DNA from: Candidatus Uhrbacteria bacterium
GTDB lineage: Bacteria > Patescibacteriota > Patescibacteriia > UBA9934 > GWF2-40-263
Reading direction: 5' to 3'
Length of the DNA: 64,000 bases
NCBI GenBank assembly: GCA_016219925.1
Contig: JACRJU010000010.1
Span: 32,147 to 96,146 of the forward strand
In this document: positions 1 through 64,000 of the stretch, piece after piece
Layout of the letters: each line of letters opens with the position of its first letter
How positions within the stretch are numbered: the stretch's first letter is position 1
Made by a program: the position numbers and the translations under genes
Notes under the pieces: generated by a model
Told to the model about the DNA's origin: nothing
Database searches by the model: none
What the model saw: the letters and a program-made list of their open reading frames with translations, nothing else

Positions 1-1
1 C

Positions 2-367
2 TACTTCCTCTCCATCTGGCTCTTCGCTTTCCTCGAATTTACCGATTACTATCTCGACACATGGATCGTCACCAATCAACGCATCATCAACATCGAACAA
101 GAAGGGCTCTTTAATCGCATCGCTTCCGAGCTTGATTTGGCGGCTGTACAGGACACGACAGCCGAAATCCGCGGCATTCTTCAGACGATGCTCACCTATG
201 GACAGGTGTACGTGCAAACGGCTGGTGAAAAAGGACGTTTTCATTTTAAAAATATTGATAACCCCGAACAAGTCAAAGAGACGATTGCGCATCTTGTCGA
301 AGAGGACAAACAGCGCATCGCGAGCGGCGGGATCGTTCCGGGACGGGTTAAATCGATTCTCAAATAA
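2..367 (+). CDS. 5'-truncated CDS; bacterial PH-domain (bPH_2/YdbT-like) protein, C-terminal part
   Basis: Open frame runs from the window edge to the stop at 365-367. Motif 'DTWIVTNQRIINIEQEG' is typical of bacterial pleckstrin-like domains. Confidence 0.4.
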   Translation, partial: YFLSIWLFAFLEFTDYYLDTWIVTNQRIINIEQEGLFNRIASELDLAAVQDTTAEIRGILQTMLTYGQVYVQTAGEKGRFHFKNIDNPEQVKETIAHLVEEDKQRIASGGIVPGRVKSILK

Positions 368-433
368 CTCCCAAGACCTCTGTCTACAGCCTTCGACAGG
401 CTCAGGCAATAATGAAAAATTCTGCGAAGGCCG

Positions 434-1531
434 CTAGCTTGATTTCTCCCAACGATATACCCCCCAAGCCCAGTCGGCTAGACGCTTGGCATCATCAAAC
501 GATTCCACGCGTGATCGGGCCCCGAACAAAACGATGAGCAATTCCCGCTCGTCGTTTTTGTCTGGCTTGATAGACTCCACCACGTTCCAGCCGGACTCAT
601 CGAGATACCCGGTCTTCCCGCCCGTCACCCACACATCATCATAACGCGGCTTCCAGAGCATCCAGTTTGTGTTGATCATCTTCTTGGAAACGCCGGTGTT
701 CGCAACACGAATGAGACGCGTGGCTGTCGTGGTGACTTGTTGAATAGAGTTGCGCGAAAAAGCATCGGCGGCCAAGCGCGCAAACTCCAAAGGGGTTGAA
801 ACGTTCCCGAGTTCAATACCGGTTGGATCAACAAAATGGGTCTGTGAAAGATTGAGTGCTTGCGCGCGTGCGTTCATCACCGACACAAAATCTTTACGGT
901 TCATGCCCGTTGTGCGCGAAAGCGCATTGGCCGCATTGTTGGCAGAAGCGACCAGCGCGGCATACAACAAATCGTTCACCGTAAACTGATCGCCATTATT
1001 CACGTACAATTTGGCTCCTCCCACATCATCATTGTTTCTCACGTCCGCCATCTGATCGAGACGAATGCCTTGATCCATCACAATCGAAGCGGTGATAAGC
1101 TTCGTCATCGAAGCAATCGGCCACACTAGTCTTTCGCGCTTCACGGTCAGCACCGTACCTGTCGCTCGATCAATAACCGCATAAGCTTGCGACCCGATGA
1201 TTGATTCAACCTCGCGCGAGTTGATACGCCGAGGGATCGCGGTGCCGGGGACAGGTCCAAAAGAACGCAGGGGAGGATATTCTTTCCATCCGTACTGGGC
1301 CGCCCAGTCTTGCAAATCAAGAAGTACCCCCGCGCCCGATCCGGAAATCGCCCGTAGCGTCACGGGATCAAAAACTGTTTGTAAATCCGCGCGGGAATGA
1401 TAAATCGCAAGCAACGCATCCGTCTGCGCGCTCGCCCTCCATGGAACCAACAAAAGACACAACATCACAAAAACTCCCTTCGTCCACCAAAGGGAGTCTT
1501 TTTTTTCAGTTCCATTTCTTTTTAAGATCAA
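434..1531 (-). CDS. D-alanyl-D-alanine carboxypeptidase (peptidase S11, PBP5/6-like)
   Basis: Signal peptide is followed by the SxxK motif 'SMTKLITA' and the KTG motif 'GGKTGY'. Confidence 0.7.
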   Translation of the reverse strand: MILKRNGTEKKDSLWWTKGVFVMLCLLLVPWRASAQTDALLAIYHSRADLQTVFDPVTLRAISGSGAGVLLDLQDWAAQYGWKEYPPLRSFGPVPGTAIPRRINSREVESIIGSQAYAVIDRATGTVLTVKRERLVWPIASMTKLITASIVMDQGIRLDQMADVRNNDDVGGAKLYVNNGDQFTVNDLLYAALVASANNAANALSRTTGMNRKDFVSVMNARAQALNLSQTHFVDPTGIELGNVSTPLEFARLAADAFSRNSIQQVTTTATRLIRVANTGVSKKMINTNWMLWKPRYDDVWVTGGKTGYLDESGWNVVESIKPDKNDERELLIVLFGARSRVESFDDAKRLADWAWGVYRWEKSS

Positions 1532-3392
1532 TGCCTTGATAGAAATATTTTAAAATATCTTGCCACTTCTGCCCGCCCTCGTCAGCCATGCAAAGCGCTT
1601 CGCTCGCGCTCATCCCAACACCATGACCCCAAAGCGTGCGCCCTTTGCGAGCATCGCACGGAGCCGGAACAGACTTCAGCCACGCAACCGATCCACCCCA
1701 CACTTCGCTCCAGTCGCGCGTGCGACCATCCGAGCGTGAAAAATAGGGGGTCAATGCGGTTCGATTATCATAGGTGACGACAACTCCGCGTGTTTGCGTG
1801 GCGGCCCGACCAATAGACGGGTTGCGAATCTCATAGCCGTATCCTTTATACACTTGATCATCGGCTGTCGAATTCATGTGAAAAAATTCACTCGCATGCT
1901 TGGTCGCGCGTTCGTAGTGATAAAGGGCGTATGTGCGCGCAACGGTAATCAGAGCCTTCTTAAATTCCGGATGAGAAATCTCCGAAGTCTCGCCAAGCCC
2001 CGCAAGATACGACTCCGTAGGCAGTTCATTGATGATCCAGGTTCGGTCTTTCGTATTGTTGTAGCGGAGCTCAAGTGTGCCACGGAACTGATTATCCGCG
2101 TATGCGGCATTGCGCGTCTTTCGGCGATCAAAATTTTGAATGATACAGACACCACCCGGATTATTTGGGACAAACCGTAAAAACTGATACGTCTGCTCGA
2201 TCCCTTTGCCCCGATTGAAATAGTACCGCTGATTTTTATAAAACGCGCGCACCATATCACTTGAAGTGAGCTCACCCAACAACCCGCCGGCGCCATCAAT
2301 CAATTTCCAATCCCCATCACAACCGATCTCCACTTGCCAATCCGTTTCATCATCAACGATTAAAACCCCGATACGCATGACCGGCTCATCAATGAGCGTG
2401 CCGGCCTCGATCTGTCCTTCTTCTAAAGTCAACGGACTCTCCAGAGCCTCCTGCGCGCCCGTGGTCACTTCAACCGGAATATCAATTTCAAAATCCGGAA
2501 CGACAGATCCATTCACCGCAAGACGATATGTCACCACATGCTTGCCTTTGGTCGGCGGCGCGGTAAAGCTAAAATCAATTAAATCAAGCGCGCCAGGTTT
2601 GACCTCTCCCGCATCGCTCATAGCCACCTGCGTTGCACTAACCCAAGAGGAATGGTAGGTATTCACCGCGGCGGCCGCAACGTCGTTGGGGCGAATCTCG
2701 CGCGTCTTCCATATGACCGTTCCAGTATTTTTTACCCCGACCCGATAGCGCACCTCTTCTCCTGCTTCGGCGGTGACTTCTTTGGCTGATCGCAACAACA
2801 AAGTCGCGGACAAACCCGCACTGGTTACCGGAGAAGGCGTTCCATCCGTTGTTGTCGGCTTTTGAACAACCGGTGCTGATACTCCTTTTACTTTGATGCT
2901 CAACGTAAACTTCCCTCCGGGAATCCACACGGTATTTTCCGCGGCCAACTGAAACGTCTCTTTATAATCGCCGACACTTTGAGGAGCTTTGAGAGTGAGA
3001 TCAACGTGTCCGACTTTTCCCGGAGCCACGGACGCTTCTTTCAAAACGGCCGCTTGAGTAAAGTCTTTCCAGTTGTCCGCATGAAAATCGCTCACGCGAT
3101 ACTTGGGATCGTAGGTATAGATGGAGACGTAGGCTGAACCCGTGTTCACCCATGTCTTTGTACCCATGTTTTGAACAGTGATTGAAACGGTTTGTGTGGC
3201 ACCGGGAGCCATCTCAAACCCTTGCTTAGGAGCCGACACTTGCAAAGCTTCAAATCCTTTCTTCGAAGCCGCGTGCGCAACAAGCGATCCTGAAAAAAAA
3301 ACAAAAAAAGCCGTTACGACCATCAAAACGGCTCGCGTGAAAACCGTGGAAGTATTCTTCGCGAGATGTGCCCTCATATCCATTTCTATCAT
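1506..3392 (-). CDS. Secreted SpoIID/LytB-domain protein with N-terminal Ig-like repeats
   Basis: C-terminal 'ESYLAGLGE...ALITVARTYALYHY' is a SpoIID/LytB amidase-enhancer signature. N-terminus is signal-peptide-like. Start chosen at an internal ATG to avoid overlap with the divergent gene; the ORF track extends to 3437. Confidence 0.55.
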   Translation of the reverse strand: MIEMDMRAHLAKNTSTVFTRAVLMVVTAFFVFFSGSLVAHAASKKGFEALQVSAPKQGFEMAPGATQTVSITVQNMGTKTWVNTGSAYVSIYTYDPKYRVSDFHADNWKDFTQAAVLKEASVAPGKVGHVDLTLKAPQSVGDYKETFQLAAENTVWIPGGKFTLSIKVKGVSAPVVQKPTTTDGTPSPVTSAGLSATLLLRSAKEVTAEAGEEVRYRVGVKNTGTVIWKTREIRPNDVAAAAVNTYHSSWVSATQVAMSDAGEVKPGALDLIDFSFTAPPTKGKHVVTYRLAVNGSVVPDFEIDIPVEVTTGAQEALESPLTLEEGQIEAGTLIDEPVMRIGVLIVDDETDWQVEIGCDGDWKLIDGAGGLLGELTSSDMVRAFYKNQRYYFNRGKGIEQTYQFLRFVPNNPGGVCIIQNFDRRKTRNAAYADNQFRGTLELRYNNTKDRTWIINELPTESYLAGLGETSEISHPEFKKALITVARTYALYHYERATKHASEFFHMNSTADDQVYKGYGYEIRNPSIGRAATQTRGVVVTYDNRTALTPYFSRSDGRTRDWSEVWGGSVAWLKSVPAPCDARKGRTLWGHGVGMSASEALCMADEGGQKWQDILKYFYQGIDLKKKWN

Positions 3393-3415
3393 AACAAAAA
3401 AAGAGGCCTCCGTCA

Positions 3416-4876
3416 ATGCAGGATTTTCGTGATACACTGCCGTTATCTATGCAAAAAGGCATTGTGGCGAGAAATTTCGCCGTGCAAGTATCTGGAAAAC
3501 TTCTCGCTGTTTTGGTTGGACTCATTTCAGTTGGTGTCCTGACACGCCACCTTGGAACAAATGGGTTTGGAGAATACACCACAGCGATCACGTTCCTTCA
3601 ATTGTTCGGGGTCGTGGTTGATTTTGGTCTGACCCTCACCATGGTCGTCATGATTTCAGAAGAGGGAGCGGATAATGAACGGATCATTGGAAACATTTTT
3701 GGTCTGCGCCTCTTGAGCGGGGCGCTGATTTTCAGTTTCGCTCCGCTTGCGGTGCTTTTGCTCCCGTGGTCCGCGCAGGTAAAGGACGCCGTACTGATCG
3801 GAAGCGTCGCGTATGTGCTTATGGGAGGAGCGACTCTGCTCGTCGGAGTCTTCCAGCGCTTTCAAGCGATGTGGCGGTCTGCACTGGCAGAAATGGTTAA
3901 CCGCATCGTACTGGTGATTGCCATCGTGATATTCGCGCAACTCAACTTAGGAGTGGTCTGGATGGTCGGAGCTTCGATGATTGCCAATGCGGTTTGGCTT
4001 TATGCCATGGTTCGACTGGCTCGCCCTTTCGTACGCATCCGTTTTTTGATGGATAGACATCTTTGGCAACAGGTGTGGTCTCGTTCTTGGCCGATTGCGG
4101 TCTCCATTTTTTTTAACCTGCTCTATCTCAAAGGGGACGTCCTCTTCCTTTCTTTGTATCGAAGCCAGACAGAAGTCGGTCTTTACGGAGTCACCTATCG
4201 CATCATCGACATGCTCACCGCCTTGCCGGTGATGTTCATGGGCATCCTTTTGCCTTTGGTTGTGAACACGTGGTCGGCTGGAAATCACGAAGAATTTCGC
4301 ACTCATGTGCGCCGTACATTTGATTTATTTATGATCGCCGCTATTCCGATTGTGATTGGAACACAGGTCGTGGCTGGACGGCTTATGCGACTGATCGCCG
4401 GGCCTGGATATGAAGCTTCTGGTGATATTTTGCGCTTGCTCATCTTCGCGGTCCTGGGTGTTTTTCTCGGCGCGCTATTCGGACATCTTGTGGTCGCCAT
4501 CAACAAACAAAAACCCATGGTGTGGGGATATGTGAGCGTCGCGGTGCTCACCGTAGCCGGCTACTTCCTTTTTATTCCCCCTTATGGCATGTGGGGTGCC
4601 GCTTGGATGACGCTTTTCTCTGAAGGTTTGATCGCAATCATCACGTTTGCGGTGGTCTATCACACGACCTCCGCCGTCCCACACTTGGGCGTGACACTCA
4701 AAGCCATTTTCGCTTCAGCCATCATGTATATCTTCCTGCAATTTCTCCCTACCCCATTTGTGCTTCTTGATCTTGCAGTGGCCGCCGCTCTTTACTTAAT
4801 CGTTATGCTTGTTATCAAAGGAATCAAGCTTGAAGAACTCCTCGCGCTAAGAGAAGCGCGCAATGCGATTGAATGA
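3416..4876 (+). CDS. Polysaccharide biosynthesis flippase (Wzx/MOP superfamily)
   Basis: 486 aa with about 12-14 hydrophobic helices. N-terminal '[21 protein letters not shown]' matches the Wzx pattern. Confidence 0.6.
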
Positions 4877-6062
4877 TATGACCGCGATACTCCTTTTGAT
4901 CACCCTCGTCTTTGTCGTTCTGGCTTACAAACGGCTTCCCCTCGCCGTCCTTTTGGTGATAGCCCTTCTGCCGAGCTATCTGCTTCGTCTCACCCTTTTT
5001 GGGATCCCAACAACTTTGCTTGAACTCATGCTCGGCGTTGTTGTTGTGGTTTGGCTCGGACAAAATCGTCATCGGCTGAAAACGATCCTCGCACTTGAAA
5101 GACGTTGGGCGATTGCGATTGCTTTGGTGATTCTAGCGGCGACGGTTGGAGCCGTCGTTGCTCCGGATACCATCGGCGCTCTTGGCGTTTGGAAAGCGTA
5201 CTTCATCGAACCCGTCGCATTGTTTTATGTTCTTGTTGATTTGTGCCGAAAAAAAGAATTAGACAGCAGCCGCATCATCAACGCGCTTTTGCTTGGTGGC
5301 GCGATCATCGCCGCGCTGACCCTCGTGCAGTGGGTGACGAATCTCGGCATTCCGATCCCATGGGATTTCGAACGCCGCGCGACCAGCCTCTTTGATTATC
5401 CCAATGCTGTTGGTTTGTTTTTAGGTCCGATCGCGATCATCACTTTGTACAAAAAATCCACGCGCGCGCTTTTCCTGCTCTTTCTGATTGCCATTGGGCT
5501 TGCACAGTCCGAAGCGGCTCTTGGAGCGATGGCAATCACGCTTGTCGTGATGGGACTTGCCTCTGCCCATATTCGAAAAACAACGCTCGTATTATGTCTC
5601 GTGGTCGCAACTCTCCTTTTGGTTATACCCACCACCCGCACCTATCTGATCACCAAGGTTACTTTGCAAGACCCTTCAGAACAGGTACGCGTCAGTCAAT
5701 GGCAAGAAACAATCGCCTTTCTCAAAGATCACCCGTTTTTTGGAGCAGGCCTCTCGGGATATCCTAAAGCCCTCGTCCCCTATCATACCCACCTTCAGTA
5801 CGAAATTTTTCAGTATCCGCACAATATCTTTTTGAACATCTGGGTAGAACTCGGTCTTTTGGGACTCATCGCTTTTGTTTTTTTAACGGCAACGCTTCTG
5901 CGTTCTCTTCTTTCTTCTTTCTTCTTCCTTCTTCCTTTGCTCGAAATCCTCCTCCATGGCCTCGTTGACGTTCCGTATTTCAAAAATGATTTAGCCGTGC
6001 TCGTGTGGATTCTGATCGCTCTTGTGTATGTCGAATACACCAACGCAAAACACGCCTCATAA
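4863..6062 (+). CDS. O-antigen ligase/polymerase family membrane protein (Wzy_C-like)
   Basis: Polytopic membrane protein with a loop '[13 protein letters not shown]' typical of O-antigen ligase-like proteins. Contains an in-frame CT-rich tract. Confidence 0.5.
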
Positions 6063-6657
6063 AAAAACCCTCTCAATCGGCGTCGCCGTCGCCATTGTGG
6101 TTTTGGTATCAGCGGCACTCTTGCGATTGGTTCATATCGTGAAACCGCAAGCGCCTTTGCCCCTGCTCGCAAGCGCTCCGGGACTCATTGAGCTCCATAC
6201 GATTGAGGAGATCACGGCACAGAGCACGACCTCTGTCATTCCGCCAAAACGGACATTTGATGCCGAGCTCGCGACGATCGGCATTTATCCAGATGCCACA
6301 AAAACCATTCCTGCCGGAATGGTCACTCTTGTGTACACGCGAGAGCACAATCGATTTGTTGAAATCGATTACCGCCCTGGGACGAACGCCGAAAAAGAAC
6401 TGACGGCTATTGGAGCACAGCAGAGCGAACAGATTATTCTGATGCCACAAGTGAAAGCGACATTTGTCAGAATGCGAAAATTCGTTGCGTGCAAATCGCC
6501 TGTCGCTGAACAACCCGGGGTCTGTCAATTCACTCGCGCGATCGTTTTTGATCTCCTTACGGAGACGGTCGTTTTATTCGCCGACGGGGAGCACGCAACC
6601 GATGGAGAACTGATCGAAATGGCTCGTTCAATCGTTGACGCAGGGTCTTTTGAGTGA
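6022..6657 (+). CDS. Hypothetical membrane-anchored protein
   Basis: N-terminal transmembrane anchor '[18 protein letters not shown]', then a soluble domain of unknown family. Overlaps the upstream gene by 41 nt, so the start is uncertain. Confidence 0.35.
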
Positions 6658-6674
6658 TACGCTCGTGCCCGCAT

Positions 6675-6763
6675 GGAGAGGTCGCATAGTTGGTCTAGTG
6701 CGCGCGACTCGAAATCGCGTATGCCGCAAGGCATCGAGGGTTCGAATCCCTCCCTCTCCGCCA
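6675..6763 (+). tRNA. tRNA-Ser (anticodon CGA), type II with long variable arm, encoded CCA
   Basis: Acceptor stem ggagagg/cctctcc, anticodon loop ctCGAaa, variable arm atgcc-gcaa-ggcat, T-arm gaggg-ttcgaat-ccctc, then G-CCA. Confidence 0.8.
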
Positions 6764-6765
6764 GT

Positions 6766-7114
6766 TATGAACAAAACACACACTTTGGAACTTTTGCAAA
6801 AAACGTTTTGCCGACTTCAACCATCCTCCATTGAAGGGGTTGGGGTGTTTGCGGTCAAAGAAATCCCCGAAGGGGTCAACCCATTTGAAGGCATGCGTGA
6901 TGATTTTTTCGTCATTGAAAAAAACGGAACGGTTCGCATTCCGCAAAGCGCCCTCAACGGCATGGATATGTCCTTTTATGTTAACAACTCCGACCATCCC
7001 AACCTCACCACAACCGACGGCTTCCTGTTTATCACGAGTCGTCTCATCAAACCTGGAGAGGAATTGACTGTCGCTTACGCAATCTACGACGAAAAGTACG
7101 CCACATCCCTATGA
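6766..7114 (+). CDS. SET-domain-like small protein
   Basis: 'IEGVGVFAVKEIPEGV' and 'FYVNNSDHPN' resemble SET-domain GxG and NHxCxPN motifs. Start trimmed to the first ATG after the tRNA; the ORF track runs through the tRNA. Confidence 0.4.
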
Positions 7115-7216
7115 TCCGATTCTGGATCATCGCCATCATTTTTTGTCTGCTGCTTCTCGTTGTTTTGTACTACGCCTCGAAAGAATAGGCGGCTTGTTTT
7201 ATAATAGGAACATCCT

Positions 7217-8089
7217 ATGACGATTCGAAAAGCCATCATCCCTGTTGCTGGCATGGGCACGCGTTTTTTGCCTGCTGCCAAAGCCCAGCCAAAAGAAATG
7301 CTCCCCGTGGTCGATAAACCGATCATCCAGTATATCGTTGAAGAAGCGGTGCAAAGCGGCATCGAAGAAATCATCTTCGTCACCGCCATCGGTAAACATG
7401 CTATTGAAAACCATTTTGATCGAAACTTCGAATTGGAATACCGCCTTGAACAAAAAGGGAAACTCAAGGAACTTAAAGCCATATCGGAGATCGGCAGACT
7501 CGCCAAATTCGCCTTCGTGCGCCAATCCAAACCCCTTGGTGACGGCCATGCCGTATTAAGCGCCCTCCCCTTTCTCGATTTGCACGAACCGGTCGCGGTC
7601 CTTTTTGGCGATGACATTATCGAAGGCAAAACTCCGGCGCTCAAACAATTGATTGATGTCTATAATAAGTACGGAGATTCAGTCCTCGCGTTACAAAAAG
7701 TGCCAAAAAACATGGTGAACCAATTCGGGGTGGTGGATGGGAAAAAATTATCCAAAACAACGTGGGAGATCAGGGGCTTCGTAGAAAAACCCGACATCAA
7801 GGAAGCTCCAAGCGATTTAATCGCAATCGGACGCTATATCCTGACTCCAAACATTTACACGCTTCTGGAAAAACAAAAACCCGGCAAGGATGGTGAAATC
7901 CGTCTGGCTAACGCGTTTGAGACGCTCCTCAAAAATAACGGAGTCTTGTATGGATGCCACTTTGAAGGAACCTGGCATAACTGCGGCGATAAATTCGGAT
8001 TCGTCAAAGCGCAAATTGAACTGGGCCTTAAACATCCCGATGTTGGTCCGGCTCTCAAAAAATATTTCAAAACCATGAAACCCCTATGA
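7217..8089 (+). CDS. galU: UTP--glucose-1-phosphate uridylyltransferase
   Basis: N-terminal 'KAIIPVAGMGTRFLPAAKAQPKEMLPVVDKPIIQY' is the canonical GalU signature. Confidence 0.9.
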   Translation: MTIRKAIIPVAGMGTRFLPAAKAQPKEMLPVVDKPIIQYIVEEAVQSGIEEIIFVTAIGKHAIENHFDRNFELEYRLEQKGKLKELKAISEIGRLAKFAFVRQSKPLGDGHAVLSALPFLDLHEPVAVLFGDDIIEGKTPALKQLIDVYNKYGDSVLALQKVPKNMVNQFGVVDGKKLSKTTWEIRGFVEKPDIKEAPSDLIAIGRYILTPNIYTLLEKQKPGKDGEIRLANAFETLLKNNGVLYGCHFEGTWHNCGDKFGFVKAQIELGLKHPDVGPALKKYFKTMKPL

Positions 8090-9462
8090 GGAGGACCTCT
8101 TTCAAAAAACTTTCCCTGCTGTTCGCTCTCATCCTGCTTGTCGGTGCAGGATGCACAGGCCCATCGGCCGCGGAAATTTCAGCTACCAAACCCGCCACCA
8201 TTTCCATTTGGCAGGTGTTTGACTCGGAAGAATCGCTCTTGCCAATCATGAACGCTTATCGCGCCATCCATCCCAATATTTCCTTTGAATATCGCCAGCT
8301 TCGTTCAGACGAATACAAAAATGAACTCCTGCGCGCATTTGCGGAAGGAAAAGGCCCAGATGTTTTTGCTATTCATAACACCTGGGTGGGCGAATATGAA
8401 AGTTTGATCGCTCCGTTGCCCGCGTCGCTCCAAATCGGCTATTCCGAAACGCGCGGCACCATCAAAAAAGAAACCATCTACACCTTAAAAGAAGAGCCGA
8501 CGATTTCCCTGCGAGCGCTCAAAAATGATTTCGTGGATGTGGTGTCCAAAGATGTGGTGCGTGCCTACCGCGTCAACCAGAATACCGAACCTCAAGATCG
8601 GATCTTCGGCCTTCCCCTTTCCGTTGACACAATGGCTCTTTACTACAATAAGGATCTGCTCAACGCCGCCAATATCCCTGAACCGCCAACCACATGGACG
8701 CAGTTTCAAGAACAGGTTGGCAAACTCACCAAAATTGGCCAAAACGATACGATCTTACAATCCGGCGCGGCCGTGGGCACGGGAAAAAACATCGAGCGCG
8801 CAATAGATATCTTAAATCTTCTCATGCTCCAAAATGGCGTCGAGATGGTTAGCGACCGTGGATCTGCTATCTTTGCCACAGGATCAGACAAAGAAAATCT
8901 AGCTGCAGATGCTGTGCGCTTCTATACTGATTTCGCCAACCCTCTTAAACAGGTGTACACCTGGAACGACTCTCAACCCAATTCATTTGACGCCTTCGTC
9001 AACGGCAAGGCCGCATTCTTTCTTGGCTATGCTTACCACGCGCCTCTGATTGCCGCACGGTCGCCAAAACTCAACTTCGCCATCGCTCCTGTTCCCCAAA
9101 TCGAAGGAGGAAAAACCGTGAACTACGCAAATTACTGGGTGGAAACCGTTTCACGCCAAACGAAAAATCTTGATACCGCTTGGGATTTCGTTGAGTTCGC
9201 CGCCTCAAAAGATCAGGTTACAAAATATCTCGATCTTGCCAAACGGCCGCCTGCTCGGCGAGCGCTTGTGAGTAGCCAACTTGAAGATGAAACCCTCTCG
9301 ATCTTTGCCTCCCAAGTGCTCACCGCGCAAAGCTGGTATCATGGAAGAGACGCGGGGGCTATGGAACAAGCCTTCATTGACCTCATCGGAGCGACCCTTT
9401 CAGGTTCTGATACACAAGAAATTTTGACGATCACTCAAAATAAAGTGAACCAAACGCTTTAA
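8086..9462 (+). CDS. ABC transporter substrate-binding lipoprotein (sugar-binding family 1-like)
   Basis: Lipobox 'LLVGAGCTG', a size of about 458 aa and an SBP-like sequence. No permease or ATPase is adjacent. Confidence 0.65.
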   Translation: MRRTSFKKLSLLFALILLVGAGCTGPSAAEISATKPATISIWQVFDSEESLLPIMNAYRAIHPNISFEYRQLRSDEYKNELLRAFAEGKGPDVFAIHNTWVGEYESLIAPLPASLQIGYSETRGTIKKETIYTLKEEPTISLRALKNDFVDVVSKDVVRAYRVNQNTEPQDRIFGLPLSVDTMALYYNKDLLNAANIPEPPTTWTQFQEQVGKLTKIGQNDTILQSGAAVGTGKNIERAIDILNLLMLQNGVEMVSDRGSAIFATGSDKENLAADAVRFYTDFANPLKQVYTWNDSQPNSFDAFVNGKAAFFLGYAYHAPLIAARSPKLNFAIAPVPQIEGGKTVNYANYWVETVSRQTKNLDTAWDFVEFAASKDQVTKYLDLAKRPPARRALVSSQLEDETLSIFASQVLTAQSWYHGRDAGAMEQAFIDLIGATLSGSDTQEILTITQNKVNQTL

Positions 9463-9467
9463 GCTTT

Positions 9468-10094
9468 ATGCGACGAGCTTTTGCCTTTCTGCTCATCACC
9501 CTTTCCGTTGCGGCTTTGCCGTTTGCTGGATTGGCGTACTCGAGCAACATTTGCAAAGGCCCGACCTGTGATGTCTCCGAGGTGGGACGATTTATGGAAG
9601 GGATTACGCGCGAATGTGGAAACCTGGGCAACTGCTCGATCAATGATATTTTGATGGTGTTTGCCAATGCAGGAAACTTCGCCGTCGGCATTGTGGGAGC
9701 GCTTGTGCTTCTCATGTATGTGATCGGGGGAATGTACATGCTTTCTTCAGCAGGATCTTCGGACCGAGTCGCAAAAGGAAAAAAATATCTCACCATCTCA
9801 ACAACGGGGCTCCTCATTGTCGTCTTTGCTTATATTGGCATTAAGACGCTCGAATCGGTTTTGAGAACAGCCGGAGGCGAGGGTGACTTCGTCGAGGCTT
9901 GCACCGAGTCAACGATCGGCCAGCCTTGCGGACCGTCCAAACAATGTTTTCAAGCTGATGGTGCGTCAAGTGTTTCCTGTATCTCAAACTGTGAAGCTTT
10001 TACTCCAGGGGCGAGTTGCAAAAATGCTTCAAATCCTGCATGTATTTCAGGATTATGCCCTGGAGAAGCCGTGTGTTGTCCTCCAACGCCTTAA
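9468..10094 (+). CDS. TrbC/VirB2-like pilin family paralog 1 with Cys-rich C-terminal extension
   Basis: Signal peptide, conserved two-helix core 'LLMYVIGGMYMLSSAGSSDRVAKGKKYLTISTTGLLIVVFAYIGI', then about 70 aa with at least 12 Cys. Confidence 0.55.
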   Translation: MRRAFAFLLITLSVAALPFAGLAYSSNICKGPTCDVSEVGRFMEGITRECGNLGNCSINDILMVFANAGNFAVGIVGALVLLMYVIGGMYMLSSAGSSDRVAKGKKYLTISTTGLLIVVFAYIGIKTLESVLRTAGGEGDFVEACTESTIGQPCGPSKQCFQADGASSVSCISNCEAFTPGASCKNASNPACISGLCPGEAVCCPPTP

Positions 10095-10104
10095 TCCCAT
10101 TGCT

Positions 10105-10470
10105 ATGAAACTTTTTTTAAAACGATTAACTCTCCTTCTGTGGATTTGGTCCATGCCCCTTATGGCATTCGCCGCCGACCCGGCAGAAAAAAAATTGTTT
10201 AATCCTCTTGGAACTACGAGCATTCAAGCGGTGATCGCCCGGCTCATCAAAGCTTTGCTTGGACTTAGCGGAAGCATCGCCCTTCTGATGTTTGTGTGGG
10301 GAGGATTCTTGTGGCTTAGCTCTCGAGGGGAAACCAAACAAATCGAAAAAGGGAAAGAAACCATCAAATGGGCCACTTTCGGGCTCGTTATTATTTTTAC
10401 TGCCTACATTTTGGTTGGAGCAATCATTGGTGCGCTGATAAAAGGAACAGCTGTAGAGGCCCCAAGCTAG
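10105..10470 (+). CDS. TrbC/VirB2-like pilin family paralog 2
   Basis: Signal peptide then 'WGGFLWLSSRGETKQIEKGKETIKWATFGLVIIFTAYILVGAI'. Start set at the internal ATG that gives a signal peptide. Confidence 0.55.
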   Translation: MKLFLKRLTLLLWIWSMPLMAFAADPAEKKLFNPLGTTSIQAVIARLIKALLGLSGSIALLMFVWGGFLWLSSRGETKQIEKGKETIKWATFGLVIIFTAYILVGAIIGALIKGTAVEAPS

Positions 10471-10564
10471 CCGTGTGGATAAGCAGAGTTCTTTCTTCCC
10501 AAAAAAACGAGTAAAATACCTATAACCTTTCAATCATTTAACTTTTAAGGAGGCAACAATTTCT

Positions 10565-11023
10565 ATGACCATGGTACAGAAAAAATATCTCGGTTATGCG
10601 CTGGGAGCCGCCGTAGCCCTGCTCATTGCCGCGCCGATCGTGCTGGGAGGCGCACACAACGCTCTCGCTGCCCCCGGGCCACTTACAAAGGATGAGCTTT
10701 TCGGTGGCAAGGGTAAAACAGGCGATACATTTGCGGCAAATGCCGGACTTGGAAATGCGAACCTGATCGATACGATTTCTTCGATCATTCGCGTAGCTCT
10801 TGGTTTCCTCGGTGTGATTGCAGTGGTGATCATCCTGCTTGGTGGATTCAAGTGGATGACCTCGGGCGGAAACGATACCAAAGTTGGTGAGGCTAAAAAG
10901 CTCATCTTCGCAGGCATCATTGGATTGGTGATTGTGTTATCCGCATACGCGATCGCGAATTTCGTTATCGGCCAAATCGCGGGCGTCACCTCTAATCCTG
11001 TCCCTCCTGTCGGTGCTGGCTAA
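10565..11023 (+). CDS. TrbC/VirB2-like pilin family paralog 3
   Basis: 'LGGFKWMTSGGNDTKVGEAKKLIFAGIIGLVIVLSAYAIANFVI'. Confidence 0.55.
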   Translation: MTMVQKKYLGYALGAAVALLIAAPIVLGGAHNALAAPGPLTKDELFGGKGKTGDTFAANAGLGNANLIDTISSIIRVALGFLGVIAVVIILLGGFKWMTSGGNDTKVGEAKKLIFAGIIGLVIVLSAYAIANFVIGQIAGVTSNPVPPVGAG

Positions 11024-11105
11024 TGACTCATGCCCCCATCCCCCATCTTTTGGATGGGGGTTTGCGTAAGCTGATGAGAGGATTCGTCTGCTTACGCAAA
11101 TATTT

Positions 11106-11504
11106 ATGCAACGTTTTTTCTTGCGCATCGGCGCTCCAGCGATCATCTTTCTTTTGAGCGCCCCGTCTGCTTTGGCAGAGTCCGAAGCGGCAAAAGCGCT
11201 AAAGGGCGGACTCACAGATACCGCCAAGTTGGCTGGCTACCAATCAACATCTTTGCCTGTCATCATTGGAAATGTCATCAAGGCTTTGTTGGGTGTGGTC
11301 GGTATTATTTTCCTTTTGATTACCATCTATGCCGGTATTATGTATATGACGGCCGCGGGAGATACCGGAAAAGTCGACAAAGCAAAAAAAATGCTCACGC
11401 AATCGCTTATTGGCCTGGTGATCATCATAGGCGCCTATGCCTTTGCCAATTTCGTTGTGACTCAACTGGCTGTAGCAACAACGGCGGCACCAGTAAAAAA
11501 ATAG
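11106..11504 (+). CDS. TrbC/VirB2-like pilin family paralog 4
   Basis: 'YAGIMYMTAAGDTGKVDKAKKMLTQSLIGLVIIIGAYAFANFVV'. Confidence 0.55.
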   Translation: MQRFFLRIGAPAIIFLLSAPSALAESEAAKALKGGLTDTAKLAGYQSTSLPVIIGNVIKALLGVVGIIFLLITIYAGIMYMTAAGDTGKVDKAKKMLTQSLIGLVIIIGAYAFANFVVTQLAVATTAAPVKK

Positions 11505-11505
11505 T

Positions 11506-11901
11506 ATGAAAACCTTTTCAAGATGGCTGCTCATCGGAATATTTGTCTTGCTTCCAGTTTCTGCCTGGGCCGGCCTTCTTGATTCGCAACTAAGTACCGT
11601 AGGCAGTCAATTAGGAAAAGACGGTGGGGTCCCAACGAGTCTCCCCGTATTTATCGGTGGACTCATTAATGTCGTTTTATCGGTTCTTGGTCTCGTCTTT
11701 CTCGTTCTCATCGTGTATGCTGGATACATGTGGATGACGGCTTCAGGCGATTCAACCAAAGTTGATAAGGCCAAAAAACTTATTGGACAGGCTCTCATCG
11801 GCATGATCATTGTTATCGCTTCCTATGCGATCAGCGCGTTCGTGATCGACCGAATTTCAGGCGCAATTACGGTAGCGCCGGCGGCAGCCCCCACAAAATA
11901 A
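11506..11901 (+). CDS. TrbC/VirB2-like pilin family paralog 5
   Basis: 'YAGYMWMTASGDSTKVDKAKKLIGQALIGMIIVIASYAISAFVI'. Confidence 0.55.
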   Translation: MKTFSRWLLIGIFVLLPVSAWAGLLDSQLSTVGSQLGKDGGVPTSLPVFIGGLINVVLSVLGLVFLVLIVYAGYMWMTASGDSTKVDKAKKLIGQALIGMIIVIASYAISAFVIDRISGAITVAPAAAPTK

Positions 11902-11923
11902 CTTTCTTGAATCTTAATTATCT

Positions 11924-12316
11924 ATGAAAAATCTCTACTACACTTTCAGCGCCTGGATTTCCGTCTTGGGCCTGTCGCTTTTGCCGGCAAGCGCCATGGC
12001 TCAACTTAAACCATCAACAGATGCGGCGAGTGATCTTGGTAAGATCGGCAAGAAACTCGGCAACGAGACTCCAAACGATCTTCCAAACCTCATTGGCGGA
12101 CTCATCAACATGTTCCTTTCGATTCTCGGCATCGTCTTTGTGGTGCTGGTGATCTATGCCGGATACCTTTGGATGACGGCATCTGGCGACGCTACTAAAG
12201 TTGATAAAGCCAAAAAACTGCTTGGCCAGGCCATCATTGGAATCATCATTATTGTGGCGGCCTACGCGATCAGCACGTTCGTTATTAATAGGATCGTCGG
12301 AGCGGTTAAACCGTAG
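11924..12316 (+). CDS. TrbC/VirB2-like pilin family paralog 6
   Basis: 'YAGYLWMTASGDATKVDKAKKLLGQAIIGIIIIVAAYAISTFVI'. Confidence 0.55.
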   Translation: MKNLYYTFSAWISVLGLSLLPASAMAQLKPSTDAASDLGKIGKKLGNETPNDLPNLIGGLINMFLSILGIVFVVLVIYAGYLWMTASGDATKVDKAKKLLGQAIIGIIIIVAAYAISTFVINRIVGAVKP

Positions 12317-12328
12317 ATTTAAAAAAGG

Positions 12329-12356
12329 CAGAGCCGCGAGGCTCTGTTTTTATTTT
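12329..12356 (+). terminator. Rho-independent terminator after the pilin paralog array
   Basis: Hairpin cagagcc-gcga-ggctctg followed by tttttatttt. Confidence 0.6.
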
Positions 12357-12414
12357 GAAAATAAACATCCCCTGACCGACTCCACGTGAGGTGGATATCG
12401 ACCAGGGGATAGGA

Positions 12415-13344
12415 TCAGCGCTTCCACCCGTTAGTGGCGTGGGTGATGCGCCGATCAAGGCTCTCGACGCGGTCGAGTTCGACCCGGACCGCGTTGCCCC
12501 ACAGAGTCTGGGGCGGCAGGCCGGGGATCTCGACCAGACTGCCGGTCGGAGCCAGGTAGATGATCTCGATGCGGTCGCGTGGGCCGACCGCCGAGATATA
12601 GAGCTCGTCGTAGGCGGCCGGGGCGACCGCGCTGTACGGGGTGCGGTCCGGACGACCGTCCCCATCGAGATCGGCGTAGACCGTCTCGATCGAGCCATCC
12701 GCATTGCCGATCGGGATGGCAACCCCGTTGCGCTTCACGAGAACCCGCGAGAATTGGGGGTTTCGGTGGGTGTGCCAGCTGACCCCACTGGCAAGCCCGA
12801 AGACTTGCAAGTAGGGGCCAACCACCTCGAAGGTCGTGGCGGCGTATGCCCCTGGGGTCGGGATGACCCTGTAGGGCGCGCCACCGACCATCATCGTGGA
12901 CGGTGGTAGGCCTGCGGGCGGACGGTGGTAGGCCTGCGGCTCGGCTGGTTGAGCCTTGCCGTCCTTCGCCTTCCGATCGCGGAGCGTCCGAAGACGCGCC
13001 TTGATCTGCTGCCTGGCTGTGCCAGCGGCAGGCAGCTCCGGCTGCTTGGCGTCCGGCACTGCCTGCTGGGACGCGAGCTTGGCTTTGGTCGCCTCGAGCT
13101 CCTGACGGAGCCGATCGACTTCGGCCTTGAGCCCGCTCTCGCCGGCTTTGAGCCGCGCCTCCAGGATCTTCACGTTCTGATCCTGGATGCACAGCAGTTG
13201 CTTGAGGCGGGCACTCGAGTCGGTTCCGGCGTAGCGGGCCTCGCAGAATGCGACGGCCTGCTTCGCTTCCTTCGACTCTTCAGCGTGCAGGGTGGCGGGG
13301 ACGAACAGGAACAGGGCGGCCGCGATGGCCATTTCGAACTTCAT
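12415..13344 (-). CDS. Secreted coiled-coil protein of unknown function (high-GC island 1)
   Basis: Signal peptide 'MKFEMAIAAALFLFVPATLHA', a coiled-coil stretch, then a C-terminal domain of unknown family. Strong GC-rich third-position bias. Antisense ORFs in the same region are Arg/Pro/Gly-rich junk. Confidence 0.5.
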   Translation of the reverse strand: MKFEMAIAAALFLFVPATLHAEESKEAKQAVAFCEARYAGTDSSARLKQLLCIQDQNVKILEARLKAGESGLKAEVDRLRQELEATKAKLASQQAVPDAKQPELPAAGTARQQIKARLRTLRDRKAKDGKAQPAEPQAYHRPPAGLPPSTMMVGGAPYRVIPTPGAYAATTFEVVGPYLQVFGLASGVSWHTHRNPQFSRVLVKRNGVAIPIGNADGSIETVYADLDGDGRPDRTPYSAVAPAAYDELYISAVGPRDRIEIIYLAPTGSLVEIPGLPPQTLWGNAVRVELDRVESLDRRITHATNGWKR

Positions 13345-13419
13345 GGATTTCTCCTTGTGGTCGGACGTGCCGACCGTCTTCGTCTTTCGAGACGGCCGGC
13401 ACGGACCACCCGAGCCGAC

Positions 13420-14055
13420 CTACTTGCGGTGAACTCGGAGGAGCTCGTTGAGGTCGCGGCGGTTGCACGCCGCTTCCTCTGCGGGGTTGGCGGGCGGGCG
13501 ACCACCAGGGCACTGGCTCGTGCTCGCGGGCGCGAGCGCTTGCGGAGGTGGCGGGCCGTAGTAACCCGGGGCGACCGCTTCACCGAGCGGCGGGAGGTAG
13601 CCTCTGGCTCCTGCCCGCCATCCAGCCTCGATCATGGTCGTCTCCTGGCTGGCTCCCGGATAGTAGACAGCCTGACCGTACGGCCCGTAGCCGCCGGCGG
13701 CGTAGGGGTAGGCCCCCATGCCGTACGGCCCGTAAGCGCCGTAGTAGCCCGTGTACCCGGAGGTCACCTGACCTCCGCGGGTGCTCACCTGCGTGGGCAC
13801 CCCCTTGTCAACCGACGCGCGGGCCGTTGCGGCCGCGCGCTCGGCCGCATCGCCGTCATGACGCGTACGCTCGAGCTGGTCGGCGGCGGCAAGGAGCGCT
13901 GCCGCTCCCCCGGTGGTGGCCAGATCCTGGTGGACCTGGACCGAACCGATGACCCGACCGCTTGCGTCGGTGAGGTCGCGCTTGAGCGCGACGCTCGCGC
14001 ATCCCGTGAGGGCGGCGAGCACGATGGCGAGGATGGTCTTCATCTGCTTCTCCAT
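13420..14055 (-). CDS. Lipoprotein with Gly/Tyr-rich repeat region (high-GC island 1)
   Basis: Lipobox 'LAALTGC'. Low-complexity 'YTGYYGAYGPYGMGAYPYAAGGYGPYG'. Same strand and same composition as the downstream gene. Confidence 0.5.
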   Translation of the reverse strand: MEKQMKTILAIVLAALTGCASVALKRDLTDASGRVIGSVQVHQDLATTGGAAALLAAADQLERTRHDGDAAERAAATARASVDKGVPTQVSTRGGQVTSGYTGYYGAYGPYGMGAYPYAAGGYGPYGQAVYYPGASQETTMIEAGWRAGARGYLPPLGEAVAPGYYGPPPPQALAPASTSQCPGGRPPANPAEEAACNRRDLNELLRVHRK

Positions 14056-14210
14056 GTCGACTCGCCTGCGGCTGCCGACTCAATTGCCCTGAAAAGGACG
14101 GTTTGTCCCAATTTGGGAACGTAGAAATATACCATAAAATTGCCTTTTTGTCAATAAATCCAACGAAAAAACGCCCTTTTAGGACGTTTCCTCAAACATT
14201 TAAAAACGGG

Positions 14211-15497
14211 CTAACGCAAGTATCCCCAATTATGCAAAAGATCCGAATCTCTCTCCCAACGGTCCCCGATATCCGTGCGGTAATACATATTAGGCACCAT
14301 GACGTTTTGCACACGGTTATACACCTGTTGTTGGGCGGCCTTCATCGTGGCCCCAGTCCCGGCAACCGTCATCACCGCCCCGGCATGCCCAGCCACAACC
14401 CACTGACCGTTTAACACTTTCACCTCCTCAATATGAATCCCATCAAGCGTGTTGCGGCGCAGATAAATCGCGGCATCTTTTGAGTACGTTTCAAATGCTT
14501 TATGGTCATCAAACGGATATGGCGGCGTGCGCAAACGGACTCCGACCTGGAACCCTTTTTTTGTTTTGATCGCAAAGCTCTCACGATTGGCTAGCCGATA
14601 GAGGAGCTCGGACATGGGCATGAGCAGTCCCTCGTGCTGGATCGAAATCGTCGGGTAACCAAAACGGCTTGTGAACTCAAGCGGATAAATGCCGTTCCCG
14701 TTGACGATACAGTTAAGATCGAAGTAGCCAACATATCCCTCGCGCGAAAGCGTCTCTTCCATTTTTAGAAGCGTGGCGTTGAACAATCGGTTGGGCTCGG
14801 ACCAATACATGGACGTTCCCATTTCCCCAGTCGAGATCCCGAGGTTCCCAGGAAATAATTTTTTGTGCTCAAAGTTGATGTTAATCGGGGACAAAAACCG
14901 ACTGCCATTAAAGAACGCTCCAACGGCCACTTCCACACCGGAAACGTGTTTTTGTAGTTGAAACACTTTGATCTTTTTAAGCCACACCCGCTTATACGCC
15001 TCCATAATGCCAATGACATCACTGCCGTCGTCTTCCGTACCGACAAATAGAAGGCGTTTGAGGTTGGCCGCCTCGCCGCTTGGCTTGAACACATAGCGTC
15101 CGGGATGCGCGCGGACATATGCAATGGCCTCATCAAAATCCGCGAAGGTTTGATAAGACAAAATCGGAATGCCATGCTTTTTAAGCTCTTCTTGACCAAA
15201 ACCGCGATCATCTTCGAGCTGGTCGGTGTAAGCCGTCCCTCCGATCACCGCTTTGCCGGTGCGGCGCAGACGATCCGCTTTGGCTCCCAAGCCAAGCACA
15301 TCGTCAAACACAACCACATCTGCCCAATCCACCTCCTTCTTCCAATCCTCTACCTTTTCGATGAGCCCATCGCCGACGTCCTGTGACGCATCAGAGTCAA
15401 CGTACATCTTCACGCGGTGACCCTCACGACTCACCTGCCAGGCTACATCGACACACAAGGCATCGAGTGTGACAAACAAAAAATTTTTCGAGTCCAT
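14211..15497 (-). CDS. ATP-grasp enzyme, phosphoribosylamine--glycine ligase (PurD)-like
   Basis: 'YVFKPSGEAANLKR', 'GYVGYFDLNCIVNGNGIYPLEFTSRFGYP' parallel PurD 'IVIKADGLAAGKG...GFLYAGLM...KVIEFNCRFGDPE'. Host-like GC. Confidence 0.5.
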   Translation of the reverse strand: MDSKNFLFVTLDALCVDVAWQVSREGHRVKMYVDSDASQDVGDGLIEKVEDWKKEVDWADVVVFDDVLGLGAKADRLRRTGKAVIGGTAYTDQLEDDRGFGQEELKKHGIPILSYQTFADFDEAIAYVRAHPGRYVFKPSGEAANLKRLLFVGTEDDGSDVIGIMEAYKRVWLKKIKVFQLQKHVSGVEVAVGAFFNGSRFLSPININFEHKKLFPGNLGISTGEMGTSMYWSEPNRLFNATLLKMEETLSREGYVGYFDLNCIVNGNGIYPLEFTSRFGYPTISIQHEGLLMPMSELLYRLANRESFAIKTKKGFQVGVRLRTPPYPFDDHKAFETYSKDAAIYLRRNTLDGIHIEEVKVLNGQWVVAGHAGAVMTVAGTGATMKAAQQQVYNRVQNVMVPNMYYRTDIGDRWERDSDLLHNWGYLR

Positions 15498-15532
15498 ATA
15501 TGTTGGTCATTATAGACGCATGAAAATGGAAG

Positions 15533-15591
15533 TCAAAAAATTCTGTAAAAGAAAACGACGGCAGCAATCCTTGGGAAGGAAAGCTGCCGTC
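15533..15591 (-). terminator. Rho-independent terminator downstream of the island-2 gene (minus strand)
   Basis: On the minus strand, 9-bp stem gacggcagc/gctgccgtc is followed by a T-rich run. Confidence 0.5.
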
Positions 15592-15599
15592 AGAAGCGG

Positions 15600-17600
15600 C
15601 TACTTGCAGCCGAAGGCCTGACGACCTTCATAGCTAAGCGCCGCGCAGTCGACTCCGTTGGTGTGCGTGTGCGGCTTGGAAGCCGAACGCGCGCTGGACG
15701 AAGTCGGGGGCGTCGTGGCGAAGGGGTCCATCGTGTGGTGACCCACGAACCACGGAACGCTCACCGCGACCATGAGTGCGCAGAGGAAGACCGCGAGGTG
15801 GCCCACCAGGGGGTTACTCCCTTGAGTCACGTTCAGGATCGATCCTGACTGCACCCGTGTCTGTGCGAGCCGGCGCACGAGCCAGTACCCGGGCAGGTAC
15901 ACGAGCGTGAAGAGGACCGCGCTCGCAACCCACTGATGAGTCCCGAGGAAGCTGAGGCTTGCACCCCAGGCCGCGACAGTCGCGCCCCAGACGGCTTGCG
16001 GCCATCCGTGACGGATCATCCAGTCTGCGGCGATGATCCCGATCGTCACCAGCCACCCGTACTGCGCGCCCCGAAGAGCAAGCAGTTGGGCCTTGGCCGG
16101 CGCGCCCGCGACCTTGAAGCCCATCCCGATGCACACGCCGACGAAGGCGAGGCCCAGGATGACGACGCGTGCGCTGAGCGACACACCGACCTCCGGGATG
16201 AGGCCCAGAGCGATCAGGTACGCCGGCATCAGCATGAAGGTGAACCTCCAGCCGAATTCGGCGAGCCAATCGGCGGGCCACCCGAGCACACTGACAACCA
16301 GGGGGTGGAGCAGACGCTGCCAGATCCGCAGCGTAAAAAACATGATGATCAGCACCGTCGCGCAGATGATCGCGCGCAGGCTGTGGTACATGCTCGGGGC
16401 ACTGAAGAGGCTCGAGAGCATCCACCAGAACGCCGTGAGGAACATCACCACGGTCGCCAGGTTGAACACCACGATCCCGACCGCCGAGCCGTAGAGCAGG
16501 GCTTTGAGGGTCCCGCTCATGGCGCCGCGGTTGTGCCAGGCGCTCGAAGCGCCGCGCAGGGCCTTGTGCCAGAGCGTGAGCTCCGCACCCAAGGCCGTGT
16601 CGAACGCGGCGATGATGTCGTCGAGATCTTCGGGGTTGAACCGGTCCTCGGGGGTCGCACGCGGATTGTAGTACTCCGCGAGCGTCCTGAGAAACGGCAC
16701 GCCCTTCTTGTCGACGACGTCCTTGACGATGTCCTCGCGCAGGGCGTACTGCAGGGCCGTTCCCTGCCGCACGCTGCGGCTGATGAGCAGGAAGAAGCGC
16801 CGAACCTCGGGTCCGACCGCCTCCCACCACTCGGCGGGCTTCCTCAGAAGACCCTCGAGGATCTTGAGCTCTACGGCGCTGACGCGCTGGGTATCCCCCA
16901 TCTGCGCGATCGCTTCCGCGAGCTTCAGGACCTCGTGCGGGAAGGACTCGGCCGGCACACGCTCGGTGCGAGGCTGTTGGCCCTTGCCACCGCCGACCTG
17001 CTTGGTCGTGGCTTTGTGGGTGTCATCCCAGACGCTCTTGTAGAGCGCCCAGGTCGGATCCAGGATGACGGGCACCTGGTCGGCACCCACCCGAATCTTG
17101 CCGTCAGAGTCCCGGGCCGGAACGAAGATCTTACCCGGAACGAGCCGGCTGACAACAACCCAGTCAAGAGTCTGGTTGGCATCAGCGTCTGCGACGCCGG
17201 GGTCGGAGCGGGCCGCGTCGACCTCGCGATCGATCTGGCTCGCGGCATCCGCGTACCCGGTGAACACGCCCAACAGGGCGTGTGGGCCAACCTCCTTGAG
17301 GAGGAGCTTGGCCTCGCGAACGACCGGACGGGTGTCGCCCGGAAGAATCCGCTCGACGAAGTCGCTCTTCTTGAGCAAGGCCGCGACGGCCGAGCCCGCG
17401 AGTGGGAGGGTGAACCCGGGCATGGTGCGCGCCAGGGCCATGACCGGCCCGGCCGCTCCGAAGATGCCCTTGAGCGACCGCTTGGCGATCGCCTTGCCGG
17501 ACTCTCCAGCACCCGCACCCTCGGTGAGCTCGCGCTCGAGGTGCTGGTGCACGGCCTGTTCGGCGGCCTCTTCGGCCATCAATCGAAGAAACTCGTTCAT
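15600..17600 (-). CDS. Large polytopic membrane protein of unknown function (high-GC island 2)
   Basis: 666 aa. A soluble N-terminal domain of about 350 aa is followed by about 7-9 hydrophobic helices. GGAG RBS upstream. Very GC-rich. Confidence 0.5.
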   Translation of the reverse strand: MNEFLRLMAEEAAEQAVHQHLERELTEGAGAGESGKAIAKRSLKGIFGAAGPVMALARTMPGFTLPLAGSAVAALLKKSDFVERILPGDTRPVVREAKLLLKEVGPHALLGVFTGYADAASQIDREVDAARSDPGVADADANQTLDWVVVSRLVPGKIFVPARDSDGKIRVGADQVPVILDPTWALYKSVWDDTHKATTKQVGGGKGQQPRTERVPAESFPHEVLKLAEAIAQMGDTQRVSAVELKILEGLLRKPAEWWEAVGPEVRRFFLLISRSVRQGTALQYALREDIVKDVVDKKGVPFLRTLAEYYNPRATPEDRFNPEDLDDIIAAFDTALGAELTLWHKALRGASSAWHNRGAMSGTLKALLYGSAVGIVVFNLATVVMFLTAFWWMLSSLFSAPSMYHSLRAIICATVLIIMFFTLRIWQRLLHPLVVSVLGWPADWLAEFGWRFTFMLMPAYLIALGLIPEVGVSLSARVVILGLAFVGVCIGMGFKVAGAPAKAQLLALRGAQYGWLVTIGIIAADWMIRHGWPQAVWGATVAAWGASLSFLGTHQWVASAVLFTLVYLPGYWLVRRLAQTRVQSGSILNVTQGSNPLVGHLAVFLCALMVAVSVPWFVGHHTMDPFATTPPTSSSARSASKPHTHTNGVDCAALSYEGRQAFGCK

Positions 17601-17776
17601 CTCTATCTCCTGTGCGGCTCTTGGCCGCGCAATGGGTTTGGAACACGTGAAAAGGGCGAAAAAAACCTTTTCTCCAATGCGCGTTGCCGCACACAGAAGG
17701 GACTTTTATATCATATTTCGGCCGTTTTGTCAACGGCCAATGACTCATTTTTCTTAAATTCCTTCATAAGTCACCC

Positions 17777-17851
17777 AGTGGGTAATAAGAGATTTGTGAC
17801 CTTGTCTTCGGGCCGACGGACTCATCGCCGTCGTTCCCTCCGACATGGTCA
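17777..17851. repeat. 75-bp palindromic element with perfect 15-bp terminal inverted repeats
   Basis: aagagatttgtgacc (17777-17791) and ggtcacaaatctctt (17837-17851) are exact reverse complements. The spacer holds an internal cgacgg/ccgtcg stem. Confidence 0.6.
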
Positions 17852-17979
17852 CAAATCTCTTTAGGGCTGTGAAGAATAAACGAGTCACAGCCAGTGGGGA
17901 GGCGGCCATGGGGCCCCCACTGACCTTCTCTTTGTGGGCTTCAAGCGAACCCAAGCGGGTGGTCGAAAAGACAAAAGGG

Positions 17980-19152
17980 TTATTTGAATTCAGACGCACG
18001 ACGCTTCTCCTGAATCATTTTGGTTATAATCGGCCGATCGGTGTTGCGCCCGACAAGCACGGCGCCAATAAGCTGGCCTGCCCGAGAAAAAAGTTGTGTG
18101 ATGCCTCCCTGCTCAACCGAACCCACCAACCGAACTTCATCGGCATGCGCGCGCGACACATCACCCACAAAAATAATTTCCAAACCAAGAGCGTTTGTGG
18201 CGTAAGAAGAAACCAAAGAGAACACAGTCTTCTCCCCAGCCATATTCTTTGCCACCACACGTCCCTGCATCTGCGCATTCATCCAGTTACCCACGCGCAC
18301 ATGACGGCCAACATTGATATCGTAAAACTCGGCCACATCGCCAGCCGCAAAAATGTTTGGCTCTGATGTCTGTAAAAATTCATCACACACGATGCCCGCC
18401 TCAACCTTCACTCCTGCTTCGCGCAACCATCCATCATCCGATTCGATCCCAATTCCCACTCCAAGAATGGTGCAAGGATGCTCACCGAGCGAACTGATAA
18501 ATCCGGTGAGTTCGCGCTCCCCCATGGTATCGACAAAAAGTCCGCCCGGATGGAGCTCAACACCCTTCTTGATTAAATGTTGATTGATAAGACGCCCCAC
18601 TTCGGGCTCGAGCCCTTTAGACCAAAAATGGTTTCCTCGAAAAATAACGGTTGTCGGGATCCCAAAATGGGCAAACAAGTTGATGTACTCACAGGCGATA
18701 AACCCACCGCCGTAAACGCCGCCACGGCAAGATGATCCCTGCTCGGCAAGTAGTTGATTCAAATGATCCGCGTCATCAAGCGTACGTAAATAAGAGACAC
18801 CGCGCACATCCAATCCGAGAGTACGCAGTTCGCCTCCGGTTGCGATGAGTAGTTTGTCATAGGGGAGTTCGCGGCCATCTGAGAGTTCGACGAAGGTATT
18901 TTTCGGGTCCAGTTTTACAACCGAAATTCCGCGCACCCACTCAATCTTTTGTTCTTCATACCACGACTCTTTCTTCAAAAAGACCCGCTCGCGCGGAATT
19001 TTCCCTTTCAAATAATGCGGCAACAGCACCCGCGAATAGAGGGCGTGCTGTTCCTCACTCACAAGCGTAATCTCATCGCTGGAATCGAGCTTGCGCAATT
19101 CTTCCACGGCCGTTGTTCCGGCAATGCCTCCGCCGATGATGAGATAGCGCAT
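17980..19152 (-). CDS. FAD-dependent pyridine nucleotide-disulfide oxidoreductase (ferredoxin/rubredoxin reductase-like)
   Basis: 'MRYLIIGGGIAGTTAVEELRK' is a Rossmann GxGxxG fold with two dinucleotide-binding regions. Start trimmed to the internal ATG at 19152. Confidence 0.75.
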   Translation of the reverse strand: MRYLIIGGGIAGTTAVEELRKLDSSDEITLVSEEQHALYSRVLLPHYLKGKIPRERVFLKKESWYEEQKIEWVRGISVVKLDPKNTFVELSDGRELPYDKLLIATGGELRTLGLDVRGVSYLRTLDDADHLNQLLAEQGSSCRGGVYGGGFIACEYINLFAHFGIPTTVIFRGNHFWSKGLEPEVGRLINQHLIKKGVELHPGGLFVDTMGERELTGFISSLGEHPCTILGVGIGIESDDGWLREAGVKVEAGIVCDEFLQTSEPNIFAAGDVAEFYDINVGRHVRVGNWMNAQMQGRVVAKNMAGEKTVFSLVSSYATNALGLEIIFVGDVSRAHADEVRLVGSVEQGGITQLFSRAGQLIGAVLVGRNTDRPIITKMIQEKRRASEFK

Positions 19153-19177
19153 AGACAAAAAAATCCAAAAAGACCTC

Positions 19178-19456
19178 TTAGAGCTCGGGGAAAAGTTGTT
19201 TCCCGGCTTCATCAAAAATAAAAATTGCGAGTGTCGGGCAAGACTGGGCGGCAAGCAAAATATTCTCCTGTTGCTCTTGGGTTACCTCAAGCCATCGTTC
19301 ATAGGTGGGACCACCTGGCGCTTGCCCATGGTCATACACCTCGGCTTTATTTTCACTGTTGAGTTGAAATGTTTCGGGCGCGATGGTAACGCACGAAGCC
19401 GCCCCGATACACAAGTCCTCATCGACTTTAATTCGAATCTTTGGCATAGACCTCAT
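19178..19456 (-). CDS. Ferredoxin (single [4Fe-4S]-type)
   Basis: 'PKIRIKVDEDLCIGAASCVTIAPETF'. Start ATG overlaps the nifU stop in ATGA fashion. Confidence 0.6.
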   Translation of the reverse strand: MRSMPKIRIKVDEDLCIGAASCVTIAPETFQLNSENKAEVYDHGQAPGGPTYERWLEVTQEQQENILLAAQSCPTLAIFIFDEAGKQLFPEL

Positions 19457-20103
19457 CAACCAAAATATTTTTCTTTATAAAAACGAATCAGCTCTTCGAC
19501 GGCCGGCAAACAACTGGGATTGCCAATGCCCACTTTGGTCTTTTGCTGAACGAGCTCAATTGTATGCGCACCATCGAGCACCGCCTCCTCGATATCATGA
19601 TCCGTCACTTTTGAAACCTGATCAATAATCCGAAACGCTTCAACCAATATTTTATCAGTCTGTCCGCTTCTGCGGTAATAGTCATTGATCGCATCGCGAA
19701 GCGCTTTGTCGCACAGCACCGAGCAATGAAACTTTCGCTGTGGGAGACCTCCCAAACGCTCCATAATATCTTGCGGCTTGAGCTGACGTGCTTGCTCAAG
19801 CGTCATTCCACCGTTCTCTGTCACCATGACCGATGCCATCGATGTTGACGCGATCGCGCTTCCGCATCCGAATGTTCGCCAATGGAAATCTGTAATGCGC
19901 TCGGTCGTTGGATCCACCTTCATCCAAACACGCAACTCGTCGCCACAAGCCGGCGATCCGACTTTGCCGATGGCATTGTATTGGGTTTCATCAGCCTGCT
20001 CATGCATGAAATTGCGCGGATGGAAAAAATGATCCTTCACGATATCCGTGTAGAACCACGATTGGGTTTTGTCGCGTGAGGATACATCAGCCATAAACTT
20101 CAT
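19456..20103 (-). CDS. nifU: Fe-S cluster assembly scaffold NifU/IscU-like
   Basis: 'GSPACGDELRVWMKV', 'HCSVLCDKALRDAINDY'. Confidence 0.8.
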   Translation of the reverse strand: MKFMADVSSRDKTQSWFYTDIVKDHFFHPRNFMHEQADETQYNAIGKVGSPACGDELRVWMKVDPTTERITDFHWRTFGCGSAIASTSMASVMVTENGGMTLEQARQLKPQDIMERLGGLPQRKFHCSVLCDKALRDAINDYYRRSGQTDKILVEAFRIIDQVSKVTDHDIEEAVLDGAHTIELVQQKTKVGIGNPSCLPAVEELIRFYKEKYFG

Positions 20104-20233
20104 GGGGATCTCTGCAAAACTCGATGAGATTTGCTCAAACGGGCTGTTGATCCCCGCGAACCCTACTGAAACGTAGGGAGAGCAGGGTCAACGGGCGCAC
20201 GTGAGAGCAAAGATCGCGAGTTTTGCAGAGGTC

Positions 20234-21433
20234 CTAGCGAAAATATTTTTCATCAACCCTTACTGGGCTTATTGATCGTAATTTGGCAACCAGTGGCGGA
20301 AGAGTTTCAAGCACATAGGCGATATCCTCCTTGGTTGTCGCGTGCCCGAGGGTAAACCGCAATGATCCGTGCGCCACCTCATAAGGCATCCCGAGCGCGA
20401 GAATGACGTGGGACGGATCAAGCGATGCGCTGGTACACGCAGAACCTGTTGAAGAAAAAATACCTGCGGCATCAAGGTACAACAGAAGTGCCTCCCCTTC
20501 AATATCCATGAAAGAAATATTCACATTGTTGGGAAGGCGTTTCGTGCGATGGCCGTTTAGGCGCACTTTCGGAATTGTTTTTATGATCCCTTCGATAAGC
20601 TCATCGCGCAGGGGAATCAGACGCTCTGATTCATGCTGAAGATCGCCCTGAACCAGTTCAAACGCGCGCGCCATGCCAACAATACCAGCCACATGTTCTG
20701 TCCCAGGACGCAAACCGCGCTCTTGAGGTCCGCCAAACAAGAGCGGCTGAAGTTTGATCCCTCGTTTTACATACAAAACCCCCACTCCTTTAGGACCGTA
20801 CATTTTGGAACCGTTGATCGTCAATAAATCAACATGAAGTTTCTCAACATTCAACGGAAAAAACCCGGTAGCTTGGCAGGCATCCGTGTGAAAAACTGGC
20901 CAGGCTCGCCCCTTCTCTTGGCGAAATTTCTGAATCACGTTCCCGATTTCACTGATCGGTTGAATCGTCCCAATCTCATTGTTGGCGGCCATGATCGAAA
21001 CGAGAATTGTATCCTCGCGCAAAGCCCTTGCCACCTGCTCTGGGGTAATCAACCCTTCTTTATCCGGCGAAAGATACGTCACTTGAAAACCTTCTTTCTT
21101 TTCCAAATGCATCACGGCTTCCAAAACCGCATGATGCTCAATCAAAGAGGTGATGAGATGTTTGCCTGTTTTTTGATTGGCTCGTGCATATCCGAGCACG
21201 GCGAGATTATCTGATTCTGTGCCAGAAGATGTAAACAAAAGTTCATCCGGTCGAGCCCCCAAAATTTCCGCGATGGATGAGCGCGCCTCGTCTATAGCAT
21301 CTTTGGCTTGTTTACCCAGTGTATGGAAACTCGATGGGTTGCCAAAACGATCTTTCAAATACGGCAACATGACCTCAAGCACGCGAGGATCAAGGGGAGT
21401 GGTGGCGGCATGATCAAGATAAACGGAGGGCAT
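20234..21433 (-). CDS. Cysteine desulfurase (NifS/IscS family)
   Basis: 'TSSGTESDNLA', 'ITSLIEHHAV', 'INGSKMYGPKGVGVLY'. Class V aminotransferase. Confidence 0.9.
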   Translation of the reverse strand: MPSVYLDHAATTPLDPRVLEVMLPYLKDRFGNPSSFHTLGKQAKDAIDEARSSIAEILGARPDELLFTSSGTESDNLAVLGYARANQKTGKHLITSLIEHHAVLEAVMHLEKKEGFQVTYLSPDKEGLITPEQVARALREDTILVSIMAANNEIGTIQPISEIGNVIQKFRQEKGRAWPVFHTDACQATGFFPLNVEKLHVDLLTINGSKMYGPKGVGVLYVKRGIKLQPLLFGGPQERGLRPGTEHVAGIVGMARAFELVQGDLQHESERLIPLRDELIEGIIKTIPKVRLNGHRTKRLPNNVNISFMDIEGEALLLYLDAAGIFSSTGSACTSASLDPSHVILALGMPYEVAHGSLRFTLGHATTKEDIAYVLETLPPLVAKLRSISPVRVDEKYFR

Positions 21434-21483
21434 AAATCAAAAAGACGGTAACAAAAAATTTCCCTACTTTCAAGAGTGGCCAC

Positions 21484-21681
21484 CTACTCCAACTCCTCAT
21501 CCTCTTCAAAATCCGCAAAAAGCGCAGGGTCTTCCAAATAACGTTTCAGACATTTTTCGCTACAAAATGTCAAAAGCTTGCCAAGATACTCTCTCGTCAC
21601 GGCCTGTGTGAGATCCATTATGGGGATATGGCACACATCGCACTCATTCGTTTGCTCACCTAACGACATTTCGTGGTTCAT
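21484..21681 (-). CDS. Small zinc-ribbon protein (YHS/TRASH-like), acidic C-terminus
   Basis: 'ECDVCHIP...FCSEKCLKRY'. Start overlaps the VIT1 stop in ATGA fashion. Confidence 0.35.
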   Translation of the reverse strand: MNHEMSLGEQTNECDVCHIPIMDLTQAVTREYLGKLLTFCSEKCLKRYLEDPALFADFEEDEELE

Positions 21682-22226
21682 ACATTTATCCCAAAATACC
21701 AATTCACCGCGCGCGCAATCACATACCCAATAAGCGCGGCGGAAAGCGAGATGATGGCCATTTCGACCCCACTACGAAAAGCCGGGCGTTTGGTAAAATG
21801 CGATGACCAGACCCCGACTAAAAATAACACAACAGCGGTAAGAGGAATCGAGACGATAAGGGCAAAAGAAATGGGGAACAAAAAATACGGCAATAACGGA
21901 ACAACCCCACCAACCAGATAACACAGGCCCATGACCATTGCCGCGCGGACAGGGCTCTCTTGTGTGTGGGGGGAAATTCCATCATGACGATGAATGACCG
22001 CCTCGGTTTCCAAGGCAGATTTTGAGGAAAGATAACTGCCTGCCGCCATCGACGTGCACTCGGCAGCCAAAATAACGAGTCCAGAAAGAATAACGATAAA
22101 GGTGTTGTTTGCACCAATCGCTATTCCTGTCAGGGCTCCGAGCGTCGAGACGAGAGAGTCTTCCAAACCAAATACAATTTCCCGTATCGACTCGGAGATC
22201 CATCGCTCCAAAGAGAGGTTCGACAT
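21678..22226 (-). CDS. VIT1/CCC1-family iron/manganese transporter
   Basis: 'EIVFGLEDSLVSTLGALTGIAIGANNTFIVILSGLVILAAECTSMAAGSYLS'. Confidence 0.7.
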   Translation of the reverse strand: MSNLSLERWISESIREIVFGLEDSLVSTLGALTGIAIGANNTFIVILSGLVILAAECTSMAAGSYLSSKSALETEAVIHRHDGISPHTQESPVRAAMVMGLCYLVGGVVPLLPYFLFPISFALIVSIPLTAVVLFLVGVWSSHFTKRPAFRSGVEMAIISLSAALIGYVIARAVNWYFGINV

Positions 22227-22296
22227 ATACCGTAATTATAATGCCGGGATTGATTTTCGGAAACGTTTTTGATACATTCCCCCCAGTCGATGCTTC

Positions 22297-22371
22297 TGGC
22301 CACGTGGCGAAGTGGTAACGCAGGGGTCTGCAAAACCTCGATGCGCCGGTCCGATTCCGGCCGTGGCCTCC
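22297..22371 (+). tRNA. tRNA-Cys (anticodon GCA), encoded CCA
   Basis: Acceptor ggccacg/cgtggcc, anticodon loop ctGCAaa, T-loop, discriminator t, then CCA. Confidence 0.7.
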
Positions 22372-22405
22372 AATCAAAACACCGAGCGCGTGCTCGGTGT
22401 TTTGA

Positions 22406-23044
22406 TTAAAAAATTTCAACCGTCACATACTTTAATCCAAACTGTTTGGCCGCATCTTTCTGTTTCATCCAGACGTCCAAGTGGTATCGATAGCGCTGGT
22501 TCATGCGATCCTCCACATAGAAAACACGGTCCCCATACAACTCTGGAATACGTACGCGCGTCCCCATAGGCAAAAAGTTAGCTGCAACGATATTTTCGGT
22601 ATCGCGCTCACAAACATCGAGTCCAGAAGCTGTCACACAAGGAGAATTATCCGTTTGACCAACCTCGGAAGTATAAGCCGTCACTGGAAGACGTATCGTT
22701 CGGCGCGCGCTGGCCTTATCCGATTCAGGTAAGTGGCCGTAAGGACGCGTTTCGTTTTTCATCTGCTCAATAATAAGCGCAACGGTTTGATCATCAAGCG
22801 TAACCTGTTCGCGTTCCATGTCCGCATTCGCAATGGTCGGAAAAAGCACGTAGGTTCCCAACACGGCCACGAGTAAAAGAACGGAAAAATCCAAAGCAAA
22901 GTGTTTTGCTTTACGAACAGGAAAAATAATCGCGTGAGAAACTTCAGAAATCCAAGAGACTCCCGCCTGAATTTTCTTCTTTAGAGCATTCATCATACCC
23001 CGTACCATCCTCCTACAGAGGCACGAGACATAAAAAATGCACAA
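22406..23044 (-). CDS. Membrane-anchored 3D-domain protein (MltA/YocH-like cell-wall binding)
   Basis: 'TASGLDVCERDTENIVAANFLPMGTRVRIPELYGDRVFYVEDRM' is a 3D-domain signature. N-terminal transmembrane anchor. Confidence 0.5.
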   Translation of the reverse strand: MCIFYVSCLCRRMVRGMMNALKKKIQAGVSWISEVSHAIIFPVRKAKHFALDFSVLLLVAVLGTYVLFPTIANADMEREQVTLDDQTVALIIEQMKNETRPYGHLPESDKASARRTIRLPVTAYTSEVGQTDNSPCVTASGLDVCERDTENIVAANFLPMGTRVRIPELYGDRVFYVEDRMNQRYRYHLDVWMKQKDAAKQFGLKYVTVEIF

Positions 23045-23179
23045 TGTTCCACCTAAATAAAAAGCTCCCCTTGTCTCTTGGGAGCTTATTTAGGTTACCA
23101 TAAAAATCGTGTTTTGTCAATCGAAAGTTATCCGCACCTATTCCCTCGCATCATTTTTCCCTATATCCTTATATCAGCT

Positions 23180-26113
23180 ATGTCCCAATATACGTACAGT
23201 TCGCACGGTTGGAAATCTCGTCGCCCTCTGCGCAGTCGCTTGCCAAAAACCGGTCTCATTAAAAATCTCGTCCTGCTCGCCATCGCGCTTGGATTTGCTG
23301 GGTCGCTTGCCCTCCTGGCTCTTTTTGCGGTTGCCAGTCACAACCTCCCCAATCCAAACGCGCTGACGAAACGTTCTATTTCTCAAACCACAAAAATCTA
23401 CGATCGCACAGGCGAGCATGTGCTGTATGAAATTTTCGGTAACGAAAACCGCACGCTGAAAAAAGTCCAAGAAGGCTTTTGCAAAGACGACCTCAAACTG
23501 GAAACAGACCCCAATGGCATCCCCTTGTTTGCTTTGCAAGCGACCATCGCCGCTGAAGATCGCAACTTTTGCAAACATGGCGGATTTGATCTTAAAGGAA
23601 TCGCGCGCGCATTCTTCCAAAACCTCACAGGCAACCGGGTAGGAGGATCAACGCTCACCCAACAGCTCGTCAAAAACGCAATTCTATCGAATGAAAAAAC
23701 GCTCATGCGCAAAGTTAAAGAACTCGTCCTCTCGATTGAACTTGAACGCCGTTATCACAAAGATGAAATCCTCCAGATTTATTTCAATGAGATTCCCTAC
23801 GGCTCGACCTACTACGGCATTGAGGCCGCCGCACAAAATTTTTTTCATACCTCCGCAGATAAACTGACTCTCGCGCAAGCTGCCACCCTCGCCGCTCTCC
23901 CTAAAGCGCCAACGACCTACCTTAATAATCCAGACCGCTTGCTTGCTCGTCGCAACTATGTCCTCGATCAAATGAAAGGGCTTGGATTCATCAGTAAAGA
24001 ACAGGCCGTCGCTGCGGAAAAAGAACAAACCCCTATCGAAACTCGCCTTTCCAATATTGAAGCTCCACATTTTGTTTTATACGTGAAAGAACTTCTTGAA
24101 GAAAAATATGGACAACAGGCCGTCGAAGAAGGAGGCCTCAAGGTGATCACCACTCTAAACTACGACGATCAAAAAATCGCCGAAGAAGAAGTAAAAAAAG
24201 AAGTGGAGGCCCGAGGAAAAGAACGCGGGTTTTCCAATGCGGCCCTTATCGCTCTTGATCCCAAAACTGGTCAGATTTTGAGCATGGTAGGATCAAAAGA
24301 TTATTTCGATGACTCAATTGATGGACAAGTCAACGTCACAACCCGCTTGCGCCAACCCGGATCCAGCTTCAAACCGATCGTTTATGCTAAAGCGTTTGAG
24401 ATGGGATACACCCCCAACACGGTGCTGTGGGATGTCGAAACGACCTTCCCAACTGTAACAGGAGCTTATACCCCTCATAACTACGATCTCCAAGAGCGCG
24501 GACCTGTTCGTCTGCGCGATGCTCTTCAAATGTCGCTTAACATCCCTGCTGTTAAACTGGTTTATCTCGTTGGGGTTGAAAACGCTCTTGATTTTGCCAC
24601 ATCGCTCGGTTACAGCACGTTTGGCGATCATAGCGCTTTTGGTCTTTCAATTGTTTTGGGTGGAGGGGAAGTTAAACTGATCGAGCACACGGCGGCTTAC
24701 GGCGTTTTCGCAAACAACGGCGTAAAGATGGACACGGTTTCTCTTTTGCGTGTGGAAGATAGCGACGGAACGGTGCTCGAGGAATGGAAACCAAACAAAG
24801 GGAAGCGAGTCGTTGACGAAAATGTTACGCGTACCCTGACGCATGTCCTCTCTGACAACAACGCGCGCATTCCGGTCTTTGGGGCCGCGAGTCATCTTCA
24901 ACTTGGCGATCGTCCGGTTGCGGCCAAAACAGGAACCACCAACGACAACAAAGACGCTTGGCTCATTGGCTATACCCCCTCGCTTGTGGTTGGGGTATGG
25001 GGCGGCAACAATAACAACAAACCGATGGTGAAAGGCGCAGGCGGTTCTTCGGTCTCGGCACCGATCTGGAACGGATTCATGCGTCGCGCCCTTGCAAACA
25101 CCCCCATCGAAACCTTCATTCCACCCGTCATCAAACAAACAGGCAAGCCGATCCTCGACGGACAAATCGGATCAACCAAAGCGATCGTTGATAAAACAAC
25201 AGGGAAACTTGCCACACAGTACACGCCAGAATCCCAAAAAGAAGAACGCGTGTTTGCGCAGTATCATTCCATCCTACACGACGTAGATCGAGCCAATCCC
25301 CTTGGAGATCCTCCCAAAGACCCCAACGCCGATCCTTATTATACGTCGTGGGAACAGGGGATTGCTCGTTGGATCAAAAAACAGGAAGAAAAAACCGGAA
25401 AAAAAATCGTGTCGCAAGATCCCCCAACGCAGTTTGACGATGTGCATATTCCGGAAAATTTCCCCACCATCAAGTGGATCAAACCCTCCGATGGTCAATT
25501 TGTCTCACGGAACCTTGAGGCAGAAGCGTTTGCGAGCGCCCCGCGCGGTATTGCTCGCGTCGAATTCTTTGTTGATGGATTTTATCTGGGTTCAGATAAC
25601 ACCCAACCGTTTCAATTTTCTGGAACCCTTCCAAGTTCAATAGACCGAGGTCTGCACACACTCAAAGCGGTCGCCTATGACGATGTAGAAAACTCGGGGT
25701 CCATCACACAAAATATTCAAGTTGCAGAAGAAGCCCCGGAAGAAACCCTCTCTCTTGTTGACCCAAAAAATGGACAGACCATCGAACAAAATGACGAACC
25801 TTATCGAGTCATCTTGTCCCTCAAACATCCCAGTCAGTACAGTTCGGTGCGTCTCTACGCCAACCCCATCGGTCCAGGACCAAGACAACTTATCGGAGAA
25901 CAAAACCATCCTACAAGCGTCTTTCAAACGATCGCATGGAAATTACCTACATCCGGGAATTACGCGTTGTTTGCTGAAGGCACAACGATCACAGGAGCGA
26001 CGGTCAAAACCGCGGGGATCACCGTTTCGGTTGTCCAAAAAACCCCGCAGGGCAACACCTCGGGGACTGGAGGAGAACTCTTTACTCCAACGAATCCGCT
26101 CAACCTTTTTTAA
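23180..26113 (+). CDS. Penicillin-binding protein 1A (bifunctional glycosyltransferase/transpeptidase) with C-terminal Ig-like extension
   Basis: Glycosyltransferase motifs 'EDRNFCKHGGFD', 'GGSTLTQQLVKN'. Transpeptidase 'SSFKP', 'KTGTTND'. Start moved to the internal ATG at 23180. Confidence 0.9.
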   Translation: MSQYTYSSHGWKSRRPLRSRLPKTGLIKNLVLLAIALGFAGSLALLALFAVASHNLPNPNALTKRSISQTTKIYDRTGEHVLYEIFGNENRTLKKVQEGFCKDDLKLETDPNGIPLFALQATIAAEDRNFCKHGGFDLKGIARAFFQNLTGNRVGGSTLTQQLVKNAILSNEKTLMRKVKELVLSIELERRYHKDEILQIYFNEIPYGSTYYGIEAAAQNFFHTSADKLTLAQAATLAALPKAPTTYLNNPDRLLARRNYVLDQMKGLGFISKEQAVAAEKEQTPIETRLSNIEAPHFVLYVKELLEEKYGQQAVEEGGLKVITTLNYDDQKIAEEEVKKEVEARGKERGFSNAALIALDPKTGQILSMVGSKDYFDDSIDGQVNVTTRLRQPGSSFKPIVYAKAFEMGYTPNTVLWDVETTFPTVTGAYTPHNYDLQERGPVRLRDALQMSLNIPAVKLVYLVGVENALDFATSLGYSTFGDHSAFGLSIVLGGGEVKLIEHTAAYGVFANNGVKMDTVSLLRVEDSDGTVLEEWKPNKGKRVVDENVTRTLTHVLSDNNARIPVFGAASHLQLGDRPVAAKTGTTNDNKDAWLIGYTPSLVVGVWGGNNNNKPMVKGAGGSSVSAPIWNGFMRRALANTPIETFIPPVIKQTGKPILDGQIGSTKAIVDKTTGKLATQYTPESQKEERVFAQYHSILHDVDRANPLGDPPKDPNADPYYTSWEQGIARWIKKQEEKTGKKIVSQDPPTQFDDVHIPENFPTIKWIKPSDGQFVSRNLEAEAFASAPRGIARVEFFVDGFYLGSDNTQPFQFSGTLPSSIDRGLHTLKAVAYDDVENSGSITQNIQVAEEAPEETLSLVDPKNGQTIEQNDEPYRVILSLKHPSQYSSVRLYANPIGPGPRQLIGEQNHPTSVFQTIAWKLPTSGNYALFAEGTTITGATVKTAGITVSVVQKTPQGNTSGTGGELFTPTNPLNLF

Positions 26114-26814
26114 GAAAGATACGCGCTTTGCATCACACCTTCTTTAGCAAGCTCGGAGGCTGAACCAGAAACTTTGATACGGCCTCCGGCGAGCAAATAC
26201 CCGCGGTCCACATAATGCAGAGCGAACCGAACATTTTGCTCTACGATCAACAGCGCGGTTCCTTCCTGCGCGAGTCGCTTTAACACCTCAAAAACCTCAT
26301 GCATCAGTTTAGGCGAAAGACCAAGCGATGGTTCGTCCAGCATGAGCAGTTTTGGTTGCGTCATGAGGGCCCGGCCGATGGCGAGCTGCTGTTGTTGGCC
26401 TCCTGAAAGATTTCCGGAAAGTTCGCGGCGTTTTTCACACAACACTGGAAACGTCTCATACACATGCTGTAAATTCGCGCGACACGTTTCTTTGTGATCA
26501 AGAAGATAGCCACCTATTTCCAAATTCTCTTCAACGGTTAAGCTCGAAAAAACCTGACGCCCTTGGGGCACATACCCCACCCCCTGCTCGATAAGCCCAT
26601 GGGTCGGCAGATGGGTAATGTCTATTCCATCAAACAAAATACGGCCGGCGGTTTTTGTCGTCATGGCATAAACCGATTTAAGCACAGTGGATTTCCCTGC
26701 CCCGTTTGGACCAATCAGAACCACCATTTCTGAGCTGTCGACCACAAGATTCACGTCTTCAAGGACGTGCAGATCGCCATAGCCGGCCGAGAGATTTTCA
26801 ATATGCATCAACAT
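26110..26814 (-). CDS. livF: Branched-chain amino acid ABC transporter ATP-binding protein (LivF-like)
   Basis: Walker A 'GPNGAGKST', signature 'LSGGQQQQLAIGRAL', Walker B 'LLMLDEPS'. Confidence 0.8.
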   Translation of the reverse strand: MLMHIENLSAGYGDLHVLEDVNLVVDSSEMVVLIGPNGAGKSTVLKSVYAMTTKTAGRILFDGIDITHLPTHGLIEQGVGYVPQGRQVFSSLTVEENLEIGGYLLDHKETCRANLQHVYETFPVLCEKRRELSGNLSGGQQQQLAIGRALMTQPKLLMLDEPSLGLSPKLMHEVFEVLKRLAQEGTALLIVEQNVRFALHYVDRGYLLAGGRIKVSGSASELAKEGVMQSAYLS

Positions 26815-26815
26815 A

Positions 26816-27367
26816 TTAGGTCAGCGTCGCGGATGGAAATTCATCCGGTTGATGAAAGTCTGGTTTATCGCCTGGCAAAGGGCTTAAAGAAAGAAACTGT
26901 CCGGCCATGTACACGAAAACGTTTAGGGCGCGCACATTTTCCGGAAGCAACCGATTTGGAATGACACATGCACTGATCCATGTTTTATGCGGGGTCTTCG
27001 TATATACGAGTGATGGGGAGAATTGGGAGAAATCATCACGACGGTGTCGGATACGATCGAACGAGAGCGCAAGAAAATGTCCACCCGCTCCTAACTCCAG
27101 TTCGAAATATTGATGCCCCGGACCTACCAAAAAAAGCTCAATGACATCGTCGTTCCAAAGTCCTTCCACTCGCGCGCCAATCGGCGCCTCTTTTGGGACC
27201 CGCATCTCAGGCAAGACTGGTCCTTCTGCTTTAATTTCAAGCCCTTCAGACACGACAGATAATTCCACTTTTCCCCACACGCGTTCATCCGGACAGAGCT
27301 GACCGTTCCACAGCCGATCAACGCGCAAAGCGAGGGTCTCTGGGTGTCTGGGGACGATGAGCATCAT
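26816..27367 (-). CDS. Hypothetical protein, CBM9/DOMON-like fold suspected
   Basis: 'VEGLWNDDVIELFL' resembles the CBM9-type 'W-DD-vE-F' motif. Wedged between livG and livF with 4-nt ATGA overlaps on both sides. Confidence 0.35.
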   Translation of the reverse strand: MMLIVPRHPETLALRVDRLWNGQLCPDERVWGKVELSVVSEGLEIKAEGPVLPEMRVPKEAPIGARVEGLWNDDVIELFLVGPGHQYFELELGAGGHFLALSFDRIRHRRDDFSQFSPSLVYTKTPHKTWISACVIPNRLLPENVRALNVFVYMAGQFLSLSPLPGDKPDFHQPDEFPSATLT

Positions 27368-28161
27368 AGGGCCGGTCCTAAATAGGCTTCCAGGACACGG
27401 GCATCGGACAGGACCTCGTGCGGCAGACCTTGTGTAAGAACGCGACCTTGATTCATCACGATAACCTTATCCGCGACCCGACGCACGAAATCCATGTCAT
27501 GCTCAATAAGCAAAACGGTCTCTCCTTTTTCCCTAAGCGCGCACAACGTTTTCTTAAACTGATCGCGTAGAACCGGATTCACTCCAGCCACCGGCTCATC
27601 AAGCATGAGCAGGTCGTGAGGATTCAAAAGGGCGCGGGCAAGATCAAACAGTTTTTGCTGGCCATAGGACAGATCGGTTACAATGGTGTGTGGATCCTTA
27701 TCCAGTCCGACAAACGTCATCATCTCTTGTATGCGGCTATGTTCTTGAGGGTCGGCTTTGATCGTGCGCAGGAACATTTTTAAAAATTGGTCATCATCTT
27801 CACGCAGAGCAATCAACAGATTGTCCTCAATAGAGAGATTGCGAAAGAGACGTGAAGTTTGGAAGGTGCGCGAGATTCCCGCGCGCGAGCGACGCCAAAT
27901 GTTTTGATGTGTTAGGTTTATATTTTTAAAAAAAATCTCCCCAGAATCAACAGGGAAGAACCCAGAAATCAAATTGAACACTGTAGTCTTACCGGCGCCG
28001 TTTGGCCCGATAAGCGCGGTGATTTTTCCAGAATCAATTTCAAAATGACAACCGTCCACGGCCTGAACCCCTCCGAAATGTTTCGTTAGATTTTTTACAG
28101 AGAGCATAGGGCTAGTCGAGGTCGGCGCGACCGAGTAAACCTTTTGGTCGCCACAACACAA
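27364..28161 (-). CDS. livG: Branched-chain amino acid ABC transporter ATP-binding protein (LivG-like)
   Basis: 'GPNGAGKTT', 'LSYGQQKLFDLARAL', 'LLMLDEPVAGV'. Confidence 0.8.
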   Translation of the reverse strand: MCCGDQKVYSVAPTSTSPMLSVKNLTKHFGGVQAVDGCHFEIDSGKITALIGPNGAGKTTVFNLISGFFPVDSGEIFFKNINLTHQNIWRRSRAGISRTFQTSRLFRNLSIEDNLLIALREDDDQFLKMFLRTIKADPQEHSRIQEMMTFVGLDKDPHTIVTDLSYGQQKLFDLARALLNPHDLLMLDEPVAGVNPVLRDQFKKTLCALREKGETVLLIEHDMDFVRRVADKVIVMNQGRVLTQGLPHEVLSDARVLEAYLGPAL

Positions 28162-28972
28162 TGATCACAAGGACCGCCATAAATATCATCACCCGCAAAG
28201 GCCCAATGAGTGATGAAGGAATAGCAAAAAATCTAAGAGACTCCGAAATCACAAACACAAGAATCACCCCCACAAGCGATCCGCGCAGGGACGCGAGCCC
28301 GCCGATCACAACAGCCGCGAGCGCAAGCACAAGAGGGTCAAGCCAAAAGGTCCCGGGATTGATGAGCCGCAAAAAATGAGCAAGGAGTGATCCGGAGAGA
28401 CCAACAAAAAACCCAGAAAGAGCCATGGCTGTGATCTTCGCACGCTCCACATTTTTCCCAAGGCTCTCAGCCACTTGTTCATCGTCACGGATAGCTTCAA
28501 GCACACGTCCAAACGGAGATGAAACCGTTTGATTCAAAATGATATAAGCCACCGCAAGCACGAGCAAGACAAGAATGAAAAAGAAAAATGGATCGGTGAA
28601 ACCCTCTGGACGCATGATGCCGCGGACACCAAGCGTCCCGCGCGTAAGACTCGTCCAATTGATAAACACAGCAGAAGTCACGAACATAAAGCCCAAAGTC
28701 AGCAAGGCAAAATAATCGTCCTTGATGCGCCGGCTCGGAAGAGCAAGCAAAGCCCCGAAGACAGCGGCGGAGATTCCCGCAAGCACAAATGCTGGAAAAA
28801 ACGAAAATCCAAACTTCGTTGTTAAAATGGCACTGACATAAGCGCCAATCCCCATCAGTCCAACATGCCCTAAATTCACCAGACCTGTGTAACCCATCGC
28901 GAGATTAAAAGAAATGGCGATCAGGCCATAAATAGCCACGAGGGTAAAGATGTGAATGAGGAAGTTGACCAT
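28112..28972 (-). CDS. livM: Branched-chain amino acid ABC transporter permease (LivM-like)
   Basis: Polytopic permease following LivH. 5' end overlaps livG. Confidence 0.7.
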   Translation of the reverse strand: MVNFLIHIFTLVAIYGLIAISFNLAMGYTGLVNLGHVGLMGIGAYVSAILTTKFGFSFFPAFVLAGISAAVFGALLALPSRRIKDDYFALLTLGFMFVTSAVFINWTSLTRGTLGVRGIMRPEGFTDPFFFFILVLLVLAVAYIILNQTVSSPFGRVLEAIRDDEQVAESLGKNVERAKITAMALSGFFVGLSGSLLAHFLRLINPGTFWLDPLVLALAAVVIGGLASLRGSLVGVILVFVISESLRFFAIPSSLIGPLRVMIFMAVLVIIVLWRPKGLLGRADLD

Positions 28973-28976
28973 ACTG

Positions 28977-29873
28977 TTATTTAAACTTTCTCATACCGAA
29001 CAATCCCTGCGGACGAAGAAGGAGGAAAAAGAATAAGAGGACAAACGCCATGGAATTTTTCCATCCAGCGCCGAAGAACCAAACAGCAATCTGTTCGAAT
29101 AGTCCGACGATGAATGCTCCAAAAATCGCGCCCCCGATTGAGCCAACGCCGCCAATAACCATCGCGGTGAAACCTTTAATAGCGAGGTACACCCCCATGT
29201 TGGGATCCAAATTGAACTCCAGACCAATCAAAATGCCAGCGATTGCTCCGAGTAAAGAACCAACCAAAAAAGAGAGTCTTCGAATGTCGCGCGTTTTAAT
29301 CCCCATGACCTCCGCCACTTCTTCGTTATCCGCTGTGGCGCGCATCGCCTTGCCAAATTTCGTTTTCTTGACGATGAAAGAAAGGGTAAGAAGGAGCAGG
29401 GTGGAAACGATGATCAAAATAATCTGCATTAGCGTAATGTTGAGATCAAAAAAACGATACACTTCTGTTTGCACGCTGAACGCTTTGAGGCTCGATCCGA
29501 ACAAAAGAAGAACCAAAGCGTTGCCGATCATCAAAAGAGCAATGGTTGAGATGAGATACGCCATCCGTTTGGCTTTGCGTTTACGCTGGGTCTCATAAAC
29601 AAGTTCGTTCATGATAAGACCTGTAGCCACAGACACAACAATGGCGCACACCGCTGCGAGCGCTGGGCTGAACCCCAGAACCACCCAAACATAATGAAAC
29701 ACATACCCCCCAAGTAAAATCACCACACCATGGGCCAAATGAAAAATCCGGCTTGTCGCGTAGATGAATGTGAGGCCAGAAGCCACCAAGGCATAAACCG
29801 AACCGGCGATAATCGCGTTGATAATCAGCTGAAGAACAATCTGCATACTTCGCTTATCATAGAGAAAATACAA
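28977..29873 (-). CDS. livH: Branched-chain amino acid ABC transporter permease (LivH-like)
   Basis: Polytopic membrane protein. Operon context. Confidence 0.75.
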   Translation of the reverse strand: MYFLYDKRSMQIVLQLIINAIIAGSVYALVASGLTFIYATSRIFHLAHGVVILLGGYVFHYVWVVLGFSPALAAVCAIVVSVATGLIMNELVYETQRKRKAKRMAYLISTIALLMIGNALVLLLFGSSLKAFSVQTEVYRFFDLNITLMQIILIIVSTLLLLTLSFIVKKTKFGKAMRATADNEEVAEVMGIKTRDIRRLSFLVGSLLGAIAGILIGLEFNLDPNMGVYLAIKGFTAMVIGGVGSIGGAIFGAFIVGLFEQIAVWFFGAGWKNSMAFVLLFFFLLLRPQGLFGMRKFK

Positions 29874-29908
29874 AAGACCCGCAACAAGCGCGGGTCTTTT
29901 GTTTTGTT

Positions 29909-31105
29909 TTACGGCGTGTAGGCACCCAGATCAATTGTTTCGCCATTAACGAAATGTTTGATGTGGTAGCCGATAATCGGATCACCGTTTTGATCAAATG
30001 AAGTATCTCCGAGAGCTCCCGGCCAATTTTTTACTGCATAGAGCCAATCTCGAACCTTCAAAGGATCCACACCAGAAACAGGGAAGGCGTCCTTCAGCAT
30101 GTAAATCTGGTCATAAGCCGCAGCCATGGACGCTGGATATTCCGGAGCGTGGCCATAGGCGGCCTGAAAATTGTCGAGGAAACGCTTGGTCACTTCACGC
30201 GTAGAATCAAGTTCGGGTGTTGGCGAATAAATGTCTGCGTAGAGAGTTTTGTTTTTAGCAATAGTGTCTGAACCCAACATCACGTCTGAAACAAGAAGTT
30301 GGCCTTTAAATCCATTCTCTTTCAATTGTTTGAGAATCTGAATTCCGGCGGCAGGAGTCTGTGGAACGATATAGAGGACATCTGGAGCGGCTGTTGAAAT
30401 TTTGAGAACCTGCGTTCTAAAATCTGTGTCTCCGGTGTTGAACGTTTCGTCTGCCACCACTTCTGCGCCATATTCTGCAGCCGCGGCCGTAAACGACTTG
30501 CGCAAACCTTGCGCATAATCTGTCTGTTCAGAAATTACGGAGACTTTCTTTGTCCCAAGTTTCTTGATGCTGTACGAGGCGATCACGTCTCCAGCCATGG
30601 CATCAGATGGATAAGAGCGGAAAACGAGGTCTCCAGCCGTTGAAAGATCTGGGCTTGAGGCCGCCGCTGAAAACAACATCACTCCTGCTGGCTCCGTGAG
30701 AGCGGCGGCGGCAAGGGCGGCACCTGAACAGTCTCCACTCACAATGAATTTAATCTTATCAACCTCGATCAGTTTTTGGGCGGCTGATGAGCCGTCTTGT
30801 GGATTGCACTTCGAGTCCTCCCAAACGAGTTGCAATTGGTGACCATCAATTCCTCCAGCCGCGTTAATTTCATTGACGGCAAGCATCGTGGCGTTCTGAA
30901 GCGGAATACCATAAACGGCACCATCTCCAGTAAGAGGATCCATCGCTCCAAGAACGATCGGGCCCTCTGGAATTGTGGCTTGAGCTGTGGGTTGGGCCTG
31001 CTCCTCTGGAGCTTTGGGAGCTGGTTTTGAAAAGTACACGATGCCGAGCACCACGATCACGATCGCGATGACCCAAAGCAGTGCACTGCTGGATTTTCCA
31101 GACAT
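29909..31105 (-). CDS. Branched-chain amino acid ABC transporter substrate-binding protein (LivJ/K-like)
   Basis: N-terminal transmembrane/signal region and periplasmic binding fold of family 1 ('LGAMDPLTGDGAVYG'). Confidence 0.75.
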   Translation of the reverse strand: MSGKSSSALLWVIAIVIVVLGIVYFSKPAPKAPEEQAQPTAQATIPEGPIVLGAMDPLTGDGAVYGIPLQNATMLAVNEINAAGGIDGHQLQLVWEDSKCNPQDGSSAAQKLIEVDKIKFIVSGDCSGAALAAAALTEPAGVMLFSAAASSPDLSTAGDLVFRSYPSDAMAGDVIASYSIKKLGTKKVSVISEQTDYAQGLRKSFTAAAAEYGAEVVADETFNTGDTDFRTQVLKISTAAPDVLYIVPQTPAAGIQILKQLKENGFKGQLLVSDVMLGSDTIAKNKTLYADIYSPTPELDSTREVTKRFLDNFQAAYGHAPEYPASMAAAYDQIYMLKDAFPVSGVDPLKVRDWLYAVKNWPGALGDTSFDQNGDPIIGYHIKHFVNGETIDLGAYTP

Positions 31106-31153
31106 AAGTCAAAATGGGTATTTAATCCCGTTTTCGTGGGTGCGATACGGGTT

Positions 31154-32290
31154 TTATGAACGAATAGGCATGAGCACATACCGGTACGCCTGTGTGCTCT
31201 GTGCGGGACTGATAAGACAGGGGTTGGCCCCATCAATCATTTCAAAGACCACCTGATCTGAAACGATCGCTTGCAGGCCATCGAGGAGATAGCGATAATT
31301 TACCGAAACTGTGTTTGGCTGTCCAGAAATTTCTGCGCCGCAAGAGCTGATGTTATCCCCACGGGTTGCGTCTGTCGCCTGAACATGGAGAGCCTCCGCG
31401 GTGGGTTCAAAAGCCAAAGTGACGTCAAATAAGCCATTTTTTGAGAATAAACTAGCGGTTTTTACAGCTTTTATAAAGTCTTCTTTATCCAAAATAGCCC
31501 GTGTTGAAAACTGTTTTGGGATAATCTGCTGGTAATCAGGATAATTTTCATCAATAACCCGTGAAATAAGTTCAACCGGACCAAAAATAAATACCGCCTG
31601 ACTTTGCGAAAGCTGTAAGCTGACAGTTGTTGGTAGTTCAACATCATCTTTGAAAACGGAAAGAACGCGTAGAACCTCCGAAAGCGTCTTGGCTGGGACA
31701 ACGACACTTCTTTCTTGTCCTGGACGATCCAGAAGCGTTATGGTGGCTTCTGAGAGCCTGTAGGAGTCGGTTGCAACCAGCTTCAAACGCCCCTCACTCT
31801 CAAATGAAGAAAAATGCATGAGCACACCCGTGAGTTCTGGACGTGATTCGTTTGTTGCTACCGCAAAGAGGACTTGAGATAAGGCGGCTTTTAAATCACC
31901 AACAGGAATCCGATAGATCTCCTCCCCATTCACTTTTGGCACAAGAGGGAATTCAGAAGCAGAAAGTCCGTTGATTTTTGTTTTGTGGTTTCCGCACTGC
32001 AAACGAATATTATCATCATCCGTATCAAGACGAATTGTTTCGCTTGGAAGGAGCGAAACGTAATCATAAAATAGTTTTGATGGGACGGTGTGCTCCCCCG
32101 GTTCATCAACTTTGCCTCTCACAACACAATTCACTGCAATTTCTAAATTTGTCGACGTAAATTTTATTGTTCCCCCCTCCGCTTTAACAAGAACATTTTG
32201 TAAAATCGGTAAATTAACGTTCTTCGTCATGAGATGGCTTGTGATGCTCAACCCTTGATGGAGATTCTCTTTCGTACAAGACAGTTTCAT
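31154..32290 (-). CDS. dnaN: DNA polymerase III beta sliding clamp
   Basis: 378 aa, lies downstream of dnaA, with a three-domain repeat pattern. Confidence 0.85.
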   Translation of the reverse strand: MKLSCTKENLHQGLSITSHLMTKNVNLPILQNVLVKAEGGTIKFTSTNLEIAVNCVVRGKVDEPGEHTVPSKLFYDYVSLLPSETIRLDTDDDNIRLQCGNHKTKINGLSASEFPLVPKVNGEEIYRIPVGDLKAALSQVLFAVATNESRPELTGVLMHFSSFESEGRLKLVATDSYRLSEATITLLDRPGQERSVVVPAKTLSEVLRVLSVFKDDVELPTTVSLQLSQSQAVFIFGPVELISRVIDENYPDYQQIIPKQFSTRAILDKEDFIKAVKTASLFSKNGLFDVTLAFEPTAEALHVQATDATRGDNISSCGAEISGQPNTVSVNYRYLLDGLQAIVSDQVVFEMIDGANPCLISPAQSTQAYRYVLMPIRS

Positions 32291-32354
32291 ATTTTTGTTC
32301 TGTATTATTGTTTTTACAAAAGAGATTAATAAATAAAGTAATAGTAGTAAGGGG

Positions 32355-32425
32355 TGTGGATGAAGTGGAAAACAGAAATTTTTAGCTTAATTGAGTGATG
32401 TTTTAGCTTATGGATTTGTGGATGA
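32355..32425. promoter_or_regulatory. Candidate oriC core: two TGTGGATGA DnaA-box-like 9-mers beside an AT-rich stretch in the dnaA-dnaN intergenic region
   Basis: tgtggatga at 32355-32363 and 32417-32425, each one mismatch from TGTGGATAA. 32291-32350 is about 80% AT. Confidence 0.45.
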
Positions 32426-32535
32426 ACTTAGGTGTTTGGTTGTGGAGTCTTGGTGAATATTTTTGAACACTTTATTTATTCACTCTTTCCCCCACCTCTT
32501 TCACAGAGGGTTACCCACGAGAAGTGCACTGTATA

Positions 32536-33927
32536 TTAATAGGTGTAGAGTTTTTGTTTGATCAGTTCAAGATCGTGTTGAAGTTTTTCATCCGCCACAA
32601 GACAATTACAGATTTTTTCATAGGCGTGCATAGCTGTTGTGTGGTCTCGTCCTCCAAGTTCTGTTCCAATAGATGGATAACTCGCTTTCATTTCCTCACG
32701 CATGAGATACATGATAATTTGTCTTGGAAACGCCAGCCGTTTTTGGCGGCTCGCTCCAAGCAGGTCAACGATTTGGACATCGAAATATCCAGCGACTGTC
32801 TGAATAAGCTGTTTGGGGGTAACGGTTTTTCTTGTGTTTGAAGGAGTGAAGCTTGAGAGGATTGGTTTTACAGAATCAAGAGTTGCGCGGGTGTTTTTGA
32901 ATTGATGAAACGCGATAATTTTGTTAAGGGCTCCTTCAAGTTCTCGAACGTTCGTTTGGACAACACTTGCGATGTGATGAACGATGTCGTGTTCGAGTGC
33001 GTAAGTTTTTTCTCGGCACTTGGTTTCTAAAATTGCTACACGTGTTTCAAAATCTGGAGAGCCCACGTCGGCCATCATTCCCTGCTCAAATCTTGAGATA
33101 AGCCGGCTTTCAAGTTGGGGGATGGCTTTTGGTGGACGATCTGAAGAGATCACGATCTGCTTGTTATTTTGGTAGAGCTGGTTGAATGTGTGAAAAAACT
33201 CTTCCTGCGTTCCCTCTTTTCCAGTCATAAACTGGATGTCGTCAACCAATAGAACATCAACCGTTCGGTAACGATTTTTAAACTCAACCATCCGCCCCCC
33301 CTTAAGCGCCCCAATGAAATCATTGGTAAAACGCTCGCTTGTGACATATAAAATGCGCGTTTGTGGGCTTTTTCGTATAAGTTCGTTGCCAACCGCTTGT
33401 AAAAGGTGGGTTTTTCCAAGGCCGACACCACCATAGATAAACAAGGGGTTGTAGACGCCTCCTGGCTGTGCACACACAGCTTGAGCGGCGGCGTGGGCCA
33501 GCTCATTTTGTTTGCCAACAATGAACGTTCCAAAACAGTACTTTCCATTAAGAGAAAATTCCCCTGTGCGAATTTCTTGAGGTTCGTGACTGGTTCTGGG
33601 TTGGTACCCGTCTGATGTTGGTGGTTCGTTCTGCGAAGACCCATCGAACAGCGGAATAATTTGTTGAGGAGCTTGTTGGCGCGCTTCCACGCGGTACGTC
33701 AACTGTTTGATTGTTCCGTTCGTGAGATCCTGCAAAGACTGCATGATTTCTTTTGAATACTTCTTTTCTAGCCAGGCTTTTGTAAAAAGATTCGGAACTC
33801 CAACGATAATGGCATGATCACGCACTTCTGAAATAAAAGTTTGTTTAAACCAGGTGGTGAAATTTGCTTTACTCAATGACAATTCGAGTTCGCCAAGAAC
33901 CGCTTGCCAGAGTTCGTTGGTGTTCAT
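32536..33927 (-). CDS. dnaA: Chromosomal replication initiator DnaA
   Basis: 'GGVGLGKTHLLQAVG', 'VDVLLVDDIQF', C-terminal 'RDHTTAMHAYEKI'. Start at internal ATG 'MNTNELWQ'. Confidence 0.9.
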   Translation of the reverse strand: MNTNELWQAVLGELELSLSKANFTTWFKQTFISEVRDHAIIVGVPNLFTKAWLEKKYSKEIMQSLQDLTNGTIKQLTYRVEARQQAPQQIIPLFDGSSQNEPPTSDGYQPRTSHEPQEIRTGEFSLNGKYCFGTFIVGKQNELAHAAAQAVCAQPGGVYNPLFIYGGVGLGKTHLLQAVGNELIRKSPQTRILYVTSERFTNDFIGALKGGRMVEFKNRYRTVDVLLVDDIQFMTGKEGTQEEFFHTFNQLYQNNKQIVISSDRPPKAIPQLESRLISRFEQGMMADVGSPDFETRVAILETKCREKTYALEHDIVHHIASVVQTNVRELEGALNKIIAFHQFKNTRATLDSVKPILSSFTPSNTRKTVTPKQLIQTVAGYFDVQIVDLLGASRQKRLAFPRQIIMYLMREEMKASYPSIGTELGGRDHTTAMHAYEKICNCLVADEKLQHDLELIKQKLYTY

Positions 33928-33990
33928 ACGGGGCGTAGTGTAGACTACTTGTCCACATGTGAGCAAGTGCGTGTTTCGTGTACAAAGGGG

Positions 33991-34018
33991 TTGATGTTTT
34001 GTGGGTAACTTGTTAATA
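33991..34018 (+). promoter_or_regulatory. Putative rpmH promoter (-35 ttgatg, 16 nt, -10 taatat) overlapping DnaA-box-like tgtgggtaa
   Basis: Sequence motifs upstream of rpmH. ttgtccaca (33949-33957) and tgtgggtaa (34000-34008) are one-mismatch DnaA boxes. Confidence 0.3.
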
Positions 34019-34043
34019 TCTTTGTGCCTAATGTTTTACCCCT

Positions 34044-34190
34044 ATGCCAAAGCGCACACATCAACCAAAGACGCGTCAGCGCGCCAAAGTTCACGGATTT
34101 CGCCAGCGCATGACGACATCAACTGGAAAGAAAGTGCTCAGCCGTCGCCGCGCAAGCGGGCGCAAGCGTTTGAGCGTGAGCGACAAGTAA
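34044..34190 (+). CDS. rpmH: 50S ribosomal protein L34
   Basis: Translates to '[48 protein letters not shown]'. Below the size cutoff of the ORF track. Confidence 0.9.
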
Positions 34191-34191
34191 C

Positions 34192-34536
34192 ATGCTTCCC
34201 GCGGCCCATCGGCTTCGTCATGAAAAAGACATCAAAACGCTCCTGGCCAAAGGCAGGAGCGTGTTTGGTCTGTTCATGGGTTTCCGCATTCGTAAAAATA
34301 CTCTTGATGTTTCTCGGTTCGCGGTCGCTGTGGGGACCAAAGTGTCAAAAAAAGCCGTTGTGCGGAATCGTCTACGCCGACAGATTCGCGCGATTTTGTT
34401 TAAACATCTTTCTGCCATTACCCCAGGCTATGATTTTTTGGTTATGGTAAAAAAAGAATCCATTGGAAAAACATCAAAGGAACTCGAAACGGATTTGGTA
34501 AAAACTTTGCGAGGACGAGCTCGCCTATTGCGATGA
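34192..34536 (+). CDS. rnpA: Ribonuclease P protein component
   Basis: '[29 protein letters not shown]', classic position after rpmH. Confidence 0.85.
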
Positions 34537-34790
34537 TTTGGCAATTTTTTCCAAAATACATTGCCCTAAGAACAATTCGTCTGTATCAAAAGACTCTTTC
34601 TTTTGATCATGGAATATTTAAACGGCTTTACCCAAGCGGATTTTGCCGATTTCATCCAACATGTTCTGAATACGGCTATCAAGCCGTTGAACGATTCGGG
34701 GTTTTGCATGGTGGGTGGCTGGCCATTGGCCGCATCATTCGATGCAATCCCTTTTCAAAAGGCGGGATAGACGAAGTCCCAAAACAATAG
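34533..34790 (+). CDS. yidD: Membrane protein insertion efficiency factor YidD
   Basis: 'RLYQKTLS...[19 protein letters not shown]...[14 protein letters not shown]'. Confidence 0.85.
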
Positions 34791-34803
34791 ACGGGCTATC
34801 CGT

Positions 34804-35022
34804 CTATTCTATTTCTATTTGTTTGATTTTTGCGGTTGCTCCTCGCACAAGTGTCAGACGAGACGGAGCGATTTTCAATTCCTGAGCTAACACCTTAATG
34901 ACAGCGGTATTGGCTTTTCCCTTTTCTGCCACAGCGCACACAGAAATTTTGAGAGTATCCTCATCTAACCATTCTAGCGATTCTTTTTTCGCCCGAGGTT
35001 TCACATGAACGGTTAGCAACAT
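34804..35022 (-). CDS. DUF167 (YggU) family protein
   Basis: 'MLLTVHVKPRAKKESL...LVRGATAKIKQIEI'. Confidence 0.65.
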   Translation of the reverse strand: MLLTVHVKPRAKKESLEWLDEDTLKISVCAVAEKGKANTAVIKVLAQELKIAPSRLTLVRGATAKIKQIEIE

Positions 35023-35816
35023 AGTCCGGGCCCCCCTTCAAGGGAGTTGGTGATGCCAATCAATTTTTGGTGTATGAGCCCATTGGTTGCGACCAGATCA
35101 CGACTCTGATGGCTCCAAAGGTTTCCACAATAGTCTGATATTTTTCCTCCAGCTTCGCAGACCAACAGAGATCCCACCACCGTGTCCCATGGATTATTAC
35201 CAGTAAGGATCACCGCATCGGCTCGTCCACTTGCCACATATGCGAGCATAATTGTCGCTGAACCTAAGCGACGGAAATAGGTTGTTTGTCTTTCAAGAGC
35301 GGAAATAATTTGAGCATGGCGCTGTTGGTCTTTTTCTTTATATCCTCTTCCCGCAAAAAGCATCGAGCCGCGCGCGGCGTCTTTGGTTGAGACATGAATA
35401 GACGTTCCATTGAGGGTTGCTCCTTGCCCTTTCGCGCAAACGAACATTTCATCATGGAGGGGATCATAAATAACCCCAAGGAGTGTTTCATTATTCTCAA
35501 CAAGCGCAATGGCCACAGCAAAAATCGGAATATGAGCGAGAAAATTTGAGGTTCCATCTAATGGATCGATGACCCACGTACGTGAATTGGTGATCTGTTT
35601 GTGAAGGGCGTCGGGCGATTCTTCACTCAGTTGGAGGTCATTTGGAAAAATACGCGCAAGCGATTGTGCGATGTACTCGTGGGAAATCAGATCCGCCTCT
35701 GATACGAGAGTCTGGTCTTCTTTTGTCTGAACGTGGTTTGAATTTCCGAAGCGATTTTTGACAAGAGCGCCTGCGGCTCGGGCAATATCCACAACCACAT
35801 CACATTCACGAAACAT
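35013..35816 (-). CDS. Inositol monophosphatase family protein (SuhB-like)
   Basis: 'WVIDPLDGTSNFLAHIPIFAVAIAL'. Confidence 0.8.
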   Translation of the reverse strand: MFRECDVVVDIARAAGALVKNRFGNSNHVQTKEDQTLVSEADLISHEYIAQSLARIFPNDLQLSEESPDALHKQITNSRTWVIDPLDGTSNFLAHIPIFAVAIALVENNETLLGVIYDPLHDEMFVCAKGQGATLNGTSIHVSTKDAARGSMLFAGRGYKEKDQQRHAQIISALERQTTYFRRLGSATIMLAYVASGRADAVILTGNNPWDTVVGSLLVCEAGGKISDYCGNLWSHQSRDLVATNGLIHQKLIGITNSLEGGPGLCC

Positions 35817-35875
35817 AGATGGGGGCTCCCCCTTTTTTATCTAACGGCGTTTTTGTGATGTGGTCAAGACGCGAC

Positions 35876-37165
35876 TTATTTCACCATCACTGATTTCAAA
35901 AATTCGATGACTTTCCGATTTCTTAGAATTTGTTGGACATACTCACGATATTCCGGGGCGTAGATTTGTTCTTTAGCTTCTTTATCTTGATAATGTTCTG
36001 CAACACGATCCAACTCCGTATCGATTTCTTTTTCCTCCACAGTTGTGTGCTCTTGATCGGCGATCGCCCGCAGGACCAAAGCCACTTTGATGCGCGTCAG
36101 AGCTTGAGGGGTGAAGTCCATTTTCAGTTGTGCGAGCGTGCGTTTGAGATTAGCTATGTAGGTTTCAAATTCAAGCCCCTGGGACTCGACCCCACGCTTG
36201 AGTTCCTCGATCATTTTATTGATCTCCTCGTTAAGCAAGAGATCCGGAATTTCCTCAAAACGAGATTTTTTTGCGATGAGTTCCAACACCTCGCGCTCTT
36301 GTCGCTTAGCCTCCTCTTGTTGTTTTTCTTCGAGGAGGTTCTTGTTAATGATGGCTTTTAAGGCTTGCAAATCCTTGAGACCGTGGGTCACAGCAAACGC
36401 GTCATCGAGTTCTGGAGGTTGCAAGTGATAGACTTCTTTGATAGTGATTTCAAATTCCGCTTGCGATCCAGCAAGCATTTTTTGGACATGATCTTTTGGG
36501 AATGAAAGAGAGAACGCTTTTTGTTCGTCCTCTTTAAGTCCTATCAGTCGCTCCTTAAGGCCTGGGATGTAGTAGTCTTCGTTGAGGTAGATCATGTGGT
36601 TTGGGGAAGAACCTCCTTCGATCGCCACCCCATTTTTTTTTATGATCATGGAGACGACGACCTTATCCGTTGCGCCGATCGGCGTTTCTTTTGGCGCACG
36701 AACTTCTTTTGTTTGCATGCGCTGGAGATCGCGCAGGGCCAGGTCGATCTCTTTATCTTCAACGACAATAGTTTTTGGCTCAACACGCAAATCTTTGTAC
36801 ATAGCAAGTTCGGACGCTTTTGGCATGCGTGTCACTTCGGCTGTGAAAACGAGGTCATTGTCGGGCGCCAATTTGGAAACATCAATTTTCGGTGATCCAA
36901 CCGTTTCGATGTCGTGGGCTAACAGAGCTTGAACATAAGAGGAACGAACAATAGACTCGAGAGCTTCCTCGAGGATTTTCATTTCACCAAATCGTTGTTT
37001 GACTATGTCGTAGTTTGCTTTCCCCGGACGAAAACCAGGAATTTCGGAATGCTCGGACAAGTGCGTCGCCGCATCGGTCAAGTATGGAAGCAACTCTTGC
37101 GAAGTGAGTGTGAACGTCAGTTTTACGAGATTCTTTTCGAGATTTTCGATTTTGACATCAGGCAT
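35876..37165 (-). CDS. tig: Trigger factor
   Basis: 429 aa. N-terminal 'MPDVKIENLEKNLVKLTFTL', central PPIase-like region and a C-terminal arm. Confidence 0.8.
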   Translation of the reverse strand: MPDVKIENLEKNLVKLTFTLTSQELLPYLTDAATHLSEHSEIPGFRPGKANYDIVKQRFGEMKILEEALESIVRSSYVQALLAHDIETVGSPKIDVSKLAPDNDLVFTAEVTRMPKASELAMYKDLRVEPKTIVVEDKEIDLALRDLQRMQTKEVRAPKETPIGATDKVVVSMIIKKNGVAIEGGSSPNHMIYLNEDYYIPGLKERLIGLKEDEQKAFSLSFPKDHVQKMLAGSQAEFEITIKEVYHLQPPELDDAFAVTHGLKDLQALKAIINKNLLEEKQQEEAKRQEREVLELIAKKSRFEEIPDLLLNEEINKMIEELKRGVESQGLEFETYIANLKRTLAQLKMDFTPQALTRIKVALVLRAIADQEHTTVEEKEIDTELDRVAEHYQDKEAKEQIYAPEYREYVQQILRNRKVIEFLKSVMVK

Positions 37166-37179
37166 AGTGGGCTGCTTTC

Positions 37180-39171
37180 TTAGACGATGAGCGCCACGAT
37201 AAGAAGCGCAACGATATTCAAGATTTTGATCATGGGGTTGATGGCCGGACCCGCAGTATCTTTGTAAGGGTCTCCGACGGTATCACCAGTGACAGCGGCT
37301 TTGTGAGCATCCGATCCTTTGCCACCATAGTTTCCAGCTTCAATAAATTTTTTGGCGTTGTCCCATGCTCCACCGCCAGTTGTCATCGAGATTGCCACGA
37401 ACAGTCCAGTGATAATCGAACCAATAAGGAGCCCTCCCAAAGCCTCTGCTCCCAAAGCAAACCCAACGACCACTGGAGCAAGCACGGCGAGCAAAGAGGG
37501 AACGAGCATCCGACGTAGAGCGGCTTGCGTCACAATATCAACCGCCTTGCCATACTCCGGTTTTGCCGAGCCATCCATAATGCCTCGGATTTCGCGAAAC
37601 TGGCGGCGCACTTCTTCAACCACCGCACCAGCGGCTTGCCCAACAGCTTGCATGGCCATCGCTCCAAACAAATACGTCACGAGTCCGCCCAAGAAGAGTC
37701 CGGCAATGACGCGCGGATCAACGAGGCTAAAGGAGACATGGACACCCCGTGCTTCGATGGCATGAACATAGTCTCCAAACAATACGAGTGTTGCCAAACC
37801 AGCTGAACCAATAGCATACGCTTTGGTGACGGCTTTTGTCGTGTTGCCAACAGCATCGAGTGGATCAGTGACATCGCGCACTTCAGAAGAGAGTTCGGCC
37901 ATTTCGGCGATTCCGCCGGCGTTATCCGTGATGGGGCCAAAAGCATCGATTGCAACGATAATACCAGTGAGTGATAGCATGGCCATGGCGGCGATGGCGA
38001 TGCCGAACAAACCAGAGAGCTGATACGAAACGAGAATACCAAGGACGATCGTCAACACAGGGAGGGCGGTTGATTTCATCGACAAAGCGATTCCGGCAAT
38101 GATATTCGTGCCATGTCCGGACTGGGAAGCGCTGGCCAAATTTTGTACCGGCGCATATTGAGTGCCAGTATAGTATTCCGTAATCATGATCATGAGCGCT
38201 GTTACGAGAAGTCCAACCAGAGCGCTGAGATAAATGTTGGTGATGGAGAGTCCGACGATTCCCGCAAGGACCACTTTTGTGACGGGATAAAACCCAATCG
38301 CACTCAAGACTCCTGCGACGAGGAGTCCTTTGTAGAGGGCTTTCATGATTTTTTTGTCCGAGCCGATCTTGATGAAGAAACTTCCAATGATCGAGGCGAC
38401 GATCGCAACAGCCCCAAGAGCGAGGGGATACAAGATCAAAGCTTCCTTTCCTGGGAACAATAAAGATCCGAGAAGGATGGTCGCCACGCAAGTGACCGCG
38501 TAGGTTTCAAACAAGTCTGCCGCCATCCCAGCGCAATCACCGACGTTATCACCGACGTTATCTGCAATTACCGCGGGATTGCGAGGATCATCTTCTGGGA
38601 TTCCAGCTTCTGTTTTTCCAACAAGGTCAGCTCCGACATCAGCGGCTTTTGTGAAAATTCCACCACCCAAACGTGCGAATACACTGATAAGAGATCCTCC
38701 GAATCCAAGCCCGACTAACGCCTGAACATCATGGGTGAGCGCATAAAAAACCGTGACTCCAATCAAAGCGAGACCGACAACAAACAGACCAGTGACCGAT
38801 CCGCCGCGCGTGGCCATGTCCATCGCTTCTGAAAGACCCGTCTTAGCGGCTTCGGTGGTGCGAACGTTGGCACGGACAGACACCGCCATGCCGATCACCC
38901 CAGCAAGTCCTGAGAGCACAGCGCCTACAAGGAAGCCAAGAGCGAGTTTCCAAGACAAGATAAACCCAAGTAGGAGGAAAACAATGATACCGATACCGGC
39001 AATCATTTTGTATTGACGAGCCATATAAGCATTCGCCCCTTCTTGGATCGCAAGAGCGATGCCTTTCATTTTTCCTTCACCTGCTGGTTGTTTAAGGATC
39101 CATTGAATAAGAATGCTTCCATAAAGAAGTGCGAGCACGCCCGCGACGATCGCTAGAACGATAATAGACAT
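37180..39171 (-). CDS. hppA: Membrane-bound proton/sodium-translocating pyrophosphatase
   Basis: '[12 protein letters not shown]', '[22 protein letters not shown]'. About 16 transmembrane helices. Confidence 0.85.
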
Positions 39172-39249
39172 AACATCACAAATGAAATTACAGATTATCA
39201 AAAAGACGATGATATACTAGAAAAAAAGACGGGTTGTGTCAACGCTAAC

Positions 39250-39852
39250 ATGTCAAAAATGCCCACATTTGCATATGAACGGCGGCTAATCACTCAAGGT
39301 TTTAAGGTGATTGTTGGGGTTGATGAGGTGGGGTGTGGGGCGCTAGCTGGACCGGTATGTGCCGGGGCCGTTGTGCTTCCTCTTGATTCGCGTTTGGGAG
39401 CCATTCGCGATAGCAAACTTGTTGGGCCCCAAGAGCGTGAGCGTCTTTATGCGCGTATTGTAGAACGGGCAGATGCATGGTCTGTTGGCTATGCGGATGT
39501 TCAAGAGATTGCCACACTCAACATCCGTGGCGCGACCTTTTTGGCGATGCGTCGCGCGGTTGAACAGATTCCACAAGCCCAAGTGCTTTTGATTGATGCT
39601 TGGCGAATTCCAGGAGTTGATCTTCCTCAACAAGCCATCATTCACGGAGATCTCTTGGTGAAATCTATTGCGGCCGCTTCGCTCATTGCCAAAGTGTCTC
39701 GCGACCGAGTCATGCAGTCGTACCACGAGCAATACCCGCAGTACGGGTTTCCTATTCATAAAGGATACGCAACAGCGTTGCACAAAAAAGCGATCGCGAT
39801 TCATGGCCCCTGTCTTATTCATCGCCTCGGTTTCCGAACATTTTCTTCATAG
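39250..39852 (+). CDS. rnhB: Ribonuclease HII
   Basis: 'VGVDEVGCGALAGPVCAGAVVL'. Confidence 0.85.
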   Translation: MSKMPTFAYERRLITQGFKVIVGVDEVGCGALAGPVCAGAVVLPLDSRLGAIRDSKLVGPQERERLYARIVERADAWSVGYADVQEIATLNIRGATFLAMRRAVEQIPQAQVLLIDAWRIPGVDLPQQAIIHGDLLVKSIAAASLIAKVSRDRVMQSYHEQYPQYGFPIHKGYATALHKKAIAIHGPCLIHRLGFRTFSS

Positions 39853-39898
39853 GCGGATTGACGAGAGGCTCGAATTTTGGTAGTCTGAGGGACGTTAA

Positions 39899-41209
39899 TT
39901 GTTGTTTTCTATACCTCTTAAATTCAAACAACTTCTTGTCCGTGTCCTGCTTTCGTCCCTGCGAGGTCTGTTGGCTTTCAAGCGACACGGAGGAGGATGG
40001 CTTCGATGGTTTTCGAAGCCTTTTTCGTTTGTCGGGGTCTGGCTCGTTCGTCTTGTAGGCATCCCTGTTTACCGTGTCTTCTTTTTTATCAAGCGGCAGA
40101 TTGCCAACATTGTTCGTCCTACGAAGCACGGTTTATTACACATCATTACCAATCGATATACCGTGCATGTGGTTATGATTATTTTGGTGGCCTGTGTGAT
40201 TGGACTAAACATCAAAACCCGTGCCGTGCGTGCGGAAACATTTGGACAGAAGAGTTTGTTGTATGCGCTTGTATCGGTTGATGATTCTCAAACCATTGAG
40301 ATCGTTCAAGCGGACCAGAGCATTCTTCCAACAGGAGTCATCTCACGGTATGAATCGGATACGGTTTTAGACAATCAAGCTGATGTTGATTTATCTGATT
40401 TGCAGTCGCCTTATACCACCCCAACAACCGGAGGGACACCGCAGACGCCACCAAGCGTTCCCGCGCGCAGTGCGGTTGAAACGTATGTGGTTCAGGAAGG
40501 TGATACGCTTGGGAATATTGCGGATCATTATGGGTTAAATTTGAGCACGATTCTTTGGGCGAACCAACTTACTTTGCGAAGCACCATTCGTCCGGGCCAA
40601 GAGCTCTCCATCCTTCCAACGGACGGAGTGCTTTATAAGGTAACCTCTGGGGATACTCTTTCGCGCATTGCTCGACGCTTTAATGTTGATGCGGACAAAA
40701 TTTTGTCACAGAACCAATTAGCCAGCGCTGATCGGTTACATATCGGTGATCGACTCCTCATTCCAGGCGCAGAACCCTATCAAGCCGCTCCACGCATCAC
40801 CGCACCGGTATCGAATTTGTTTGCTCCATCTACAAAAACTCCTCCTGCGACAGGTGGTTGGATATGGCCGACCGATTGGCATGTCATCACCCAGTATTTT
40901 GGATGGAAACATACCGGTGTTGATATTGATGGGGATTACACCACCAACAACTATGCTGCGCGCGATGGGGTGGTTATTTATAGCGGATGGCGCGGAGGGT
41001 ACGGGTTGACGGTTGAAATTGATCATGGGGATGGATATGTCACACGGTATGGTCACCATTCGAAGATTTATGTGAAAGTTGGAGATTATGTAACCGCAGG
41101 ACAAGCCGTTGGCCGCACTGGCACGACCGGACGTTCGACAGGAACTCACCTCCATTTTGAGGTGATTAAGAATGGACGTTTTCAGAATCCGCTGGATTAC
41201 GTAAGATAA
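39899..41209 (+). CDS. LysM-domain M23 family metallopeptidase
   Basis: Two LysM repeats ('YVVQEGDTLGNIADHYG', 'YKVTSGDTLSRIARRFN') and M23 'HTGVDID...GTHLHFEV'. Confidence 0.75.
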   Translation: MLFSIPLKFKQLLVRVLLSSLRGLLAFKRHGGGWLRWFSKPFSFVGVWLVRLVGIPVYRVFFFIKRQIANIVRPTKHGLLHIITNRYTVHVVMIILVACVIGLNIKTRAVRAETFGQKSLLYALVSVDDSQTIEIVQADQSILPTGVISRYESDTVLDNQADVDLSDLQSPYTTPTTGGTPQTPPSVPARSAVETYVVQEGDTLGNIADHYGLNLSTILWANQLTLRSTIRPGQELSILPTDGVLYKVTSGDTLSRIARRFNVDADKILSQNQLASADRLHIGDRLLIPGAEPYQAAPRITAPVSNLFAPSTKTPPATGGWIWPTDWHVITQYFGWKHTGVDIDGDYTTNNYAARDGVVIYSGWRGGYGLTVEIDHGDGYVTRYGHHSKIYVKVGDYVTAGQAVGRTGTTGRSTGTHLHFEVIKNGRFQNPLDYVR

Positions 41210-41213
41210 CAGC

Positions 41214-41594
41214 ATGAATACTTGTACCAACTGTAAACATCTTGTTGAAGAATGGAACCGAATTTGCAGACAGTGTGGGTATCATTTGGTTTTGGAACCT
41301 GAGGCTGATGTCCGCGCGCGGTATTTGCGCGGGCCATCACTAGGGGCTCTTTTGTTTACGCAGGTTTGGTCAGCGGGTGCGCGGCTGTATGTATGGTTTC
41401 TGATCTCGCTCGTTCCCGGAGTCGGTTTAGTTGCTCTGTTTGCTTGTCTGTTTTGGGGTCGGCGATGGTCATGGAAGTCCGGTGGCTGGCAAAGTTGGGA
41501 AGCTTTTACAAAACGCATGCGTCTGCTCGATCTCCTTGGGCTGTGTTGGGTTTTGATATTGGTCGGGTTCTATCTATTTAGACGATTCGCTTAG
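41214..41594 (+). CDS. Zinc-ribbon membrane protein, hypothetical
   Basis: 'CTNCKHLV...CRQCGY' then two hydrophobic helices. Confidence 0.35.
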   Translation: MNTCTNCKHLVEEWNRICRQCGYHLVLEPEADVRARYLRGPSLGALLFTQVWSAGARLYVWFLISLVPGVGLVALFACLFWGRRWSWKSGGWQSWEAFTKRMRLLDLLGLCWVLILVGFYLFRRFA

Positions 41595-43090
41595 AGGCGT
41601 TCTTTGTACTGAAGGGCTTCAATGAGATGGGCTTTTTCAATCTGTTCCGCTCCGGCCAAGTCTGCGATCGTGCGGGCGATTTTTTTTATGCGCGTGTAGC
41701 CACGCATGCTGAGCATCCCTCTTGCGAAGCACGCATGCAAAAGTTGGGTAAGTTGTTTGTTGAGCGAGCAGTAAGCATCCAGATTTTTTTGCGAAAGTTG
41801 TGCGTTCGTCTTGATGCCGATGATTTTGTAACGATCTTGCTGTCTTTCGCGCGCTGTTTGGACGCGTCTTTGCACACACGCAGAAGTCTCGGATACAGAG
41901 GTTTCCAAATCTGAGACTTGGAGGTTTGGGACAGAGGCGAAGAGATCGATGCGATCAAGAAGCGGACCAGAGATTTTTTTTCGATACCGATCGACTTCTC
42001 CAAACGCACACGTGCATGCGCGTTTGGGGTCATTGAAATATCCACACGGACAAGGATTCATCGTTGCGATGAGTTGAAACTGTGCAGGGAATCTCACAGT
42101 TTCGTGTGCACGCGCAATAACAACCTCCCCTTCCTCCAGAGGTTGGCGCAGATGTTCAAGCACGCGTGAAGAAAATTCAGGAAGTTCGTCTAGAAATAAA
42201 ACCCCGCGGTGGGAGAGGGTAATTTCTCCCGGTCTAGGGAGAGATCCTCCACCAACAAGAGCCGCCGCTGAGGCGCTATGGTGGGGAGATCGCAGTGGAC
42301 GTTGTAAAAGTACACCAGGATTTAGACCGATTCCCGCTATGGATGCGATGCTCGTCACCTCGAGCATCTCTTCGCGCGTAAGGGTCGGCAGGATACCAGC
42401 GATCGAACGTGCCAAAAGCGTTTTTCCTGTTCCTGGGGGTCCGCTTAGTAAAAGATGATGCCCGCCACTTGCTGCAATTTCGAGCGCGCGTTTTGCGGAT
42501 TCTTGTCCGCGAATCATCGCAAAGTCCACACGATCTTCTTGGCTCGTATTTGGTTGAGTTGGGGGTTGTTGGATTATCGGCTGGTCCCCTCGCATATGCG
42601 CGACCAACTCTTGTATCGTCTCAATACCAAATATTCCAATACCTTCAACTAATGCCGCCTCCGCGGCATTGTTTTTTGGCACAAAAATACGCAGATGACC
42701 ATTTTGTTTTGCCATCAGAGTCGTAGCGAGAACGCCGCGCTGTGTTCGGATTTCCCCGTGAAGCCCCAATTCTCCTAACAAAACTGAACTCACTAAAGCA
42801 TTTTCGTCGAGCTGGCCGCTTCGGCACAGGATGGCCATAGCGATAGGGAGGTCATAACAGGCTCCTTGCTTGCGAAGGTGGGCAGGAGCGAGGTTGACGG
42901 TCACATGACCACGGGGAAATTGGAAGCCACTGTTTTTAATCGCCGCCTTGATCCGATCACGCGATTCTCTGACCGAGGCGTCCGGAAGGCCAACAATGGT
43001 AAATTGCGGAAGTCCCGAGGCAATGTCTACTTCGACAGAAACCGGTATGGCTGTGGTGCCGAAAATTGCCGATGAGGTAATCGAAAACAT
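41591..43090 (-). CDS. YifB/ComM family Mg-chelatase-like AAA+ ATPase
   Basis: 'GPPGTGKTLLARS', 'RGVLFLDELPEF', C-terminal 'RIKKIARTIADLAG'. Confidence 0.85.
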   Translation of the reverse strand: MFSITSSAIFGTTAIPVSVEVDIASGLPQFTIVGLPDASVRESRDRIKAAIKNSGFQFPRGHVTVNLAPAHLRKQGACYDLPIAMAILCRSGQLDENALVSSVLLGELGLHGEIRTQRGVLATTLMAKQNGHLRIFVPKNNAAEAALVEGIGIFGIETIQELVAHMRGDQPIIQQPPTQPNTSQEDRVDFAMIRGQESAKRALEIAASGGHHLLLSGPPGTGKTLLARSIAGILPTLTREEMLEVTSIASIAGIGLNPGVLLQRPLRSPHHSASAAALVGGGSLPRPGEITLSHRGVLFLDELPEFSSRVLEHLRQPLEEGEVVIARAHETVRFPAQFQLIATMNPCPCGYFNDPKRACTCAFGEVDRYRKKISGPLLDRIDLFASVPNLQVSDLETSVSETSACVQRRVQTARERQQDRYKIIGIKTNAQLSQKNLDAYCSLNKQLTQLLHACFARGMLSMRGYTRIKKIARTIADLAGAEQIEKAHLIEALQYKERL

Positions 43091-43138
43091 AAAACCTCCC
43101 AATAAAGGGAGGTCTTATCTAGCACTCGTGCTATTACC

Positions 43139-43651
43139 TTACACGATAGGAACGGTTTTGTCAATATTTTTTTTGCGTGAAGTCAAAAGCAGAAGGGCGA
43201 TAACTCCCAGGACAATCACCAAATCAGAGAAGTTGATGGCACTGCGGCCAAAGAAAATAAGATAATCAACTGTGAAGCCGTAAATAAGGCGATCAAAAAG
43301 GTTTCCCGCCGCTCCGATAAGGATCATGAGACAAGCAAAAGCTACATGAGGCTTTGTGAGAATCGTTTTGCTCACGACGCGAATCAACACAAGACCGATA
43401 ACAATGCTGACGAGCACCACAAGTTCATGACGAAACGGGAGATCGAAGGCGAGTCCGAAGTTTTTATGAACCGCAAAATCAATCAGATGAGGTGAGGTCA
43501 AAAAAGTCTCTTCTGGAAAATATAAGAGTGCCTTTGCTTTGAGCCACTCATCAAGAATGACTGTCAGGGCGATCGGAAAGAGCAAAAAATAAATGTCGAA
43601 TTTTGAACGTTTCACACCTCTTGTGTCAGGGTTTTCTTGCATTGGATGCAA
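43139..43651 (-). CDS. lspA: Lipoprotein signal peptidase II
   Basis: 'GAAGNLFDRLIYGFTVDYLIFF'. Confidence 0.7.
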   Translation of the reverse strand: MHPMQENPDTRGVKRSKFDIYFLLFPIALTVILDEWLKAKALLYFPEETFLTSPHLIDFAVHKNFGLAFDLPFRHELVVLVSIVIGLVLIRVVSKTILTKPHVAFACLMILIGAAGNLFDRLIYGFTVDYLIFFGRSAINFSDLVIVLGVIALLLLTSRKKNIDKTVPIV

Positions 43652-43995
43652 GATGTGGAAGTTGGTCGGGCCTCCAAACGACGTTCGTCAATTTCTTGTC
43701 CGCAGTATTTACAAGTGCCGTAGGTTCCGCCATCGAACATTTTAAGAGCACTCTCGACATCACGAAGAGCCTTTTCGAGTTCTTCTTCCAAGGAAAGATT
43801 GTCGGAGAAGCTCGCGACTTCGGAGGCGTTTTCATCTTCTTTGTCGCCGATATTCTGAAAATCCGTTTCAAATTCGGTTTCTTTTGCTTTTGGATTGCGA
43901 TGGGCAAACTTAGACAACTCCGTCGTCAATCGGTTTTTCTCCTCTTCGAGCGTCGTCTTCATTTTTTCAAGAAACTGCTGGTTCATATCAGTCAA
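43612..43995 (-). CDS. DksA/TraR-family C4 zinc-finger protein
   Basis: 'CKYCGQEIDERRLEARPTSTSCIQC'. Confidence 0.65.
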   Translation of the reverse strand: MTDMNQQFLEKMKTTLEEEKNRLTTELSKFAHRNPKAKETEFETDFQNIGDKEDENASEVASFSDNLSLEEELEKALRDVESALKMFDGGTYGTCKYCGQEIDERRLEARPTSTSCIQCKKTLTQEV

Positions 43996-44554
43996 AAATG
44001 GCTTAGTTTGGATACCTTATCAGCTTTTGGATAAAAAAAGAAGAGGGCAGTGAGCCCATGACAAGTGTTGTTTAAGGCTATGCCCCCAAGGCAGGATTGA
44101 TGGTGGCTTTGGAGGCGTCGGGTTATGGGTTCCATGCTTGAAGCCCATGACTCGACGCCCTTAGAACACAACCGACTCAATCCTAAGGTTCCTACACCAC
44201 CTCTCTACCATTTCATGGTTTTACCTGCGGATGAATCCTGACGGATTCACATCATTGCAGGCGAACCTAGATGTTTCGTTTTTGTTTTTGTTTGGAGGAT
44301 ATCGAAACAGTAGAGCGGCGAGACGTTTTCCGAATAACGCGCGAGCGTGGGGTGCTCACTCACCATTGAAGGCAAGCGTCTTCGGAAAACCTCCCAAGAG
44401 TGTGTAGAAAGAACGAACGATCAGTGGTTGATCGTATTTACATAGTAACAAAAAAATGACGTTTGGTCAATTGTCATTTTTTGCCTGTGATTAGCTTAGA
44501 AGCAGACGTCTTGAAAACAGGATGTGTTCATTATGTATTACTGTAATTGCAAAG

Positions 44555-44594
44555 TTATCCACAGAATCTGTTATTTACCCATAACTTATCCACA
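44555..44594 (+). promoter_or_regulatory. Two perfect DnaA boxes (TTATCCACA) in direct orientation, 31 bp apart
   Basis: ttatccaca at 44555-44563 and 44586-44594, with degenerate ttatttacc between them. Confidence 0.6.
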
Positions 44595-44595
44595 A

Positions 44596-45891
44596 TTAAA
44601 AACACAGATGAAATTCCTCTTGTTTTCCAGATGTTTTGACACCAATAGCTGAAAGGTTGTTGCCCAAAAGTCTAAAGACATCACTGCTATAAGCATTTGT
44701 TGGATAGGATTTTGATTCGGCGAGACTTTTCATTGAAAGATAAGCGGTATTTACATCACAGGGAACAGCTTTTTTATGCTCTTTTTGTGGTTCTTGTAAC
44801 CATTCCTTCAGAGTTTCTTCATCGTTTGTGAAAATAAATGGGTCATTCTTGCTCACAAAAAGGCCATCATTTCCGTTTGAAGCATGAAAAAATTCAGTAC
44901 CGCCTACAGTGATTTCTTCAACCGGGATGAGGCTTGGGTCAGCAATGATTTCTTGTATTGTTGTGGAATCCGGCAGAGATCGCGATGTCATTGTTGGTTT
45001 TGAGACTGACAAGATTGTTTGAATCAACTTGGATCGATCAGCTTGAGCATCTGTATGGATCATTGAGACAAGGAAAACAGGATTTTGTGGGTTTTTTAAA
45101 ATGATATCCCCGGTCATTGATGAAAAATTGCTAAAGAGCGAAATAGAAGATTCGGAGAGAAGTGGTCCTGCAATAGGCGTGAATATACTCAGAAAGCCAT
45201 TGGCAACTTTTTGATTTGTTGACACTGGCGTATGCAAATAGAGATATAAACTAGTGAAGTCTAGATTACGATATCCTATGTTGTTTGCGTTTTTTTCTTG
45301 CAGAGGAATAATAAGACCATTCTTATCTTGGAAAATTGCAGAAAGTTTTTGGTGATCCTTTTCGTAAAGATTCCCAATGGGAGCGTTGAAGATCGACGAG
45401 AATGAAAAGCGTGGGTGTTTCACCTTTAGCCCGCTGATAGCTTGAAGTTTGTCAGAAAGGAGCAACATATTATTACCGATGGGTTGGACGATAATATGGT
45501 TAGCATCGAATAGGGGAGTTTTAAGATCACTTTTTTGCGAGCGGATGGCCACAACTCTTGATCCATCATCCAAAAAGAACCAAATGAGTTCTCCATGCGT
45601 AATAGGTTCAAGATCCTCCAGAGTGAAGTTTCGGTTTGAAATCAACGGAACGTTTCTTAGAACGCGTTCAAGAACAGGTTTTGTTTTTGGGTTGATAAAT
45701 AGTTGGGCAGCTCCGATGGTTCCTTCTGGAGCCGCGATGAAAAGTCGCGTCGAACTTAGGAAAAAAAGTCGTGTCCAAGAAAAGACAATAAAACCAAACC
45801 CCAAAAGAACCACCAAAAGCCAAACAACCCACCAAGATCGGCGGGTTGTTTTATGACTGCGGGAAAGAGGGATATGAAGTCTTTCTCCCAT
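44596..45891 (-). CDS. Hypothetical membrane-anchored extracytoplasmic protein
   Basis: N-terminal transmembrane anchor 'WWVVWLLVVLLGFGFIVF'. No recognisable domain. Confidence 0.35.
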   Translation of the reverse strand: MGERLHIPLSRSHKTTRRSWWVVWLLVVLLGFGFIVFSWTRLFFLSSTRLFIAAPEGTIGAAQLFINPKTKPVLERVLRNVPLISNRNFTLEDLEPITHGELIWFFLDDGSRVVAIRSQKSDLKTPLFDANHIIVQPIGNNMLLLSDKLQAISGLKVKHPRFSFSSIFNAPIGNLYEKDHQKLSAIFQDKNGLIIPLQEKNANNIGYRNLDFTSLYLYLHTPVSTNQKVANGFLSIFTPIAGPLLSESSISLFSNFSSMTGDIILKNPQNPVFLVSMIHTDAQADRSKLIQTILSVSKPTMTSRSLPDSTTIQEIIADPSLIPVEEITVGGTEFFHASNGNDGLFVSKNDPFIFTNDEETLKEWLQEPQKEHKKAVPCDVNTAYLSMKSLAESKSYPTNAYSSDVFRLLGNNLSAIGVKTSGKQEEFHLCF

Positions 45892-45905
45892 GGGTTTAGA
45901 GACCT

Positions 45906-48113
45906 TTAGGGTTTTGCTGGTGGGCGCGGTCTAAACGGTTTTCGGCCCATTGGTCGCTGGCCGCCAGAGTCCGGAGCCCCTGCTGGACGTTCGGGATAGG
46001 TGTTGCCCGGAGCATCTTTCATGGAAAGACTGATTTTTCCGTCTGGTGAGAGGTCCATGACCTTCACCATAACTTCATCGCCTAACTTTACGATATCAGA
46101 GACTTTCTCAACGCGCCATGGAGCCATCATACTCACATGCACCATGCCGTCCTTTTTGGGAAGAAATTCGACAATCGCCCCGAAGTCCATCACACGCACC
46201 ACTTTTCCTTTAAAAATCTCCCCCACTTTCGCCTCTCGGGTCAACGCTTCAATCATGCTTTGGGCCTTGGCGGCACCATCGGCATTTGTCGAAGTGATCA
46301 TCACAAGCCCGTCATCTTCGATATCAATCGCTTGAACCCCAGTGGTGGCAATAATTTCGTTGATGGTTTTTCCAGACGGTCCAATGACGCTCCCGATAAG
46401 CTCTGGATTAATGTGAAGGGTAATAATGCGAGGCGCATAAGGAGAGAGATCTGGACGTGGAGCCGCGATCACATCTGTCATCGCTTTCAAAACTTCCAAT
46501 CGCGCTTCTCGCGCTTGCTTGATCGTCTGCTCAACAATATCGCTGGTCAGGCCGTCGGTTTTGGTGTCCATCTGAATGGCGGTGATGCCTTCTTGGGTTC
46601 CGGCGATTTTGAAATCCATTCCCCCTTTACCATCTTCCAAGTCTTGGAGGTCTGTGATGACTTTCCACACCCCCTTTCCATCCGTGGCGAGTCCCATCGC
46701 AATACCTGCGACCGGCGCTTTGATCGGAACTCCCGCATCCATAAGTGCGAGCGTGGAACCACACGTTGAACCCATTGAGCTTGACCCATTGGATCCCAAA
46801 ACTTCCGAGACCGCCCTGATAGTGTACGGAAAAGCTTCTTTGTCCGGCATCATGGGCATCAAAGCTTTTTCCGCCAGTCCACCGTGACCAATATCGCGTC
46901 GTGATGGGCCGCGCAGAGGTTTTACCTCGCCGACAGAAAATGGAGGGAAGTTGTAGTGATGGAAATAGCGCTTGGTGCCAACCAGTTCCATACCATCGAG
47001 TGTCTGGGCATCGCCGGGCGCGCCCAGAGTGACCACAGTAAGCACTTGGGTCTCCCCACGCATGAAGTGTCCGCTTCCATGTACGCGTGGAAGCACGGCT
47101 ACCTGCGAAAGCAACTCACGAATCTGGGTGATCGCCCGTCCGTCCACACGTCGTTCCTCCTGAAGGATCGCGCGAGAGACTTCTTTTTCCAAAATTTCCA
47201 AAACGATATCCGTTCCAAAGTGGAGCTCCTCTTCCACCACCCCTTGCTCGACCAAAAATGTTTTGGTGTTTTTTTTGAGCTGTTCTTTTTGTGTTGCCCG
47301 TTCTGTTTTGGTGGCTTTTGGTGATCCAAAAAAGAGCTCTTTGACTTGTTGGGTGATGAATGGCGCGGCGATATTTTCTACGCGTTCTTGTTGAACGGTC
47401 TTTTCTGGGATGACCTCGCGCTTTTGTTTTCCAACAGCCGCACGCACTTCCTCAATGAGTTTTACCGGAACATCAATATGCTTGAGACCAAAAGCGAATC
47501 CCCCAATCACCGTCTCTTCTGGCGCTTCGTTGGCTCCAGCTTCAATCATGATCACTTTATTTTTGGTTCCAGCAAAGGAGAGGTCGAGGATAGACTTATC
47601 TCGCGCCTCGTAGCTCGGGTTCATGACCCACTCTCCGCCAATGGATCCCACGCGGATACAGCCGATTGGACCAGCCCAAGGAATATCGCTGATGTGCAGG
47701 GCGCAGGAAGCTCCGATGAGGCCGAGCACATCCGGATCATTCTCGCCGTCAAAAGACAGTGTCGTCACAATGACCTGTACATCATTGCGCATGCGGTCAT
47801 CAAAGAGCGGACGAATGGCGCGGTCGATGAAGCGTGCTGTCAGAATCGCTTCATCGGTTGGGCGACCTTCTTTTTTAATGAATCGACTTCCTTTAATGCG
47901 TCCGGCGGCATAGAGTTTTTCTTCAAAATCCACCATAAGCGGAAAAAATCCCATGTTTTCGCGCAACTCTGAACTCATGGTTGCGGTTGCAAGCACGATG
48001 GTGTCGCCATATTGAACCGTGCAGGATCCCCCTGTTTGGTTTGCATATTTGCCCACTTCAATCGTGAGCGTTTTTCCGCCCCACGGGGCGGAAAAGGATT
48101 TGGGTTGGATCAT
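45906..48113 (-). CDS. pnp: Polyribonucleotide nucleotidyltransferase (PNPase)
   Basis: Two RNase PH domains plus KH '[15 protein letters not shown]' and S1 '[20 protein letters not shown]'. Confidence 0.9.
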
Positions 48114-48203
48114 AGAGTATGGTGATCCTACAGAGGCAGAAGATGTCGAGGCAACCTCGAAATCTCAACGTCTCCGCAGGAATCAAAAATAAGAATCAGT
48201 AAA

Positions 48204-48842
48204 TTAAAACTCAAGCCGACGGGTTCTGGATTCATCCTGATTATCATCCGAGGCTTCCATCACAAAACTCAAATCGTCACTTCCCCCTTCTTCATCAACC
48301 GAGTCTCCCGCGGTCTCACCTCCCGTCTGTGGAGCTTTGCCAACCGGACCGATGAGATACCGGCGTTTGTTTTTTGAGAGATCCGTATAGTCATCAACAA
48401 AATTTGTCAGACTCGTCGAAGTCGTTTCTCCAAAAGCCATTACTTCGGCAATGCGCCCACGACTTTGGATATGTTCGACCAGAGGAATGAAGTCCCCATC
48501 GCCAGAGACGATAACCACAACATCAAGAACATCAAGCATGCGAACCACATCAATCGCAAGACCGACGTCCCAGTCGGCTTTTTTGTGGCCCGAGGCATAT
48601 TCCATGAGCTCTTTTTCTCGCGTTTCAATGCCGGATTTTTGCAGGGCTTCGAAGAACGGCTGTTCTTCGGCGGTTTTTGTGCTCACGACATACGCTAGTG
48701 CACGAATGAGTCGTCGGCCGGCCACAGCGTCCTCAACGATATTTTTGAAATGGACTTTGCGCTGAAAAAGAGAGCGGGCGCTGTAGTACATGTTTTGCGT
48801 GTCGATAAAAACACCAACGCGCTGATCTTTGTGTTTAAACAT
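48204..48842 (-). CDS. NYN-domain (LabA/DUF88-like) protein with acidic C-terminal tail
   Basis: 'VGVFIDTQNMYY', 'DVVVIVSGDGDFIPLVE'. Confidence 0.65.
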   Translation of the reverse strand: MFKHKDQRVGVFIDTQNMYYSARSLFQRKVHFKNIVEDAVAGRRLIRALAYVVSTKTAEEQPFFEALQKSGIETREKELMEYASGHKKADWDVGLAIDVVRMLDVLDVVVIVSGDGDFIPLVEHIQSRGRIAEVMAFGETTSTSLTNFVDDYTDLSKNKRRYLIGPVGKAPQTGGETAGDSVDEEGGSDDLSFVMEASDDNQDESRTRRLEF

Positions 48843-48864
48843 AGGGGAAGAAAAAAGAGTTGAA

Positions 48865-49128
48865 TTACTTCAACTCTAACTCTTTTTTGATTTTCAAAAA
48901 GGCCTTTTCGTCTTCGCGTTCGAGATATTTGAGCAGACGGCGGCGTTCGTTCACTTTTTTGATGAGCCCACGACGAGAGGAAAAATCTTTTTTGTGGGTA
49001 CGCATGTGCTTGGTCAGCTCGTCGATTTCTGTCGTGAGAATCGCGATCTGAACTTGTGGCGACCCGGTATCTGAATCGTGGGTACGGAATTTTTCAATGA
49101 CTTTCTGCTTCTTTTTGATGTTGAGCAT
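48865..49128 (-). CDS. rpsO: 30S ribosomal protein S15
   Basis: '[42 protein letters not shown]'. Confidence 0.9.
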
Positions 49129-49293
49129 AGATAAGGAGAGTTCACGCGCGGGGCCGAGTGAGGGGGCTCAATCCCTAGCCAAGCCAGCGCCAGAGTGATT
49201 TATGGCAAAAGCATAGCAAAAAGCCCACTTGGCGTCAATTATTCTGTCGGAGGTCATCCTACTCGAGCCGGTTGCTGTTATACTATAGACCAT

Positions 49294-50508
49294 ATGTCTG
49301 AACCCCTAGCCTCTTCTTTTCCGGCAACGCATCGCCGCTCGATCGCCCATCTTGGTGCATTCCCCACCCTTGCCTCAAATCGGCTTATCGGATTTATCGG
49401 GTCGAGTATGCTTGGGGTTTTTCTGCCGATTTTTTTATATGAGTTTTTTGATGCCTCCCTTTCGTTCGTCCTGTTGTGGTTTGCGATTGATTTTTTAATT
49501 AAACTTCCGTTTTATGTTCCGGCCGCACGCGCGTTCTCTCGCATCGGGTTGGTTCGTTCCATGATGATTGGGACTCTTGGAATGGTTCTTTTTTACGGAG
49601 TATTTTTCTTGCTTGATAAAAACATCTCTTTTCACCCATTTGTTCTGATGGCCATTGGAATGTTCGGGCTCTCGCTTGATAGCACGTTTTATTGGTCACC
49701 GTTCCACATCGACATGGCGAAGTTTATGGATGCTAAGCGACGCGGGATTCAGTTGGGAGCCTACTATAGTCTTCAGCAAATCATGTCCGTGGTCACTCCT
49801 CTTGCGGCGGCGTTTCTCATTGCACATTTTGGCTATCGTGCCAATTTTTTTGCTGGGCTCATAATCTCATTTCTCTCGATCATTCCGCTTTTTTTTGTTC
49901 CCGAGCGTCGCGTGCGGTATGAATTTGGCTATCTGGAAAGTTTACGCAAACTTTTTTCAAAAAAATTTCGCGCAATGTCTTTTTCAATGATGGCGCTTGG
50001 GGCGGAAAACATTGTGGCATCAGTTGTGTGGCCCATCTTTTTGTTTTCCCTTTTTCGTGGGAGTTATCTTGAAGTCGGCGGCGTGACCGCCGCGATTATC
50101 GTTATCTCACTTGTGTTAGAGATGGTGGTCGGAAAAGAAACGGATCGAATGCGCGCGGGCTTCATGATCAAATGGGGAACGTGGATTTATGCTTTGGGTT
50201 GGGTGGCTAAAGGGATTGTAAGCACGCTTACCGGGGTCTTTGCAGCCTCGACATTTCATAGCTTTAGCTCGATTGTGGTGCACACGCCTCTTGATGCCCT
50301 CACGTATCAGCAAGCCGCGGATTCTGGACACTACATTGATGAGTATACGGTTTTGCGTGAGATGTCGCTTGGCATCGGGCGCGTCGTCATGTTGCTTCTT
50401 TTGATTCCTCTGACGACTTCCTTTTCGATCGGCTATGCTTTTTTTGCGGCCGCGGTTGTCTCGCTTGGGATGAACTGGCTTGTGCAGTATCACGCGCAAG
50501 AATCATAA
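49294..50508 (+). CDS. MFS-type transporter
   Basis: 12 predicted helices. Start trimmed to the internal ATG 'MSEPLASSF'. Confidence 0.55.
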   Translation: MSEPLASSFPATHRRSIAHLGAFPTLASNRLIGFIGSSMLGVFLPIFLYEFFDASLSFVLLWFAIDFLIKLPFYVPAARAFSRIGLVRSMMIGTLGMVLFYGVFFLLDKNISFHPFVLMAIGMFGLSLDSTFYWSPFHIDMAKFMDAKRRGIQLGAYYSLQQIMSVVTPLAAAFLIAHFGYRANFFAGLIISFLSIIPLFFVPERRVRYEFGYLESLRKLFSKKFRAMSFSMMALGAENIVASVVWPIFLFSLFRGSYLEVGGVTAAIIVISLVLEMVVGKETDRMRAGFMIKWGTWIYALGWVAKGIVSTLTGVFAASTFHSFSSIVVHTPLDALTYQQAADSGHYIDEYTVLREMSLGIGRVVMLLLLIPLTTSFSIGYAFFAAAVVSLGMNWLVQYHAQES

Positions 50509-50539
50509 AACTCCCGAGAGCTTCGGGAGTTTTATGATT
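50509..50539. terminator. Bidirectional hairpin terminator between the MFS and DsbA-like genes
   Basis: aactcccgag-agc-ttcgggagtt, T-rich on both sides. Confidence 0.5.
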
Positions 50540-51313
50540 CTACGTTTTGAGAAGTTGATCAATAGCCGCTGATACAGAGCTGTATGGGAGAGCTCCTTTG
50601 ATCGGGATCGCGTTGCCATCTTTGTCGATGATGAAAGACCCGGGGGTTCCGTTCACTCCTGCGTTTGCGCCATCTTGGGACTGTTGTTGGATCTTTCCGT
50701 CATACTTGCTTTTGCGGTAGCAGTCTTCCCATTGGTTGACGTTCAGACCAAGCTTGCCGGCAAGCTGTTTGTAGTACGCATCGGATTCAGAATCTTGATT
50801 CGCGAAAAGATCATCTGCAAATTCCCAGAATTTCCCCTGCTCGGATGCACACTCCGCGGCGTTGGCGGCTGGAAGAGCGTTGGGATGAAATGACAATGGG
50901 AAATGTCGGTAGATCCAGCGCACTTTTCCATCGTAATTTTTCATGACTTGTTGCATGGTGGGATGAAAATTTTGACAGAACGGACACTGGAAATCGGAGT
51001 ATTCAATAACGGTGATCGCGGCATCTTTTGCCCCGCGGATATGATCCGCATCTGTGACAACTGGGACGGCTGTGGGCTCGGGAGTTGGGATAGTTGTTGG
51101 ATCCGTGACTCCAGCGTCAGCCACGGCTCCCGCGGCGGATGGGGCTTTCAAACCGAGATTGATTGTCCCCCCTTTGAGTATTTGGGTGCCGAGAATGATG
51201 AATCCAACCGTGCACAGGACAAGAATGGCGGTCACGAAACCAAGCCAGAATGCACTTTTGGCATTCAAGACATCAAAAAGAGATGAGGGTTTGTTGGGTG
51301 AGAGTTGATCCAT
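50540..51313 (-). CDS. DsbA-like thioredoxin-fold thiol:disulfide oxidoreductase, membrane anchored
   Basis: N-terminal transmembrane anchor and a 'CPFC' active site. Confidence 0.7.
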   Translation of the reverse strand: MDQLSPNKPSSLFDVLNAKSAFWLGFVTAILVLCTVGFIILGTQILKGGTINLGLKAPSAAGAVADAGVTDPTTIPTPEPTAVPVVTDADHIRGAKDAAITVIEYSDFQCPFCQNFHPTMQQVMKNYDGKVRWIYRHFPLSFHPNALPAANAAECASEQGKFWEFADDLFANQDSESDAYYKQLAGKLGLNVNQWEDCYRKSKYDGKIQQQSQDGANAGVNGTPGSFIIDKDGNAIPIKGALPYSSVSAAIDQLLKT

Positions 51314-51361
51314 AGAGTAGAGGTTAAAAATACCAAAAAAGAAGCGGGTCGACCTCGGGTC

Positions 51362-51739
51362 TTAAAATCCGTGTGTGGCAAAAAGATAAGGGAGAAATTG
51401 GTCACCTAGAGGCCCACCTCTGCGACGGAGCCGCCATTGTTTGATCAAAAAACTTACGGACGGACGGAGAATATTAACCAGAGGCAAGAGCACGACAACG
51501 AGAGTCATCACAATCAGACTGATGTTCATCTGAACACTCGTCACCATGCCAAGTTGGTTGCTTGAAAGAGGAAGTGGGGCGCTGATATGTTCAACCGGGC
51601 AAAATGATCCGTGTTCATGTTGCGTTTCAAATAAGCCGCAGTGCGCGCCAGCGAGAAGAAGAAAACTGGAGAAGGCCAACAGGATCACCAGAGTCCATGA
51701 TTGATTTTTGAGGGCGTGCACAGTCATAACAGGCGTCAT
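51362..51739 (-). CDS. Small membrane protein with Cys/His motifs, hypothetical
   Basis: 'AHCGLFETQHEHGSFCPVEH' flanked by transmembrane helices. Start trimmed to avoid the divergent xer gene. Confidence 0.3.
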   Translation of the reverse strand: MTPVMTVHALKNQSWTLVILLAFSSFLLLAGAHCGLFETQHEHGSFCPVEHISAPLPLSSNQLGMVTSVQMNISLIVMTLVVVLLPLVNILRPSVSFLIKQWRLRRRGGPLGDQFLPYLFATHGF

Positions 51740-51796
51740 TGTAGCACGGGGCTCTCTTGGGTGAAAAGTACAAGCGTCGTATAATACAGAGGTCTT

Positions 51797-52720
51797 ATGA
51801 AATCTCTTCAAGCCTTTATCACGGATTTTTTGGAATATCTGGAAGTCGAGCGTGGTCGCAGTGCGCGGACGATTCGCAACTACGATTTTTATTTGCGCCG
51901 GTTTGCGCAGTTTGCTGGAAATATCCTTCCACCAAAGATTACGCGTGAAACCGTTCATCGCTATCGGTTATTTTTGAATCGTCTGGAACAAGGCCGTCAA
52001 GAAGTGACGCTCAAAAAAAGTACGCAGAATTATCATCTCATTGCCTTGCGCTCATTTTTGAAATATCTTTCGCGTCATGATGTTGCGAGCCTGCCCGCTG
52101 AACAGATCGAACTTGCCAAGCAGTCTAAGCGCACCGTGGATTTTCTCGAAGCTGATGAACTTGCCCGACTGTTGGCGATGCCGCAGAAAATCCATTCCGG
52201 TTTGATCGCCCTGCGTGACAAAGCGATTTTGGAGTTGTTGTTTTCCGCAGGTTTGCGCGTGAGCGAACTCACCGGACTCAAGATCGAGCAGATCAATCTC
52301 AAACGTGATGAGTTTACCGTGCGCGGCAAAGGCGACAAGCCGCGGCTGTGCTTTTTGTCTGATTCGGCAAAAGAAGCCATCAGAGGCTATCTTGAGAGAC
52401 GCCGCGATCCTTCACCGTTTTTGTTTGTTTCTCATGATCGGGCCAAAAGTGGTCGTAAAGACGGCGGACCACTCACCCCTCGCTCAGTTGAACGCTCGGT
52501 TGAACACTATGCGGTGAGCGCTGGCATCACAAAAAAAATTACTCCTCATACGCTTCGTCATACTTTCGCTACGGATTTACTCATGAGCGGCGCGGATATT
52601 CGTTCGGTGCAGTCGATGCTCGGGCATGAATCCATTACGACAACTCAGGTTTACACCCACATCACGAACAGCCAGATGAAGGAAGTTCACAAACGGTTTC
52701 ATGGGAAACAAAAGAGTTAG
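51797..52720 (+). CDS. Tyrosine recombinase XerC/XerD family
   Basis: 'ARDKAILELLFSAGLRVSEL', 'HTLRHTFATDLLMSGADIRSVQSMLGHESITTTQVYTH'. Confidence 0.85.
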   Translation: MKSLQAFITDFLEYLEVERGRSARTIRNYDFYLRRFAQFAGNILPPKITRETVHRYRLFLNRLEQGRQEVTLKKSTQNYHLIALRSFLKYLSRHDVASLPAEQIELAKQSKRTVDFLEADELARLLAMPQKIHSGLIALRDKAILELLFSAGLRVSELTGLKIEQINLKRDEFTVRGKGDKPRLCFLSDSAKEAIRGYLERRRDPSPFLFVSHDRAKSGRKDGGPLTPRSVERSVEHYAVSAGITKKITPHTLRHTFATDLLMSGADIRSVQSMLGHESITTTQVYTHITNSQMKEVHKRFHGKQKS

Positions 52721-52748
52721 CGGTAGAGTTTTTTTAGGAGTTTTTTGG

Positions 52749-52777
52749 TCGGCCATTGACAAAATGGCCGATTTTTG
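52749..52777 (+). terminator. Rho-independent terminator after xer gene
   Basis: tcggccatt-gacaaa-atggccga followed by tttttg. Confidence 0.55.
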
Positions 52778-52858
52778 ATAAATTGAGCTCTTCATTCCTG
52801 CTGGAAGCGGTTGCTTTCAGAGCGCGGGGGTGGGGTAACAACTTACCGGAGGAGAGGC

Positions 52859-53194
52859 ATGATCGACCTGACAGCCGCTACCTTCGACGGGGTCGTCAAG
52901 AAACACCCCGTCATTCTCGTCGACTTCTGGGCGGCTTGGTGTGCACCTTGCCGCGCCATGATGCCGGTCATCAGTGGGCTCGCGGAGGCCATGCCCGATC
53001 TGGTGATCGGCAAGGTCGACATCGACCCCGAGCTCGAGTTGGCGACGCGCTTTAGGATCAGCGCGATCCCCACGCTCATGTTCATCGTCGAGGGACACGA
53101 GGTTGCGCGCCTCACTGGGGCCACGTCGTTGCCCAAGCTCATCGCTTGGGTGCGCGAGCACCAGGGCGCCGTGGAGACGAACCCGAACACGTAG
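52859..53194 (+). CDS. trxA: Thioredoxin (high-GC island 3)
   Basis: 'VDFWAAWCAPCRAM', 'SAIPTLMF'. GGAGAGG RBS. About 65% GC. Confidence 0.8.
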   Translation: MIDLTAATFDGVVKKHPVILVDFWAAWCAPCRAMMPVISGLAEAMPDLVIGKVDIDPELELATRFRISAIPTLMFIVEGHEVARLTGATSLPKLIAWVREHQGAVETNPNT

Positions 53195-53232
53195 CCGGAG
53201 CGACAGAGAGTCCCCCGGTCTTTTTATTTGTC

Positions 53233-53261
53233 TTGACGCTATGGTACGCTTTGCCTATCTT
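53233..53261 (+). promoter_or_regulatory. Sigma70-like promoter (-35 ttgacg, 17 nt, -10 tatctt) for the kinase-like gene
   Basis: Motif spacing and position 10 nt upstream of the ATG at 53272. Confidence 0.35.
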
Positions 53262-53271
53262 CATAACCTGT

Positions 53272-54129
53272 ATGCCACGCGAACAAAAATTGTATTTGGT
53301 CGAGAACGAGTCAGTTTCAGAGGAACGACACGAACCTCCAGAGATGGAAACGCCAAAAGAGATTCTTGAAGCGGGCGCAGTGAGCAACACCGCGATTGTC
53401 GAAGAATTGGAGCAACACGATTTTAAGTTTGATGGCGCGCGCGAGCGGTTAAGCAGTGGTGTTTTTGGTCCGCTCTATCGCGTGGAAGCAAAAACAAAAG
53501 AAGGCGAGTCCGTAATCATGGTGGAAAAGGTTTTTGCTCCTGGTGATAAAACCAAAACCAAGCGATTTTCTATTTATGAGTCCGATGCCGCTTCGATGGA
53601 ACAAGCCAGCGTTAAACAGCGCGCGCGTCTTGGACTCGTGGATTCTTCCTCTCAAGAGAGGAAGCTTAAAAAAGTGATTATTGATTGGCTTTACAATGAA
53701 GAGCGCGCGCTGAGCGAGCTTTCCGATATCCCCGGCATCCCAAAATCATACGGGGCTGTCTATGAGGGATCTCGTGGTTCTCTGCTTGAACAATATATCG
53801 AAGGGTTTGATTTGTTCGACCTTGCTCAACAAGCACAGTCTGTTGAGCAGATCAACGACATCTTTGATCGGTATCGAGACACCTACACACAAGCAGCTGA
53901 GCGCGGGTACATCTATAACGATCCTTATGGGTCAACGGTCATGGTTGATCAACAGACTTTTCAACCCTACCTGATCGATTGGTATAAACACGCCGCCGGT
54001 TCGATCCAATCGGACGGTCCGGCCAAGGAAAAATTTGAACAAGGCTTGAAAGATTTGGAACAATTCCGAAAAGACACTATCAGTCAGTTTGAGGAAAAAC
54101 ATCTCGCAGAAGTGCGGGCGGCTTTGTGA
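53272..54129 (+). CDS. Divergent protein-kinase-like fold protein
   Basis: Gly-rich loop 'SSGVFGPLYRV', 'VIMVEKVF', catalytic-loop-like 'YIYNDPYGSTVMVD' and DFG-like 'IDW'. Start trimmed to ATG at 53272. Confidence 0.4.
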   Translation: MPREQKLYLVENESVSEERHEPPEMETPKEILEAGAVSNTAIVEELEQHDFKFDGARERLSSGVFGPLYRVEAKTKEGESVIMVEKVFAPGDKTKTKRFSIYESDAASMEQASVKQRARLGLVDSSSQERKLKKVIIDWLYNEERALSELSDIPGIPKSYGAVYEGSRGSLLEQYIEGFDLFDLAQQAQSVEQINDIFDRYRDTYTQAAERGYIYNDPYGSTVMVDQQTFQPYLIDWYKHAAGSIQSDGPAKEKFEQGLKDLEQFRKDTISQFEEKHLAEVRAAL

Positions 54130-54167
54130 TTTTTTAAGATTTAAAGGTGTTGTCTGTTTATTCGACA

Positions 54168-54189
54168 GAGGCCATTGGCCTCTTTTTGG
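54168..54189 (+). terminator. Rho-independent terminator after kinase-like gene
   Basis: gaggcc-att-ggcctc followed by tttttgg. Confidence 0.5.
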
Positions 54190-54245
54190 TCTCTTGGTAG
54201 GGTACAGATACGACCTGGCATAAGGCTCGGTCAAGGGAGGCCATC

Positions 54246-55226
54246 ATGGCACACGTGACCCATCGCGATCTGCTCTTTCCCATCGTCGTGAAGTTCTGGG
54301 GGGTCCGCGGATCCTTCCCGACCAGCGACGTCCGGATCGGCGGGCACACGACATGCCTGACGCTCCAGTTCCCCGACCAACTCATCATCTTCGACACGGG
54401 TTCGGGGATGATCGACCTTGGCAACCATCTGCTCGAGCCGGCGCTCGTGCCTGGAACGACCCTCAAAGACATCGAGGTGTTCACCAAGGTCTGGCTCGGC
54501 CAGACTGGCAACAAGCCCGAGGATCTCGGGCGCGCTCTGCAGGAGCGGTTCCAGGGCAAGAACGGCGGGGTCAACGCGACCGTGATCCACAGCCACGTCC
54601 ACAAGGATCACCTCGACGGGCTCACGGCGTTCAAGCCCGTGTTCCGTCCGGACACGGAGCTCACCTTCATCGGCTCGCGCCACAATGATCTGACGATCGA
54701 GCAGGTCATGGAGCGCTTCGTGTTCACCCCGCCGGTGTTTCCGGTGCCCTGGAAGGTCCTGGGGTCGAGGCGCACCATGCGCGAGATCGCTCCGTCGGGC
54801 GACACCTTCACGATCCCCTGCGCGGTCGGCGACGACATCCGTGTGCGGATGCTGCCGATGAACCACCCCAACCAAGCCTACGGGTACCGGTTCGAGTGGG
54901 GCGGTCGTGTGATCGCGGTCACGCTCGACCACGAGCACGGTCACGACTTCGACCGCAACGTCGTCGAGCTCGCGGACAACGCCGACCTGTGGATCACCGA
55001 GGCGCAGTACACCGATGCGCAGTACGCGCGGTGCAAGGGCTTCGGCCACATCAGCGAGACCGCGGCCGCCGCGCACGCCAAGGCGGCCAAGCCCCGGCTC
55101 GTCTACACGACCCACCACGATCCGGACGCCGGCTTCGACGATGTCCAGCAGATCGCGCGCACCATCCAGGAGTTCTCGGGCGTCGAAGCTCGGTACGCCT
55201 GGCAGGGTAGCGAGGTCCACGTCTGA
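54246..55226 (+). CDS. MBL-fold metallo-hydrolase (high-GC island 4)
   Basis: 'VIHSHVHKDHLDG' HxHxDH motif, plus downstream His/Asp ligands. AGGGAGG RBS. Confidence 0.7.
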   Translation: MAHVTHRDLLFPIVVKFWGVRGSFPTSDVRIGGHTTCLTLQFPDQLIIFDTGSGMIDLGNHLLEPALVPGTTLKDIEVFTKVWLGQTGNKPEDLGRALQERFQGKNGGVNATVIHSHVHKDHLDGLTAFKPVFRPDTELTFIGSRHNDLTIEQVMERFVFTPPVFPVPWKVLGSRRTMREIAPSGDTFTIPCAVGDDIRVRMLPMNHPNQAYGYRFEWGGRVIAVTLDHEHGHDFDRNVVELADNADLWITEAQYTDAQYARCKGFGHISETAAAAHAKAAKPRLVYTTHHDPDAGFDDVQQIARTIQEFSGVEARYAWQGSEVHV

Positions 55227-55234
55227 CCCTTCTT

Positions 55235-55260
55235 CACCAGCTTCTGCTGGTGCTTTTTTA
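55235..55260. terminator. Hairpin terminator after MBL gene, possibly bidirectional
   Basis: caccagc-ttct-gctggtg followed by cttttttat. The stop of the convergent antiporter gene abuts it. Confidence 0.5.
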
Positions 55261-56262
55261 TAGGGCGTTTTTTAATCGTGATATCTGTCCGATCAACAGA
55301 GTGTTTGCTGTCAGGATAATTAAAAAGATGAGGATCAGGGAATTACCACCAAGAAAGATGCCGCCCATCATGGCGACGACGGATGCCCCAAGGGTCGTGA
55401 CGATGTTGTCCATTGCAACTCCGACGATCGCATCACCAATGCGGCCTTTGGGATGAATGGAAAAGCGATGCACAACGATCATCTCCCCAAAACAGCCGAT
55501 GAGCCCGGCCAAAATTCCGGTAATGACAAAAGGGATATGAGTCAGGTGGGAAAAGACCTCCAGAGTTTTGACCATGCTTTCTGCGGCAAGTAAAATCGCG
55601 ATTCCAGATAAGATGAGATCGAACCAAATGCGCCATGATCCGTGACGGTCGTAATAGCGTTCGCCCTGCGCGATTTTTTCGACGGGTGAATCCGGCCGAT
55701 CATTTTTGCGGAAGAGATAAAGTACGGCGATGCACACGATAAATAAAATGATCCCGACAGGAGGAATCAGTTGATACAGATCGCCAACCATTAATGTTTC
55801 AGTTTGCTGAATCTGTCCGAAGAGCACCATGCTGACGGCCACGAAAGCTGTCAGAAGCGTAAGTGTTGTTAAGATGTTGATGGCGCCGTCCATTTCTTGG
55901 CGAGAGGGTTTGACGGCGTGCTGTTTGATGGGTTTGAGCGTTCCGCCGGACGTAAACGGAGGAAACATGAGAACGATTTTGTTTTTTCGGTCTGCGATAT
56001 TTTGACGAAACAGACACCAAACCGCATGAACAATGTTGTAAATGTTTGAACCGAACGTGGTTGATGCCGCGATGATGGCGAGTTGGATCGCACGGACTGG
56101 GTCGGTGTCTTTGACTTGAAGAGAGATAAAGGCCGCGACGATACCGATCACCATGTCGGGGAATGCGGTCCCGAATGCTTGGAGGAATCCGCCAGCCAAT
56201 TTGGTGCGGTCTTTGAGAACATCAGTTGTTTCTTCAATCACTTGGGCCGTGCCGCGAAACAC
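55258..56262 (-). CDS. Ca2+/cation antiporter (CaCA/YrbG family) membrane protein
   Basis: Alpha-repeat-like 'AFGTAFPDMVIGIV' and a second repeat 'GASVVAMMGGIF'. Start is GTG. An in-frame TGA lies 18 codons upstream. Confidence 0.55.
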   Translation of the reverse strand: MFRGTAQVIEETTDVLKDRTKLAGGFLQAFGTAFPDMVIGIVAAFISLQVKDTDPVRAIQLAIIAASTTFGSNIYNIVHAVWCLFRQNIADRKNKIVLMFPPFTSGGTLKPIKQHAVKPSRQEMDGAINILTTLTLLTAFVAVSMVLFGQIQQTETLMVGDLYQLIPPVGIILFIVCIAVLYLFRKNDRPDSPVEKIAQGERYYDRHGSWRIWFDLILSGIAILLAAESMVKTLEVFSHLTHIPFVITGILAGLIGCFGEMIVVHRFSIHPKGRIGDAIVGVAMDNIVTTLGASVVAMMGGIFLGGNSLILIFLIILTANTLLIGQISRLKNAL

Positions 56263-56411
56263 GACGCCGACACCGATACTAAAGACCGCGACGATGACAA
56301 GCGTCTGGAGCCATCATGAATCTGAAATGGGCAAAATCTGATCAATGATAAAAAACCTAAGCCCGAGCGCAAGAGCGAGGTACAGAAGGATTCTTAAAAA
56401 GATCATAGATG

Positions 56412-56488
56412 TGGTGGCCCGGGAGGGACTTGAACCCCCAACCCTGTGCTTAGAACGCACCTGCTCTATCCAGTTGAGCTACCGGGCC
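56412..56488 (-). tRNA. tRNA-Arg (anticodon TCT, tentative), encoded CCA
   Basis: Reverse complement ggcccgg...ccgggcc-a-cca. D-arm gctc/gagc, anticodon loop gtTCTaa with one G·A at the stem end, T-loop ttcaagt. Confidence 0.65.
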
Positions 56489-56544
56489 AAATTCAGTAAA
56501 CTGAATCGGAAGCGTAGATAAATTTTATCACAAAGTCAACCCAT

Positions 56545-57132
56545 ATGCGTACGCGCGTGATTATTGTTCATGGGTGGGGAGGTTTTCCAGAGGAAGGCTG
56601 GTTCCCTTGGCTGAAACAAACATTGGAACAGAAAGGATATACGGTTGAAGTTCCTCACATGCCTCATCCCGATTCTCCGGAAATTTTCCCGTGGGTTTCA
56701 ACACTCGCTCAAGTGGTTGGAGATATTGATGAGCACACGTTTTTTGTTGGGCATAGTATCGGCTGTCAGACGATTTTGCGTTTTTTGGAATCTCTGCCAG
56801 CGGGTCAGACGGCCGCAGGGGCAGTCTTTGTGGCGCCATGGCTTGCTCTTCAGCATTTAGGTGAAGAAGAAATGGAAATTGCCAAGCCATGGTTGCAGAC
56901 GCAGATTGATCTTGTGAAGGTCTTAGAGCATCTTCCAAAGAGCGCGGCGATTTTTTCTGACAATGATCCGTTTGTTTCTATTGAACAGCAGGATATTTTT
57001 CGTGATGAGCTTCATTCGGAAATTGTAATCGAACACAGGCTTGGACACATGAGCGGAGAGGATGGAGTGTCAGAGCTTCCTTCAGTTTTGGTTCATCTTA
57101 TTTCGTTATTTCCGTTGGAGTCGTCGTCTTGA
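56545..57132 (+). CDS. RBBP9/YdeN-family serine hydrolase (alpha/beta fold)
   Basis: 'VIIVHGWGG', nucleophile elbow 'GHSIG'. About 195 aa. Confidence 0.65.
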   Translation: MRTRVIIVHGWGGFPEEGWFPWLKQTLEQKGYTVEVPHMPHPDSPEIFPWVSTLAQVVGDIDEHTFFVGHSIGCQTILRFLESLPAGQTAAGAVFVAPWLALQHLGEEEMEIAKPWLQTQIDLVKVLEHLPKSAAIFSDNDPFVSIEQQDIFRDELHSEIVIEHRLGHMSGEDGVSELPSVLVHLISLFPLESSS

Positions 57133-57173
57133 TTTTTTTTTCTTTCGTTGCTATTCTCTTCGCGTTCGCGCAT

Positions 57174-57249
57174 GGCGGCCATGGTGAAACGGTTATCACA
57201 GCAGGTTGTGGTCCTGTCGTTACGGGTTCGATTCCCGTTGGCCGCCCCA
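57174..57249 (+). tRNA. tRNA-His (anticodon GTG) with encoded G-1 and CCA
   Basis: G-1 + gcggcca...tggccgc-c-cca. Anticodon stem gcagg/cctgt with loop ttGTGgt. T-arm acggg-ttcgatt-cccgt. Confidence 0.75.
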
Positions 57250-57303
57250 CACAAAACCCCCGGCTTTTGCCTGGGGTTTTGTGTGAGAGATAAGAATCGA
57301 ACC

Positions 57304-57322
57304 CGTAACGACGATCAACAAC
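57304..57322. repeat. Inverted 19-nt copy of the tRNA-His variable/T-arm region
   Basis: gaatcgaacccgtaacgac is the exact reverse complement of tRNA positions 57216-57234. Confidence 0.6.
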
Positions 57323-57423
57323 ACGGGTACGATGCTTGAAGTGAGCGAGCGGAGAGGCCGAGCGGAGCTCGGACTATCCCGAGCGAGCGAGAGCAATATG
57401 GGCGCCAGCCCATATTCCCGTTG

Positions 57424-57447
57424 GCCGCCCCACAAAATAGACCCCAG
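57424..57447. repeat. Direct repeat of the tRNA-His 3' end (att-like), embedded in a long hairpin
   Basis: attcccgttggccgccccaca-aaa matches 57231-57251. Forms cccgttggcc...ggccaacggg (57427-57489) enclosing acaaaatagacccca/tggggtctattttgt. Confidence 0.6.
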
Positions 57448-57694
57448 CATGCTGGGGTCTATTTTGTTTGGCCAACGGGAGGTGAAGGGGGCATGTCTCT
57501 TTTCTCTTCATTCTATCCACACTTGACACCATTTTTTCCTTCAGGCATACTTCTGCGGGTCTGCTTGTGAGGTGGCTATTTCAGCCAAAATTGCAGGCAT
57601 CCCGGCTGGCCGGATAGCCAGAGCCAGGCCAAACCGGATCGGTTTCCGGAAAGGCCAAACACCAGAAGCCCCAATGGGGCAACAGAGGCTACAG

Positions 57695-58732
57695 ATGAGG
57701 AACCTGTTTCAGATCGCGGTGGAGAATCTCGGCATCGAGAAGCGTCGCGTCGACATCAACGGCGTCACCGTCACGGCCATCAAGGGCTCGCCCGACAACA
57801 TCGCGCGGGTCATCGGCACCGCCCTGCGCGAGGAGCAGTACGACCTCAGCAACCTGATCGGCATGGGCATCTCCCGCGACGGGCAGATCCACCTGATCGG
57901 CTTCGACCCGGACAACGGCGGCAAGATCTCCAAGGCCGAGCTGCCCGAGAACGAGCTCGGGGGGCTCTACCTCGACGGCTTCGACTATGCGCACTTCGTC
58001 GGCTCGATGAAGGACGGCATCGTCGTCAGCGCGTTCGCCAAGGGCGTCCAGGCGACCCCGCAGAAGGGCCAGGCGCTGGACACCTTCGTCAAGGCCGTCT
58101 TCGCGGACGGCAACGTCATCGGCGCCGAGGACACCACCAACACGGTGCTGCTCATCGGCCGCAAGGGCGACCGCGTGCTGTTCGCGCTCGACACCGAGAA
58201 GCCGGACCTGTTCATGCAGGTGACGACGCCGCAGATGATCGGCGAGCCGCGCTACGCGCTGGTCGACCAGCAGACGCTGCTCATCGCCGAGGCCGGGACC
58301 GACCAGGTCTACGCCACCACCGCGCAGGAGCTCAAGACGCTCTTCGAGACCGGCGTGGAGCCGACCTGGCAGATGGCCGCGCTCAAGGGCCTCAGGATCG
58401 AGGACATCTCGCTCGGCATCGGCGACACCAACACCGTGATCGTCACCGCCATCCAGGGCCGCCAGCGCAAGCTGATCCCGACCTGGGCCGGCTGGAAGCC
58501 GACCAATGAGGGCGAGCAGAAGTTCCTCATGAACCCCAGCTACGCCGACGGCGTCGAGTCCGGCACGACCGCCCCGATCGTCCGCACCACGAGCAGCACC
58601 TACGTCGCGGTCGACGGCAACGGCGGCACCTTCCCGCGCCTCACCATCGGGACGCCCGAGGACATCAACCACCGCCTCGCGGTCATGGTCAAGAAGGCCG
58701 AGACCGGCGGCTACGCCAACCTGGCCCTGTAG
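57695..58732 (+). CDS. Hypothetical protein, 345 aa (high-GC island 5), family not recognised
   Basis: Coherent ORF with GC-rich third-position bias and a GAGG RBS. Start set at 'MRNLFQ'; the ORF track runs from 57572, but that start is read as a GTG alternative. Antisense ORF is Arg/Gly/Ala junk. Confidence 0.5.
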   Translation: MRNLFQIAVENLGIEKRRVDINGVTVTAIKGSPDNIARVIGTALREEQYDLSNLIGMGISRDGQIHLIGFDPDNGGKISKAELPENELGGLYLDGFDYAHFVGSMKDGIVVSAFAKGVQATPQKGQALDTFVKAVFADGNVIGAEDTTNTVLLIGRKGDRVLFALDTEKPDLFMQVTTPQMIGEPRYALVDQQTLLIAEAGTDQVYATTAQELKTLFETGVEPTWQMAALKGLRIEDISLGIGDTNTVIVTAIQGRQRKLIPTWAGWKPTNEGEQKFLMNPSYADGVESGTTAPIVRTTSSTYVAVDGNGGTFPRLTIGTPEDINHRLAVMVKKAETGGYANLAL

Positions 58733-58776
58733 GCCGCCCCCCCACAACGTCAGCGCACACTCGCGCTGACACGCTC

Positions 58777-58825
58777 GCACCGCTTCTCGGAGCTCCTCCT
58801 CCAAGCGGTGCGTTTTTATTTTCTG
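58777..58825 (+). terminator. Rho-independent terminator after island-5 gene
   Basis: gcaccgctt...aagcggtgc, a 9-bp stem, followed by gtttttattttctg. Preceded by a second hairpin gtcagcgc-acactc-gcgctgac. Confidence 0.55.
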
Positions 58826-58881
58826 TCTAGATTTTCGACAACACTTCCCCTTTTTGCATCTGCACGCTAATGTGACACTAT

Positions 58882-59652
58882 ATGCGTATGCATTATTCGC
58901 CCGATGTCATGGCCGGACTTAGGGCTTTCGGACTTGACGAGAAAGATGTCAAAGTCTATTTGGCAGGCCTTGAGCTTGGACCATCGAGTGTGCTTGAACT
59001 TTCGCGCAGAACACAACTCGCTCGCACAACGCTCTATCCGATTCTGGAGCGTCTCGAACGACAAGGGGTCTTTCGTGTTGGGCTTGAGAAAAAAACAACC
59101 CTCTACATCGCCGAGCCCCCAGCGGTACTCCAGCGCCTGTTGGATGAGCGCGAGGGGGCCTTTGCCAAGGCGTTTCCTCTTTTGGAAGGACTGCGAGCTA
59201 CAGCGGACGATGCGCCCGGGGTGACGATCTACGAGGGATCGGATGGATTCAAGCGACTTTGGAAACAACTCCTGCGTAGTGGAGTTAAGGAATATCGATT
59301 GATCACCACCGGCGTTGGGCTCCTTGATTATGTGAAGGAACCGTATCTCATCAAACAAGTGATTGCGGAACGGCTTGAGCGCGGCATCAAAAGCAAGCAA
59401 CTCATCCCCATGAGCCGTGACGCTAAAAAAATTGTCGAAAAAGATCCCTCTGAACTTCGAGAATCTCGATTTTTGCCCGCGGGCACAACCCTCCCAGCAA
59501 CCGTGATCATTTTTGCCGGCAACATCGCCTTTATTACAACCCGAAAAGAAAACACGATGATCGTTCTGACCTCCGGCGATATTGCTCTGACTTACGCAAC
59601 GCTATTTGATTTGATTTGGGATAAGGCCAATCAAAACCATATCGAGTTTTAA
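58882..59652 (+). CDS. TrmB-family HTH transcriptional regulator
   Basis: N-terminal wHTH 'DVKVYLAGLELGPSSVLELSRRTQLARTTLYPILERLERQGVF', C-terminal TrmB-like domain. Confidence 0.55.
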   Translation: MRMHYSPDVMAGLRAFGLDEKDVKVYLAGLELGPSSVLELSRRTQLARTTLYPILERLERQGVFRVGLEKKTTLYIAEPPAVLQRLLDEREGAFAKAFPLLEGLRATADDAPGVTIYEGSDGFKRLWKQLLRSGVKEYRLITTGVGLLDYVKEPYLIKQVIAERLERGIKSKQLIPMSRDAKKIVEKDPSELRESRFLPAGTTLPATVIIFAGNIAFITTRKENTMIVLTSGDIALTYATLFDLIWDKANQNHIEF

Positions 59653-59676
59653 GACGTTTTTTGATACACTCTGGGC

Positions 59677-62325
59677 ATGTCTGAATCGACTCCCCTTTTT
59701 TTGATTCTCGACGGCAATGCGCTTTTGCACCGCGCCTGGCACGCCATCCCCCCTCTGACGACAAAAGACGGGCTGGTTGTGAATGCGGCGTATGGATTTA
59801 CGATGGTGATCGAGAAAATGCGCGAGCAGTTTAAGCCGGATTACATGGCGGTTGCCTGGGATTTGCCAGGCAAGACGTTTCGGCATGAAAAGTTTGAAGC
59901 TTACAAAGCCACGCGCCAGAAAAAAGAACAAGAACTTTATGACCAAATTCCGATCATTCAGAAGATCCTTAAAGCGTTTTACATTCCTTCTTTTGAAGCG
60001 CCGGGGTTTGAGGCGGATGATTTGATCGGGACGCTCTGTGCGAAGGCTGAAAAAAAAGGCTATCGAACTCTTATTGTGACAGGTGATCTGGATGCGCTCC
60101 AGCTGGTTTCAAAAAAAACACAGGTTGTCTTTTTTCAAAAAGGCATTTCCGAAACGAAAACGTATGATGAGCCGGCTGTGCGTGAACGCTATGGCCTGAC
60201 TCCAACTGAACTCATAGATTACAAGGCATTGCGTGGGGATGTCTCGGACAATATTCCGGGCGTTTCTGGCATTGGAGAAAAAACAGCTGGTGCACTTGTT
60301 CAGACCTATGGTTCGCTCAAGGGGATTTTTACGGCGCTAAAAAAAGGAGAGATTGAAGAGAAAGTGGCAAAGAAACTGCGCGGACAGGAAAAGAACGCCG
60401 AGGATTCTCTCGAACTTGTGACGATTGTACGCGATGTTGATGTGCCGTTTCATTTTGATGCGGCCAAGACGCGCCAGCCGGATTGGGAGGCTCTTTTAGA
60501 TCAGTACCGCCAACTGGAATTTCGCACACTTCTTCGCAAGCATACGCAAGATCTTCTCGCGCCACCTCTAAAGACGTCTGGACGGACGACACCACAGGAA
60601 GTTCATATCGTGCGTGAACTTGATGATCTTAAAAACAGTCTTGCTCGAGTTACAACCCCTTGCGGTCTTCTGCTCGCAACACAACAACCAGATCTTTTTG
60701 GAGCGACGCTGGCCGCCTTGGCGTTGAGCGATGGAAAGCAAACCGTTGTTGTTACAAATCCTGCGGACAAACAAATGAAACTCATTGAGGCAAAACTTAA
60801 ATCGTCCAAACTTATCATCACACATGATCTAAAAACCACGTTGCATCAGTGCTCCCTCTTCTCCCCCTTCTTCCCCTTCCCTTCTTCTTTGTTCTTCGAC
60901 ATCATGCTCGCTTCCTATCTTCTCCATTCCGGTTCGCGCGCGCATGATCTTCCGACGATTATTTCTGACCAGCTGAACATCAAATTTCCAGAATTGCCGA
61001 TGGCGTATGCTTCGCAAAAAGATTATGAACGATTAGGTGCAGCTTCTGCCTTATTGCCCAAACTGGCCACAAAACTTCGGGAGGCTCTTCAAGCTTCTCA
61101 CATGGAGACGATTTTTGATGAGATTGAGATGCCGCTTATTCCCGTGCTCTATCGAATGGAACGTCGGGGCATCGAACTTGATACGGATGCACTCGGTCAT
61201 TTTTCCAAGCAATTGAAACAGCGCATTGAAGATTTGGAAAAACAGATCCACACGGCGGCAGGTGAAGATATCAACGTCAACTCCCCACTTCAGCTTGCAC
61301 AGGTTTTGTTTGAGACTCTCAAACTGCCGACCAAAGGAATCAAAAAAACCAAAGCGGGTTTTTCAACGGCGGCTTCCGAGCTGGAGAAACTGTGGGACGC
61401 GCATCCCATCATCCCGCTTATTTCCGAACATCGTGAATTAGCTAAACTTCAGTCGACGTATGTGGAGGCTTTGCCTAAACTGGTAGACCGCGAGGGCCGA
61501 GTGCACACGACGTATCATCAAACCGTGGCCGCCACAGGCCGACTGTCTTCTTCCGATCCCAATTTGCAAAACATTCCGATCAAGACGGAATTGGGGCGCG
61601 AGATTCGAAAAGCGTTTGTGGCGCCTCGGGGCAAACGGCTTTTGAGCGCGGATTATTCACAGATCGAGTTGCGTCTTGCCGCGGTGATTGCCAAGGATCG
61701 TCCGTTCATTGATGCGTTTCGCGATGGAGCGGATATCCATACGCGTACGGCCGCGGAAGTTTTTGAGATTACAGAGGAAGCTGTGACTAAAGAACAGCGT
61801 CGCGCGGCCAAGGCGATCAATTTTGGGATTCTCTATGGGATGGGACCACGTTCCCTTTCACGTTCGACTAACCTGTCTCTTTCACAAGCCAAGGAGTTCA
61901 TTGAACGCTATTTTGAAATTCATTTTGCGATCAAAAATTATTTGGACGAGACCAAAACAAAGGCGCATGTAGATGGATATGTGGAAACGCTTTTCGGACG
62001 GCGCCGCTCGTTTCCAGAGATTCAGTCGGGCGTGCCGATGCTCGTAGCGCAGGCCGAACGCATGGCCATCAATATGCCGATTCAGGGAACGGCTGCGGAC
62101 ATTATGAAAAAAGCGATGCTTTCCGTTGATGGGTGGCTTTCACAAAGCGGCTTGCCCGCGGCGATTCTTCTTCAAGTGCATGATGAGCTTGTCTTGGAGG
62201 TGGAAAAAGAAGCGGTTGAGGCGGTGGGACATGGAGTAAAGGAAATGATGGAAGGTGTGGCCAGTTTTGAGGTGCCGCTTATTGTGGATGTGGAAGTGGG
62301 GACGAATTGGGGAGAGATGAAATAA
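59677..62325 (+). CDS. polA: DNA polymerase I (5'-3' exonuclease + polymerase; 3'-5' exo domain apparently degenerate)
   Basis: 5' nuclease 'LILDGNALLHRAWHA', polymerase motifs 'RRAAKAINFGILYGMG', 'LLQVHDELVLE'. No DxE Exo I motif. Confidence 0.9.
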   Translation: MSESTPLFLILDGNALLHRAWHAIPPLTTKDGLVVNAAYGFTMVIEKMREQFKPDYMAVAWDLPGKTFRHEKFEAYKATRQKKEQELYDQIPIIQKILKAFYIPSFEAPGFEADDLIGTLCAKAEKKGYRTLIVTGDLDALQLVSKKTQVVFFQKGISETKTYDEPAVRERYGLTPTELIDYKALRGDVSDNIPGVSGIGEKTAGALVQTYGSLKGIFTALKKGEIEEKVAKKLRGQEKNAEDSLELVTIVRDVDVPFHFDAAKTRQPDWEALLDQYRQLEFRTLLRKHTQDLLAPPLKTSGRTTPQEVHIVRELDDLKNSLARVTTPCGLLLATQQPDLFGATLAALALSDGKQTVVVTNPADKQMKLIEAKLKSSKLIITHDLKTTLHQCSLFSPFFPFPSSLFFDIMLASYLLHSGSRAHDLPTIISDQLNIKFPELPMAYASQKDYERLGAASALLPKLATKLREALQASHMETIFDEIEMPLIPVLYRMERRGIELDTDALGHFSKQLKQRIEDLEKQIHTAAGEDINVNSPLQLAQVLFETLKLPTKGIKKTKAGFSTAASELEKLWDAHPIIPLISEHRELAKLQSTYVEALPKLVDREGRVHTTYHQTVAATGRLSSSDPNLQNIPIKTELGREIRKAFVAPRGKRLLSADYSQIELRLAAVIAKDRPFIDAFRDGADIHTRTAAEVFEITEEAVTKEQRRAAKAINFGILYGMGPRSLSRSTNLSLSQAKEFIERYFEIHFAIKNYLDETKTKAHVDGYVETLFGRRRSFPEIQSGVPMLVAQAERMAINMPIQGTAADIMKKAMLSVDGWLSQSGLPAAILLQVHDELVLEVEKEAVEAVGHGVKEMMEGVASFEVPLIVDVEVGTNWGEMK

Positions 62326-62329
62326 GGGT

Positions 62330-63307
62330 ATGTTGATTTTGATTTATGGCGACGATACCTTTCGAGTGCAAGAAAAAGTGCGCCACATGCGGCAGGCGTT
62401 TTTGGATAAGTTTGATAAGTCCGGGATGAATCTTGCCGAGTTTCCCGTGAAAGGCTCGAGTGCGATTGTGGCGTCAGAGGTTTTGCAAGCCGCTTGTTCC
62501 TATCCTTTTTTATCACCCAAACGCATGGTGATTGTTGAGGGGCTCATCAGCGCAACAAAAAAGGATGAACAATCGGTGTGGGTTCAGGGCTTAGCGCGCA
62601 TTCCGCAGTCAACGATCGTGGTGCTTTGGGAATCTATCGAACCGGCCGCACTGGAGAAGAAACCATTTTTTAAAGAACTTTTGAAAATGGCCGAAGTGCA
62701 CACCTACCCTTTTGTGAACCTTCAAGGTCCAGCTCTTTCAAAATGGGCGAGCGACCGTGTGGGGGCAAGAGGCGCTCGAATGAGTCGAACCGCTTTGCAG
62801 GAGTTGGTGACGCGCGTCGGAGGTGACCTTTGGCGTTTGTCGCAAGAAATTGAAAAGCTCATTGCGTATGCAAGCGGTCAGGAGGTGACCAAAGAAATGG
62901 TTGAGGCACTCGTCGAGGCTTCTTTTGAAGGAAAAATTTTTGAGTTGATGGACGCCATTTCTAAAAGACAACCCGCTCGTGCTTTACAGTTGCTAAAGCA
63001 GGAGCGACTTTCTGGAAATGATGATCACTATGTGCTGACTATGCTCGGACGGCAGGTGCGCATTTTGCTGAGCACCCGCTGTTTCCTGGATGAACATCCG
63101 GGAGCGAATAAAAATCAAGTTGCCGAAGCGATCGGTGTTCATCCTTTTGTGGCGAGCAAAGCCGTTGAACAAGCGCGCTTGTTTTCTTTTGATCATTTAA
63201 GCAAAGCACACGATCTCTTATTCTCGTTTGATCAAAAACTAAAGACCGGTCGCATCAGCGCCGGTCTTGCGGTTGATTTGATCGTCGATCACTTTACGCA
63301 TTCTTGA
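62330..63307 (+). CDS. holA: DNA polymerase III delta subunit
   Basis: 'MLILIYGDDTF', size 325 aa and position after polA. Confidence 0.65.
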   Translation: MLILIYGDDTFRVQEKVRHMRQAFLDKFDKSGMNLAEFPVKGSSAIVASEVLQAACSYPFLSPKRMVIVEGLISATKKDEQSVWVQGLARIPQSTIVVLWESIEPAALEKKPFFKELLKMAEVHTYPFVNLQGPALSKWASDRVGARGARMSRTALQELVTRVGGDLWRLSQEIEKLIAYASGQEVTKEMVEALVEASFEGKIFELMDAISKRQPARALQLLKQERLSGNDDHYVLTMLGRQVRILLSTRCFLDEHPGANKNQVAEAIGVHPFVASKAVEQARLFSFDHLSKAHDLLFSFDQKLKTGRISAGLAVDLIVDHFTHS

Positions 63308-63563
63308 TTGCGTTGATCTTCTGCATCATGCGCGATTTAAATCGCGCGACAGTATTTTTCTTAAGGACTTTCTTGGCCAGCGCTTTGTCCAGCTTTTTGC
63401 CGACGATGTGGTAAAGCTCGAGAGCTTCTTTTGCCTGCTTCGCGGTGAGCGCTTTGCGCAACTTCACACGCAAGGAGTGGATTTCAGCCTGAACCAATTT
63501 ATTTCGTGTGGCTCGCTGAACACTCTGGCGCAGGGCTTTTTTTGCATTTTGGAGATTTGGCAT
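63294..63563 (-). CDS. rpsT: 30S ribosomal protein S20
   Basis: 'MPNLQNAKKALRQSVQRATRNKLVQAE'. Confidence 0.9.
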   Translation of the reverse strand: MPNLQNAKKALRQSVQRATRNKLVQAEIHSLRVKLRKALTAKQAKEALELYHIVGKKLDKALAKKVLKKNTVARFKSRMMQKINAIKNA

Positions 63564-63620
63564 AGAAGTAGATGAACGCGGCTAGTATAAATGAACCAGA
63601 CAAGCTGTCAACCCTTAGGC

Positions 63621-64000
63621 TTATTCTTCAGCGACAACAACCATATCGATTTCGACAGGGTCGAGCTGTTTACCTGATGAACCGTCTGTGATTTTATAGA
63701 TATCCTTATCGATTTTTTTGAGTTCGCTGGATGAGGCCGAGTAGGCCTTTACGGTTGTCTCAAGATGTTTGCCCAAGCGATTATGATGATCTTCGTAGGC
63801 CTTCATATGGCGCATCAGTAATTCGGTGTGTTTTTGAATGTCCTTTACAGATTCCTCAATTTGCAAAGCCTTGAGTCCCAAGATAACAGTTTGAAGATAG
63901 GCAAAAAATGACGTTGGCGAAACTATCATGACATTTTTTTCAAAAGCGTACTCGATCAGATTTCTTGTGTTGACTTTCACCGCGCCGACATCTGCAGAAA
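63621..64000 (-). CDS. rmuC: DNA recombination protein RmuC, C-terminal part; gene continues past the window end
   Basis: 'NVMIVSPTSFFAYLQTVILGLKALQIEESVKDIQKH' is RmuC C-terminal-like. Open frame reaches position 64000. Confidence 0.6.
   Translation of the reverse strand, partial: SADVGAVKVNTRNLIEYAFEKNVMIVSPTSFFAYLQTVILGLKALQIEESVKDIQKHTELLMRHMKAYEDHHNRLGKHLETTVKAYSASSSELKKIDKDIYKITDGSSGKQLDPVEIDMVVVAEE

What the first reader, a model, noticed from the sequence alone, without database searches (positions are those of the whole stretch)
17601..17979. 380-bp noncoding region packed with perfect inverted repeats and a duplicated 13-mer
The region lies between the island-2 gene start and the oxidoreductase gene. 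It contains: (i) a nested leader hairpin at 17611-17690; (ii) a ggccgtt-ttgtc-aacggcc stem-loop at 17720-17740; (iii) a 75-bp element with exact 15-bp terminal inverted repeats aagagatttgtgacc/ggtcacaaatctctt (17777-17851) and an inner cgacgg/ccgtcg stem; (iv) cagtgggg...ccccactg, an 8-bp stem around a GC palindrome (17882-17912); (v) near-direct repeats agtcacccagtggg (17760) and agtcacagccagtgggg (17873) flanking element (iii). This looks like a miniature inverted-repeat element or a cis-regulatory RNA, not spacer DNA. It abuts a foreign island, so it may mark the insertion boundary.
Basis: seen in the sequence. Interest (0 to 1): 0.5.

Follow-up and report, generated by a model that had tools for sequence, protein, structure and literature searches.

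The report
Conserved promoter-leader RNA plus orphan hairpins
The gene-proximal third of this 379-bp spacer in a Candidatus Uhrbacteria genome is a promoter plus a roughly 100-nt folded mRNA leader found upstream of every relative of the downstream membrane-protein gene examined; the rest is a lineage-specific cluster of hairpins of unknown role, not a demonstrable mobile element or island boundary.

Summary
All five described repeats exist. Features iii-v lie 9-10 bp to the right of the stated coordinates. The 379-bp spacer folds far better than shuffles (z -6.0), and the 75-nt hairpin has z -8.5.

All three genes are on the minus strand, so the region is the upstream region of a 666-aa membrane-protein gene with no Pfam match.

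The proximal third (17601-17733) is conserved in all 13 syntenic loci recovered. It holds TTGACA, a 17-nt spacer, an extended -10, and a leader of about 100 nt. The leader contains invariant GUGCGG-NAA-CGCGC and CCGCACA-Shine-Dalgarno blocks, a GNRA-capped hairpin, a central hairpin with compensatory changes and a hairpin next to the Shine-Dalgarno sequence. It matches no Rfam family. It is most likely a new cis-acting leader RNA with alternative pairings that affect translation or stability. Covariation is thin and the trigger is unknown.

The "stem-loop" at 17720-17738 simply wraps the -35 box.

The distal part (17741-17979) is not shared with relatives, which carry ordinary terminators there. 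The 75-bp inverted repeat is single-copy in the window and absent from the JGI metagenome and viral collections. Its genome-wide copy number could not be tested.

The "foreign island" gene is syntenic in all relatives, so this is not an insertion boundary.

The parts
17601..17699 (-). Structured 5' leader, about 100 nt, of the 666-aa gene (ATG at 17600-17598). The 5' end is inferred from the promoter and has not been mapped.
   Evidence: Conserved in 13/13 loci. Covariance model R1 hits once per locus at 45-96 bits and nowhere else. Fold z -3.0. No Rfam match on this strand.
17606..17611 (-). Shine-Dalgarno sequence AGGAGA, 5 nt upstream of the ATG and directly abutting the invariant CCGCACA block.
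   Evidence: Sequence. Aligned in all loci. Predicted unpaired probability 0.29 here and <=0.13 in 8/13 loci.
17611..17628 (-). Hairpin H2: GCGGC (17628-17624), loop CAAGA, GCCGC (17618-17614), followed by ACA. GCCGCACA (17618-17611) is also the 3' strand of the long-range helix P1.
   Evidence: Stem kept in 11/13 loci, with loops of 3-6 nt and differing sequence. A sixth pair is G-C in L028 and U-A in L029. CCGCACA is invariant.
17638..17677 (-). Central hairpin: UUGGA (17677-17673) / UCCAA (17642-17638) enclosing GAAAAGG (17672-17666) / CCUUUUC (17655-17649).
   Evidence: Per-sequence folds show the same hairpin with compensatory variants: UUGGG/CCCAA in L007, GAACGG/CCGUUC in L028, GGGGAACAG/UUGUUCCUU in L005/L010/L031. 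It is absent in L006 and L030.
17677..17694 (-). Hairpin H1: GUGUGCG, GCAA loop, CGCGCAU. UGUGCGGC (17693-17686) is also the 5' strand of the long-range helix P1 with 17618-17611.
   Evidence: GUGCG/CGCGC is invariant in 12/13 loci; L004 has a 1-nt-shorter variant. The loop varies within GNRA: GCAA, GUAA or GAAA in 11/13, 5-nt loops in 2. RNAalifold predicts H1 and H2. Single-sequence MFE prefers P1 in 8/10 loci.
17695..17699 (-). Pyrimidine tract CUUCU, a candidate anti-Shine-Dalgarno sequence. It lies at or near the predicted transcript 5' end.
   Evidence: A CUUCU/UCUUC tract is present in 12 of 13 loci, L030 being the exception. It pairs with the Shine-Dalgarno region in most predicted folds. 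Whether it is transcribed in full is unknown.
17705..17733 (-). Sigma-70-type promoter: -35 TTGACA (17733-17728), 17-nt spacer, TG (17713-17712), -10 TATAAA (17710-17705).
   Evidence: TTGACA with an exact 17-nt spacer is found in all 13 loci, and TGn before the -10 in all 13. The distance from -10 to GTGCGG is 12-16 nt. The consensus scanner missed it because it requires T at position 6 of the -10.
17720..17738 (.).
   Evidence: Sequence. Kept only in the closest loci L001 and L008. L030 has a different palindrome, CGCG...CGCG, around its -35. Absent elsewhere.
17741..17756 (.). TGACTCATTTTTCTTA, the promoter-upstream motif and left arm of an outer inverted repeat with 17872-17887.
   Evidence: pair I9. 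AAAAATGAGTCAT is shared with L001, and AAGAACGAGTCA with L008. It closes the structure of about 147 nt in the fold.
17769..17782 (.). Direct repeat copy 1, AGTCACCCAGTGGG (feature v). It is itself a small near-palindrome.
   Evidence: family D4.
17787..17861 (.). 75-bp perfect-armed inverted repeat, a long hairpin (feature iii). Arms 17787-17806/17842-17861, inner stem CGACGG/CCGTCG.
   Evidence: pair I1. RNA dG -47.5, z -8.5. DNA z -7.9. Single-copy in the window. Not found in relatives or public collections.
17865..17892 (.). Hairpin GGCTGTGA / TCACAGCC. It overlaps the right arm of the outer inverted repeat (17872-17887, AAGAATAAACGAGTCA).
   Evidence: pairs I12, I9.
17883..17898 (.). Direct repeat copy 2, AGTCACAGCCAGTGGG (feature v).
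17892..17922 (-). GC-rich hairpin CAGTGGGG...CCCCACTG (feature iv), 58 nt downstream of the oxidoreductase stop codon. It sits where relatives have terminators but lacks a U-tract.
   Evidence: pair I11; folds. The terminator scan found none. Relatives have hairpin-plus-T-run terminators in the corresponding region.
17980..19254 (-). Upstream gene: pyridine-nucleotide-disulphide oxidoreductase, the last gene of a nifS-nifU-ferredoxin cluster. The likely true start is internal, at the MRYLIIGGG methionine.
   Evidence: Pfam PF07992, E 3e-48. Synteny.
15600..17600 (-). Downstream gene served by the promoter and leader: a 666-aa polytopic membrane protein with no Pfam or NCBIfam family. GC3 is 0.85.

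Best explanation
The spacer has two unrelated parts.

(A) 17601-17733, minus strand, is the dedicated expression signal of the 666-aa membrane-protein gene. It consists of a near-consensus sigma-70 promoter (TTGACA, 17 nt, TGnTATAAA) followed by a structured 5' leader of about 100 nt. Four short blocks in the leader can pair in two mutually exclusive ways:
- a = GUGCGG, b = CGCGC, c = GCGG, d = CCGCAC.
- Local form: a:b (hairpin H1 with a GNRA loop) plus c:d (hairpin H2 just before the Shine-Dalgarno sequence).
- Long-range form: a:d (helix P1, UGUGCGG/CCGCACA) plus b:c, enclosing a central hairpin.

The long-range form brings a 5' CUUCU tract next to the Shine-Dalgarno sequence. I infer that the leader works in cis at the RNA level. 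It would set translation initiation, and possibly mRNA stability, by the balance between these folds. The long-range fold would be less translatable. The trigger could be a ligand, a protein, temperature or co-transcriptional kinetics, and is unknown.

Shown: conservation of the promoter, the blocks and the hairpins; compensatory changes in the central hairpin and in the H2 extension; absence from Rfam. Inferred: transcription start, RNA-level action, switching, and the effect on translation.

(B) 17741-17979 is a lineage-specific stretch lying downstream of the oxidoreductase gene. Where the relatives that have a distal spacer carry ordinary intrinsic terminators, this genome has nested hairpins. 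They are a GC-rich hairpin without a U-tract and a structure of about 147 nt whose core is the 75-nt hairpin with perfect arms. Most likely these arose by local duplication and inversion. If they are functional, they would act as a transcript-end, processing or insulating structure between the two transcription units. This part is the least certain.
For: Orientation and gene calls.

The family gene keeps the same neighbourhood in all recovered loci.

Promoter: TTGACA, an exact 17-nt spacer and TGn-extended -10 occur in 13/13 loci, with -10 to GTGCGG at 12-16 nt.

Leader conservation:
- 24 invariant and 12 near-invariant columns across 10 loci.
- The distal spacer is unalignable.
- Family proteins are only 40-47% identical in direct pairwise comparison and 36-45% in the search table.
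- Covariance model R1 finds exactly one strong copy (45-96 bits) per locus, always at this position. It finds none elsewhere in the 64-kb window or in the other sequence held for those family loci, about 150 kb in total including the window.

Structure:
- H1 loops vary within GNRA.
- H2 loops vary in length and sequence, with compensatory sixth pairs.
- The central hairpin has three compensatory variants.
- 79.8% of cells are paired against 33-55% when partners are slid.
- MFE equals the long-range fold in 8/10 loci, and the alternative lies within 0.2-6 kcal/mol.
- Predicted unpaired probability of the Shine-Dalgarno sequence is <=0.13 in 8/13 loci, in most of them below about 95% of upstream-shuffled controls.
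- Variable spacing inside both palindromes (H1 loop 4-5 nt, H2 loop 3-6 nt) and an invariant U.G wobble fit RNA better than a DNA operator.
- Indels are not multiples of three and there is no conserved upstream ORF.

No Rfam family was found in the window or in relatives.

Distal part:
- Of the relatives with a distal spacer, L001, L006, L008, L009 and L029 show a hairpin followed by a T-run there. L005, L010 and L004 have no distal spacer.
- Window folds.
- Single copy, and no homologue anywhere searched.
Against: - Helix P1 and the H1 and H2 cores never vary, so they give no covariation evidence.
- Overall covariation is weak. The score is 0.075 against 0.047, with 10-14 of 500 shuffles as high. 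The number of pairs changed on both sides is no better than in shuffles.
- The 13 sequences come from one narrow clade and are not independent.
- In the window's own leader, predicted Shine-Dalgarno occlusion is only partial (0.29) and not different from shuffled controls. The same holds for L006, L029 and L030.
- The transcription start is unmapped. With the usual spacing, the CUUCU tract would sit at the very 5' end and may be partly untranscribed in the window, where the -10 to GTGCGG distance is only 12 nt.
- The fixed distance of the first palindrome from the promoter would also suit a DNA operator.
- For part B there is no comparative support at all, and no U-tract terminator.
Confidence: 0.62

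Rival explanations
1. The 75-bp element, or the larger unit of about 147 bp, is a miniature inverted-repeat transposable element or a REP-like repeat. It would have inserted between the upstream terminator and the promoter.
For: Perfect 15-bp terminal inverted repeats, small size and intergenic location. Imperfect direct repeats lie on both sides. The relatives compared lack it. One relative, L029, has a different long hairpin in the same spacer that begins with the same 9-13 nt, AAAGAGATTG.
Against: - It is single-copy in 64 kb.
- The direct repeats do not abut the inverted-repeat ends; they lie 4 and 21 bp away.
- No copies were found in JGI metagenomes, viral contigs, phages or plasmids.
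- Genome-collection hits share only the 11-14 nt that were searched for.
- The similarity to L029 is only a 9-mer by local alignment, with roughly 0.06 such matches expected by chance.
- The left arm of the outer repeat is ancestral promoter-upstream sequence shared with L001 and L008. That argues against the 147-bp unit being an insertion.
Confidence: 0.12
2. The conserved blocks act as DNA, not RNA. TGTGCGG-N4-CGCGCA at about +7 to +22 and GCGG-N-CCGCACA would be operators for a dimeric repressor. The -35 palindrome would be a further operator.
For: The first palindrome sits at a nearly fixed distance from the -10. The core sequences are invariant rather than covarying. A palindrome overlaps the -35 in win, L001, L008 and L030.
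Against: - Half-site spacing varies: 4-5 nt in the first palindrome and 3-6 nt in the second. Spacing between the two palindromes varies by tens of bp.
- There is an invariant T/G asymmetry that is a wobble pair in RNA.
- The central hairpin shows compensatory changes that have no meaning for a DNA site.
- The -35 palindrome is not conserved across the family.
Confidence: 0.12
3. The leader is a constitutive 5' stabiliser or translation-tuning structure with no switch and no ligand. It would resemble the 5' stem-loops that protect mRNAs from 5'-end-dependent decay.
For: H1 lies within a few nt of the predicted transcript 5' end in all loci. No ligand-type Rfam family matches. Shine-Dalgarno occlusion is inconsistent across loci.
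Against: Invariance extends well beyond what a stabilising hairpin needs. The perfect a:d complementarity (7 nt, 13/13 loci) and the two near-isoenergetic folds are unexplained by a simple stabiliser.
Confidence: 0.2
4. The spacer marks the junction of a recently acquired foreign (high-GC) island, and the repeats are integration scars.
For: A sharp GC step from 0.66 to 0.51 occurs at the start codon. GC3 is 0.85 against about 0.5 in the neighbours.
Against: The gene, its promoter and leader, and the two other high-GC genes occupy the same positions in all relatives. They are GC-enriched there as well. No integrase, tRNA or att-like repeat lies at this junction.
Confidence: 0.03

Closest known systems
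Shine-Dalgarno-sequestering 5' leaders with alternative pairings, such as the expression platforms of translational riboswitches and leaders like ROSE and fourU thermometers
   Same: It is a cis-acting 5' UTR of about 100 nt. A pyrimidine tract can pair with the Shine-Dalgarno sequence. Mutually exclusive helices are built from four complementary blocks. The conserved primary sequence is interrupted by variable loops.
   Different: No match to any Rfam family, including ROSE and fourU, at E<=10 on the correct strand. No identified aptamer or ligand. Shine-Dalgarno occlusion is not consistently predicted. The leader is confined to one small gene family in Uhrbacteria-like CPR bacteria.
Orphan candidate cis-regulatory RNA motifs found by comparative genomics of intergenic regions (my recollection of Breaker/Weinberg-style motif surveys; no paper was read here)
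   Same: It was defined in the same way: a conserved intergenic block upstream of one gene family, hairpins with variable loops, and some compensatory changes.
   Different: It is not in Rfam 15. Only 13 examples are known, from one clade. The statistical support for covariation is weak.
MITEs and REP/BIME elements
   Same: The 75-bp element is short, has perfect terminal inverted repeats, is intergenic and forms a stable hairpin.
   Different: No multiple copies, no abutting target-site duplication, and no related element found anywhere searched.
Rho-independent terminators
   Same: Hairpin (iv) is GC-rich and lies just downstream of the upstream gene. Relatives have canonical terminators in the same spacer.
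   Different: No U-tract follows any hairpin in the window's spacer, and the scan found none.

Membership tests
Any Rfam 15 family | Covariance-model score at or above the family's gathering threshold | tested here: not met
   The best hit in 17000-18600 is BsrC at 20.3 bits against a gathering score of 38, E 1.1, on the wrong (+) strand. Only tRNAs were found in the related loci.
MITE | Terminal inverted repeats on a short non-coding element | tested here: met
   15-bp exact arms (20 bp at 95%) on a 75-bp unit.
MITE | Target-site duplication directly abutting both ends | tested here: not met
   The flanks are GGGTAAT| and |TAGGGCT. The nearest direct repeats lie 4 and 21 bp from the ends.
MITE | Multiple dispersed copies in the genome | tested here: inconclusive
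   One copy in the 64-kb window. The rest of the MAG is not in the searchable collections: the genome-contig scan gave no self-hit.
MITE | Related copies or a parent IS with the same ends in other sequences | tested here: not met
   No hits in JGI metagenomes, viral contigs, phages or plasmids. The 17 genome hits share only the searched arms.
Sigma-70-type promoter | -35 and -10 hexamers with a 16-18 nt spacer, positioned upstream of the gene and conserved | tested here: met
   TTGACA, 17 nt, TGnTATAAA. TTGACA, the 17-nt spacer and the extended TG are present in 13/13 loci. Activity was not tested. The scanner missed it because of its T-at-position-6 rule.
Intrinsic terminator | GC-rich stem-loop immediately followed by a U-tract | tested here: not met
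   No terminator-like site in 17400-18200 on either strand. Hairpin (iv) is followed by GCUGUGACUCG.
Riboswitch | Conserved aptamer fold supported by covariation | tested here: inconclusive
   Compensatory changes occur in the central hairpin and the H2 extension. The overall covariation score is exceeded by 10-14 of 500 shuffles, and the core helices are invariant.
Riboswitch | Specific ligand binding that changes the fold | not testable with these tools
   This needs in-line probing or similar. The function of the regulated gene is unknown, so no candidate ligand can be proposed.
Riboswitch / RNA thermometer | Expression platform that occludes the Shine-Dalgarno sequence in one state | tested here: inconclusive
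   Predicted unpaired probability is <=0.13 in 8/13 loci but 0.29-0.49 in the window, L006, L029 and L030. In those four it is not different from shuffles.
Genomic-island boundary | Presence/absence polymorphism among relatives, with integration signatures at the junction | tested here: not met
   The gene is present at the same position in all 13 loci. No tRNA or integrase lies at the junction.

The most novel reading that the evidence does not exclude
The leader of about 100 nt is a genuine two-state RNA switch of a class not yet described, responding to a ligand or a protein. It would be specific to Uhrbacteria-like CPR bacteria. It would control a fast-evolving, high-GC3 envelope protein encoded beside a VirB2-like pilin array, and so would be a regulatory handle on the cell-surface or episymbiosis machinery of organisms in which almost no regulation is known.
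Probability: 0.2. Interest if true: 0.65.

Novelty: new member of a known kind. Interest (0 to 1): 0.42.

Why it matters
I found no Patescibacteria (CPR) cis-regulatory RNA in the two literature searches run here. One perspective paper (PMC11665869) mentions riboswitches only as prospective engineering tools.

This leader is about 100 nt long and is kept with its promoter across loci whose proteins have diverged to roughly 40% identity. It is a concrete, testable candidate for native post-transcriptional control in this group.

The regulated gene sits next to a VirB2-like pilin array, a feature that PMC12102498 reports as widespread in Patescibacteria. That makes the gene a plausible part of the cell-surface apparatus.

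The negative results also matter. A sharp GC step together with dense inverted repeats looked like an island junction with a mobile element. Synteny shows it is neither.

Tried and rejected
- Rfam at E<=10 over 17000-18600, and at gathering threshold over eight related or hit loci: nothing relevant.
- Consensus promoter and terminator scan: found nothing. The promoter was recognised only by comparison with relatives.
- Copy number of the 75-bp element: one copy in the window. The genome-contig scan gave 17 unrelated hairpins (Bradyrhizobium, Aeromicrobium and others) and no self-hit, so the MAG is not in that collection. The metagenome scan gave 0 and the viral scan 0. blastn against phages and plasmids gave 0. 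blastn-short against all fetched loci gave only the 10-14-nt seeds.
- Homology between the window's hairpin and the long hairpin in L029: only a shared 9-mer or 13-nt pattern. I treat this as a weak lead.
- Upstream ORF or N-terminal extension as the cause of conservation: rejected. Indels are not in threes, there is no conserved start codon, and the protein N-termini align at the annotated ATG.
- Island boundary: rejected by synteny.
- Function of the 666-aa protein: no Pfam or NCBIfam family. The AlphaFold model is poor (pLDDT 63, pTM 0.29). Foldseek against the PDB gave nothing at E<=0.001.
- Widening the leader alignment: the word-indexed protein search returned only 9-12 usable proteins. 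Full HMMER sees 90 clusters, but their DNA could not be fetched.
- The covariance-model realignment did not improve the register of the central hairpin, so I used per-sequence folds instead.
Full report
**Where this is.** The 666-aa ORF at 15600-17600 (minus strand) is 100% identical to a hypothetical protein of a Candidatus Uhrbacteria MAG, locus tag HZA85_01670, on a 145.5-kb contig. The flagged spacer, 17601-17979, lies between two minus-strand genes. Upstream is a Pyr_redox_2 oxidoreductase (17980-19254, Pfam E 3e-48). Downstream is the 666-aa gene, whose ATG is at 17600. Read in the direction of transcription, the spacer is therefore the tail of the nifS-nifU-ferredoxin-oxidoreductase cluster followed by the upstream region of the 666-aa gene.

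**Check of the observation.** All five repeats exist. Features (iii), (iv) and (v) are 9-10 bp to the right of the coordinates given.
- The 75-bp inverted repeat is at 17787-17861. Its arms are 20 nt at 95%, with the outer 15 nt exact.
- The 8-bp stem is at 17892-17899/17915-17922.
- The direct repeats are at 17769-17782 and 17883-17898.

The density of inverted repeats is well beyond chance.
- The whole spacer folds with z -6.0.
- The 75-nt hairpin folds with z -8.5 as RNA and -7.9 as DNA.
- The leader folds with z -3.0.

An additional outer inverted repeat, 17741-17756/17872-17887, closes a structure of about 147 nt around the 75-nt hairpin.

**The "island" is not an insertion.** The word-indexed protein search found only 9 relatives at 36-45% identity. 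A full HMMER search found 90 clusters. The contigs I could fetch gave 12 loci distinct from the window. Wherever enough flanking sequence is present, the order is the same: nifS, nifU, ferredoxin, oxidoreductase, [family gene], purD in some, a gene of about 200 aa, a gene of about 300 aa, then convergent T4SS_pilin genes.

The window has the same layout. The 211-aa and 309-aa ORFs of "island 1" lie at 13420-14055 and 12415-13344. An array of pilin-like genes lies at about 9.5-12.3 kb. Such VirB2-like arrays are described for Patescibacteria in PMC12102498.

The family gene has a higher GC content than its neighbours in every locus. The GC step at the start codon is therefore a long-standing property of the gene, not an integration junction.

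**The proximal third is conserved.** When the spacers are laid side by side, the distal parts cannot be aligned. The roughly 135 nt next to the start codon align in every locus.

All 13 loci carry:
- TTGACA;
- exactly 17 nt of spacer;
- a TGn-extended -10 (TATAAA in the window, 17710-17705);
- 12-16 nt from the -10 to an invariant GTGCGG.

It is kept only in L001 and L008. L030 has a different palindrome there.

**Anatomy of the leader.** Downstream of the promoter the leader contains two invariant blocks, GUGCGG-NAA-CGCGC-NUU and CCGCACA. The second block runs straight into the Shine-Dalgarno sequence (AGGAGA, 17611-17606). There are 24 invariant and 12 near-invariant columns in ten sequences.

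A covariance model built from these sequences finds one copy per locus at 45-96 bits. It finds nothing else in the 64-kb window or in the other sequence held for those loci.

A scan of JGI metagenomes with a leader pattern returned one further locus, with the same synteny.

Nothing in Rfam 15 matches. There is no conserved upstream ORF, and the indels are not in multiples of three.

**Structure.** Per-sequence analysis gives three elements.
- H1 is (GU)GUGCG-loop-CGCGC(AU). The loop is GCAA, GUAA or GAAA in 11 of 13 loci.
- The central hairpin is UUGGA..GAAAAGG-loop-CCUUUUC..UCCAA. Compensatory variants are UUGGG/CCCAA (L007), GAACGG/CCGUUC (L028) and GGGGAACAG/UUGUUCCUU (L005, L010, L031). 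It is missing in L006 and L030.
- H2 is GCGG(C)-loop-(G)CCGC. Its loops are 3-6 nt and differ in sequence. A sixth pair is G-C in L028 and U-A in L029.

RNAalifold predicts H1 and H2.

The 5' strand of H1 is also perfectly complementary to the 3' strand of H2 plus ACA (UGUGCGG/CCGCACA). This complementarity is invariant in 13 of 13 loci. CGCGC can likewise pair with the GCGCG just upstream of H2.

Single-sequence MFE folds choose this long-range form in 8 of 10 loci. The local-hairpin form lies within 0.2-6 kcal/mol of it.

Each block therefore serves two helices. That would explain why the cores never vary.

**Limits of the structural evidence.** On the alignment, 79.8% of cells pair, against 33-55% when the partners are slid. 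Formal covariation is weak. The score is 0.075 against 0.047, with 10-14 of 500 shuffles reaching it. The count of doubly changed pairs is no better than in shuffles.

**Proposed mechanism and its limits.** A 5' CUUCU/UCUUC tract pairs with the Shine-Dalgarno region in most predicted folds. The long-range helix places the tract next to the Shine-Dalgarno sequence. I therefore favour a cis-acting leader whose fold sets translation initiation, and perhaps mRNA stability.

Several weaknesses remain.
- Predicted unpaired probability of the Shine-Dalgarno sequence is <=0.13 in 8 of 13 loci. It is 0.29 in the window and 0.35-0.49 in three other loci, where it does not differ from shuffled controls.
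- The transcription start is not mapped. With normal spacing, the CUUCU tract lies at the very 5' end.
- A DNA-operator reading is not excluded. The fixed distance from the promoter favours it. The variable half-site spacing, the invariant U.G wobble and the compensatory central hairpin argue against it.
- The regulated protein gives no hint of a ligand. It has no Pfam or NCBIfam family, a poor AlphaFold model and no fold match.

**The distal part.** Where the window has its nested hairpins, the relatives that have a distal spacer show a hairpin followed by a T-run (L001, L006, L008, L009, L029). The window has no hairpin followed by a U-tract.

The 75-bp element:
- is single-copy in the window;
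- has no abutting target duplication;
- was not found in JGI metagenomes, viral contigs, phages or plasmids.

The genome-collection scan returned 17 hairpins from unrelated bacteria. They share only the searched arms. There was no self-hit, so the MAG itself cannot be searched and genome-wide copy number remains open.

The left arm of the outer repeat (AAAAATGAGTCA) is ancestral promoter-upstream sequence, shared with L001 and L008. This suggests that local inverted and direct duplication built the structure.

One relative, L029, has a 615-bp spacer with its own perfect 19-nt inverted repeat. It also has a hairpin starting AAAGAGATTG, like the window's arm. The shared stretch is only 9-13 nt.

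I regard this part as lineage-specific and of unknown role. It may act as a transcript-end, processing or insulating structure.

**Verdict.** The leader is a good candidate cis-regulatory RNA that is not in Rfam. The MITE idea is unsupported, though not fully testable. The island-boundary idea is wrong.

I file the leader as a new member of a known kind: a structured 5' UTR regulator. Interest is moderate.

Noticed in passing
window 12415-14055 and 15600-17600; L001, L029: Three syntenic envelope genes have GC3 of 0.82-0.85, against 0.48-0.59 in adjacent housekeeping genes. They are a 666-aa polytopic membrane protein, a 211-aa Gly/Tyr/Pro-rich lipoprotein and a 309-aa secreted protein. The same excess is seen in the orthologous genes of L001 and L029. 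These three proteins are also only 40-53% identical between loci where the oxidoreductase is 65-70% and PurD 80-86% identical. A persistent, gene-specific GC3 excess combined with fast evolution is unexplained. Possible causes include biased gene conversion, recombination or repeated replacement.
   Followed up: partly
window 9468-12316 (+): An array of five or six small pilin-like genes. They share a conserved motif, roughly ...G(Y/F)xWMT(A/S)(S/G)G(D/N)xxKVxxAKK..., and one scores PF18895 T4SS_pilin at E 3e-05. The array converges on the three high-GC genes. The same arrangement occurs in L004 and L007-L009. VirB2-like arrays in Patescibacteria are described in PMC12102498.
   Followed up: partly
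window 57175-57472: tRNA-His (57175-57249) with a terminator-like hairpin is followed 183 bp later by a second copy of the tRNA 3' end (57411-57430) and a near-perfect 46-bp palindrome (57427-57472). Beyond that lies another high-GC stretch, 57.5-59 kb at GC 0.64, whose ORFs have no Pfam family. It looks like an att-type scar at a tRNA gene.
   Followed up: partly
L013-L017, L023, L025 (Aeromicrobium panaciterrae, one contig); L020: At least seven copies of a 57-nt inverted-repeat element occur in one Aeromicrobium contig, with the form CGCGATTTGTGACCTT...GCGTCA...GACGCC...AAGGTCACAAATCGCG. One more copy occurs in an Actinomycetota MAG. A distinct element of about 80 nt with the same 11-nt arms occurs at one locus in several Bradyrhizobium species. 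The representative loci scanned (L012, L013) gave no Rfam match. These elements are unrelated to the window beyond the searched arms.
   Followed up: partly
L029 4386-5000: The orthologous spacer in this relative is 615 bp. It also holds long perfect inverted repeats (19-nt arms at 100%, 4400-4418/4480-4498) and a branched hairpin at about 4653-4756, ahead of a canonical terminator and the conserved promoter and leader. This spacer may be a recurrent site for hairpin accumulation.
   Followed up: partly
window 54231-55226: A further GC-rich kilobase (0.60) overlaps a Lactamase_B_2-domain ORF on the plus strand.
   Followed up: no

What the first reader, a model, noticed from the sequence alone, without database searches (positions are those of the whole stretch)
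43996..44595. 600-bp gene-free region with two perfect DnaA boxes and a GC-rich structured segment: secondary DnaA-binding locus or unannotated ncRNA
This is the longest noncoding stretch in the window. Its 3' part carries two exact TTATCCACA boxes, direct and 31 bp apart (44555-44594), plus a degenerate third. dnaA sits 11 kb away. The 5' part (44040-44400) is GC-rich, with a long imperfect hairpin gacgttttccgaa...ttcggaaaacctc (44325-44397) and a 7-bp stem tgaatcc-tgac-ggattca (44232-44249). It could be a DnaA titration or reactivation site, a DnaA-regulated promoter for the DksA-LspA operon, or a structured RNA such as 6S, RNase P or SRP-like. I could not match it confidently to any of these by eye.
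Basis: seen in the sequence. Interest (0 to 1): 0.5.

Follow-up and report, generated by a model that had tools for sequence, protein, structure and literature searches.

The report
Unannotated structured RNA gene behind DnaA boxes
The "empty" 600 bp upstream of dksA in this Candidatus Uhrbacteria genome holds a roughly 400-nt structured RNA gene that matches no catalogued RNA family, and its strong promoter sits at a fixed distance from a phased set of perfect DnaA-binding sites, so the replication initiator probably controls an unknown housekeeping RNA.

Summary

**The module, read on the minus strand:**
- Two perfect DnaA boxes, 31 bp apart, then a third degenerate box 31 bp further on.
- A consensus promoter, TTGACC-N14-TGtTACTAT.
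- A ~400-nt RNA (about 44435 to 44033) ending in an intrinsic terminator.
- A separate extended -10 promoter for dksA.

**Conservation.** The module lies directly upstream of dksA in about 73 of 80 Uhrbacteria/Patescibacteria genomes. A motif-only metagenome scan recovered four more full-length copies, all in the same place.

**Structure.**
- 64 tested base pairs are 92% paired, against 78% when shuffled and 39-50% in slid registers.
- 50 of the 64 pairs show compensatory changes.
- G·U cells outnumber A·C cells 424 to 92, which fixes the transcribed strand.
- Spacing between conserved blocks has no 3-nt periodicity, so the region is noncoding.

**Not a known family.** Rfam 15 gives no match, even at E<=10 on 11 diverse copies. 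ARAGORN finds no tmRNA. The fold lacks the defining architecture of RNase P, tmRNA, 6S or SRP RNA.

**DnaA boxes.**
- 54 of 71 loci carry exactly two perfect boxes, always 31 bp apart.
- Box 2 lies 82-83 bp from the -35 in 40 of 49 loci.
- Only three perfect boxes occur in 411 kb of flanking DNA.

**Not the origin.** GC skew, dnaA and dnaN place the origin near 30-34 kb.

The RNA's function is unknown.

The parts
44586..44594 (+). DnaA box 1. Perfect TTATCCACA on the plus strand, TGTGGATAA in the direction of RNA transcription. It starts 2 nt after the stop codon of the upstream 431-aa ORF.
   Evidence: Exact match. At least 90% conserved at each of its 9 positions in 52 homologous loci. Present as one of a perfect pair in 54 of 71 loci.
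44576..44584 (-). Weak inverted box-like element next to box 1. It reads TTATGGGTA here and TTATnCATA in most homologs.
   Evidence: Consensus ..tt.t..atAA.. in the 53-sequence alignment (window plus 52 loci) of the upstream region. Judged box-like by eye only.
44555..44563 (+). DnaA box 2. Perfect TTATCCACA in the same orientation as box 1, 31 bp start to start.
   Evidence: The spacing is 31 bp in 55 of 55 loci with two boxes. The distance from the end of the box to the -35 is 82-83 bp in 40 of 49 loci and 81-85 bp in 48 of 49.
44523..44532 (-). Third phased element. It reads aTGAACACA here and TTGAACAC(A) in the consensus, and starts exactly 31 bp after box 2. It is probably a degenerate inverted DnaA box.
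   Evidence: About 90% conserved. In the divergent lineages L059 and L076 the same position and orientation hold TTATACACA or TTATCCACA.
44482..44494 (-). Short inverted repeat just upstream of the -35. The consensus is gCTnA-N4-nAGc. No binding factor is known.
   Evidence: C, T, A and G positions are at least 90% conserved in the 53-sequence alignment (window plus 52 loci).
44442..44470 (-). Promoter of the RNA. The -35 TTGACC is at 44470-44465, the extended -10 TG at 44450-44449, and the -10 TACTAT at 44447-44442.
   Evidence: Promoter scan. TTGAC is about 99% conserved, and TGnTAtnAT is conserved across loci.
44033..44435 (-). The structured ncRNA, about 400 nt. The 5' end is inferred from the -10 and the 3' end from the terminator T-run.
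   Evidence: Folding z = -8.9. nhmmer E down to 2e-78 against 58 loci, and a profile search finds it in about 73 of 80 loci. Covariation is strong. The strand is fixed by 424 G-U cells against 92 A-C cells. It is single-copy in the window.
44408..44416 (-). Conserved single-stranded 5' motif UCGUUCUUU. In this clade it is preceded by a clade-specific 5' hairpin at 44435-44417.
   Evidence: Invariant G, C and UU positions. The motif (GUUCUUUC in L059, GCUCUUUC in L076) is retained in these divergent lineages. The hairpin shows up in the scan and the fold.
44320..44395 (-). Domain 1. Helix H1 pairs GGGA.GGUUUUCCGAA with UUCGGAAAAC.GUCUC. It encloses a variable hairpin and a hairpin with the conserved loop ACCCCAC (stem 44359-44354 / 44346-44341).
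   Evidence: H1 has 14 pairs, 92.6% paired, 11 with double changes. The CCCCAC hairpin has 6 pairs, all with double changes.
44203..44315 (-). Domain 2. The 11-bp long-range helix H2 pairs CUCUACUGUUU (44315-44305; consensus CUCUACUGUUC) with AAAUGGUAGAG (44213-44203; consensus GAAUGGUAGAG). It encloses the A-rich loop AAACAAAAACAAAAAC (44293-44278) and helix H3 (44267-44258 / 44227-44217, tip 44248-44232).
   Evidence: H2 was found by a stacked-covariation search, mean 96% paired. The ACU/GGU and GGU/ACC positions are invariant.
44093..44184 (-). Domain 3. A long irregular hairpin in which outer helix H5 (about 44184-44177 with 44100-44093) encloses H4 (44160-44139 / 44134-44113). H4 carries a conserved A-C mismatch flanked by G-C pairs.
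   Evidence: H4 has 19 pairs, 92.7% paired, 17 with double changes. For H5, the MFE fold has a mean of 14.9 enclosing pairs against 9.8 with a shuffled 3' flank, and 49 of 53 sequences have at least 8, p = 3e-9. Sequence variants that keep the pairing are visible.
44033..44087 (-). Intrinsic terminator. A G+C-rich hairpin (GGGGGCA...UGCCCUC) is followed by UCUUCUUUUUUU.
   Evidence: Fold. GGGCC...GGCCC plus a T-run is present in essentially all homologs, either as a simple hairpin or with a variable insert.
44014..44022 (-). Separate extended -10 promoter for dksA-lspA (TGATAAGGT), 27 nt before the dksA ATG at 43986.
   Evidence: TGnTAnnnT lies between the RNA terminator and the dksA ATG in 56 of 69 loci, against 8.8 expected by shuffling. 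The median distance from the -10 end to the ATG is 28 nt.

Best explanation
The region is a compact regulatory-plus-gene module for a previously uncatalogued housekeeping ncRNA of Candidatus Uhrbacteria. The steps below are marked as shown or inferred.

1. **Transcription (shown by sequence conservation).** A near-consensus sigma-70 promoter with an extended -10 starts transcription at about 44435 on the minus strand.
2. **Fold (shown by covariation).** The transcript has a conserved single-stranded 5' tail (UCGUUCUUU) and three domains:
   - D1 is capped by a CCCCAC loop.
   - D2 is closed by an 11-bp long-range helix and displays an (AAN)n A-rich loop.
   - D3 is a long irregular hairpin.
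3. **Termination (shown).** The RNA ends at an intrinsic terminator, so it is a free ~400-nt RNA rather than a leader. dksA-lspA restarts from its own extended -10 promoter 10-20 nt later.
4. **DnaA binding (inferred from consensus identity and conservation).** DnaA binds the two perfect boxes and the degenerate third. All three are spaced 31 bp apart, about three helical turns, so they lie on one face of the DNA. Box 2 lies 82-83 bp from the -35.
5. **Regulation (inferred from the fixed geometry; the sign is unknown).** The DnaA array sets the output of the RNA promoter. This couples the RNA's level to DnaA and replication status.
6. **RNA function (inferred, weakest step).** The RNA acts in trans as a protein-binding or scaffold RNA through its invariant single-stranded elements.
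For: **The RNA gene is real.**
- Folding z = -8.9.
- The whole 600 nt is conserved upstream of dksA in 58 loci by single-sequence nhmmer, and in about 73 of 80 by profile search.
- Its conserved blocks are nearly invariant, while the neighbouring hyp431 protein is only about 29% identical and LspA about 49%.
- 64 pairs are 92.3% paired against 78.0% shuffled (0 of 500 shuffles reach it) and 39-50% slid. 50 pairs show double changes. The covariation score is 0.487, against at most 0.146 for slid registers.
- H5 is supported.
- G-U cells outnumber A-C cells 424 to 92.
- Block spacing has no 3-nt periodicity.

**It is an independent transcription unit.**
- The -35 and extended -10 are conserved.
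- A terminator is present in all homologs.
- dksA's own TGnTAnnnT occurs in 56 of 69 loci against 8.8 expected.

**The DnaA module is real.**
- The window has 3 perfect boxes against 0.40 expected.
- 54 of 71 loci have exactly two, 31 bp apart in 55 of 55. Only 3 perfect boxes occur in 410,907 nt of the remaining locus DNA.
- Box 2 to the -35 is 82-83 bp in 40 of 49 loci.
- Divergent lineages keep three boxes in a changed orientation at the same place.

**Linkage.** Four full-length copies found by an RNA motif alone all lie between pnp-hyp431 and dksA-lspA.
Against: - There are no expression data. The transcript ends are inferred from promoter and terminator motifs only.
- The boxes lie 120-160 bp upstream of the start site, far for classical activation or repression. 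In several species a terminator-like hairpin for the upstream gene sits between the boxes and the promoter.
- Because the whole pnp-hyp431-RNA-dksA-lspA-comM block is syntenic, co-occurrence of the boxes and the RNA could partly be inheritance rather than functional coupling.
- The A-rich loop is missing in divergent lineages, so it cannot be the universal functional element.
- Nothing here shows what the RNA binds.
- The genome encodes RnpA, yet no RNase P RNA was seen in the 64-kb window. An extremely diverged known RNA cannot be excluded by Rfam alone.
Confidence: 0.6

Rival explanations
1. The DnaA-box array works on DnaA or on the upstream operon, not on the RNA promoter. In this reading it is the chromosome's strongest DnaA sink, datA-like or like the B. 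subtilis DnaA-box clusters. Alternatively it is a DnaA roadblock that stops pnp-hyp431 read-through. The RNA gene merely lies next to it.
For: - The boxes are the only perfect ones near here. The putative origin has only imperfect boxes, TGTGGATGA and similar.
- The boxes begin 2 nt after the stop codon of the upstream gene. In some species they precede a terminator-like hairpin.
- The whole block is syntenic, so adjacency could be inherited.
- Established knowledge: DnaA bound to a box can block elongating RNA polymerase, and non-origin box clusters titrate DnaA.
Against: - A sink or roadblock does not need a fixed 82-83 bp distance to the -35 of the next promoter, yet 40 of 49 loci keep it while the intervening sequence varies.
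- Two or three boxes make a small sink.
- The array persists, rearranged, in lineages where the rest of the upstream sequence has diverged.
Confidence: 0.22
2. The RNA is a cis-acting leader of dksA-lspA, a very large riboswitch or attenuator. Its terminator would decide whether polymerase reads into dksA.
For: - The RNA always lies directly upstream of dksA, on the same strand. The median gap from terminator to ATG is 56 nt.
- It ends in a terminator hairpin, as transcriptional riboswitches do.
Against: - dksA has its own conserved extended -10 promoter after the terminator in 56 of 69 loci, against 8.8 expected.
- The terminator stem and the linker before it vary in sequence and length. They do not overlap any conserved element, so no conserved antiterminator alternative is visible.
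- The gap reaches 100-300 nt in several genomes.
- No Rfam cis-regulatory family matches.
Confidence: 0.08
3. The RNA is an extremely diverged form, or a functional analogue, of a universal housekeeping RNA that evades the covariance models. Candidates are RNase P RNA, tmRNA, 6S RNA and SRP RNA.
For: - The size (~400 nt), strong promoter, terminator and class-wide conservation all fit rnpB or ssrA.
- RnpA is encoded in the window, but no P RNA was detected there.
- CPR RNase P RNAs are known to be diverged and to need lowered thresholds (PMC8172020).
- Adjacency to dksA, an RNA-polymerase factor, would suit a 6S-like role.
Against: - No match to any of these families at E<=10 in the window copy or in 10 diverse homologs. 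None at gathering score in 20 homologous loci.
- ARAGORN finds no tmRNA even at a relaxed threshold on the copies shown in the output; the listing was cut after about 8 of the 53 scanned.
- No helix joins the 5' and 3' ends (no P1, acceptor stem or closing stem), and no P4-type pseudoknot is visible.
- The CR-I and CR-V motifs are absent. The one look-alike, CAGAACCCG, lies in the local, covariation-supported helix H4.
- There is no tag reading frame.
- The window is only 64 kb of a genome of roughly 1 Mb (my estimate), so the canonical genes may lie elsewhere.
Confidence: 0.08

Closest known systems
Large orphan bacterial ncRNAs (OLE, raiA motif, ROOL, GOLLD)
   Same: It is a multi-domain, covariation-supported RNA of several hundred nucleotides. 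It is conserved across a lineage and fixed in gene neighbourhood, and its biochemical function is unknown. Like OLE, it is flanked by genes for membrane proteins (hyp431 has an N-terminal TM segment by eye; LspA).
   Different: There is no sequence or covariance-model similarity to any of these families. The lineage is different (CPR/Patescibacteria). No upstream DnaA-box array is known to me for those RNAs (my own knowledge, not tested).
DnaA-regulated promoters (E. coli dnaA and nrdAB; the B. subtilis DnaA regulon such as sda and dnaA)
   Same: Consensus 9-mer DnaA boxes sit upstream of a sigma-70 promoter, with a high-affinity pair plus a weaker site. The conserved geometry implies that DnaA acts as a transcription factor.
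   Different: The regulated product here is an ncRNA. The boxes lie further upstream, roughly -96 to -160. Their strict 31-bp phasing is conserved across a whole class. Regulation itself is not shown.
Non-origin DnaA-box clusters (E. coli datA, DARS1/2; B. subtilis DBCs)
   Same: It is a cluster of high-affinity boxes about 10 kb from the origin. It has three sites with one inverted, as in the DARS core (my recollection, not tested).
   Different: The boxes are 22 bp apart rather than nearly contiguous. Only 2-3 sites are present. The cluster lies at a fixed distance from a promoter. IHF or Fis sites could not be assessed.
6S RNA (ssrS)
   Same: It is an abundant-type housekeeping RNA gene with its own strong promoter, sitting immediately upstream of a protein gene. 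The neighbour, dksA, acts on RNA polymerase.
   Different: It is twice the size and has three separate domains. It lacks the single closed hairpin with a central bubble. RF00013 gives no match.
CrcZ/CrcY-type protein-sponge RNAs
   Same: At about 400 nt it displays an A-rich (AAN)n single-stranded motif (AAAACAAAAACAAAA) in a loop.
   Different: There is a single A-rich tract rather than five or six, and it is absent in divergent lineages. Whether Uhrbacteria have Hfq or Crc is unknown.

Membership tests
Bacterial RNase P RNA (Rfam RF00010/RF00011) | A covariance-model match. Even diverged CPR forms are reported to score above about 5 bits. | tested here: not met
   No RNase P hit at gathering score. 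None at E<=10 on the window copy or on 10 diverse homologs. Hits below the E = 10 reporting limit cannot be seen.
Bacterial RNase P RNA (Rfam RF00010/RF00011) | A P4 pseudoknot built from CR-I (GGAAAGUCC) and CR-V (ACAGAAnnCGGCUUA), plus a P1 helix joining the 5' and 3' ends. | tested here: not met
   The motifs are absent from the RNA. The stacked-covariation search finds no helix between the ends and no pseudoknot. The AACCCGAC element pairs locally in H4, with 17 of 19 pairs covarying.
Bacterial RNase P RNA (Rfam RF00010/RF00011) | Cleaves pre-tRNA 5' leaders together with RnpA. | not testable with these tools
   RnpA is encoded at 34192-34536, so a P RNA must exist somewhere in the genome.
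tmRNA | A tRNA-like domain: an acceptor stem from the 5' and 3' ends, a T-arm and a CCA end. | tested here: not met
   ARAGORN finds none in the window. At a relaxed threshold it reported none among the copies shown in the output; the listing was cut after about 8 of the 53 scanned. No Rfam tmRNA hit.
tmRNA | A tag-peptide reading frame. | tested here: not met
   Distances between conserved blocks across the A-rich region are spread over all three residues mod 3: 16/13/12 and 20/12/9.
6S RNA | A single long hairpin closed by the 5' and 3' ends with a large central bubble, and a model match to RF00013. | tested here: not met
   The RNA has three sequential domains and no closing stem. No Rfam hit.
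6S RNA | Binds the RNA polymerase holoenzyme and templates pRNA. | not testable with these tools
SRP RNA | The domain IV motif or helix 8, and a model match. | tested here: not met
   No Rfam SRP hit. The motif was not seen by eye in the alignment.
Riboswitch / transcription-attenuation leader of dksA | The downstream gene depends on read-through. The terminator competes with a conserved antiterminator. | tested here: not met
   An independent TGnTAnnnT promoter lies after the terminator in 56 of 69 loci, against 8.8 expected. The terminator and linker are variable and have no conserved alternative pairing.
Chromosomal replication origin (oriC) | A GC-skew switch, adjacency to dnaA/dnaN, and an AT-rich unwinding element with several boxes. 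| tested here: not met
   The cumulative GC-skew minimum is at about 29-31 kb. dnaN and dnaA lie at 31.2-34.0 kb, with an AT-rich spacer carrying box variants. No dnaA or dnaN lies within 3 kb of the element in any of 80 loci.
DnaA-regulated promoter | Consensus DnaA boxes in a conserved position relative to a promoter. | tested here: met
   Two perfect boxes. They are conserved in 54 of 71 loci, with 31-bp spacing in 55 of 55. They lie 82-83 bp from the -35 in 40 of 49 loci.
DnaA-regulated promoter | Transcription changes with DnaA level or nucleotide state. | not testable with these tools
   This needs a reporter, ChIP or in vitro transcription.
datA / DARS-type DnaA-box cluster | A cluster of boxes that titrates DnaA or changes its nucleotide state. 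The DARS core has three closely spaced boxes, one inverted. | tested here: inconclusive
   Three sites with one inverted are present. However, they are 31 bp apart start to start and locked to a promoter. Activity is not testable.

The most novel reading that the evidence does not exclude
This is a new class of large bacterial ncRNA, specific to Uhrbacteria and related Patescibacteria. Its synthesis is directly gated by the replication initiator DnaA through a helically phased box array. The RNA would relay replication and DnaA status to gene expression in these minimal-genome bacteria. It might do so by acting on RNA polymerase alongside the neighbouring DksA homolog, or by feeding back on DnaA.
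Probability: 0.3. Interest if true: 0.85.

Novelty: categorically new. Interest (0 to 1): 0.7.

Why it matters
**Why the conservation is notable.** CPR/Patescibacteria genomes are about 1 Mb and heavily streamlined (my background knowledge). Even so, this lineage keeps 600 bp of noncoding DNA more conserved than the flanking protein genes.

**If the RNA is a new family.** It would add a housekeeping-grade structured RNA to a branch of bacteria where almost nothing is known about RNA biology. It would also give annotators a marker that Rfam-based pipelines currently miss.

**The DnaA link.**
- The strictly phased DnaA boxes, locked to the RNA's promoter, suggest that the replication initiator directly controls a large ncRNA. 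My literature searches turned up no description of such a link.
- This can be tested directly with DnaA binding assays, reporter constructs and existing groundwater metatranscriptomes.

**Practical correction.** Perfect DnaA boxes here do not mark the origin.

Tried and rejected
**Rfam scans.**
- Gathering-score scans of the window and of 20 homologous loci gave nothing on the element.
- E<=10 scans of the region and of 10 homologs, and an E<=5 scan of the whole window, gave nothing on the element either. The only hits in or near the region were chance matches at E>4.

**Known RNA families.**
- tmRNA is rejected by ARAGORN, including at a relaxed threshold, and by the lack of a reading frame.
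- RNase P is rejected. I compared the CR-I and CR-V motifs and the P1/P4 topology by hand. The motifs are absent and the AACCCGAC look-alike sits in a local helix.

**Other readings of the region.**
- Origin of replication is rejected by GC skew and by the position of dnaA and dnaN.
- A leader or riboswitch of dksA is rejected once the separate dksA promoter was found.
- A small protein or peptide gene is rejected because block spacing has no 3-nt periodicity.
- A TIGR or CRISPR-like array is rejected because there are no tandem repeats.

**Ideas that led nowhere.**
- TTGAACAC as a genome-wide motif: it is not enriched in the window, 5 found against 2.75 expected.
- A seed-target search for the complement of the 5' motif: 36 one-mismatch hits against 24.7 expected, uninformative.
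- Duplex-energy z-scores for H5 were too noisy. I replaced them with an enclosing-pair test.
- MAFFT realignment of domain 3 did not put H5 in structural register, so no per-column counts were made for H5.
- The metagenome motif scan returned mostly chance matches. Only 4 of 120 were real.
- Literature searches found no description of this RNA.
Full report
**What is at the coordinates**

- The region lies between a DksA/TraR-type gene and a 431-aa ORF with no Pfam match (44596-45891, minus strand).
- All close DksA homologs are 124 aa and are named Candidatus Uhrbacteria or Patescibacteria. This identifies the organism and moves the dksA start to the ATG at 43986.
- The noncoding stretch is therefore 43987-44595, 609 nt. 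It is the longest in the window by a crude ORF map, once rnpA is counted in the rival gap at 34.5 kb.
The window holds three exact boxes against 0.40 expected, and no shuffle reached three.
- The "GC-rich" description holds only relative to the flanks. The structured part is 0.49-0.51 GC, the window mean is 0.503, and the flanks are 0.32-0.35.

**It is not the origin**

- Cumulative GC skew bottoms out at about 29-31 kb.
- dnaN (31154-32290) and dnaA (32536-33966) lie there. rpmH-rnpA is divergent from dnaA.
- The AT-rich dnaA-dnaN spacer carries only imperfect boxes, TGTGGATGA twice.
- None of 80 homologous loci has dnaA or dnaN within 3 kb of the element.

**A conserved RNA on the minus strand**

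- The minus strand of 44025-44435 folds at -156.5 kcal/mol with z = -8.9. The plus strand gives z = -6.0.
- A TTGACC-17-TACTAT promoter with an upstream TG lies at 44470-44442 on the minus strand.
- The 3' end has a G+C-rich hairpin followed by a T-run (44087-44033).
- I used an alignment of DksA homologs (A1) to fetch 80 genome loci.
- nhmmer with the window's 605-nt minus-strand sequence hit 58 of them, with E down to 2e-78. The hits usually covered the full length and always lay directly upstream of dksA.
- A profile built from the alignment finds the element in about 73 of 80 loci. Of the 7 without a hit, about 4 have under 500 nt of sequence upstream of dksA.
- Two "no-hit" loci, L059 and L076, still show the core motifs by eye.
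- The conserved blocks are nearly invariant, while the flanking proteins have diverged. hyp431 has a median identity of about 29% and LspA about 49%.

**Structure**

- RNAalifold on the 53-sequence alignment A2 predicted 44 pairs, 36 of them with compensatory changes.
- A stacked-covariation search added an 11-bp long-range helix, H2. It pairs CUCUACUGUUC with GAAUGGUAGAG in the consensus.
- A 64-pair, seven-helix structure gave these results:

| Measure | Structure | Shuffled | Slid registers |
|---|---|---|---|
| Cells paired | 92.3% | 78.0% (0 of 500 reach it) | 39-50% |
| Covariation score | 0.487 | 0.217 | at most 0.146 |
| Pairs with double changes | 50 | 37.3 | 31-37 |

- A further helix, H5, encloses H4. 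MFE folds have a mean of 14.9 enclosing pairs against 9.8 with a shuffled 3' flank. 49 of 53 sequences have at least 8 (p = 3e-9), and the sequence varies widely while pairing is kept.
- G·U cells outnumber A·C cells 424 to 92, so the aligned (minus) strand is the RNA strand.
- Distances between conserved blocks show no 3-nt periodicity, so the region does not code for protein.
- The resulting architecture, 5' to 3':
  - a 5' single-stranded UCGUUCUUU, preceded by a clade-specific hairpin here
  - domain 1, helix H1 enclosing a hairpin with an ACCCCAC loop
  - domain 2, helix H2 enclosing an A-rich loop (AAAACAAAAACAAAA in the consensus) and helix H3
  - domain 3, helices H5 and H4, with a conserved A·C mismatch
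  - the terminator

**An independent gene, not a leader**

- After the terminator T-run, 56 of 69 loci carry an extended -10 (TGnTAnnnT), against 8.8 expected by shuffling.
- The -10 ends a median of 28 nt before the dksA ATG. In the window it is TGATAAGGT at 44022-44014.
- The terminator and the linker before it vary in sequence and length. They do not overlap any conserved element.
- So dksA-lspA has its own start and the RNA is released as a free transcript. This is inferred from motifs. No expression data were available.

**Not a catalogued family**

- Rfam 15 gives only four tRNAs in the window at gathering score.
- Nothing better than E = 4 appears in the region.
- Nothing at gathering score appears in 20 homologous loci.
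- No RNase P, tmRNA, 6S or SRP hit appears at E<=10 in 10 diverse homologs, or at E<=5 anywhere in the window.
- ARAGORN finds no tmRNA even at a relaxed threshold.
- CPR RNase P RNAs are reported to be diverged yet still recognisable by their conserved features (PMC8172020). This RNA lacks CR-I and CR-V, has no P1-type closure and no P4-type pseudoknot. Its one look-alike string sits in the covariation-supported local helix H4.
- RnpA is encoded in the window, so the real P RNA presumably lies elsewhere in the genome. I could not check this.
- Literature searches found no description of the RNA.

**The DnaA boxes belong to the module**

- In 54 of 71 loci with enough upstream sequence there are exactly two perfect boxes, in the same orientation.
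- The spacing is 31 bp in 55 of 55 cases.
- The remaining 410,907 nt of these loci hold only three perfect boxes.
- A third conserved element, TTGAACAC(A), starts exactly 31 bp after box 2. In the divergent lineages L059 and L076 the same position holds TTATACACA or TTATCCACA. This identifies it as a degenerate inverted DnaA box.
- The distance from box 2 to the -35 is 82-83 bp in 40 of 49 loci and 81-85 bp in 48 of 49, although the intervening sequence varies.
- The sites therefore sit at offsets 0, 31 and 62, with the -35 at about 123. That puts them roughly on one face of the helix.
- This fixed geometry is the main argument that DnaA acts on this promoter rather than being merely parked nearby. 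The sign of the effect is unknown.
- The promoter also carries operator-like features. These are a TTGACC-N3-GGTCA palindrome over the -35 in at least 19 loci, and GTGTTCAA (the inverted third element) in the spacer of a subclade.

**Linkage**

- A metagenome scan with an RNA-only motif returned 120 stretches, mostly chance matches.
- The four that match the full RNA profile (L081, L129, L166, L199) are all followed by dksA-lspA. In the three loci with enough upstream sequence (L081, L129, L199), pnp-hyp431 precedes the RNA; L166 is too short to show it.
- The block pnp-hyp431-RNA-dksA-lspA-comM is syntenic across the class.
- The RNA is single-copy in the window.

**Verdict**

This is a secondary, non-origin DnaA-binding site that forms the upstream part of the promoter of an unannotated, highly structured ~400-nt RNA gene.
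- The RNA matches no known family by model or by architecture.
- Its function is unknown. I favour a trans-acting, protein-binding RNA whose synthesis is tied to DnaA status.
- The rivals remain open at lower probability:
  - a DnaA sink or roadblock with a bystander RNA
  - a cis-acting leader of dksA
  - an extremely diverged universal RNA

Noticed in passing
window 9431-12316: A tandem array of at least six paralogous small genes with type IV secretion pilin (T4SS_pilin/TrbC) domains. The window's only other perfect DnaA box (TGTGGATAA, 10474-10482) sits in the spacer between two of them, right after a stop codon.
   Followed up: partly
window 57175-57440: tRNA-His is followed by a terminator, an inverted partial copy of its T-arm (about 57293-57312) and a direct repeat of its 3' end (CCCGTTGGCCGCCCCACA at about 57416-57433). 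This looks like the scar of an integration or rearrangement at the tRNA. It explains the strong folding signal of 57250-57571 (z about -7.9).
   Followed up: partly
window 12000-18000 and 57000-59000: Islands of 0.59-0.64 GC in a genome of about 0.50 GC, possibly foreign DNA. The intergenic stretch 17601-17979 inside the first island folds strongly (z about -6) and contains a long inverted repeat (GATTTGTGACC...GGTCACAAATC).
   Followed up: no
window 32291-32535 and 33967-34044: Likely oriC. It comprises the AT-rich dnaA-dnaN spacer with TGTGGATGA twice, and a short dnaA-rpmH spacer with TTGTCCACA and TGTGGGTAA. The cumulative GC-skew minimum is nearby, at about 29-31 kb. No perfect-consensus box is present at the origin itself.
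   Followed up: partly
window 34045-34536: rpmH (about 34045-34180) and rnpA (34192-34536; Pfam Ribonuclease_P, E = 1e-20) are divergent from dnaA. No RNase P RNA was detectable anywhere in the 64 kb.
   Followed up: partly
window 44451-44482 and homologous promoters: An inverted repeat is centred on the -35 of the RNA promoter (TTGACC-N3-GGTCA in at least 19 loci). In a subclade the spacer instead contains GTGTTCAA, the reverse complement of the upstream TTGAACAC element. Both suggest an operator for an unidentified factor or for DnaA.
   Followed up: partly
window 44596-45891: The upstream 431-aa ORF has an N-terminal hydrophobic segment and no Pfam match. It is conserved in position in 53 loci, but at only about 29% identity, far less than the adjacent noncoding RNA.
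   Followed up: no
L024:2519-2962 and L056:2514-2932: Lineage-specific expansion segments of about 40 nt are inserted in domain 1 (L024) and in domain 2 next to H2 (L056). They occur at helix tips or junctions, as expected for a structured RNA.
   Followed up: no
window 33353-33435: A weak Rfam match (31.6 bits, E = 0.015, below gathering score) to AsdA, the antisense RNA of dnaA mRNA, lies inside the dnaA coding region. It probably reflects conserved dnaA coding sequence.
   Followed up: no

What the first reader, a model, noticed from the sequence alone, without database searches (positions are those of the whole stretch)
54190..55260. High-GC island 4: foreign MBL-fold hydrolase with private RBS and terminator
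A 326-aa metallo-beta-lactamase-fold protein (HSHVHKDH plus later His/Asp ligands; resembles RNase Z/PhnP-type or lactonase-type MBLs, not classic beta-lactamases). It sits between two host terminators. The stop of the convergent CaCA antiporter abuts its terminator hairpin, which suggests precise cassette-like placement.
Basis: partly seen in the sequence, partly recalled or inferred. Interest (0 to 1): 0.5.

Follow-up and report, generated by a model that had tools for sequence, protein, structure and literature searches.

The report
Conserved GC-rich MBL phosphodiesterase gene module
The GC-rich metallo-beta-lactamase-fold gene is real, but it is not a recent foreign insert: it is an old, locally regulated resident of this Uhrbacteria locus, and relatives carry equally GC-rich orthologs at the same locus, which remains unexplained.

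Summary
ORF 54246-55226 (+) encodes 326 aa with an MBL fold. Its GC is 65% and its GC3 is 0.90, against 0.50 +/- 0.05 for native genes. It has its own SD and its own terminator.

The window is a Candidatus Uhrbacteria contig. Every homolog above 33% identity is from Uhrbacteria or other Patescibacteria. The gene lies in the same Xer...tRNA-His/tRNA-Arg...TrmB-PolA interval in all relatives. Seven further lineages carry orthologs that are just as GC-rich (GC3 0.75-0.92), although their flanks have GC3 0.33-0.70 and synonymous sites are near saturation.

A palindrome (TTGTC-N8-CGACA) lies upstream of the MBL gene and upstream of the neighbouring TrmB-family regulator gene in most of the lineages sampled. 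This places the gene in a native regulon.

Islands 1, 2, 3 and 5 also have GC-rich counterparts at the same places in relatives. The real puzzle is a CDS-limited GC3 excess that persists in specific genes. Its cause is unknown.

The parts
54150..54167 (.). Palindromic operator TTGTCTGTTTATTCGACA (family consensus GTTGTCGAA-N5-TTCGACAAC). Predicted binding site of the TrmB-family regulator.
   Evidence: The regex TGTC-N9-GACA hits 24 times in 233 kb of window plus loci, against about 3.6 expected. Nearly all hits lie 95-108 nt (GC-rich clade) or 219-296 nt (other clades) upstream of the MBL start or match start, or 6-58 nt upstream of the TrmB gene.
54167..54188 (+). Hairpin AGAGGCC-ATT-GGCCTCT plus T-run. 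It looks like a terminator or insulator, and its loop and 3' arm hold a -35-like TTGGCC (54175-54180).
   Evidence: Found by the terminator scan. It aligns upstream of the MBL in W, L057, L058, L005 and L006 although the upstream gene differs. The stem sequences differ but still pair. It is degenerate in L001 and L059.
54195..54203 (+). Extended -10-like element TGgTAGGGT, 17 nt after TTGGCC. Predicted promoter of the MBL gene, giving a 5' UTR of about 35 nt.
   Evidence: GGTAGGGT or GATAGGGT is conserved at this position in W, L057, L001, L058 and L005. Its promoter function is inferred, not shown.
54233..54240 (+). Shine-Dalgarno sequence AAGGGAGG, 5 nt before the ATG.
   Evidence: Seen in the sequence. 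A GGAGG is invariant before the ATG in all 8 GC-rich orthologs, and the GC-normal orthologs L008/L009/L011 carry AGGAGG or, in L008, a weaker ACGAGG.
54246..55226 (+). CDS of 326 aa: an MBL-fold binuclear-metal phosphodiesterase of the RNase Z/ElaC-PhnP-YhfI branch, with a three-helix insert at about residues 55-102.
55235..55259 (+). Intrinsic terminator of the MBL gene: hairpin CACCAGC-TTCT-GCTGGTG plus CTTTTTT.
   Evidence: Found by the terminator scan. Every ortholog has a hairpin plus T-run directly after its stop codon.
58823..58841 (.). Second copy of the operator (CTGTCTAGATTTTCGACAA), 58 nt upstream of the TrmB-family gene.
   Evidence: The same site lies before the TrmB ortholog in L007, L008, L009, L011, L012, L013 and L016, with a variant in L005.
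58882..59652 (+). TrmB-family HTH regulator: predicted to regulate itself and the MBL gene.
   Evidence: Pfam PF01978 at E=2.4e-10. It is conserved next to polA in all relatives, at 64-76% identity to the window protein. The regulatory link is inferred from the shared operator.
56412..56488 (-). tRNA-Arg(TCT), a conserved landmark of the MBL locus.
   Evidence: It lies 62-237 nt after the MBL terminator in L001, L005 and L006. In the window the CaCA gene lies in between.
57175..57249 (+). tRNA-His(GTG), a conserved landmark of the MBL locus, with recombination scars after it.
   Evidence: It is found close to the MBL in L005-L009 and L011-L013; it lies about 170-690 nt upstream in L007, L008, L011, L012 and L013, shortly downstream in L005 and L006, and about 3.6 kb upstream in L009. 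Its 3' end is repeated at 57414-57444, and an inverted T-arm copy lies at 57294-57312.

Best explanation
This is a long-standing, vertically inherited gene module of Uhrbacteria, not an imported cassette. The module runs operator, hairpin with -35, extended -10, SD, CDS, terminator (54150-55259) and is transcribed as a single gene. It encodes a cytoplasmic two-metal MBL-fold phosphodiesterase of the RNase Z/ElaC-PhnP-YhfI branch. The enzyme most likely cleaves a nucleotide-type phosphodiester, such as a cyclic nucleotide, a 2',3'-cyclic phosphate or a short RNA 3' end. It does so with the HxHxDH/H207/D228/H290 metal site, helped by the RNase Z-like Glu252 ('HEAT' position) and His268 ('HST' position). 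Expression is probably controlled by the neighbouring TrmB-family regulator, which binds the same palindrome upstream of the MBL promoter and of its own gene. The extreme GC3 (0.90) is a gene-specific state confined to the CDS. The whole orthologous clade has kept it while the surrounding genomes drifted to GC3 values of 0.33-0.70. This points to a persistent GC-favouring force on this gene and on the other 'island' genes: either selection on codons or mRNA, or recombination-linked biased gene conversion. It does not point to recent transfer. Shown here: the anatomy, fold class, synteny, GC pattern and operator distribution. Inferred: the substrate class, the regulation by TrmB and the cause of the GC excess.
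For: Origin. The 100% match is NCBI 'MBL fold metallo-hydrolase [Candidatus Uhrbacteria bacterium]' on a 145.5-kb contig. Every homolog above 33% identity whose genomic context was examined lies on a contig with Uhrbacteria-type gene content or has a Patescibacteria source name. All 8 GTDB-species loci are Uhrbacteria-type loci by gene content. There are no phage hits, and plasmid hits are below 30% identity.

Synteny. In the loci long enough to show its flanks, the MBL lies between Xer(-DsbA-MFS-S15-NYN-PNPase) and TrmB-PolA-HolA, close to tRNA-His and/or tRNA-Arg where those were scanned for.

GC in orthologs (MBL GC3, then flank GC3): W 0.90 / 0.50; L057 0.80 / 0.49; L001 0.85 / 0.47-0.54; L058 0.87 / 0.51-0.60; L059 0.88 / 0.46-0.48; L005 0.92 / 0.6; L006 0.90 / 0.63-0.72; L007 0.75 / 0.32-0.36.

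Phylogeny. The GC-rich clade is monophyletic (200/200 bootstraps) and nested within a Patescibacteria-only clade (200/200).

Time. Between these lineages the 4-fold sites of Xer, PolA and TrmB are saturated (excess identity about 0.1) and have moved to GC of 0.27-0.86. MBL 4-fold sites stay at 0.65-0.92 GC, with excess identity mostly 0.0-0.3 and 0.49 for the closest pair, W-L057. The logit difference between gene and flank GC3 is nearly constant at 1.4-2.2.

Regulon. The shared operator lies before the MBL and before TrmB in both GC-rich and GC-normal lineages.

Generality. Islands 1 and 2 have GC-rich orthologs (GC3 0.70-0.84) at syntenic positions in L062, with the native-GC purD between them. 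Island 3 (Trx) is GC-rich in L001. Island 5 is GC-rich in L005 and L006.
Against: No enzyme assay exists, and no closely related characterised protein is known (at most 23% identity to any solved structure). RNase Z and cyclic-nucleotide PDE NCBIfam models score only about 45 bits against cut-offs of 250-416. The substrate is therefore open.

The TrmB link rests only on motif co-occurrence. The site was not found before TrmB in L006.

The locus does undergo allele replacement or very fast CDS evolution. L008 and L011 share 90-93% identical PolA and TrmB and a 70-90% identical 5' UTR, but their MBL proteins are only 58% identical. An old transfer of the GC-rich allele from another Uhrbacterium therefore cannot be excluded.

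The MBL and Xer identity matrices agree well (r=0.87), but agreement with PolA (r=0.48) and TrmB (r=0.57) is only moderate.

L057 (GC3 0.80) and L007 (0.75) are lower than W. This could be partial amelioration rather than a steady state. My attempt to polarise the substitutions is biased by GC-rich, saturated outgroups and settles nothing.
Confidence: 0.6

Rival explanations
1. One reading: a recent horizontal import of a single-gene cassette from a GC-rich donor outside the lineage, placed precisely between host terminators.
For: GC3 of 0.90 against 0.50 gives z=8. The GC boundaries are sharp and coincide with the gene. The island genes carry SD motifs in 5 of 6 cases, against 10 of 49 native genes, Fisher p=0.004. 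tRNA genes and a tyrosine-recombinase gene lie nearby.
Against: GC-rich orthologs lie at the same locus in 7 other lineages with near-saturated synonymous divergence. No homolog above 33% identity was traced outside Patescibacteria among 5.8 billion proteins. No phage or plasmid relative was found. No flanking direct repeats were found. The operator is shared with the native TrmB gene, also in lineages where the MBL has normal GC. The recombinase is 70-82% conserved next to DsbA in all relatives, which fits a housekeeping Xer.
Confidence: 0.03
2. An old replacement within the class. The ancestor of the W/L001/L005/L006/L007 subclade swapped its native MBL allele for one from a GC-rich Uhrbacterium. 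The present GC excess is a slowly decaying remnant, not an actively maintained state.
For: The locus does exchange or replace MBL alleles: L008 and L011 have flanks 90-95% identical but MBL proteins only 58% identical. GC-richer Uhrbacteria exist: in L006, native 4-fold GC is 0.81. MBL GC3 is lowest where the host GC3 is lowest (L007: 0.75 against 0.33), as amelioration predicts. The GC-rich clade is a single monophyletic group.
Against: Native genes of the same lineages are saturated at 4-fold sites (excess identity about 0.1). If the MBL had the same neutral rate, my rough estimate leaves only about 0.3 of the original excess, predicting GC3 of about 0.64 in W and 0.53 in L007. The observed values are 0.90 and 0.75 (inference). 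The same families show a smaller GC3 excess in distant clades too, at 0.0-0.9 logit units. Six genes at five separate places, interleaved with native-GC housekeeping genes such as purD, would each need the same history. The non-coding parts of the module are not GC-rich.
Confidence: 0.25
3. Repeated independent imports. The module is a mobile cassette that is delivered again and again into the tRNA-His/tRNA-Arg hotspot of different Uhrbacteria from an unsampled GC-rich pool (plasmid, phage or symbiont partner).
For: The immediate neighbours of the module differ between lineages: hyp327, a TrmB paralog, Xer, tRNA-His or CaCA. The module boundaries are the same everywhere. tRNA-His shows duplicated and inverted 3'-end fragments, which look like integration scars.
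Against: No such pool is seen. In every instance where flanking sequence is available, the gene is an island in a lower-GC Uhrbacteria contig. No viral or plasmid copy was found. MBL divergence roughly tracks flank divergence within the GC-rich clade. The promoter region has native composition and carries the operator of a chromosomal regulator. No att-like repeats bracket the MBL.
Confidence: 0.07
4. Functional rival: the protein is the cell's true RNase Z (tRNA 3'-end endonuclease), which would explain its conserved position next to tRNA genes.
Confidence: 0.1

Closest known systems
[not shown]
   Different: There is no flexible arm between motifs III and IV (21-residue spacing). It has an extra three-helix insert (residues 55-102) before HxHxDH. 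Sequence scores lie far below the family cut-offs. The gene has a regulated single-gene promoter.
YhfI (B. subtilis, 6kns) / BA1088 (B. anthracis 'ELAC homologue', 1zkp) / Apyc1 (7u2r): small MBL phosphodiesterases, some of which degrade cyclic nucleotides
   Same: YhfI is the best Foldseek hit (E=2e-15) and the best PDB sequence hit (6kns). The NCBIfam 'cyclic nucleotide-degrading phosphodiesterase' model is the top, though sub-threshold, hit at E=3e-12. These are single-domain enzymes without a tRNA arm.
   Different: Identity is 12-20%. The score is 46 bits against a cut-off of 400. The protein is 326 aa against about 245, because of the helical insert and an N-terminal extension. It has no phage or defence context.
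PhnP (phosphoribosyl 1,2-cyclic phosphate phosphodiesterase, 3g1p) and the PhnP-family diphosphatase 6b9v
   Different: No phn (C-P lyase) genes occur in any of the loci. No N-terminal Cys cluster is present, since the first Cys is C37.
Classical horizontally acquired genomic island
   Same: It shows atypical GC and codon usage, sharp boundaries, tRNA genes and a tyrosine recombinase nearby, and its own expression signals.
   Different: It is present and equally atypical at the same locus in diverged relatives. The family is restricted to the host lineage. The gene is wired to a native regulator. It has no flanking repeats. The GC excess is limited to the CDS.
Recombination-associated GC3 excess in bacteria (gBGC hypothesis; Lassalle et al. 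2015, PMC4450053)
   Same: Both describe within-genome GC3 heterogeneity that neither protein constraints nor ordinary optimal-codon selection explains. Here the affected genes also show signs of allele exchange or fast divergence.
   Different: The excess here is about 40 GC3 points, limited to single CDSs, with native-GC intergenic DNA and neighbouring genes a few bases away. From memory, that paper describes far smaller average differences; I did not extract its numbers. No recombination test was done here.

Membership tests
Metallo-beta-lactamase fold superfamily (Pfam PF12706 Lactamase_B_2) | Profile match above the curated cut-off | tested here: met
   45.9 bits against a cut-off of 27, E=6.3e-12, residues 112-291.
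Metallo-beta-lactamase fold superfamily (Pfam PF12706 Lactamase_B_2) | Five metal-site motifs: Asp, HxHxDH, His, Asp (or Cys), His | tested here: met
   D50, H117-x-H119-x-D121-H122, H207, D228 and H290 are invariant in 24 homologs.
Metallo-beta-lactamase fold superfamily (Pfam PF12706 Lactamase_B_2) | Alpha-beta/beta-alpha sandwich fold | tested here: met
   [not shown]
RNase Z (tRNA 3' endonuclease; TIGR02651 / NF000801) | Equivalog HMM score above the cut-off | tested here: not met
   44-46 bits against cut-offs of 252-293; other RNase Z models score 16-24 bits against 315-416.
RNase Z (tRNA 3' endonuclease; TIGR02651 / NF000801) | Flexible arm (exosite) inserted between motif III and motif IV, used to hold the tRNA | tested here: not met
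   [not shown]
RNase Z (tRNA 3' endonuclease; TIGR02651 / NF000801) | HEAT and HST motifs (Glu and His proton-relay residues) | tested here: met
   ADLWITEAQY and GFGHIS align to ELAC1's ADLLIHEATL and EHGHST. E252 and H268 are invariant.
RNase Z (tRNA 3' endonuclease; TIGR02651 / NF000801) | PxKxRN loop after the N-terminal Gly-rich strand | tested here: inconclusive
   The sequence here is GVRGSFPTSDVRIGGHTTC, which resembles the pattern only loosely. The loop is modelled at pLDDT below 50 (residues 21-33).
RNase Z (tRNA 3' endonuclease; TIGR02651 / NF000801) | Cleavage of pre-tRNA 3' trailers | not testable with these tools
   This needs an enzyme assay.
Cyclic nucleotide-degrading MBL phosphodiesterases (Apyc1/YhfI type; NF041851) | Equivalog HMM score above the cut-off | tested here: not met
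   46.4 bits against a cut-off of 400, and only residues 196-312 match.
Cyclic nucleotide-degrading MBL phosphodiesterases (Apyc1/YhfI type; NF041851) | Fold close to YhfI and Apyc1 | tested here: met
   [not shown]
Cyclic nucleotide-degrading MBL phosphodiesterases (Apyc1/YhfI type; NF041851) | Hydrolysis of cyclic mono- or oligonucleotides | not testable with these tools
   This needs an enzyme assay.
PhnP (C-P lyase pathway phosphodiesterase) | Encoded within or next to phn genes | tested here: not met
   No phn gene appears in the window's Xer-PolA interval or in the relatives' loci whose genes were listed.
PhnP (C-P lyase pathway phosphodiesterase) | N-terminal Cys-rich structural zinc site | tested here: not met
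   There is no Cys before C37. That PhnP has such a site is from my memory of the PhnP structure.
Class B (true) metallo-beta-lactamases | Close structural and sequence relation to B1-B3 enzymes | tested here: not met
   [not shown]
MBL-fold lactonases (UlaG, quorum-quenching or pyridoxolactonase type) | Close structural relation | tested here: not met
   [not shown]
Recently acquired genomic island or cassette | Absent from the syntenic site of related genomes | tested here: not met
   It is present in the same interval wherever flanking sequence is long enough to judge.
Recently acquired genomic island or cassette | Closest homologs in another lineage, the putative donor | tested here: not met
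   All hits of 39-100% identity that could be placed are Uhrbacteria or other Patescibacteria. The next hits are at most 33% identical. The GC-rich clade is nested inside the Patescibacteria clade, 200/200.
Recently acquired genomic island or cassette | Atypical base composition or codon usage | tested here: met
   GC3 is 0.90 against 0.50 +/- 0.05.
Recently acquired genomic island or cassette | Flanking direct repeats or att sites | tested here: not met
   No repeat pair brackets 54150-55260. Repeats do exist at tRNA-His, 2 kb away.

The most novel reading that the evidence does not exclude
Uhrbacteria keep a defined subset of lineage-specific, fast-evolving, SD-led, self-terminated genes at extreme GC3 (0.75-0.98). 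The subset comprises this MBL, the island-5 protein, a thioredoxin, a 666-aa membrane protein and a secreted protein/lipoprotein pair. They have stayed at this GC3 for very long times, interleaved with ordinary housekeeping genes. The offset from the genome background is nearly constant (about 1.4-2.2 logit units) while that background itself ranges from GC3 0.33 to 0.70. That would mean a GC-driving force confined to the CDS and targeted at particular genes: strong synonymous-site selection on these mRNAs, or recombination-linked biased conversion at exchange-prone genes. Its magnitude is not, to my knowledge, described for bacteria.
Probability: 0.45. Interest if true: 0.65.

Novelty: new member of a known kind. 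Interest (0 to 1): 0.4.

Why it matters
For annotation, compositional outliers in Patescibacteria contigs should not be read as recent HGT, nor binned out as contamination. In this window all five 'islands' have GC-rich counterparts at the same loci in relatives.

For biology, the gene defines a Patescibacteria-restricted subfamily of RNase Z/PhnP-like phosphodiesterases. It has a distinctive helical insert and a predicted TrmB-family regulator with its operator. That gives a concrete, testable regulon in a group of organisms where almost no regulation is known.

For genome evolution, a GC3 excess of about 40 points that is confined to single coding sequences and survives synonymous saturation would be an unusually clean natural case. 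It could help separate selection on synonymous sites from biased gene conversion in bacteria.

Tried and rejected
(1) A donor or mobile-element origin. No relatives of the MBL, island-5 or island-2 proteins were found in IMG/VR. There was no INPHARED hit, and PLSDB hits are below 30% identity and are generic rhizobial MBLs. I rejected this origin.

(2) A defence or anti-defence role. There is no PADLOC hit for the MBL or for the other island proteins.

(3) A metagenome-wide sample of the GC-rich clade. Only 4 loci at 52-55% were useful.

(4) Polarising synonymous changes (GC->AT against AT->GC) with outgroups. This gave 80 against 7. I discard the result because the outgroups are GC-rich and near saturation, so parsimony calls almost every difference GC->AT.

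(5) The function of the conserved partner (island-5 protein). No Pfam hit was found in six homologs. Only one homolog could be retrieved by word search. No structure was attempted.

(6) Rfam matches for the conserved leader and for the intergenic regions. Nothing beyond the tRNAs was found.

(7) Literature on GC-rich genes or TrmB in Uhrbacteria or other CPR groups. Nothing relevant turned up.

(8) The operator upstream of other island genes. Only the MBL and TrmB sites were found in the window. The GC-rich genes are therefore not a single TrmB regulon.

(9) Translational selection as the cause. Ribosomal protein S15 has GC3 of only 0.57, so ordinary expression-linked codon bias is weak in this genome.
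Full report
THE OBSERVATION

The ORF at 54246-55226 (+) exists and encodes 326 aa with the sequence IHSHVHKDHLDG. It matches Pfam Lactamase_B_2 above threshold. Its GC is 65.4% and its GC3 is 0.896. The 49 native ORFs of the window average GC3 0.501 (sd 0.048, range 0.35-0.60), so z = 8.2.

The GC rise is confined to the CDS. The 116-nt region upstream is 46% GC and the 31 nt downstream are 52%. GC3 is uniformly 0.80-0.97 along the gene.

An SD (AAGGGAGG, 54233-54240) lies 5 nt before the ATG. Hairpin plus T-run structures lie at 54167-54183 and 55235-55252. The TAA of the convergent CaCA-like ORF (55258-56262, minus strand; Pfam Na_Ca_ex) overlaps the T-run.

WHOSE GENE IT IS

The identical protein is in NCBI as 'MBL fold metallo-hydrolase [Candidatus Uhrbacteria bacterium]' on a 145.5-kb contig. 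In a search of 5.8 billion proteins, 25 homologs of 40-86% identity were found. Every one whose genomic context I examined lies on a contig with Uhrbacteria-type gene content, and the two with an informative source name are called Uhrbacteria or Patescibacteria. The next tier drops to at most 33% identity. These are generic ~276-aa MBLs, two of which the sources name Bacteroidota and Rhodothermales.

A scan of one genome per GTDB species returned 8 loci. All have Uhrbacteria-type gene content, although three are titled 'uncultured Gammaproteobacteria' and one 'Parcubacteria'. There are no relatives in IMG/VR or INPHARED, and plasmid hits are below 30% identity.

In an NJ tree, the window's protein and its six closest relatives form a clade (200/200 bootstraps). 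That clade is nested inside a Patescibacteria-only clade (200/200), far from the outgroup.

SYNTENY

In every relative with enough flanking sequence, the MBL lies in the interval between Xer(-DsbA-MFS-S15-NYN-PNPase) on one side and TrmB-PolA-HolA on the other.

tRNA-His(GTG) and/or tRNA-Arg(TCT) lie near it in every relative scanned for tRNAs. In L001, L005 and L006, tRNA-Arg follows the MBL terminator by 62-237 nt. In L007, L008, L011, L012 and L013, tRNA-His lies roughly 170-690 nt upstream.

A homolog of the island-5 protein lies nearby in L005, L008, L009, L010 and L012. L002/L006 carry a GC-rich protein of the same size at the same position behind the same conserved leader, although tblastn does not match it to the island-5 protein. 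A GC-rich thioredoxin like island 3 precedes the MBL in L001.

The interval is otherwise variable. Toxin-antitoxin pairs, an HD protein, and the CaCA and Ser-hydrolase genes come and go. CaCA has no counterpart in loci L001-L013, the ones tested. It is therefore the lineage-specific neighbour, and the MBL with its terminator is the resident.

THE GC ANOMALY IS INHERITED

The orthologs of 65-86% identity are as GC-rich as the window's gene, whatever the composition of their flanks.

MBL GC3, then flank GC3:
- L057: 0.80, flank 0.49
- L001: 0.85, flank 0.47-0.54
- L058: 0.87, flank 0.51-0.60
- L059: 0.88, flank 0.46-0.48
- L005: 0.92, flank 0.6
- L006: 0.90, flank 0.63-0.72
- L007: 0.75, flank 0.32-0.36

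More distant orthologs (39-57% identity) have near-native composition, with GC3 of 0.44-0.68 and an excess of 0 to 0.2. The family is therefore native, and the strong enrichment is a derived trait of one subclade.

HOW OLD IT IS

Between the GC-rich lineages, the conserved-residue 4-fold sites of Xer, PolA and TrmB are essentially randomised (identity 0.12-0.38 against 0.16-0.32 expected, an excess of about 0.1). Their GC has diverged to 0.25-0.30 (L007), 0.56-0.62 (W) and 0.80-0.86 (L006).

Over the same splits, the MBL 4-fold sites are also near saturation. Excess identity is 0.0-0.3, and 0.49 only for the closest pair, W-L057. Yet these sites keep 0.65-0.92 GC.

As a rough inference, if the MBL evolved neutrally at the native rate, only about 0.3 of an ancestral excess should remain. 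That predicts GC3 of about 0.64 in W and 0.53 in L007, against the observed 0.90 and 0.75.

The logit difference between gene and flank GC3 is 1.4-2.2 in all eight lineages, although the flank logit spans -0.7 to +0.75. This is what a constant GC-favouring coefficient acting on top of a lineage-specific mutation bias would give.

At 4-fold sites the base order is the same as in native genes (C>G>T>A) but amplified: 0.50/0.36/0.09/0.05 against 0.30/0.27/0.26/0.17.

My attempt to polarise the substitutions is not usable, because the outgroups are GC-rich and saturated.

THE OTHER ISLANDS BEHAVE THE SAME WAY

The island-2 protein (15600-17600, minus strand; 666 aa; membrane protein) has only Uhrbacteria-type homologs, at 36-45% identity. 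In L062 its ortholog (GC3 0.84) sits between a native-GC Pyr_redox gene and a native-GC purD (GC3 0.51). It is followed by the GC-rich lipoprotein and secreted-protein pair (GC3 0.80 and 0.70). This is the same order as in the window. In the more distant L064 the excess is smaller (0.67 against about 0.5).

Island-5 counterparts have GC3 of 0.94-0.98 in L005 and L006. The L005 protein is only about 32% identical to the window's, and the L006 protein is not matched by tblastn at all. The affected genes are therefore lineage-specific and evolve fast. Five of the six carry an SD-like motif, against 10 of 49 native genes (p=0.004).

ANATOMY AND REGULATION

The regions upstream of the eight GC-rich orthologs align, even where the gene in front differs (hyp327 homolog, TrmB paralog, Xer, an opposite-strand gene, or tRNA-His). 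The conserved order is:
- a palindrome, TTGTC-N8-CGACA
- a hairpin plus T-run whose stem sequences differ but still pair, and whose loop holds a -35-like TTGGCC
- an extended -10, TGgTAGGGT, 17 nt later
- a GGAGG before the ATG

Every ortholog also has its own hairpin/T-run terminator. The 'upstream host terminator' therefore travels with the MBL, and the module spans about 54150-55259.

The palindrome (regex TGTC-N9-GACA; consensus GTTGTCGAA-N5-TTCGACAAC) occurs 24 times in 233 kb, against about 3.6 expected. Almost all copies are at two kinds of place:
- upstream of the MBL: 95-108 nt before the ATG in the GC-rich clade, 219-296 nt in the GC-normal clades (measured from the ATG or, in L012, L016 and L017, from the start of the tblastn match)
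- 6-58 nt upstream of the TrmB-family gene next to polA (window 58823-58841; L007, L008, L009, L011, L012, L013, L016; a variant in L005)

The simplest reading is that the TrmB-family regulator (58882-59652; Pfam TrmB HTH) regulates itself and the MBL gene. This is inferred from motif distribution and is not shown. Only these two sites occur in the window, so the other GC-rich genes are not part of this regulon.

WHAT THE PROTEIN IS

The AF2 model (24-sequence alignment) has pLDDT 86 and pTM 0.86.

- BA1088: 25.8
- an MBL-type arylsulfatase: 24.3
- ELAC1: 24.0
- PNGM-1: 23.8
- PhnP family: 22.5 and 22.1
- RNase J and CPSF: about 20-21
- UlaG lactonase: 16.6
- glyoxalase II and class B beta-lactamases: about 10

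Foldseek puts YhfI, RNase Z and BA1088 first. The family profile aligns to ELAC1 and ZiPD over ADLxxTEAQY...GFGHIS...THHD. This covers the RNase Z 'HEAT' Glu, the 'HST' His and motif V. These residues, together with D50, H117/H119/D121/H122, H207 and D228, are invariant in 24 homologs.

However, the RNase Z and cyclic-nucleotide-PDE equivalog models score about 45 bits against cut-offs of 250-416. The motif III-IV spacing (21 residues) has no room for the tRNA-binding flexible arm. A three-helix insert (residues about 55-102) precedes HxHxDH and is absent from the basal homologs P0023 and P0026.

Near-saturated synonymous sites combined with 65-86% amino-acid identity and invariant catalytic residues show purifying selection, so this is a working enzyme.

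I conclude that it is a two-metal phosphodiesterase of the RNase Z/ElaC-PhnP-YhfI branch acting on a nucleotide-type phosphodiester. The exact substrate is unknown. Some distant homologs are fused to STAS or receiver domains, which gives a weak hint of a signalling-nucleotide role.

WHAT REMAINS OPEN

The locus is not evolutionarily quiet. L008 and L011 have 90-93% identical PolA and TrmB, and 70-90% identical operator and 5'-UTR DNA. Yet their MBL proteins are only 58% identical. This means allele replacement limited to the CDS, or very fast divergence.

tRNA-His carries a duplicated 3' end and an inverted T-arm fragment, and its orientation differs between relatives.

An old intra-Uhrbacteria replacement by a GC-rich allele therefore stays possible (I give it about 0.25), as does recombination-linked GC-biased conversion as the maintaining force (see PMC4450053). 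I found no literature on this pattern in CPR bacteria.

VERDICT

The assignment to the RNase Z/PhnP-type MBL class is confirmed. The 'foreign cassette' interpretation is not supported.

The gene itself is an ordinary, if uncharacterised, member of a known enzyme kind. The noteworthy residue is the inherited, CDS-limited GC3 excess that it shares with a handful of other lineage-specific genes, together with a newly predicted TrmB-operator regulon.

Noticed in passing
window 57523-57694 (promoter TTGACA-17-CATACT at 57523-57551; invariant block 57601-57623): The island-5 gene has a conserved promoter and a leader of about 120 nt. The block CCCGGCTGGCCGGATAGCCAGAG is identical, apart from 2 loop bases, in L002-L006 and L005, although the L005 downstream protein is only about 32% identical to the window's. 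A preceding stem-loop shows compensatory changes. There is no Rfam match. This is a candidate cis-regulatory RNA or operator.
   Followed up: partly
window 57175-57472 and 58726-58740: The 3' end of tRNA-His is repeated 183 nt downstream (57414-57444, 87% identity). A perfect 19-nt inverted copy of its T-arm region lies at 57294-57312, and each tRNA-end copy is followed by its own hairpin. A weaker third copy overlaps the island-5 stop codon. tRNA-His orientation differs among relatives. These look like integration or inversion scars at a tRNA hotspot.
   Followed up: partly
window 12415-14055 and 15600-17600 (minus strand); L062 4430-9661; L064 2454-5453: The island-1 genes (secreted 309-aa protein plus 211-aa lipoprotein) and the island-2 gene (666-aa membrane protein) have GC-rich orthologs in the same order around a native-GC purD in relatives, at only 36-45% protein identity. 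They are not recent imports either.
   Followed up: yes
window, upstream of many native genes (e.g. 51775-51796, 15498-15520, 7197-7216, 58862-58881): Most native genes lack an SD and have a TATAAT-like box ending 8-11 nt before the start codon, which suggests leaderless or near-leaderless mRNAs. Five of the 6 GC-rich genes have an SD-like motif. The genome may therefore have two classes of translation start.
   Followed up: partly
L008 7700-8930 vs L011 7700-8930: Two Uhrbacteria with 90-93% identical PolA and TrmB, and 70-90% identical MBL operator and 5'-UTR DNA, have MBL proteins only 58% identical. This means replacement limited to the CDS, or accelerated divergence of this gene.
   Followed up: partly
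window 53272-54129 (+) (ORF listed as 53146-54129): The native-GC protein upstream of the MBL has no Pfam hit. It has a weak PADLOC match to PD-T4-6 (E=0.0015). A homolog sits in the same position in L001, at 48% identity. Its function is unknown.
   Followed up: no
L005 429-1175, L058 2256-3002, L007 10302-11045, L009 11381-12154, L060 5948-6721: A second TrmB-family paralog occurs in the same interval in several relatives, directly upstream of the MBL in L005 and L058. The window has only the polA-adjacent copy.
   Followed up: no
L007, L010, L012 (record titles): Three public TPA MAGs titled 'uncultured Gammaproteobacteria bacterium' carry the Uhrbacteria MBL. L007 and L012 also show the typical Uhrbacteria Xer-MBL-TrmB-PolA locus, while L010 is a short contig with only the MBL and an island-5 homolog. 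They are probably mislabelled.
   Followed up: no
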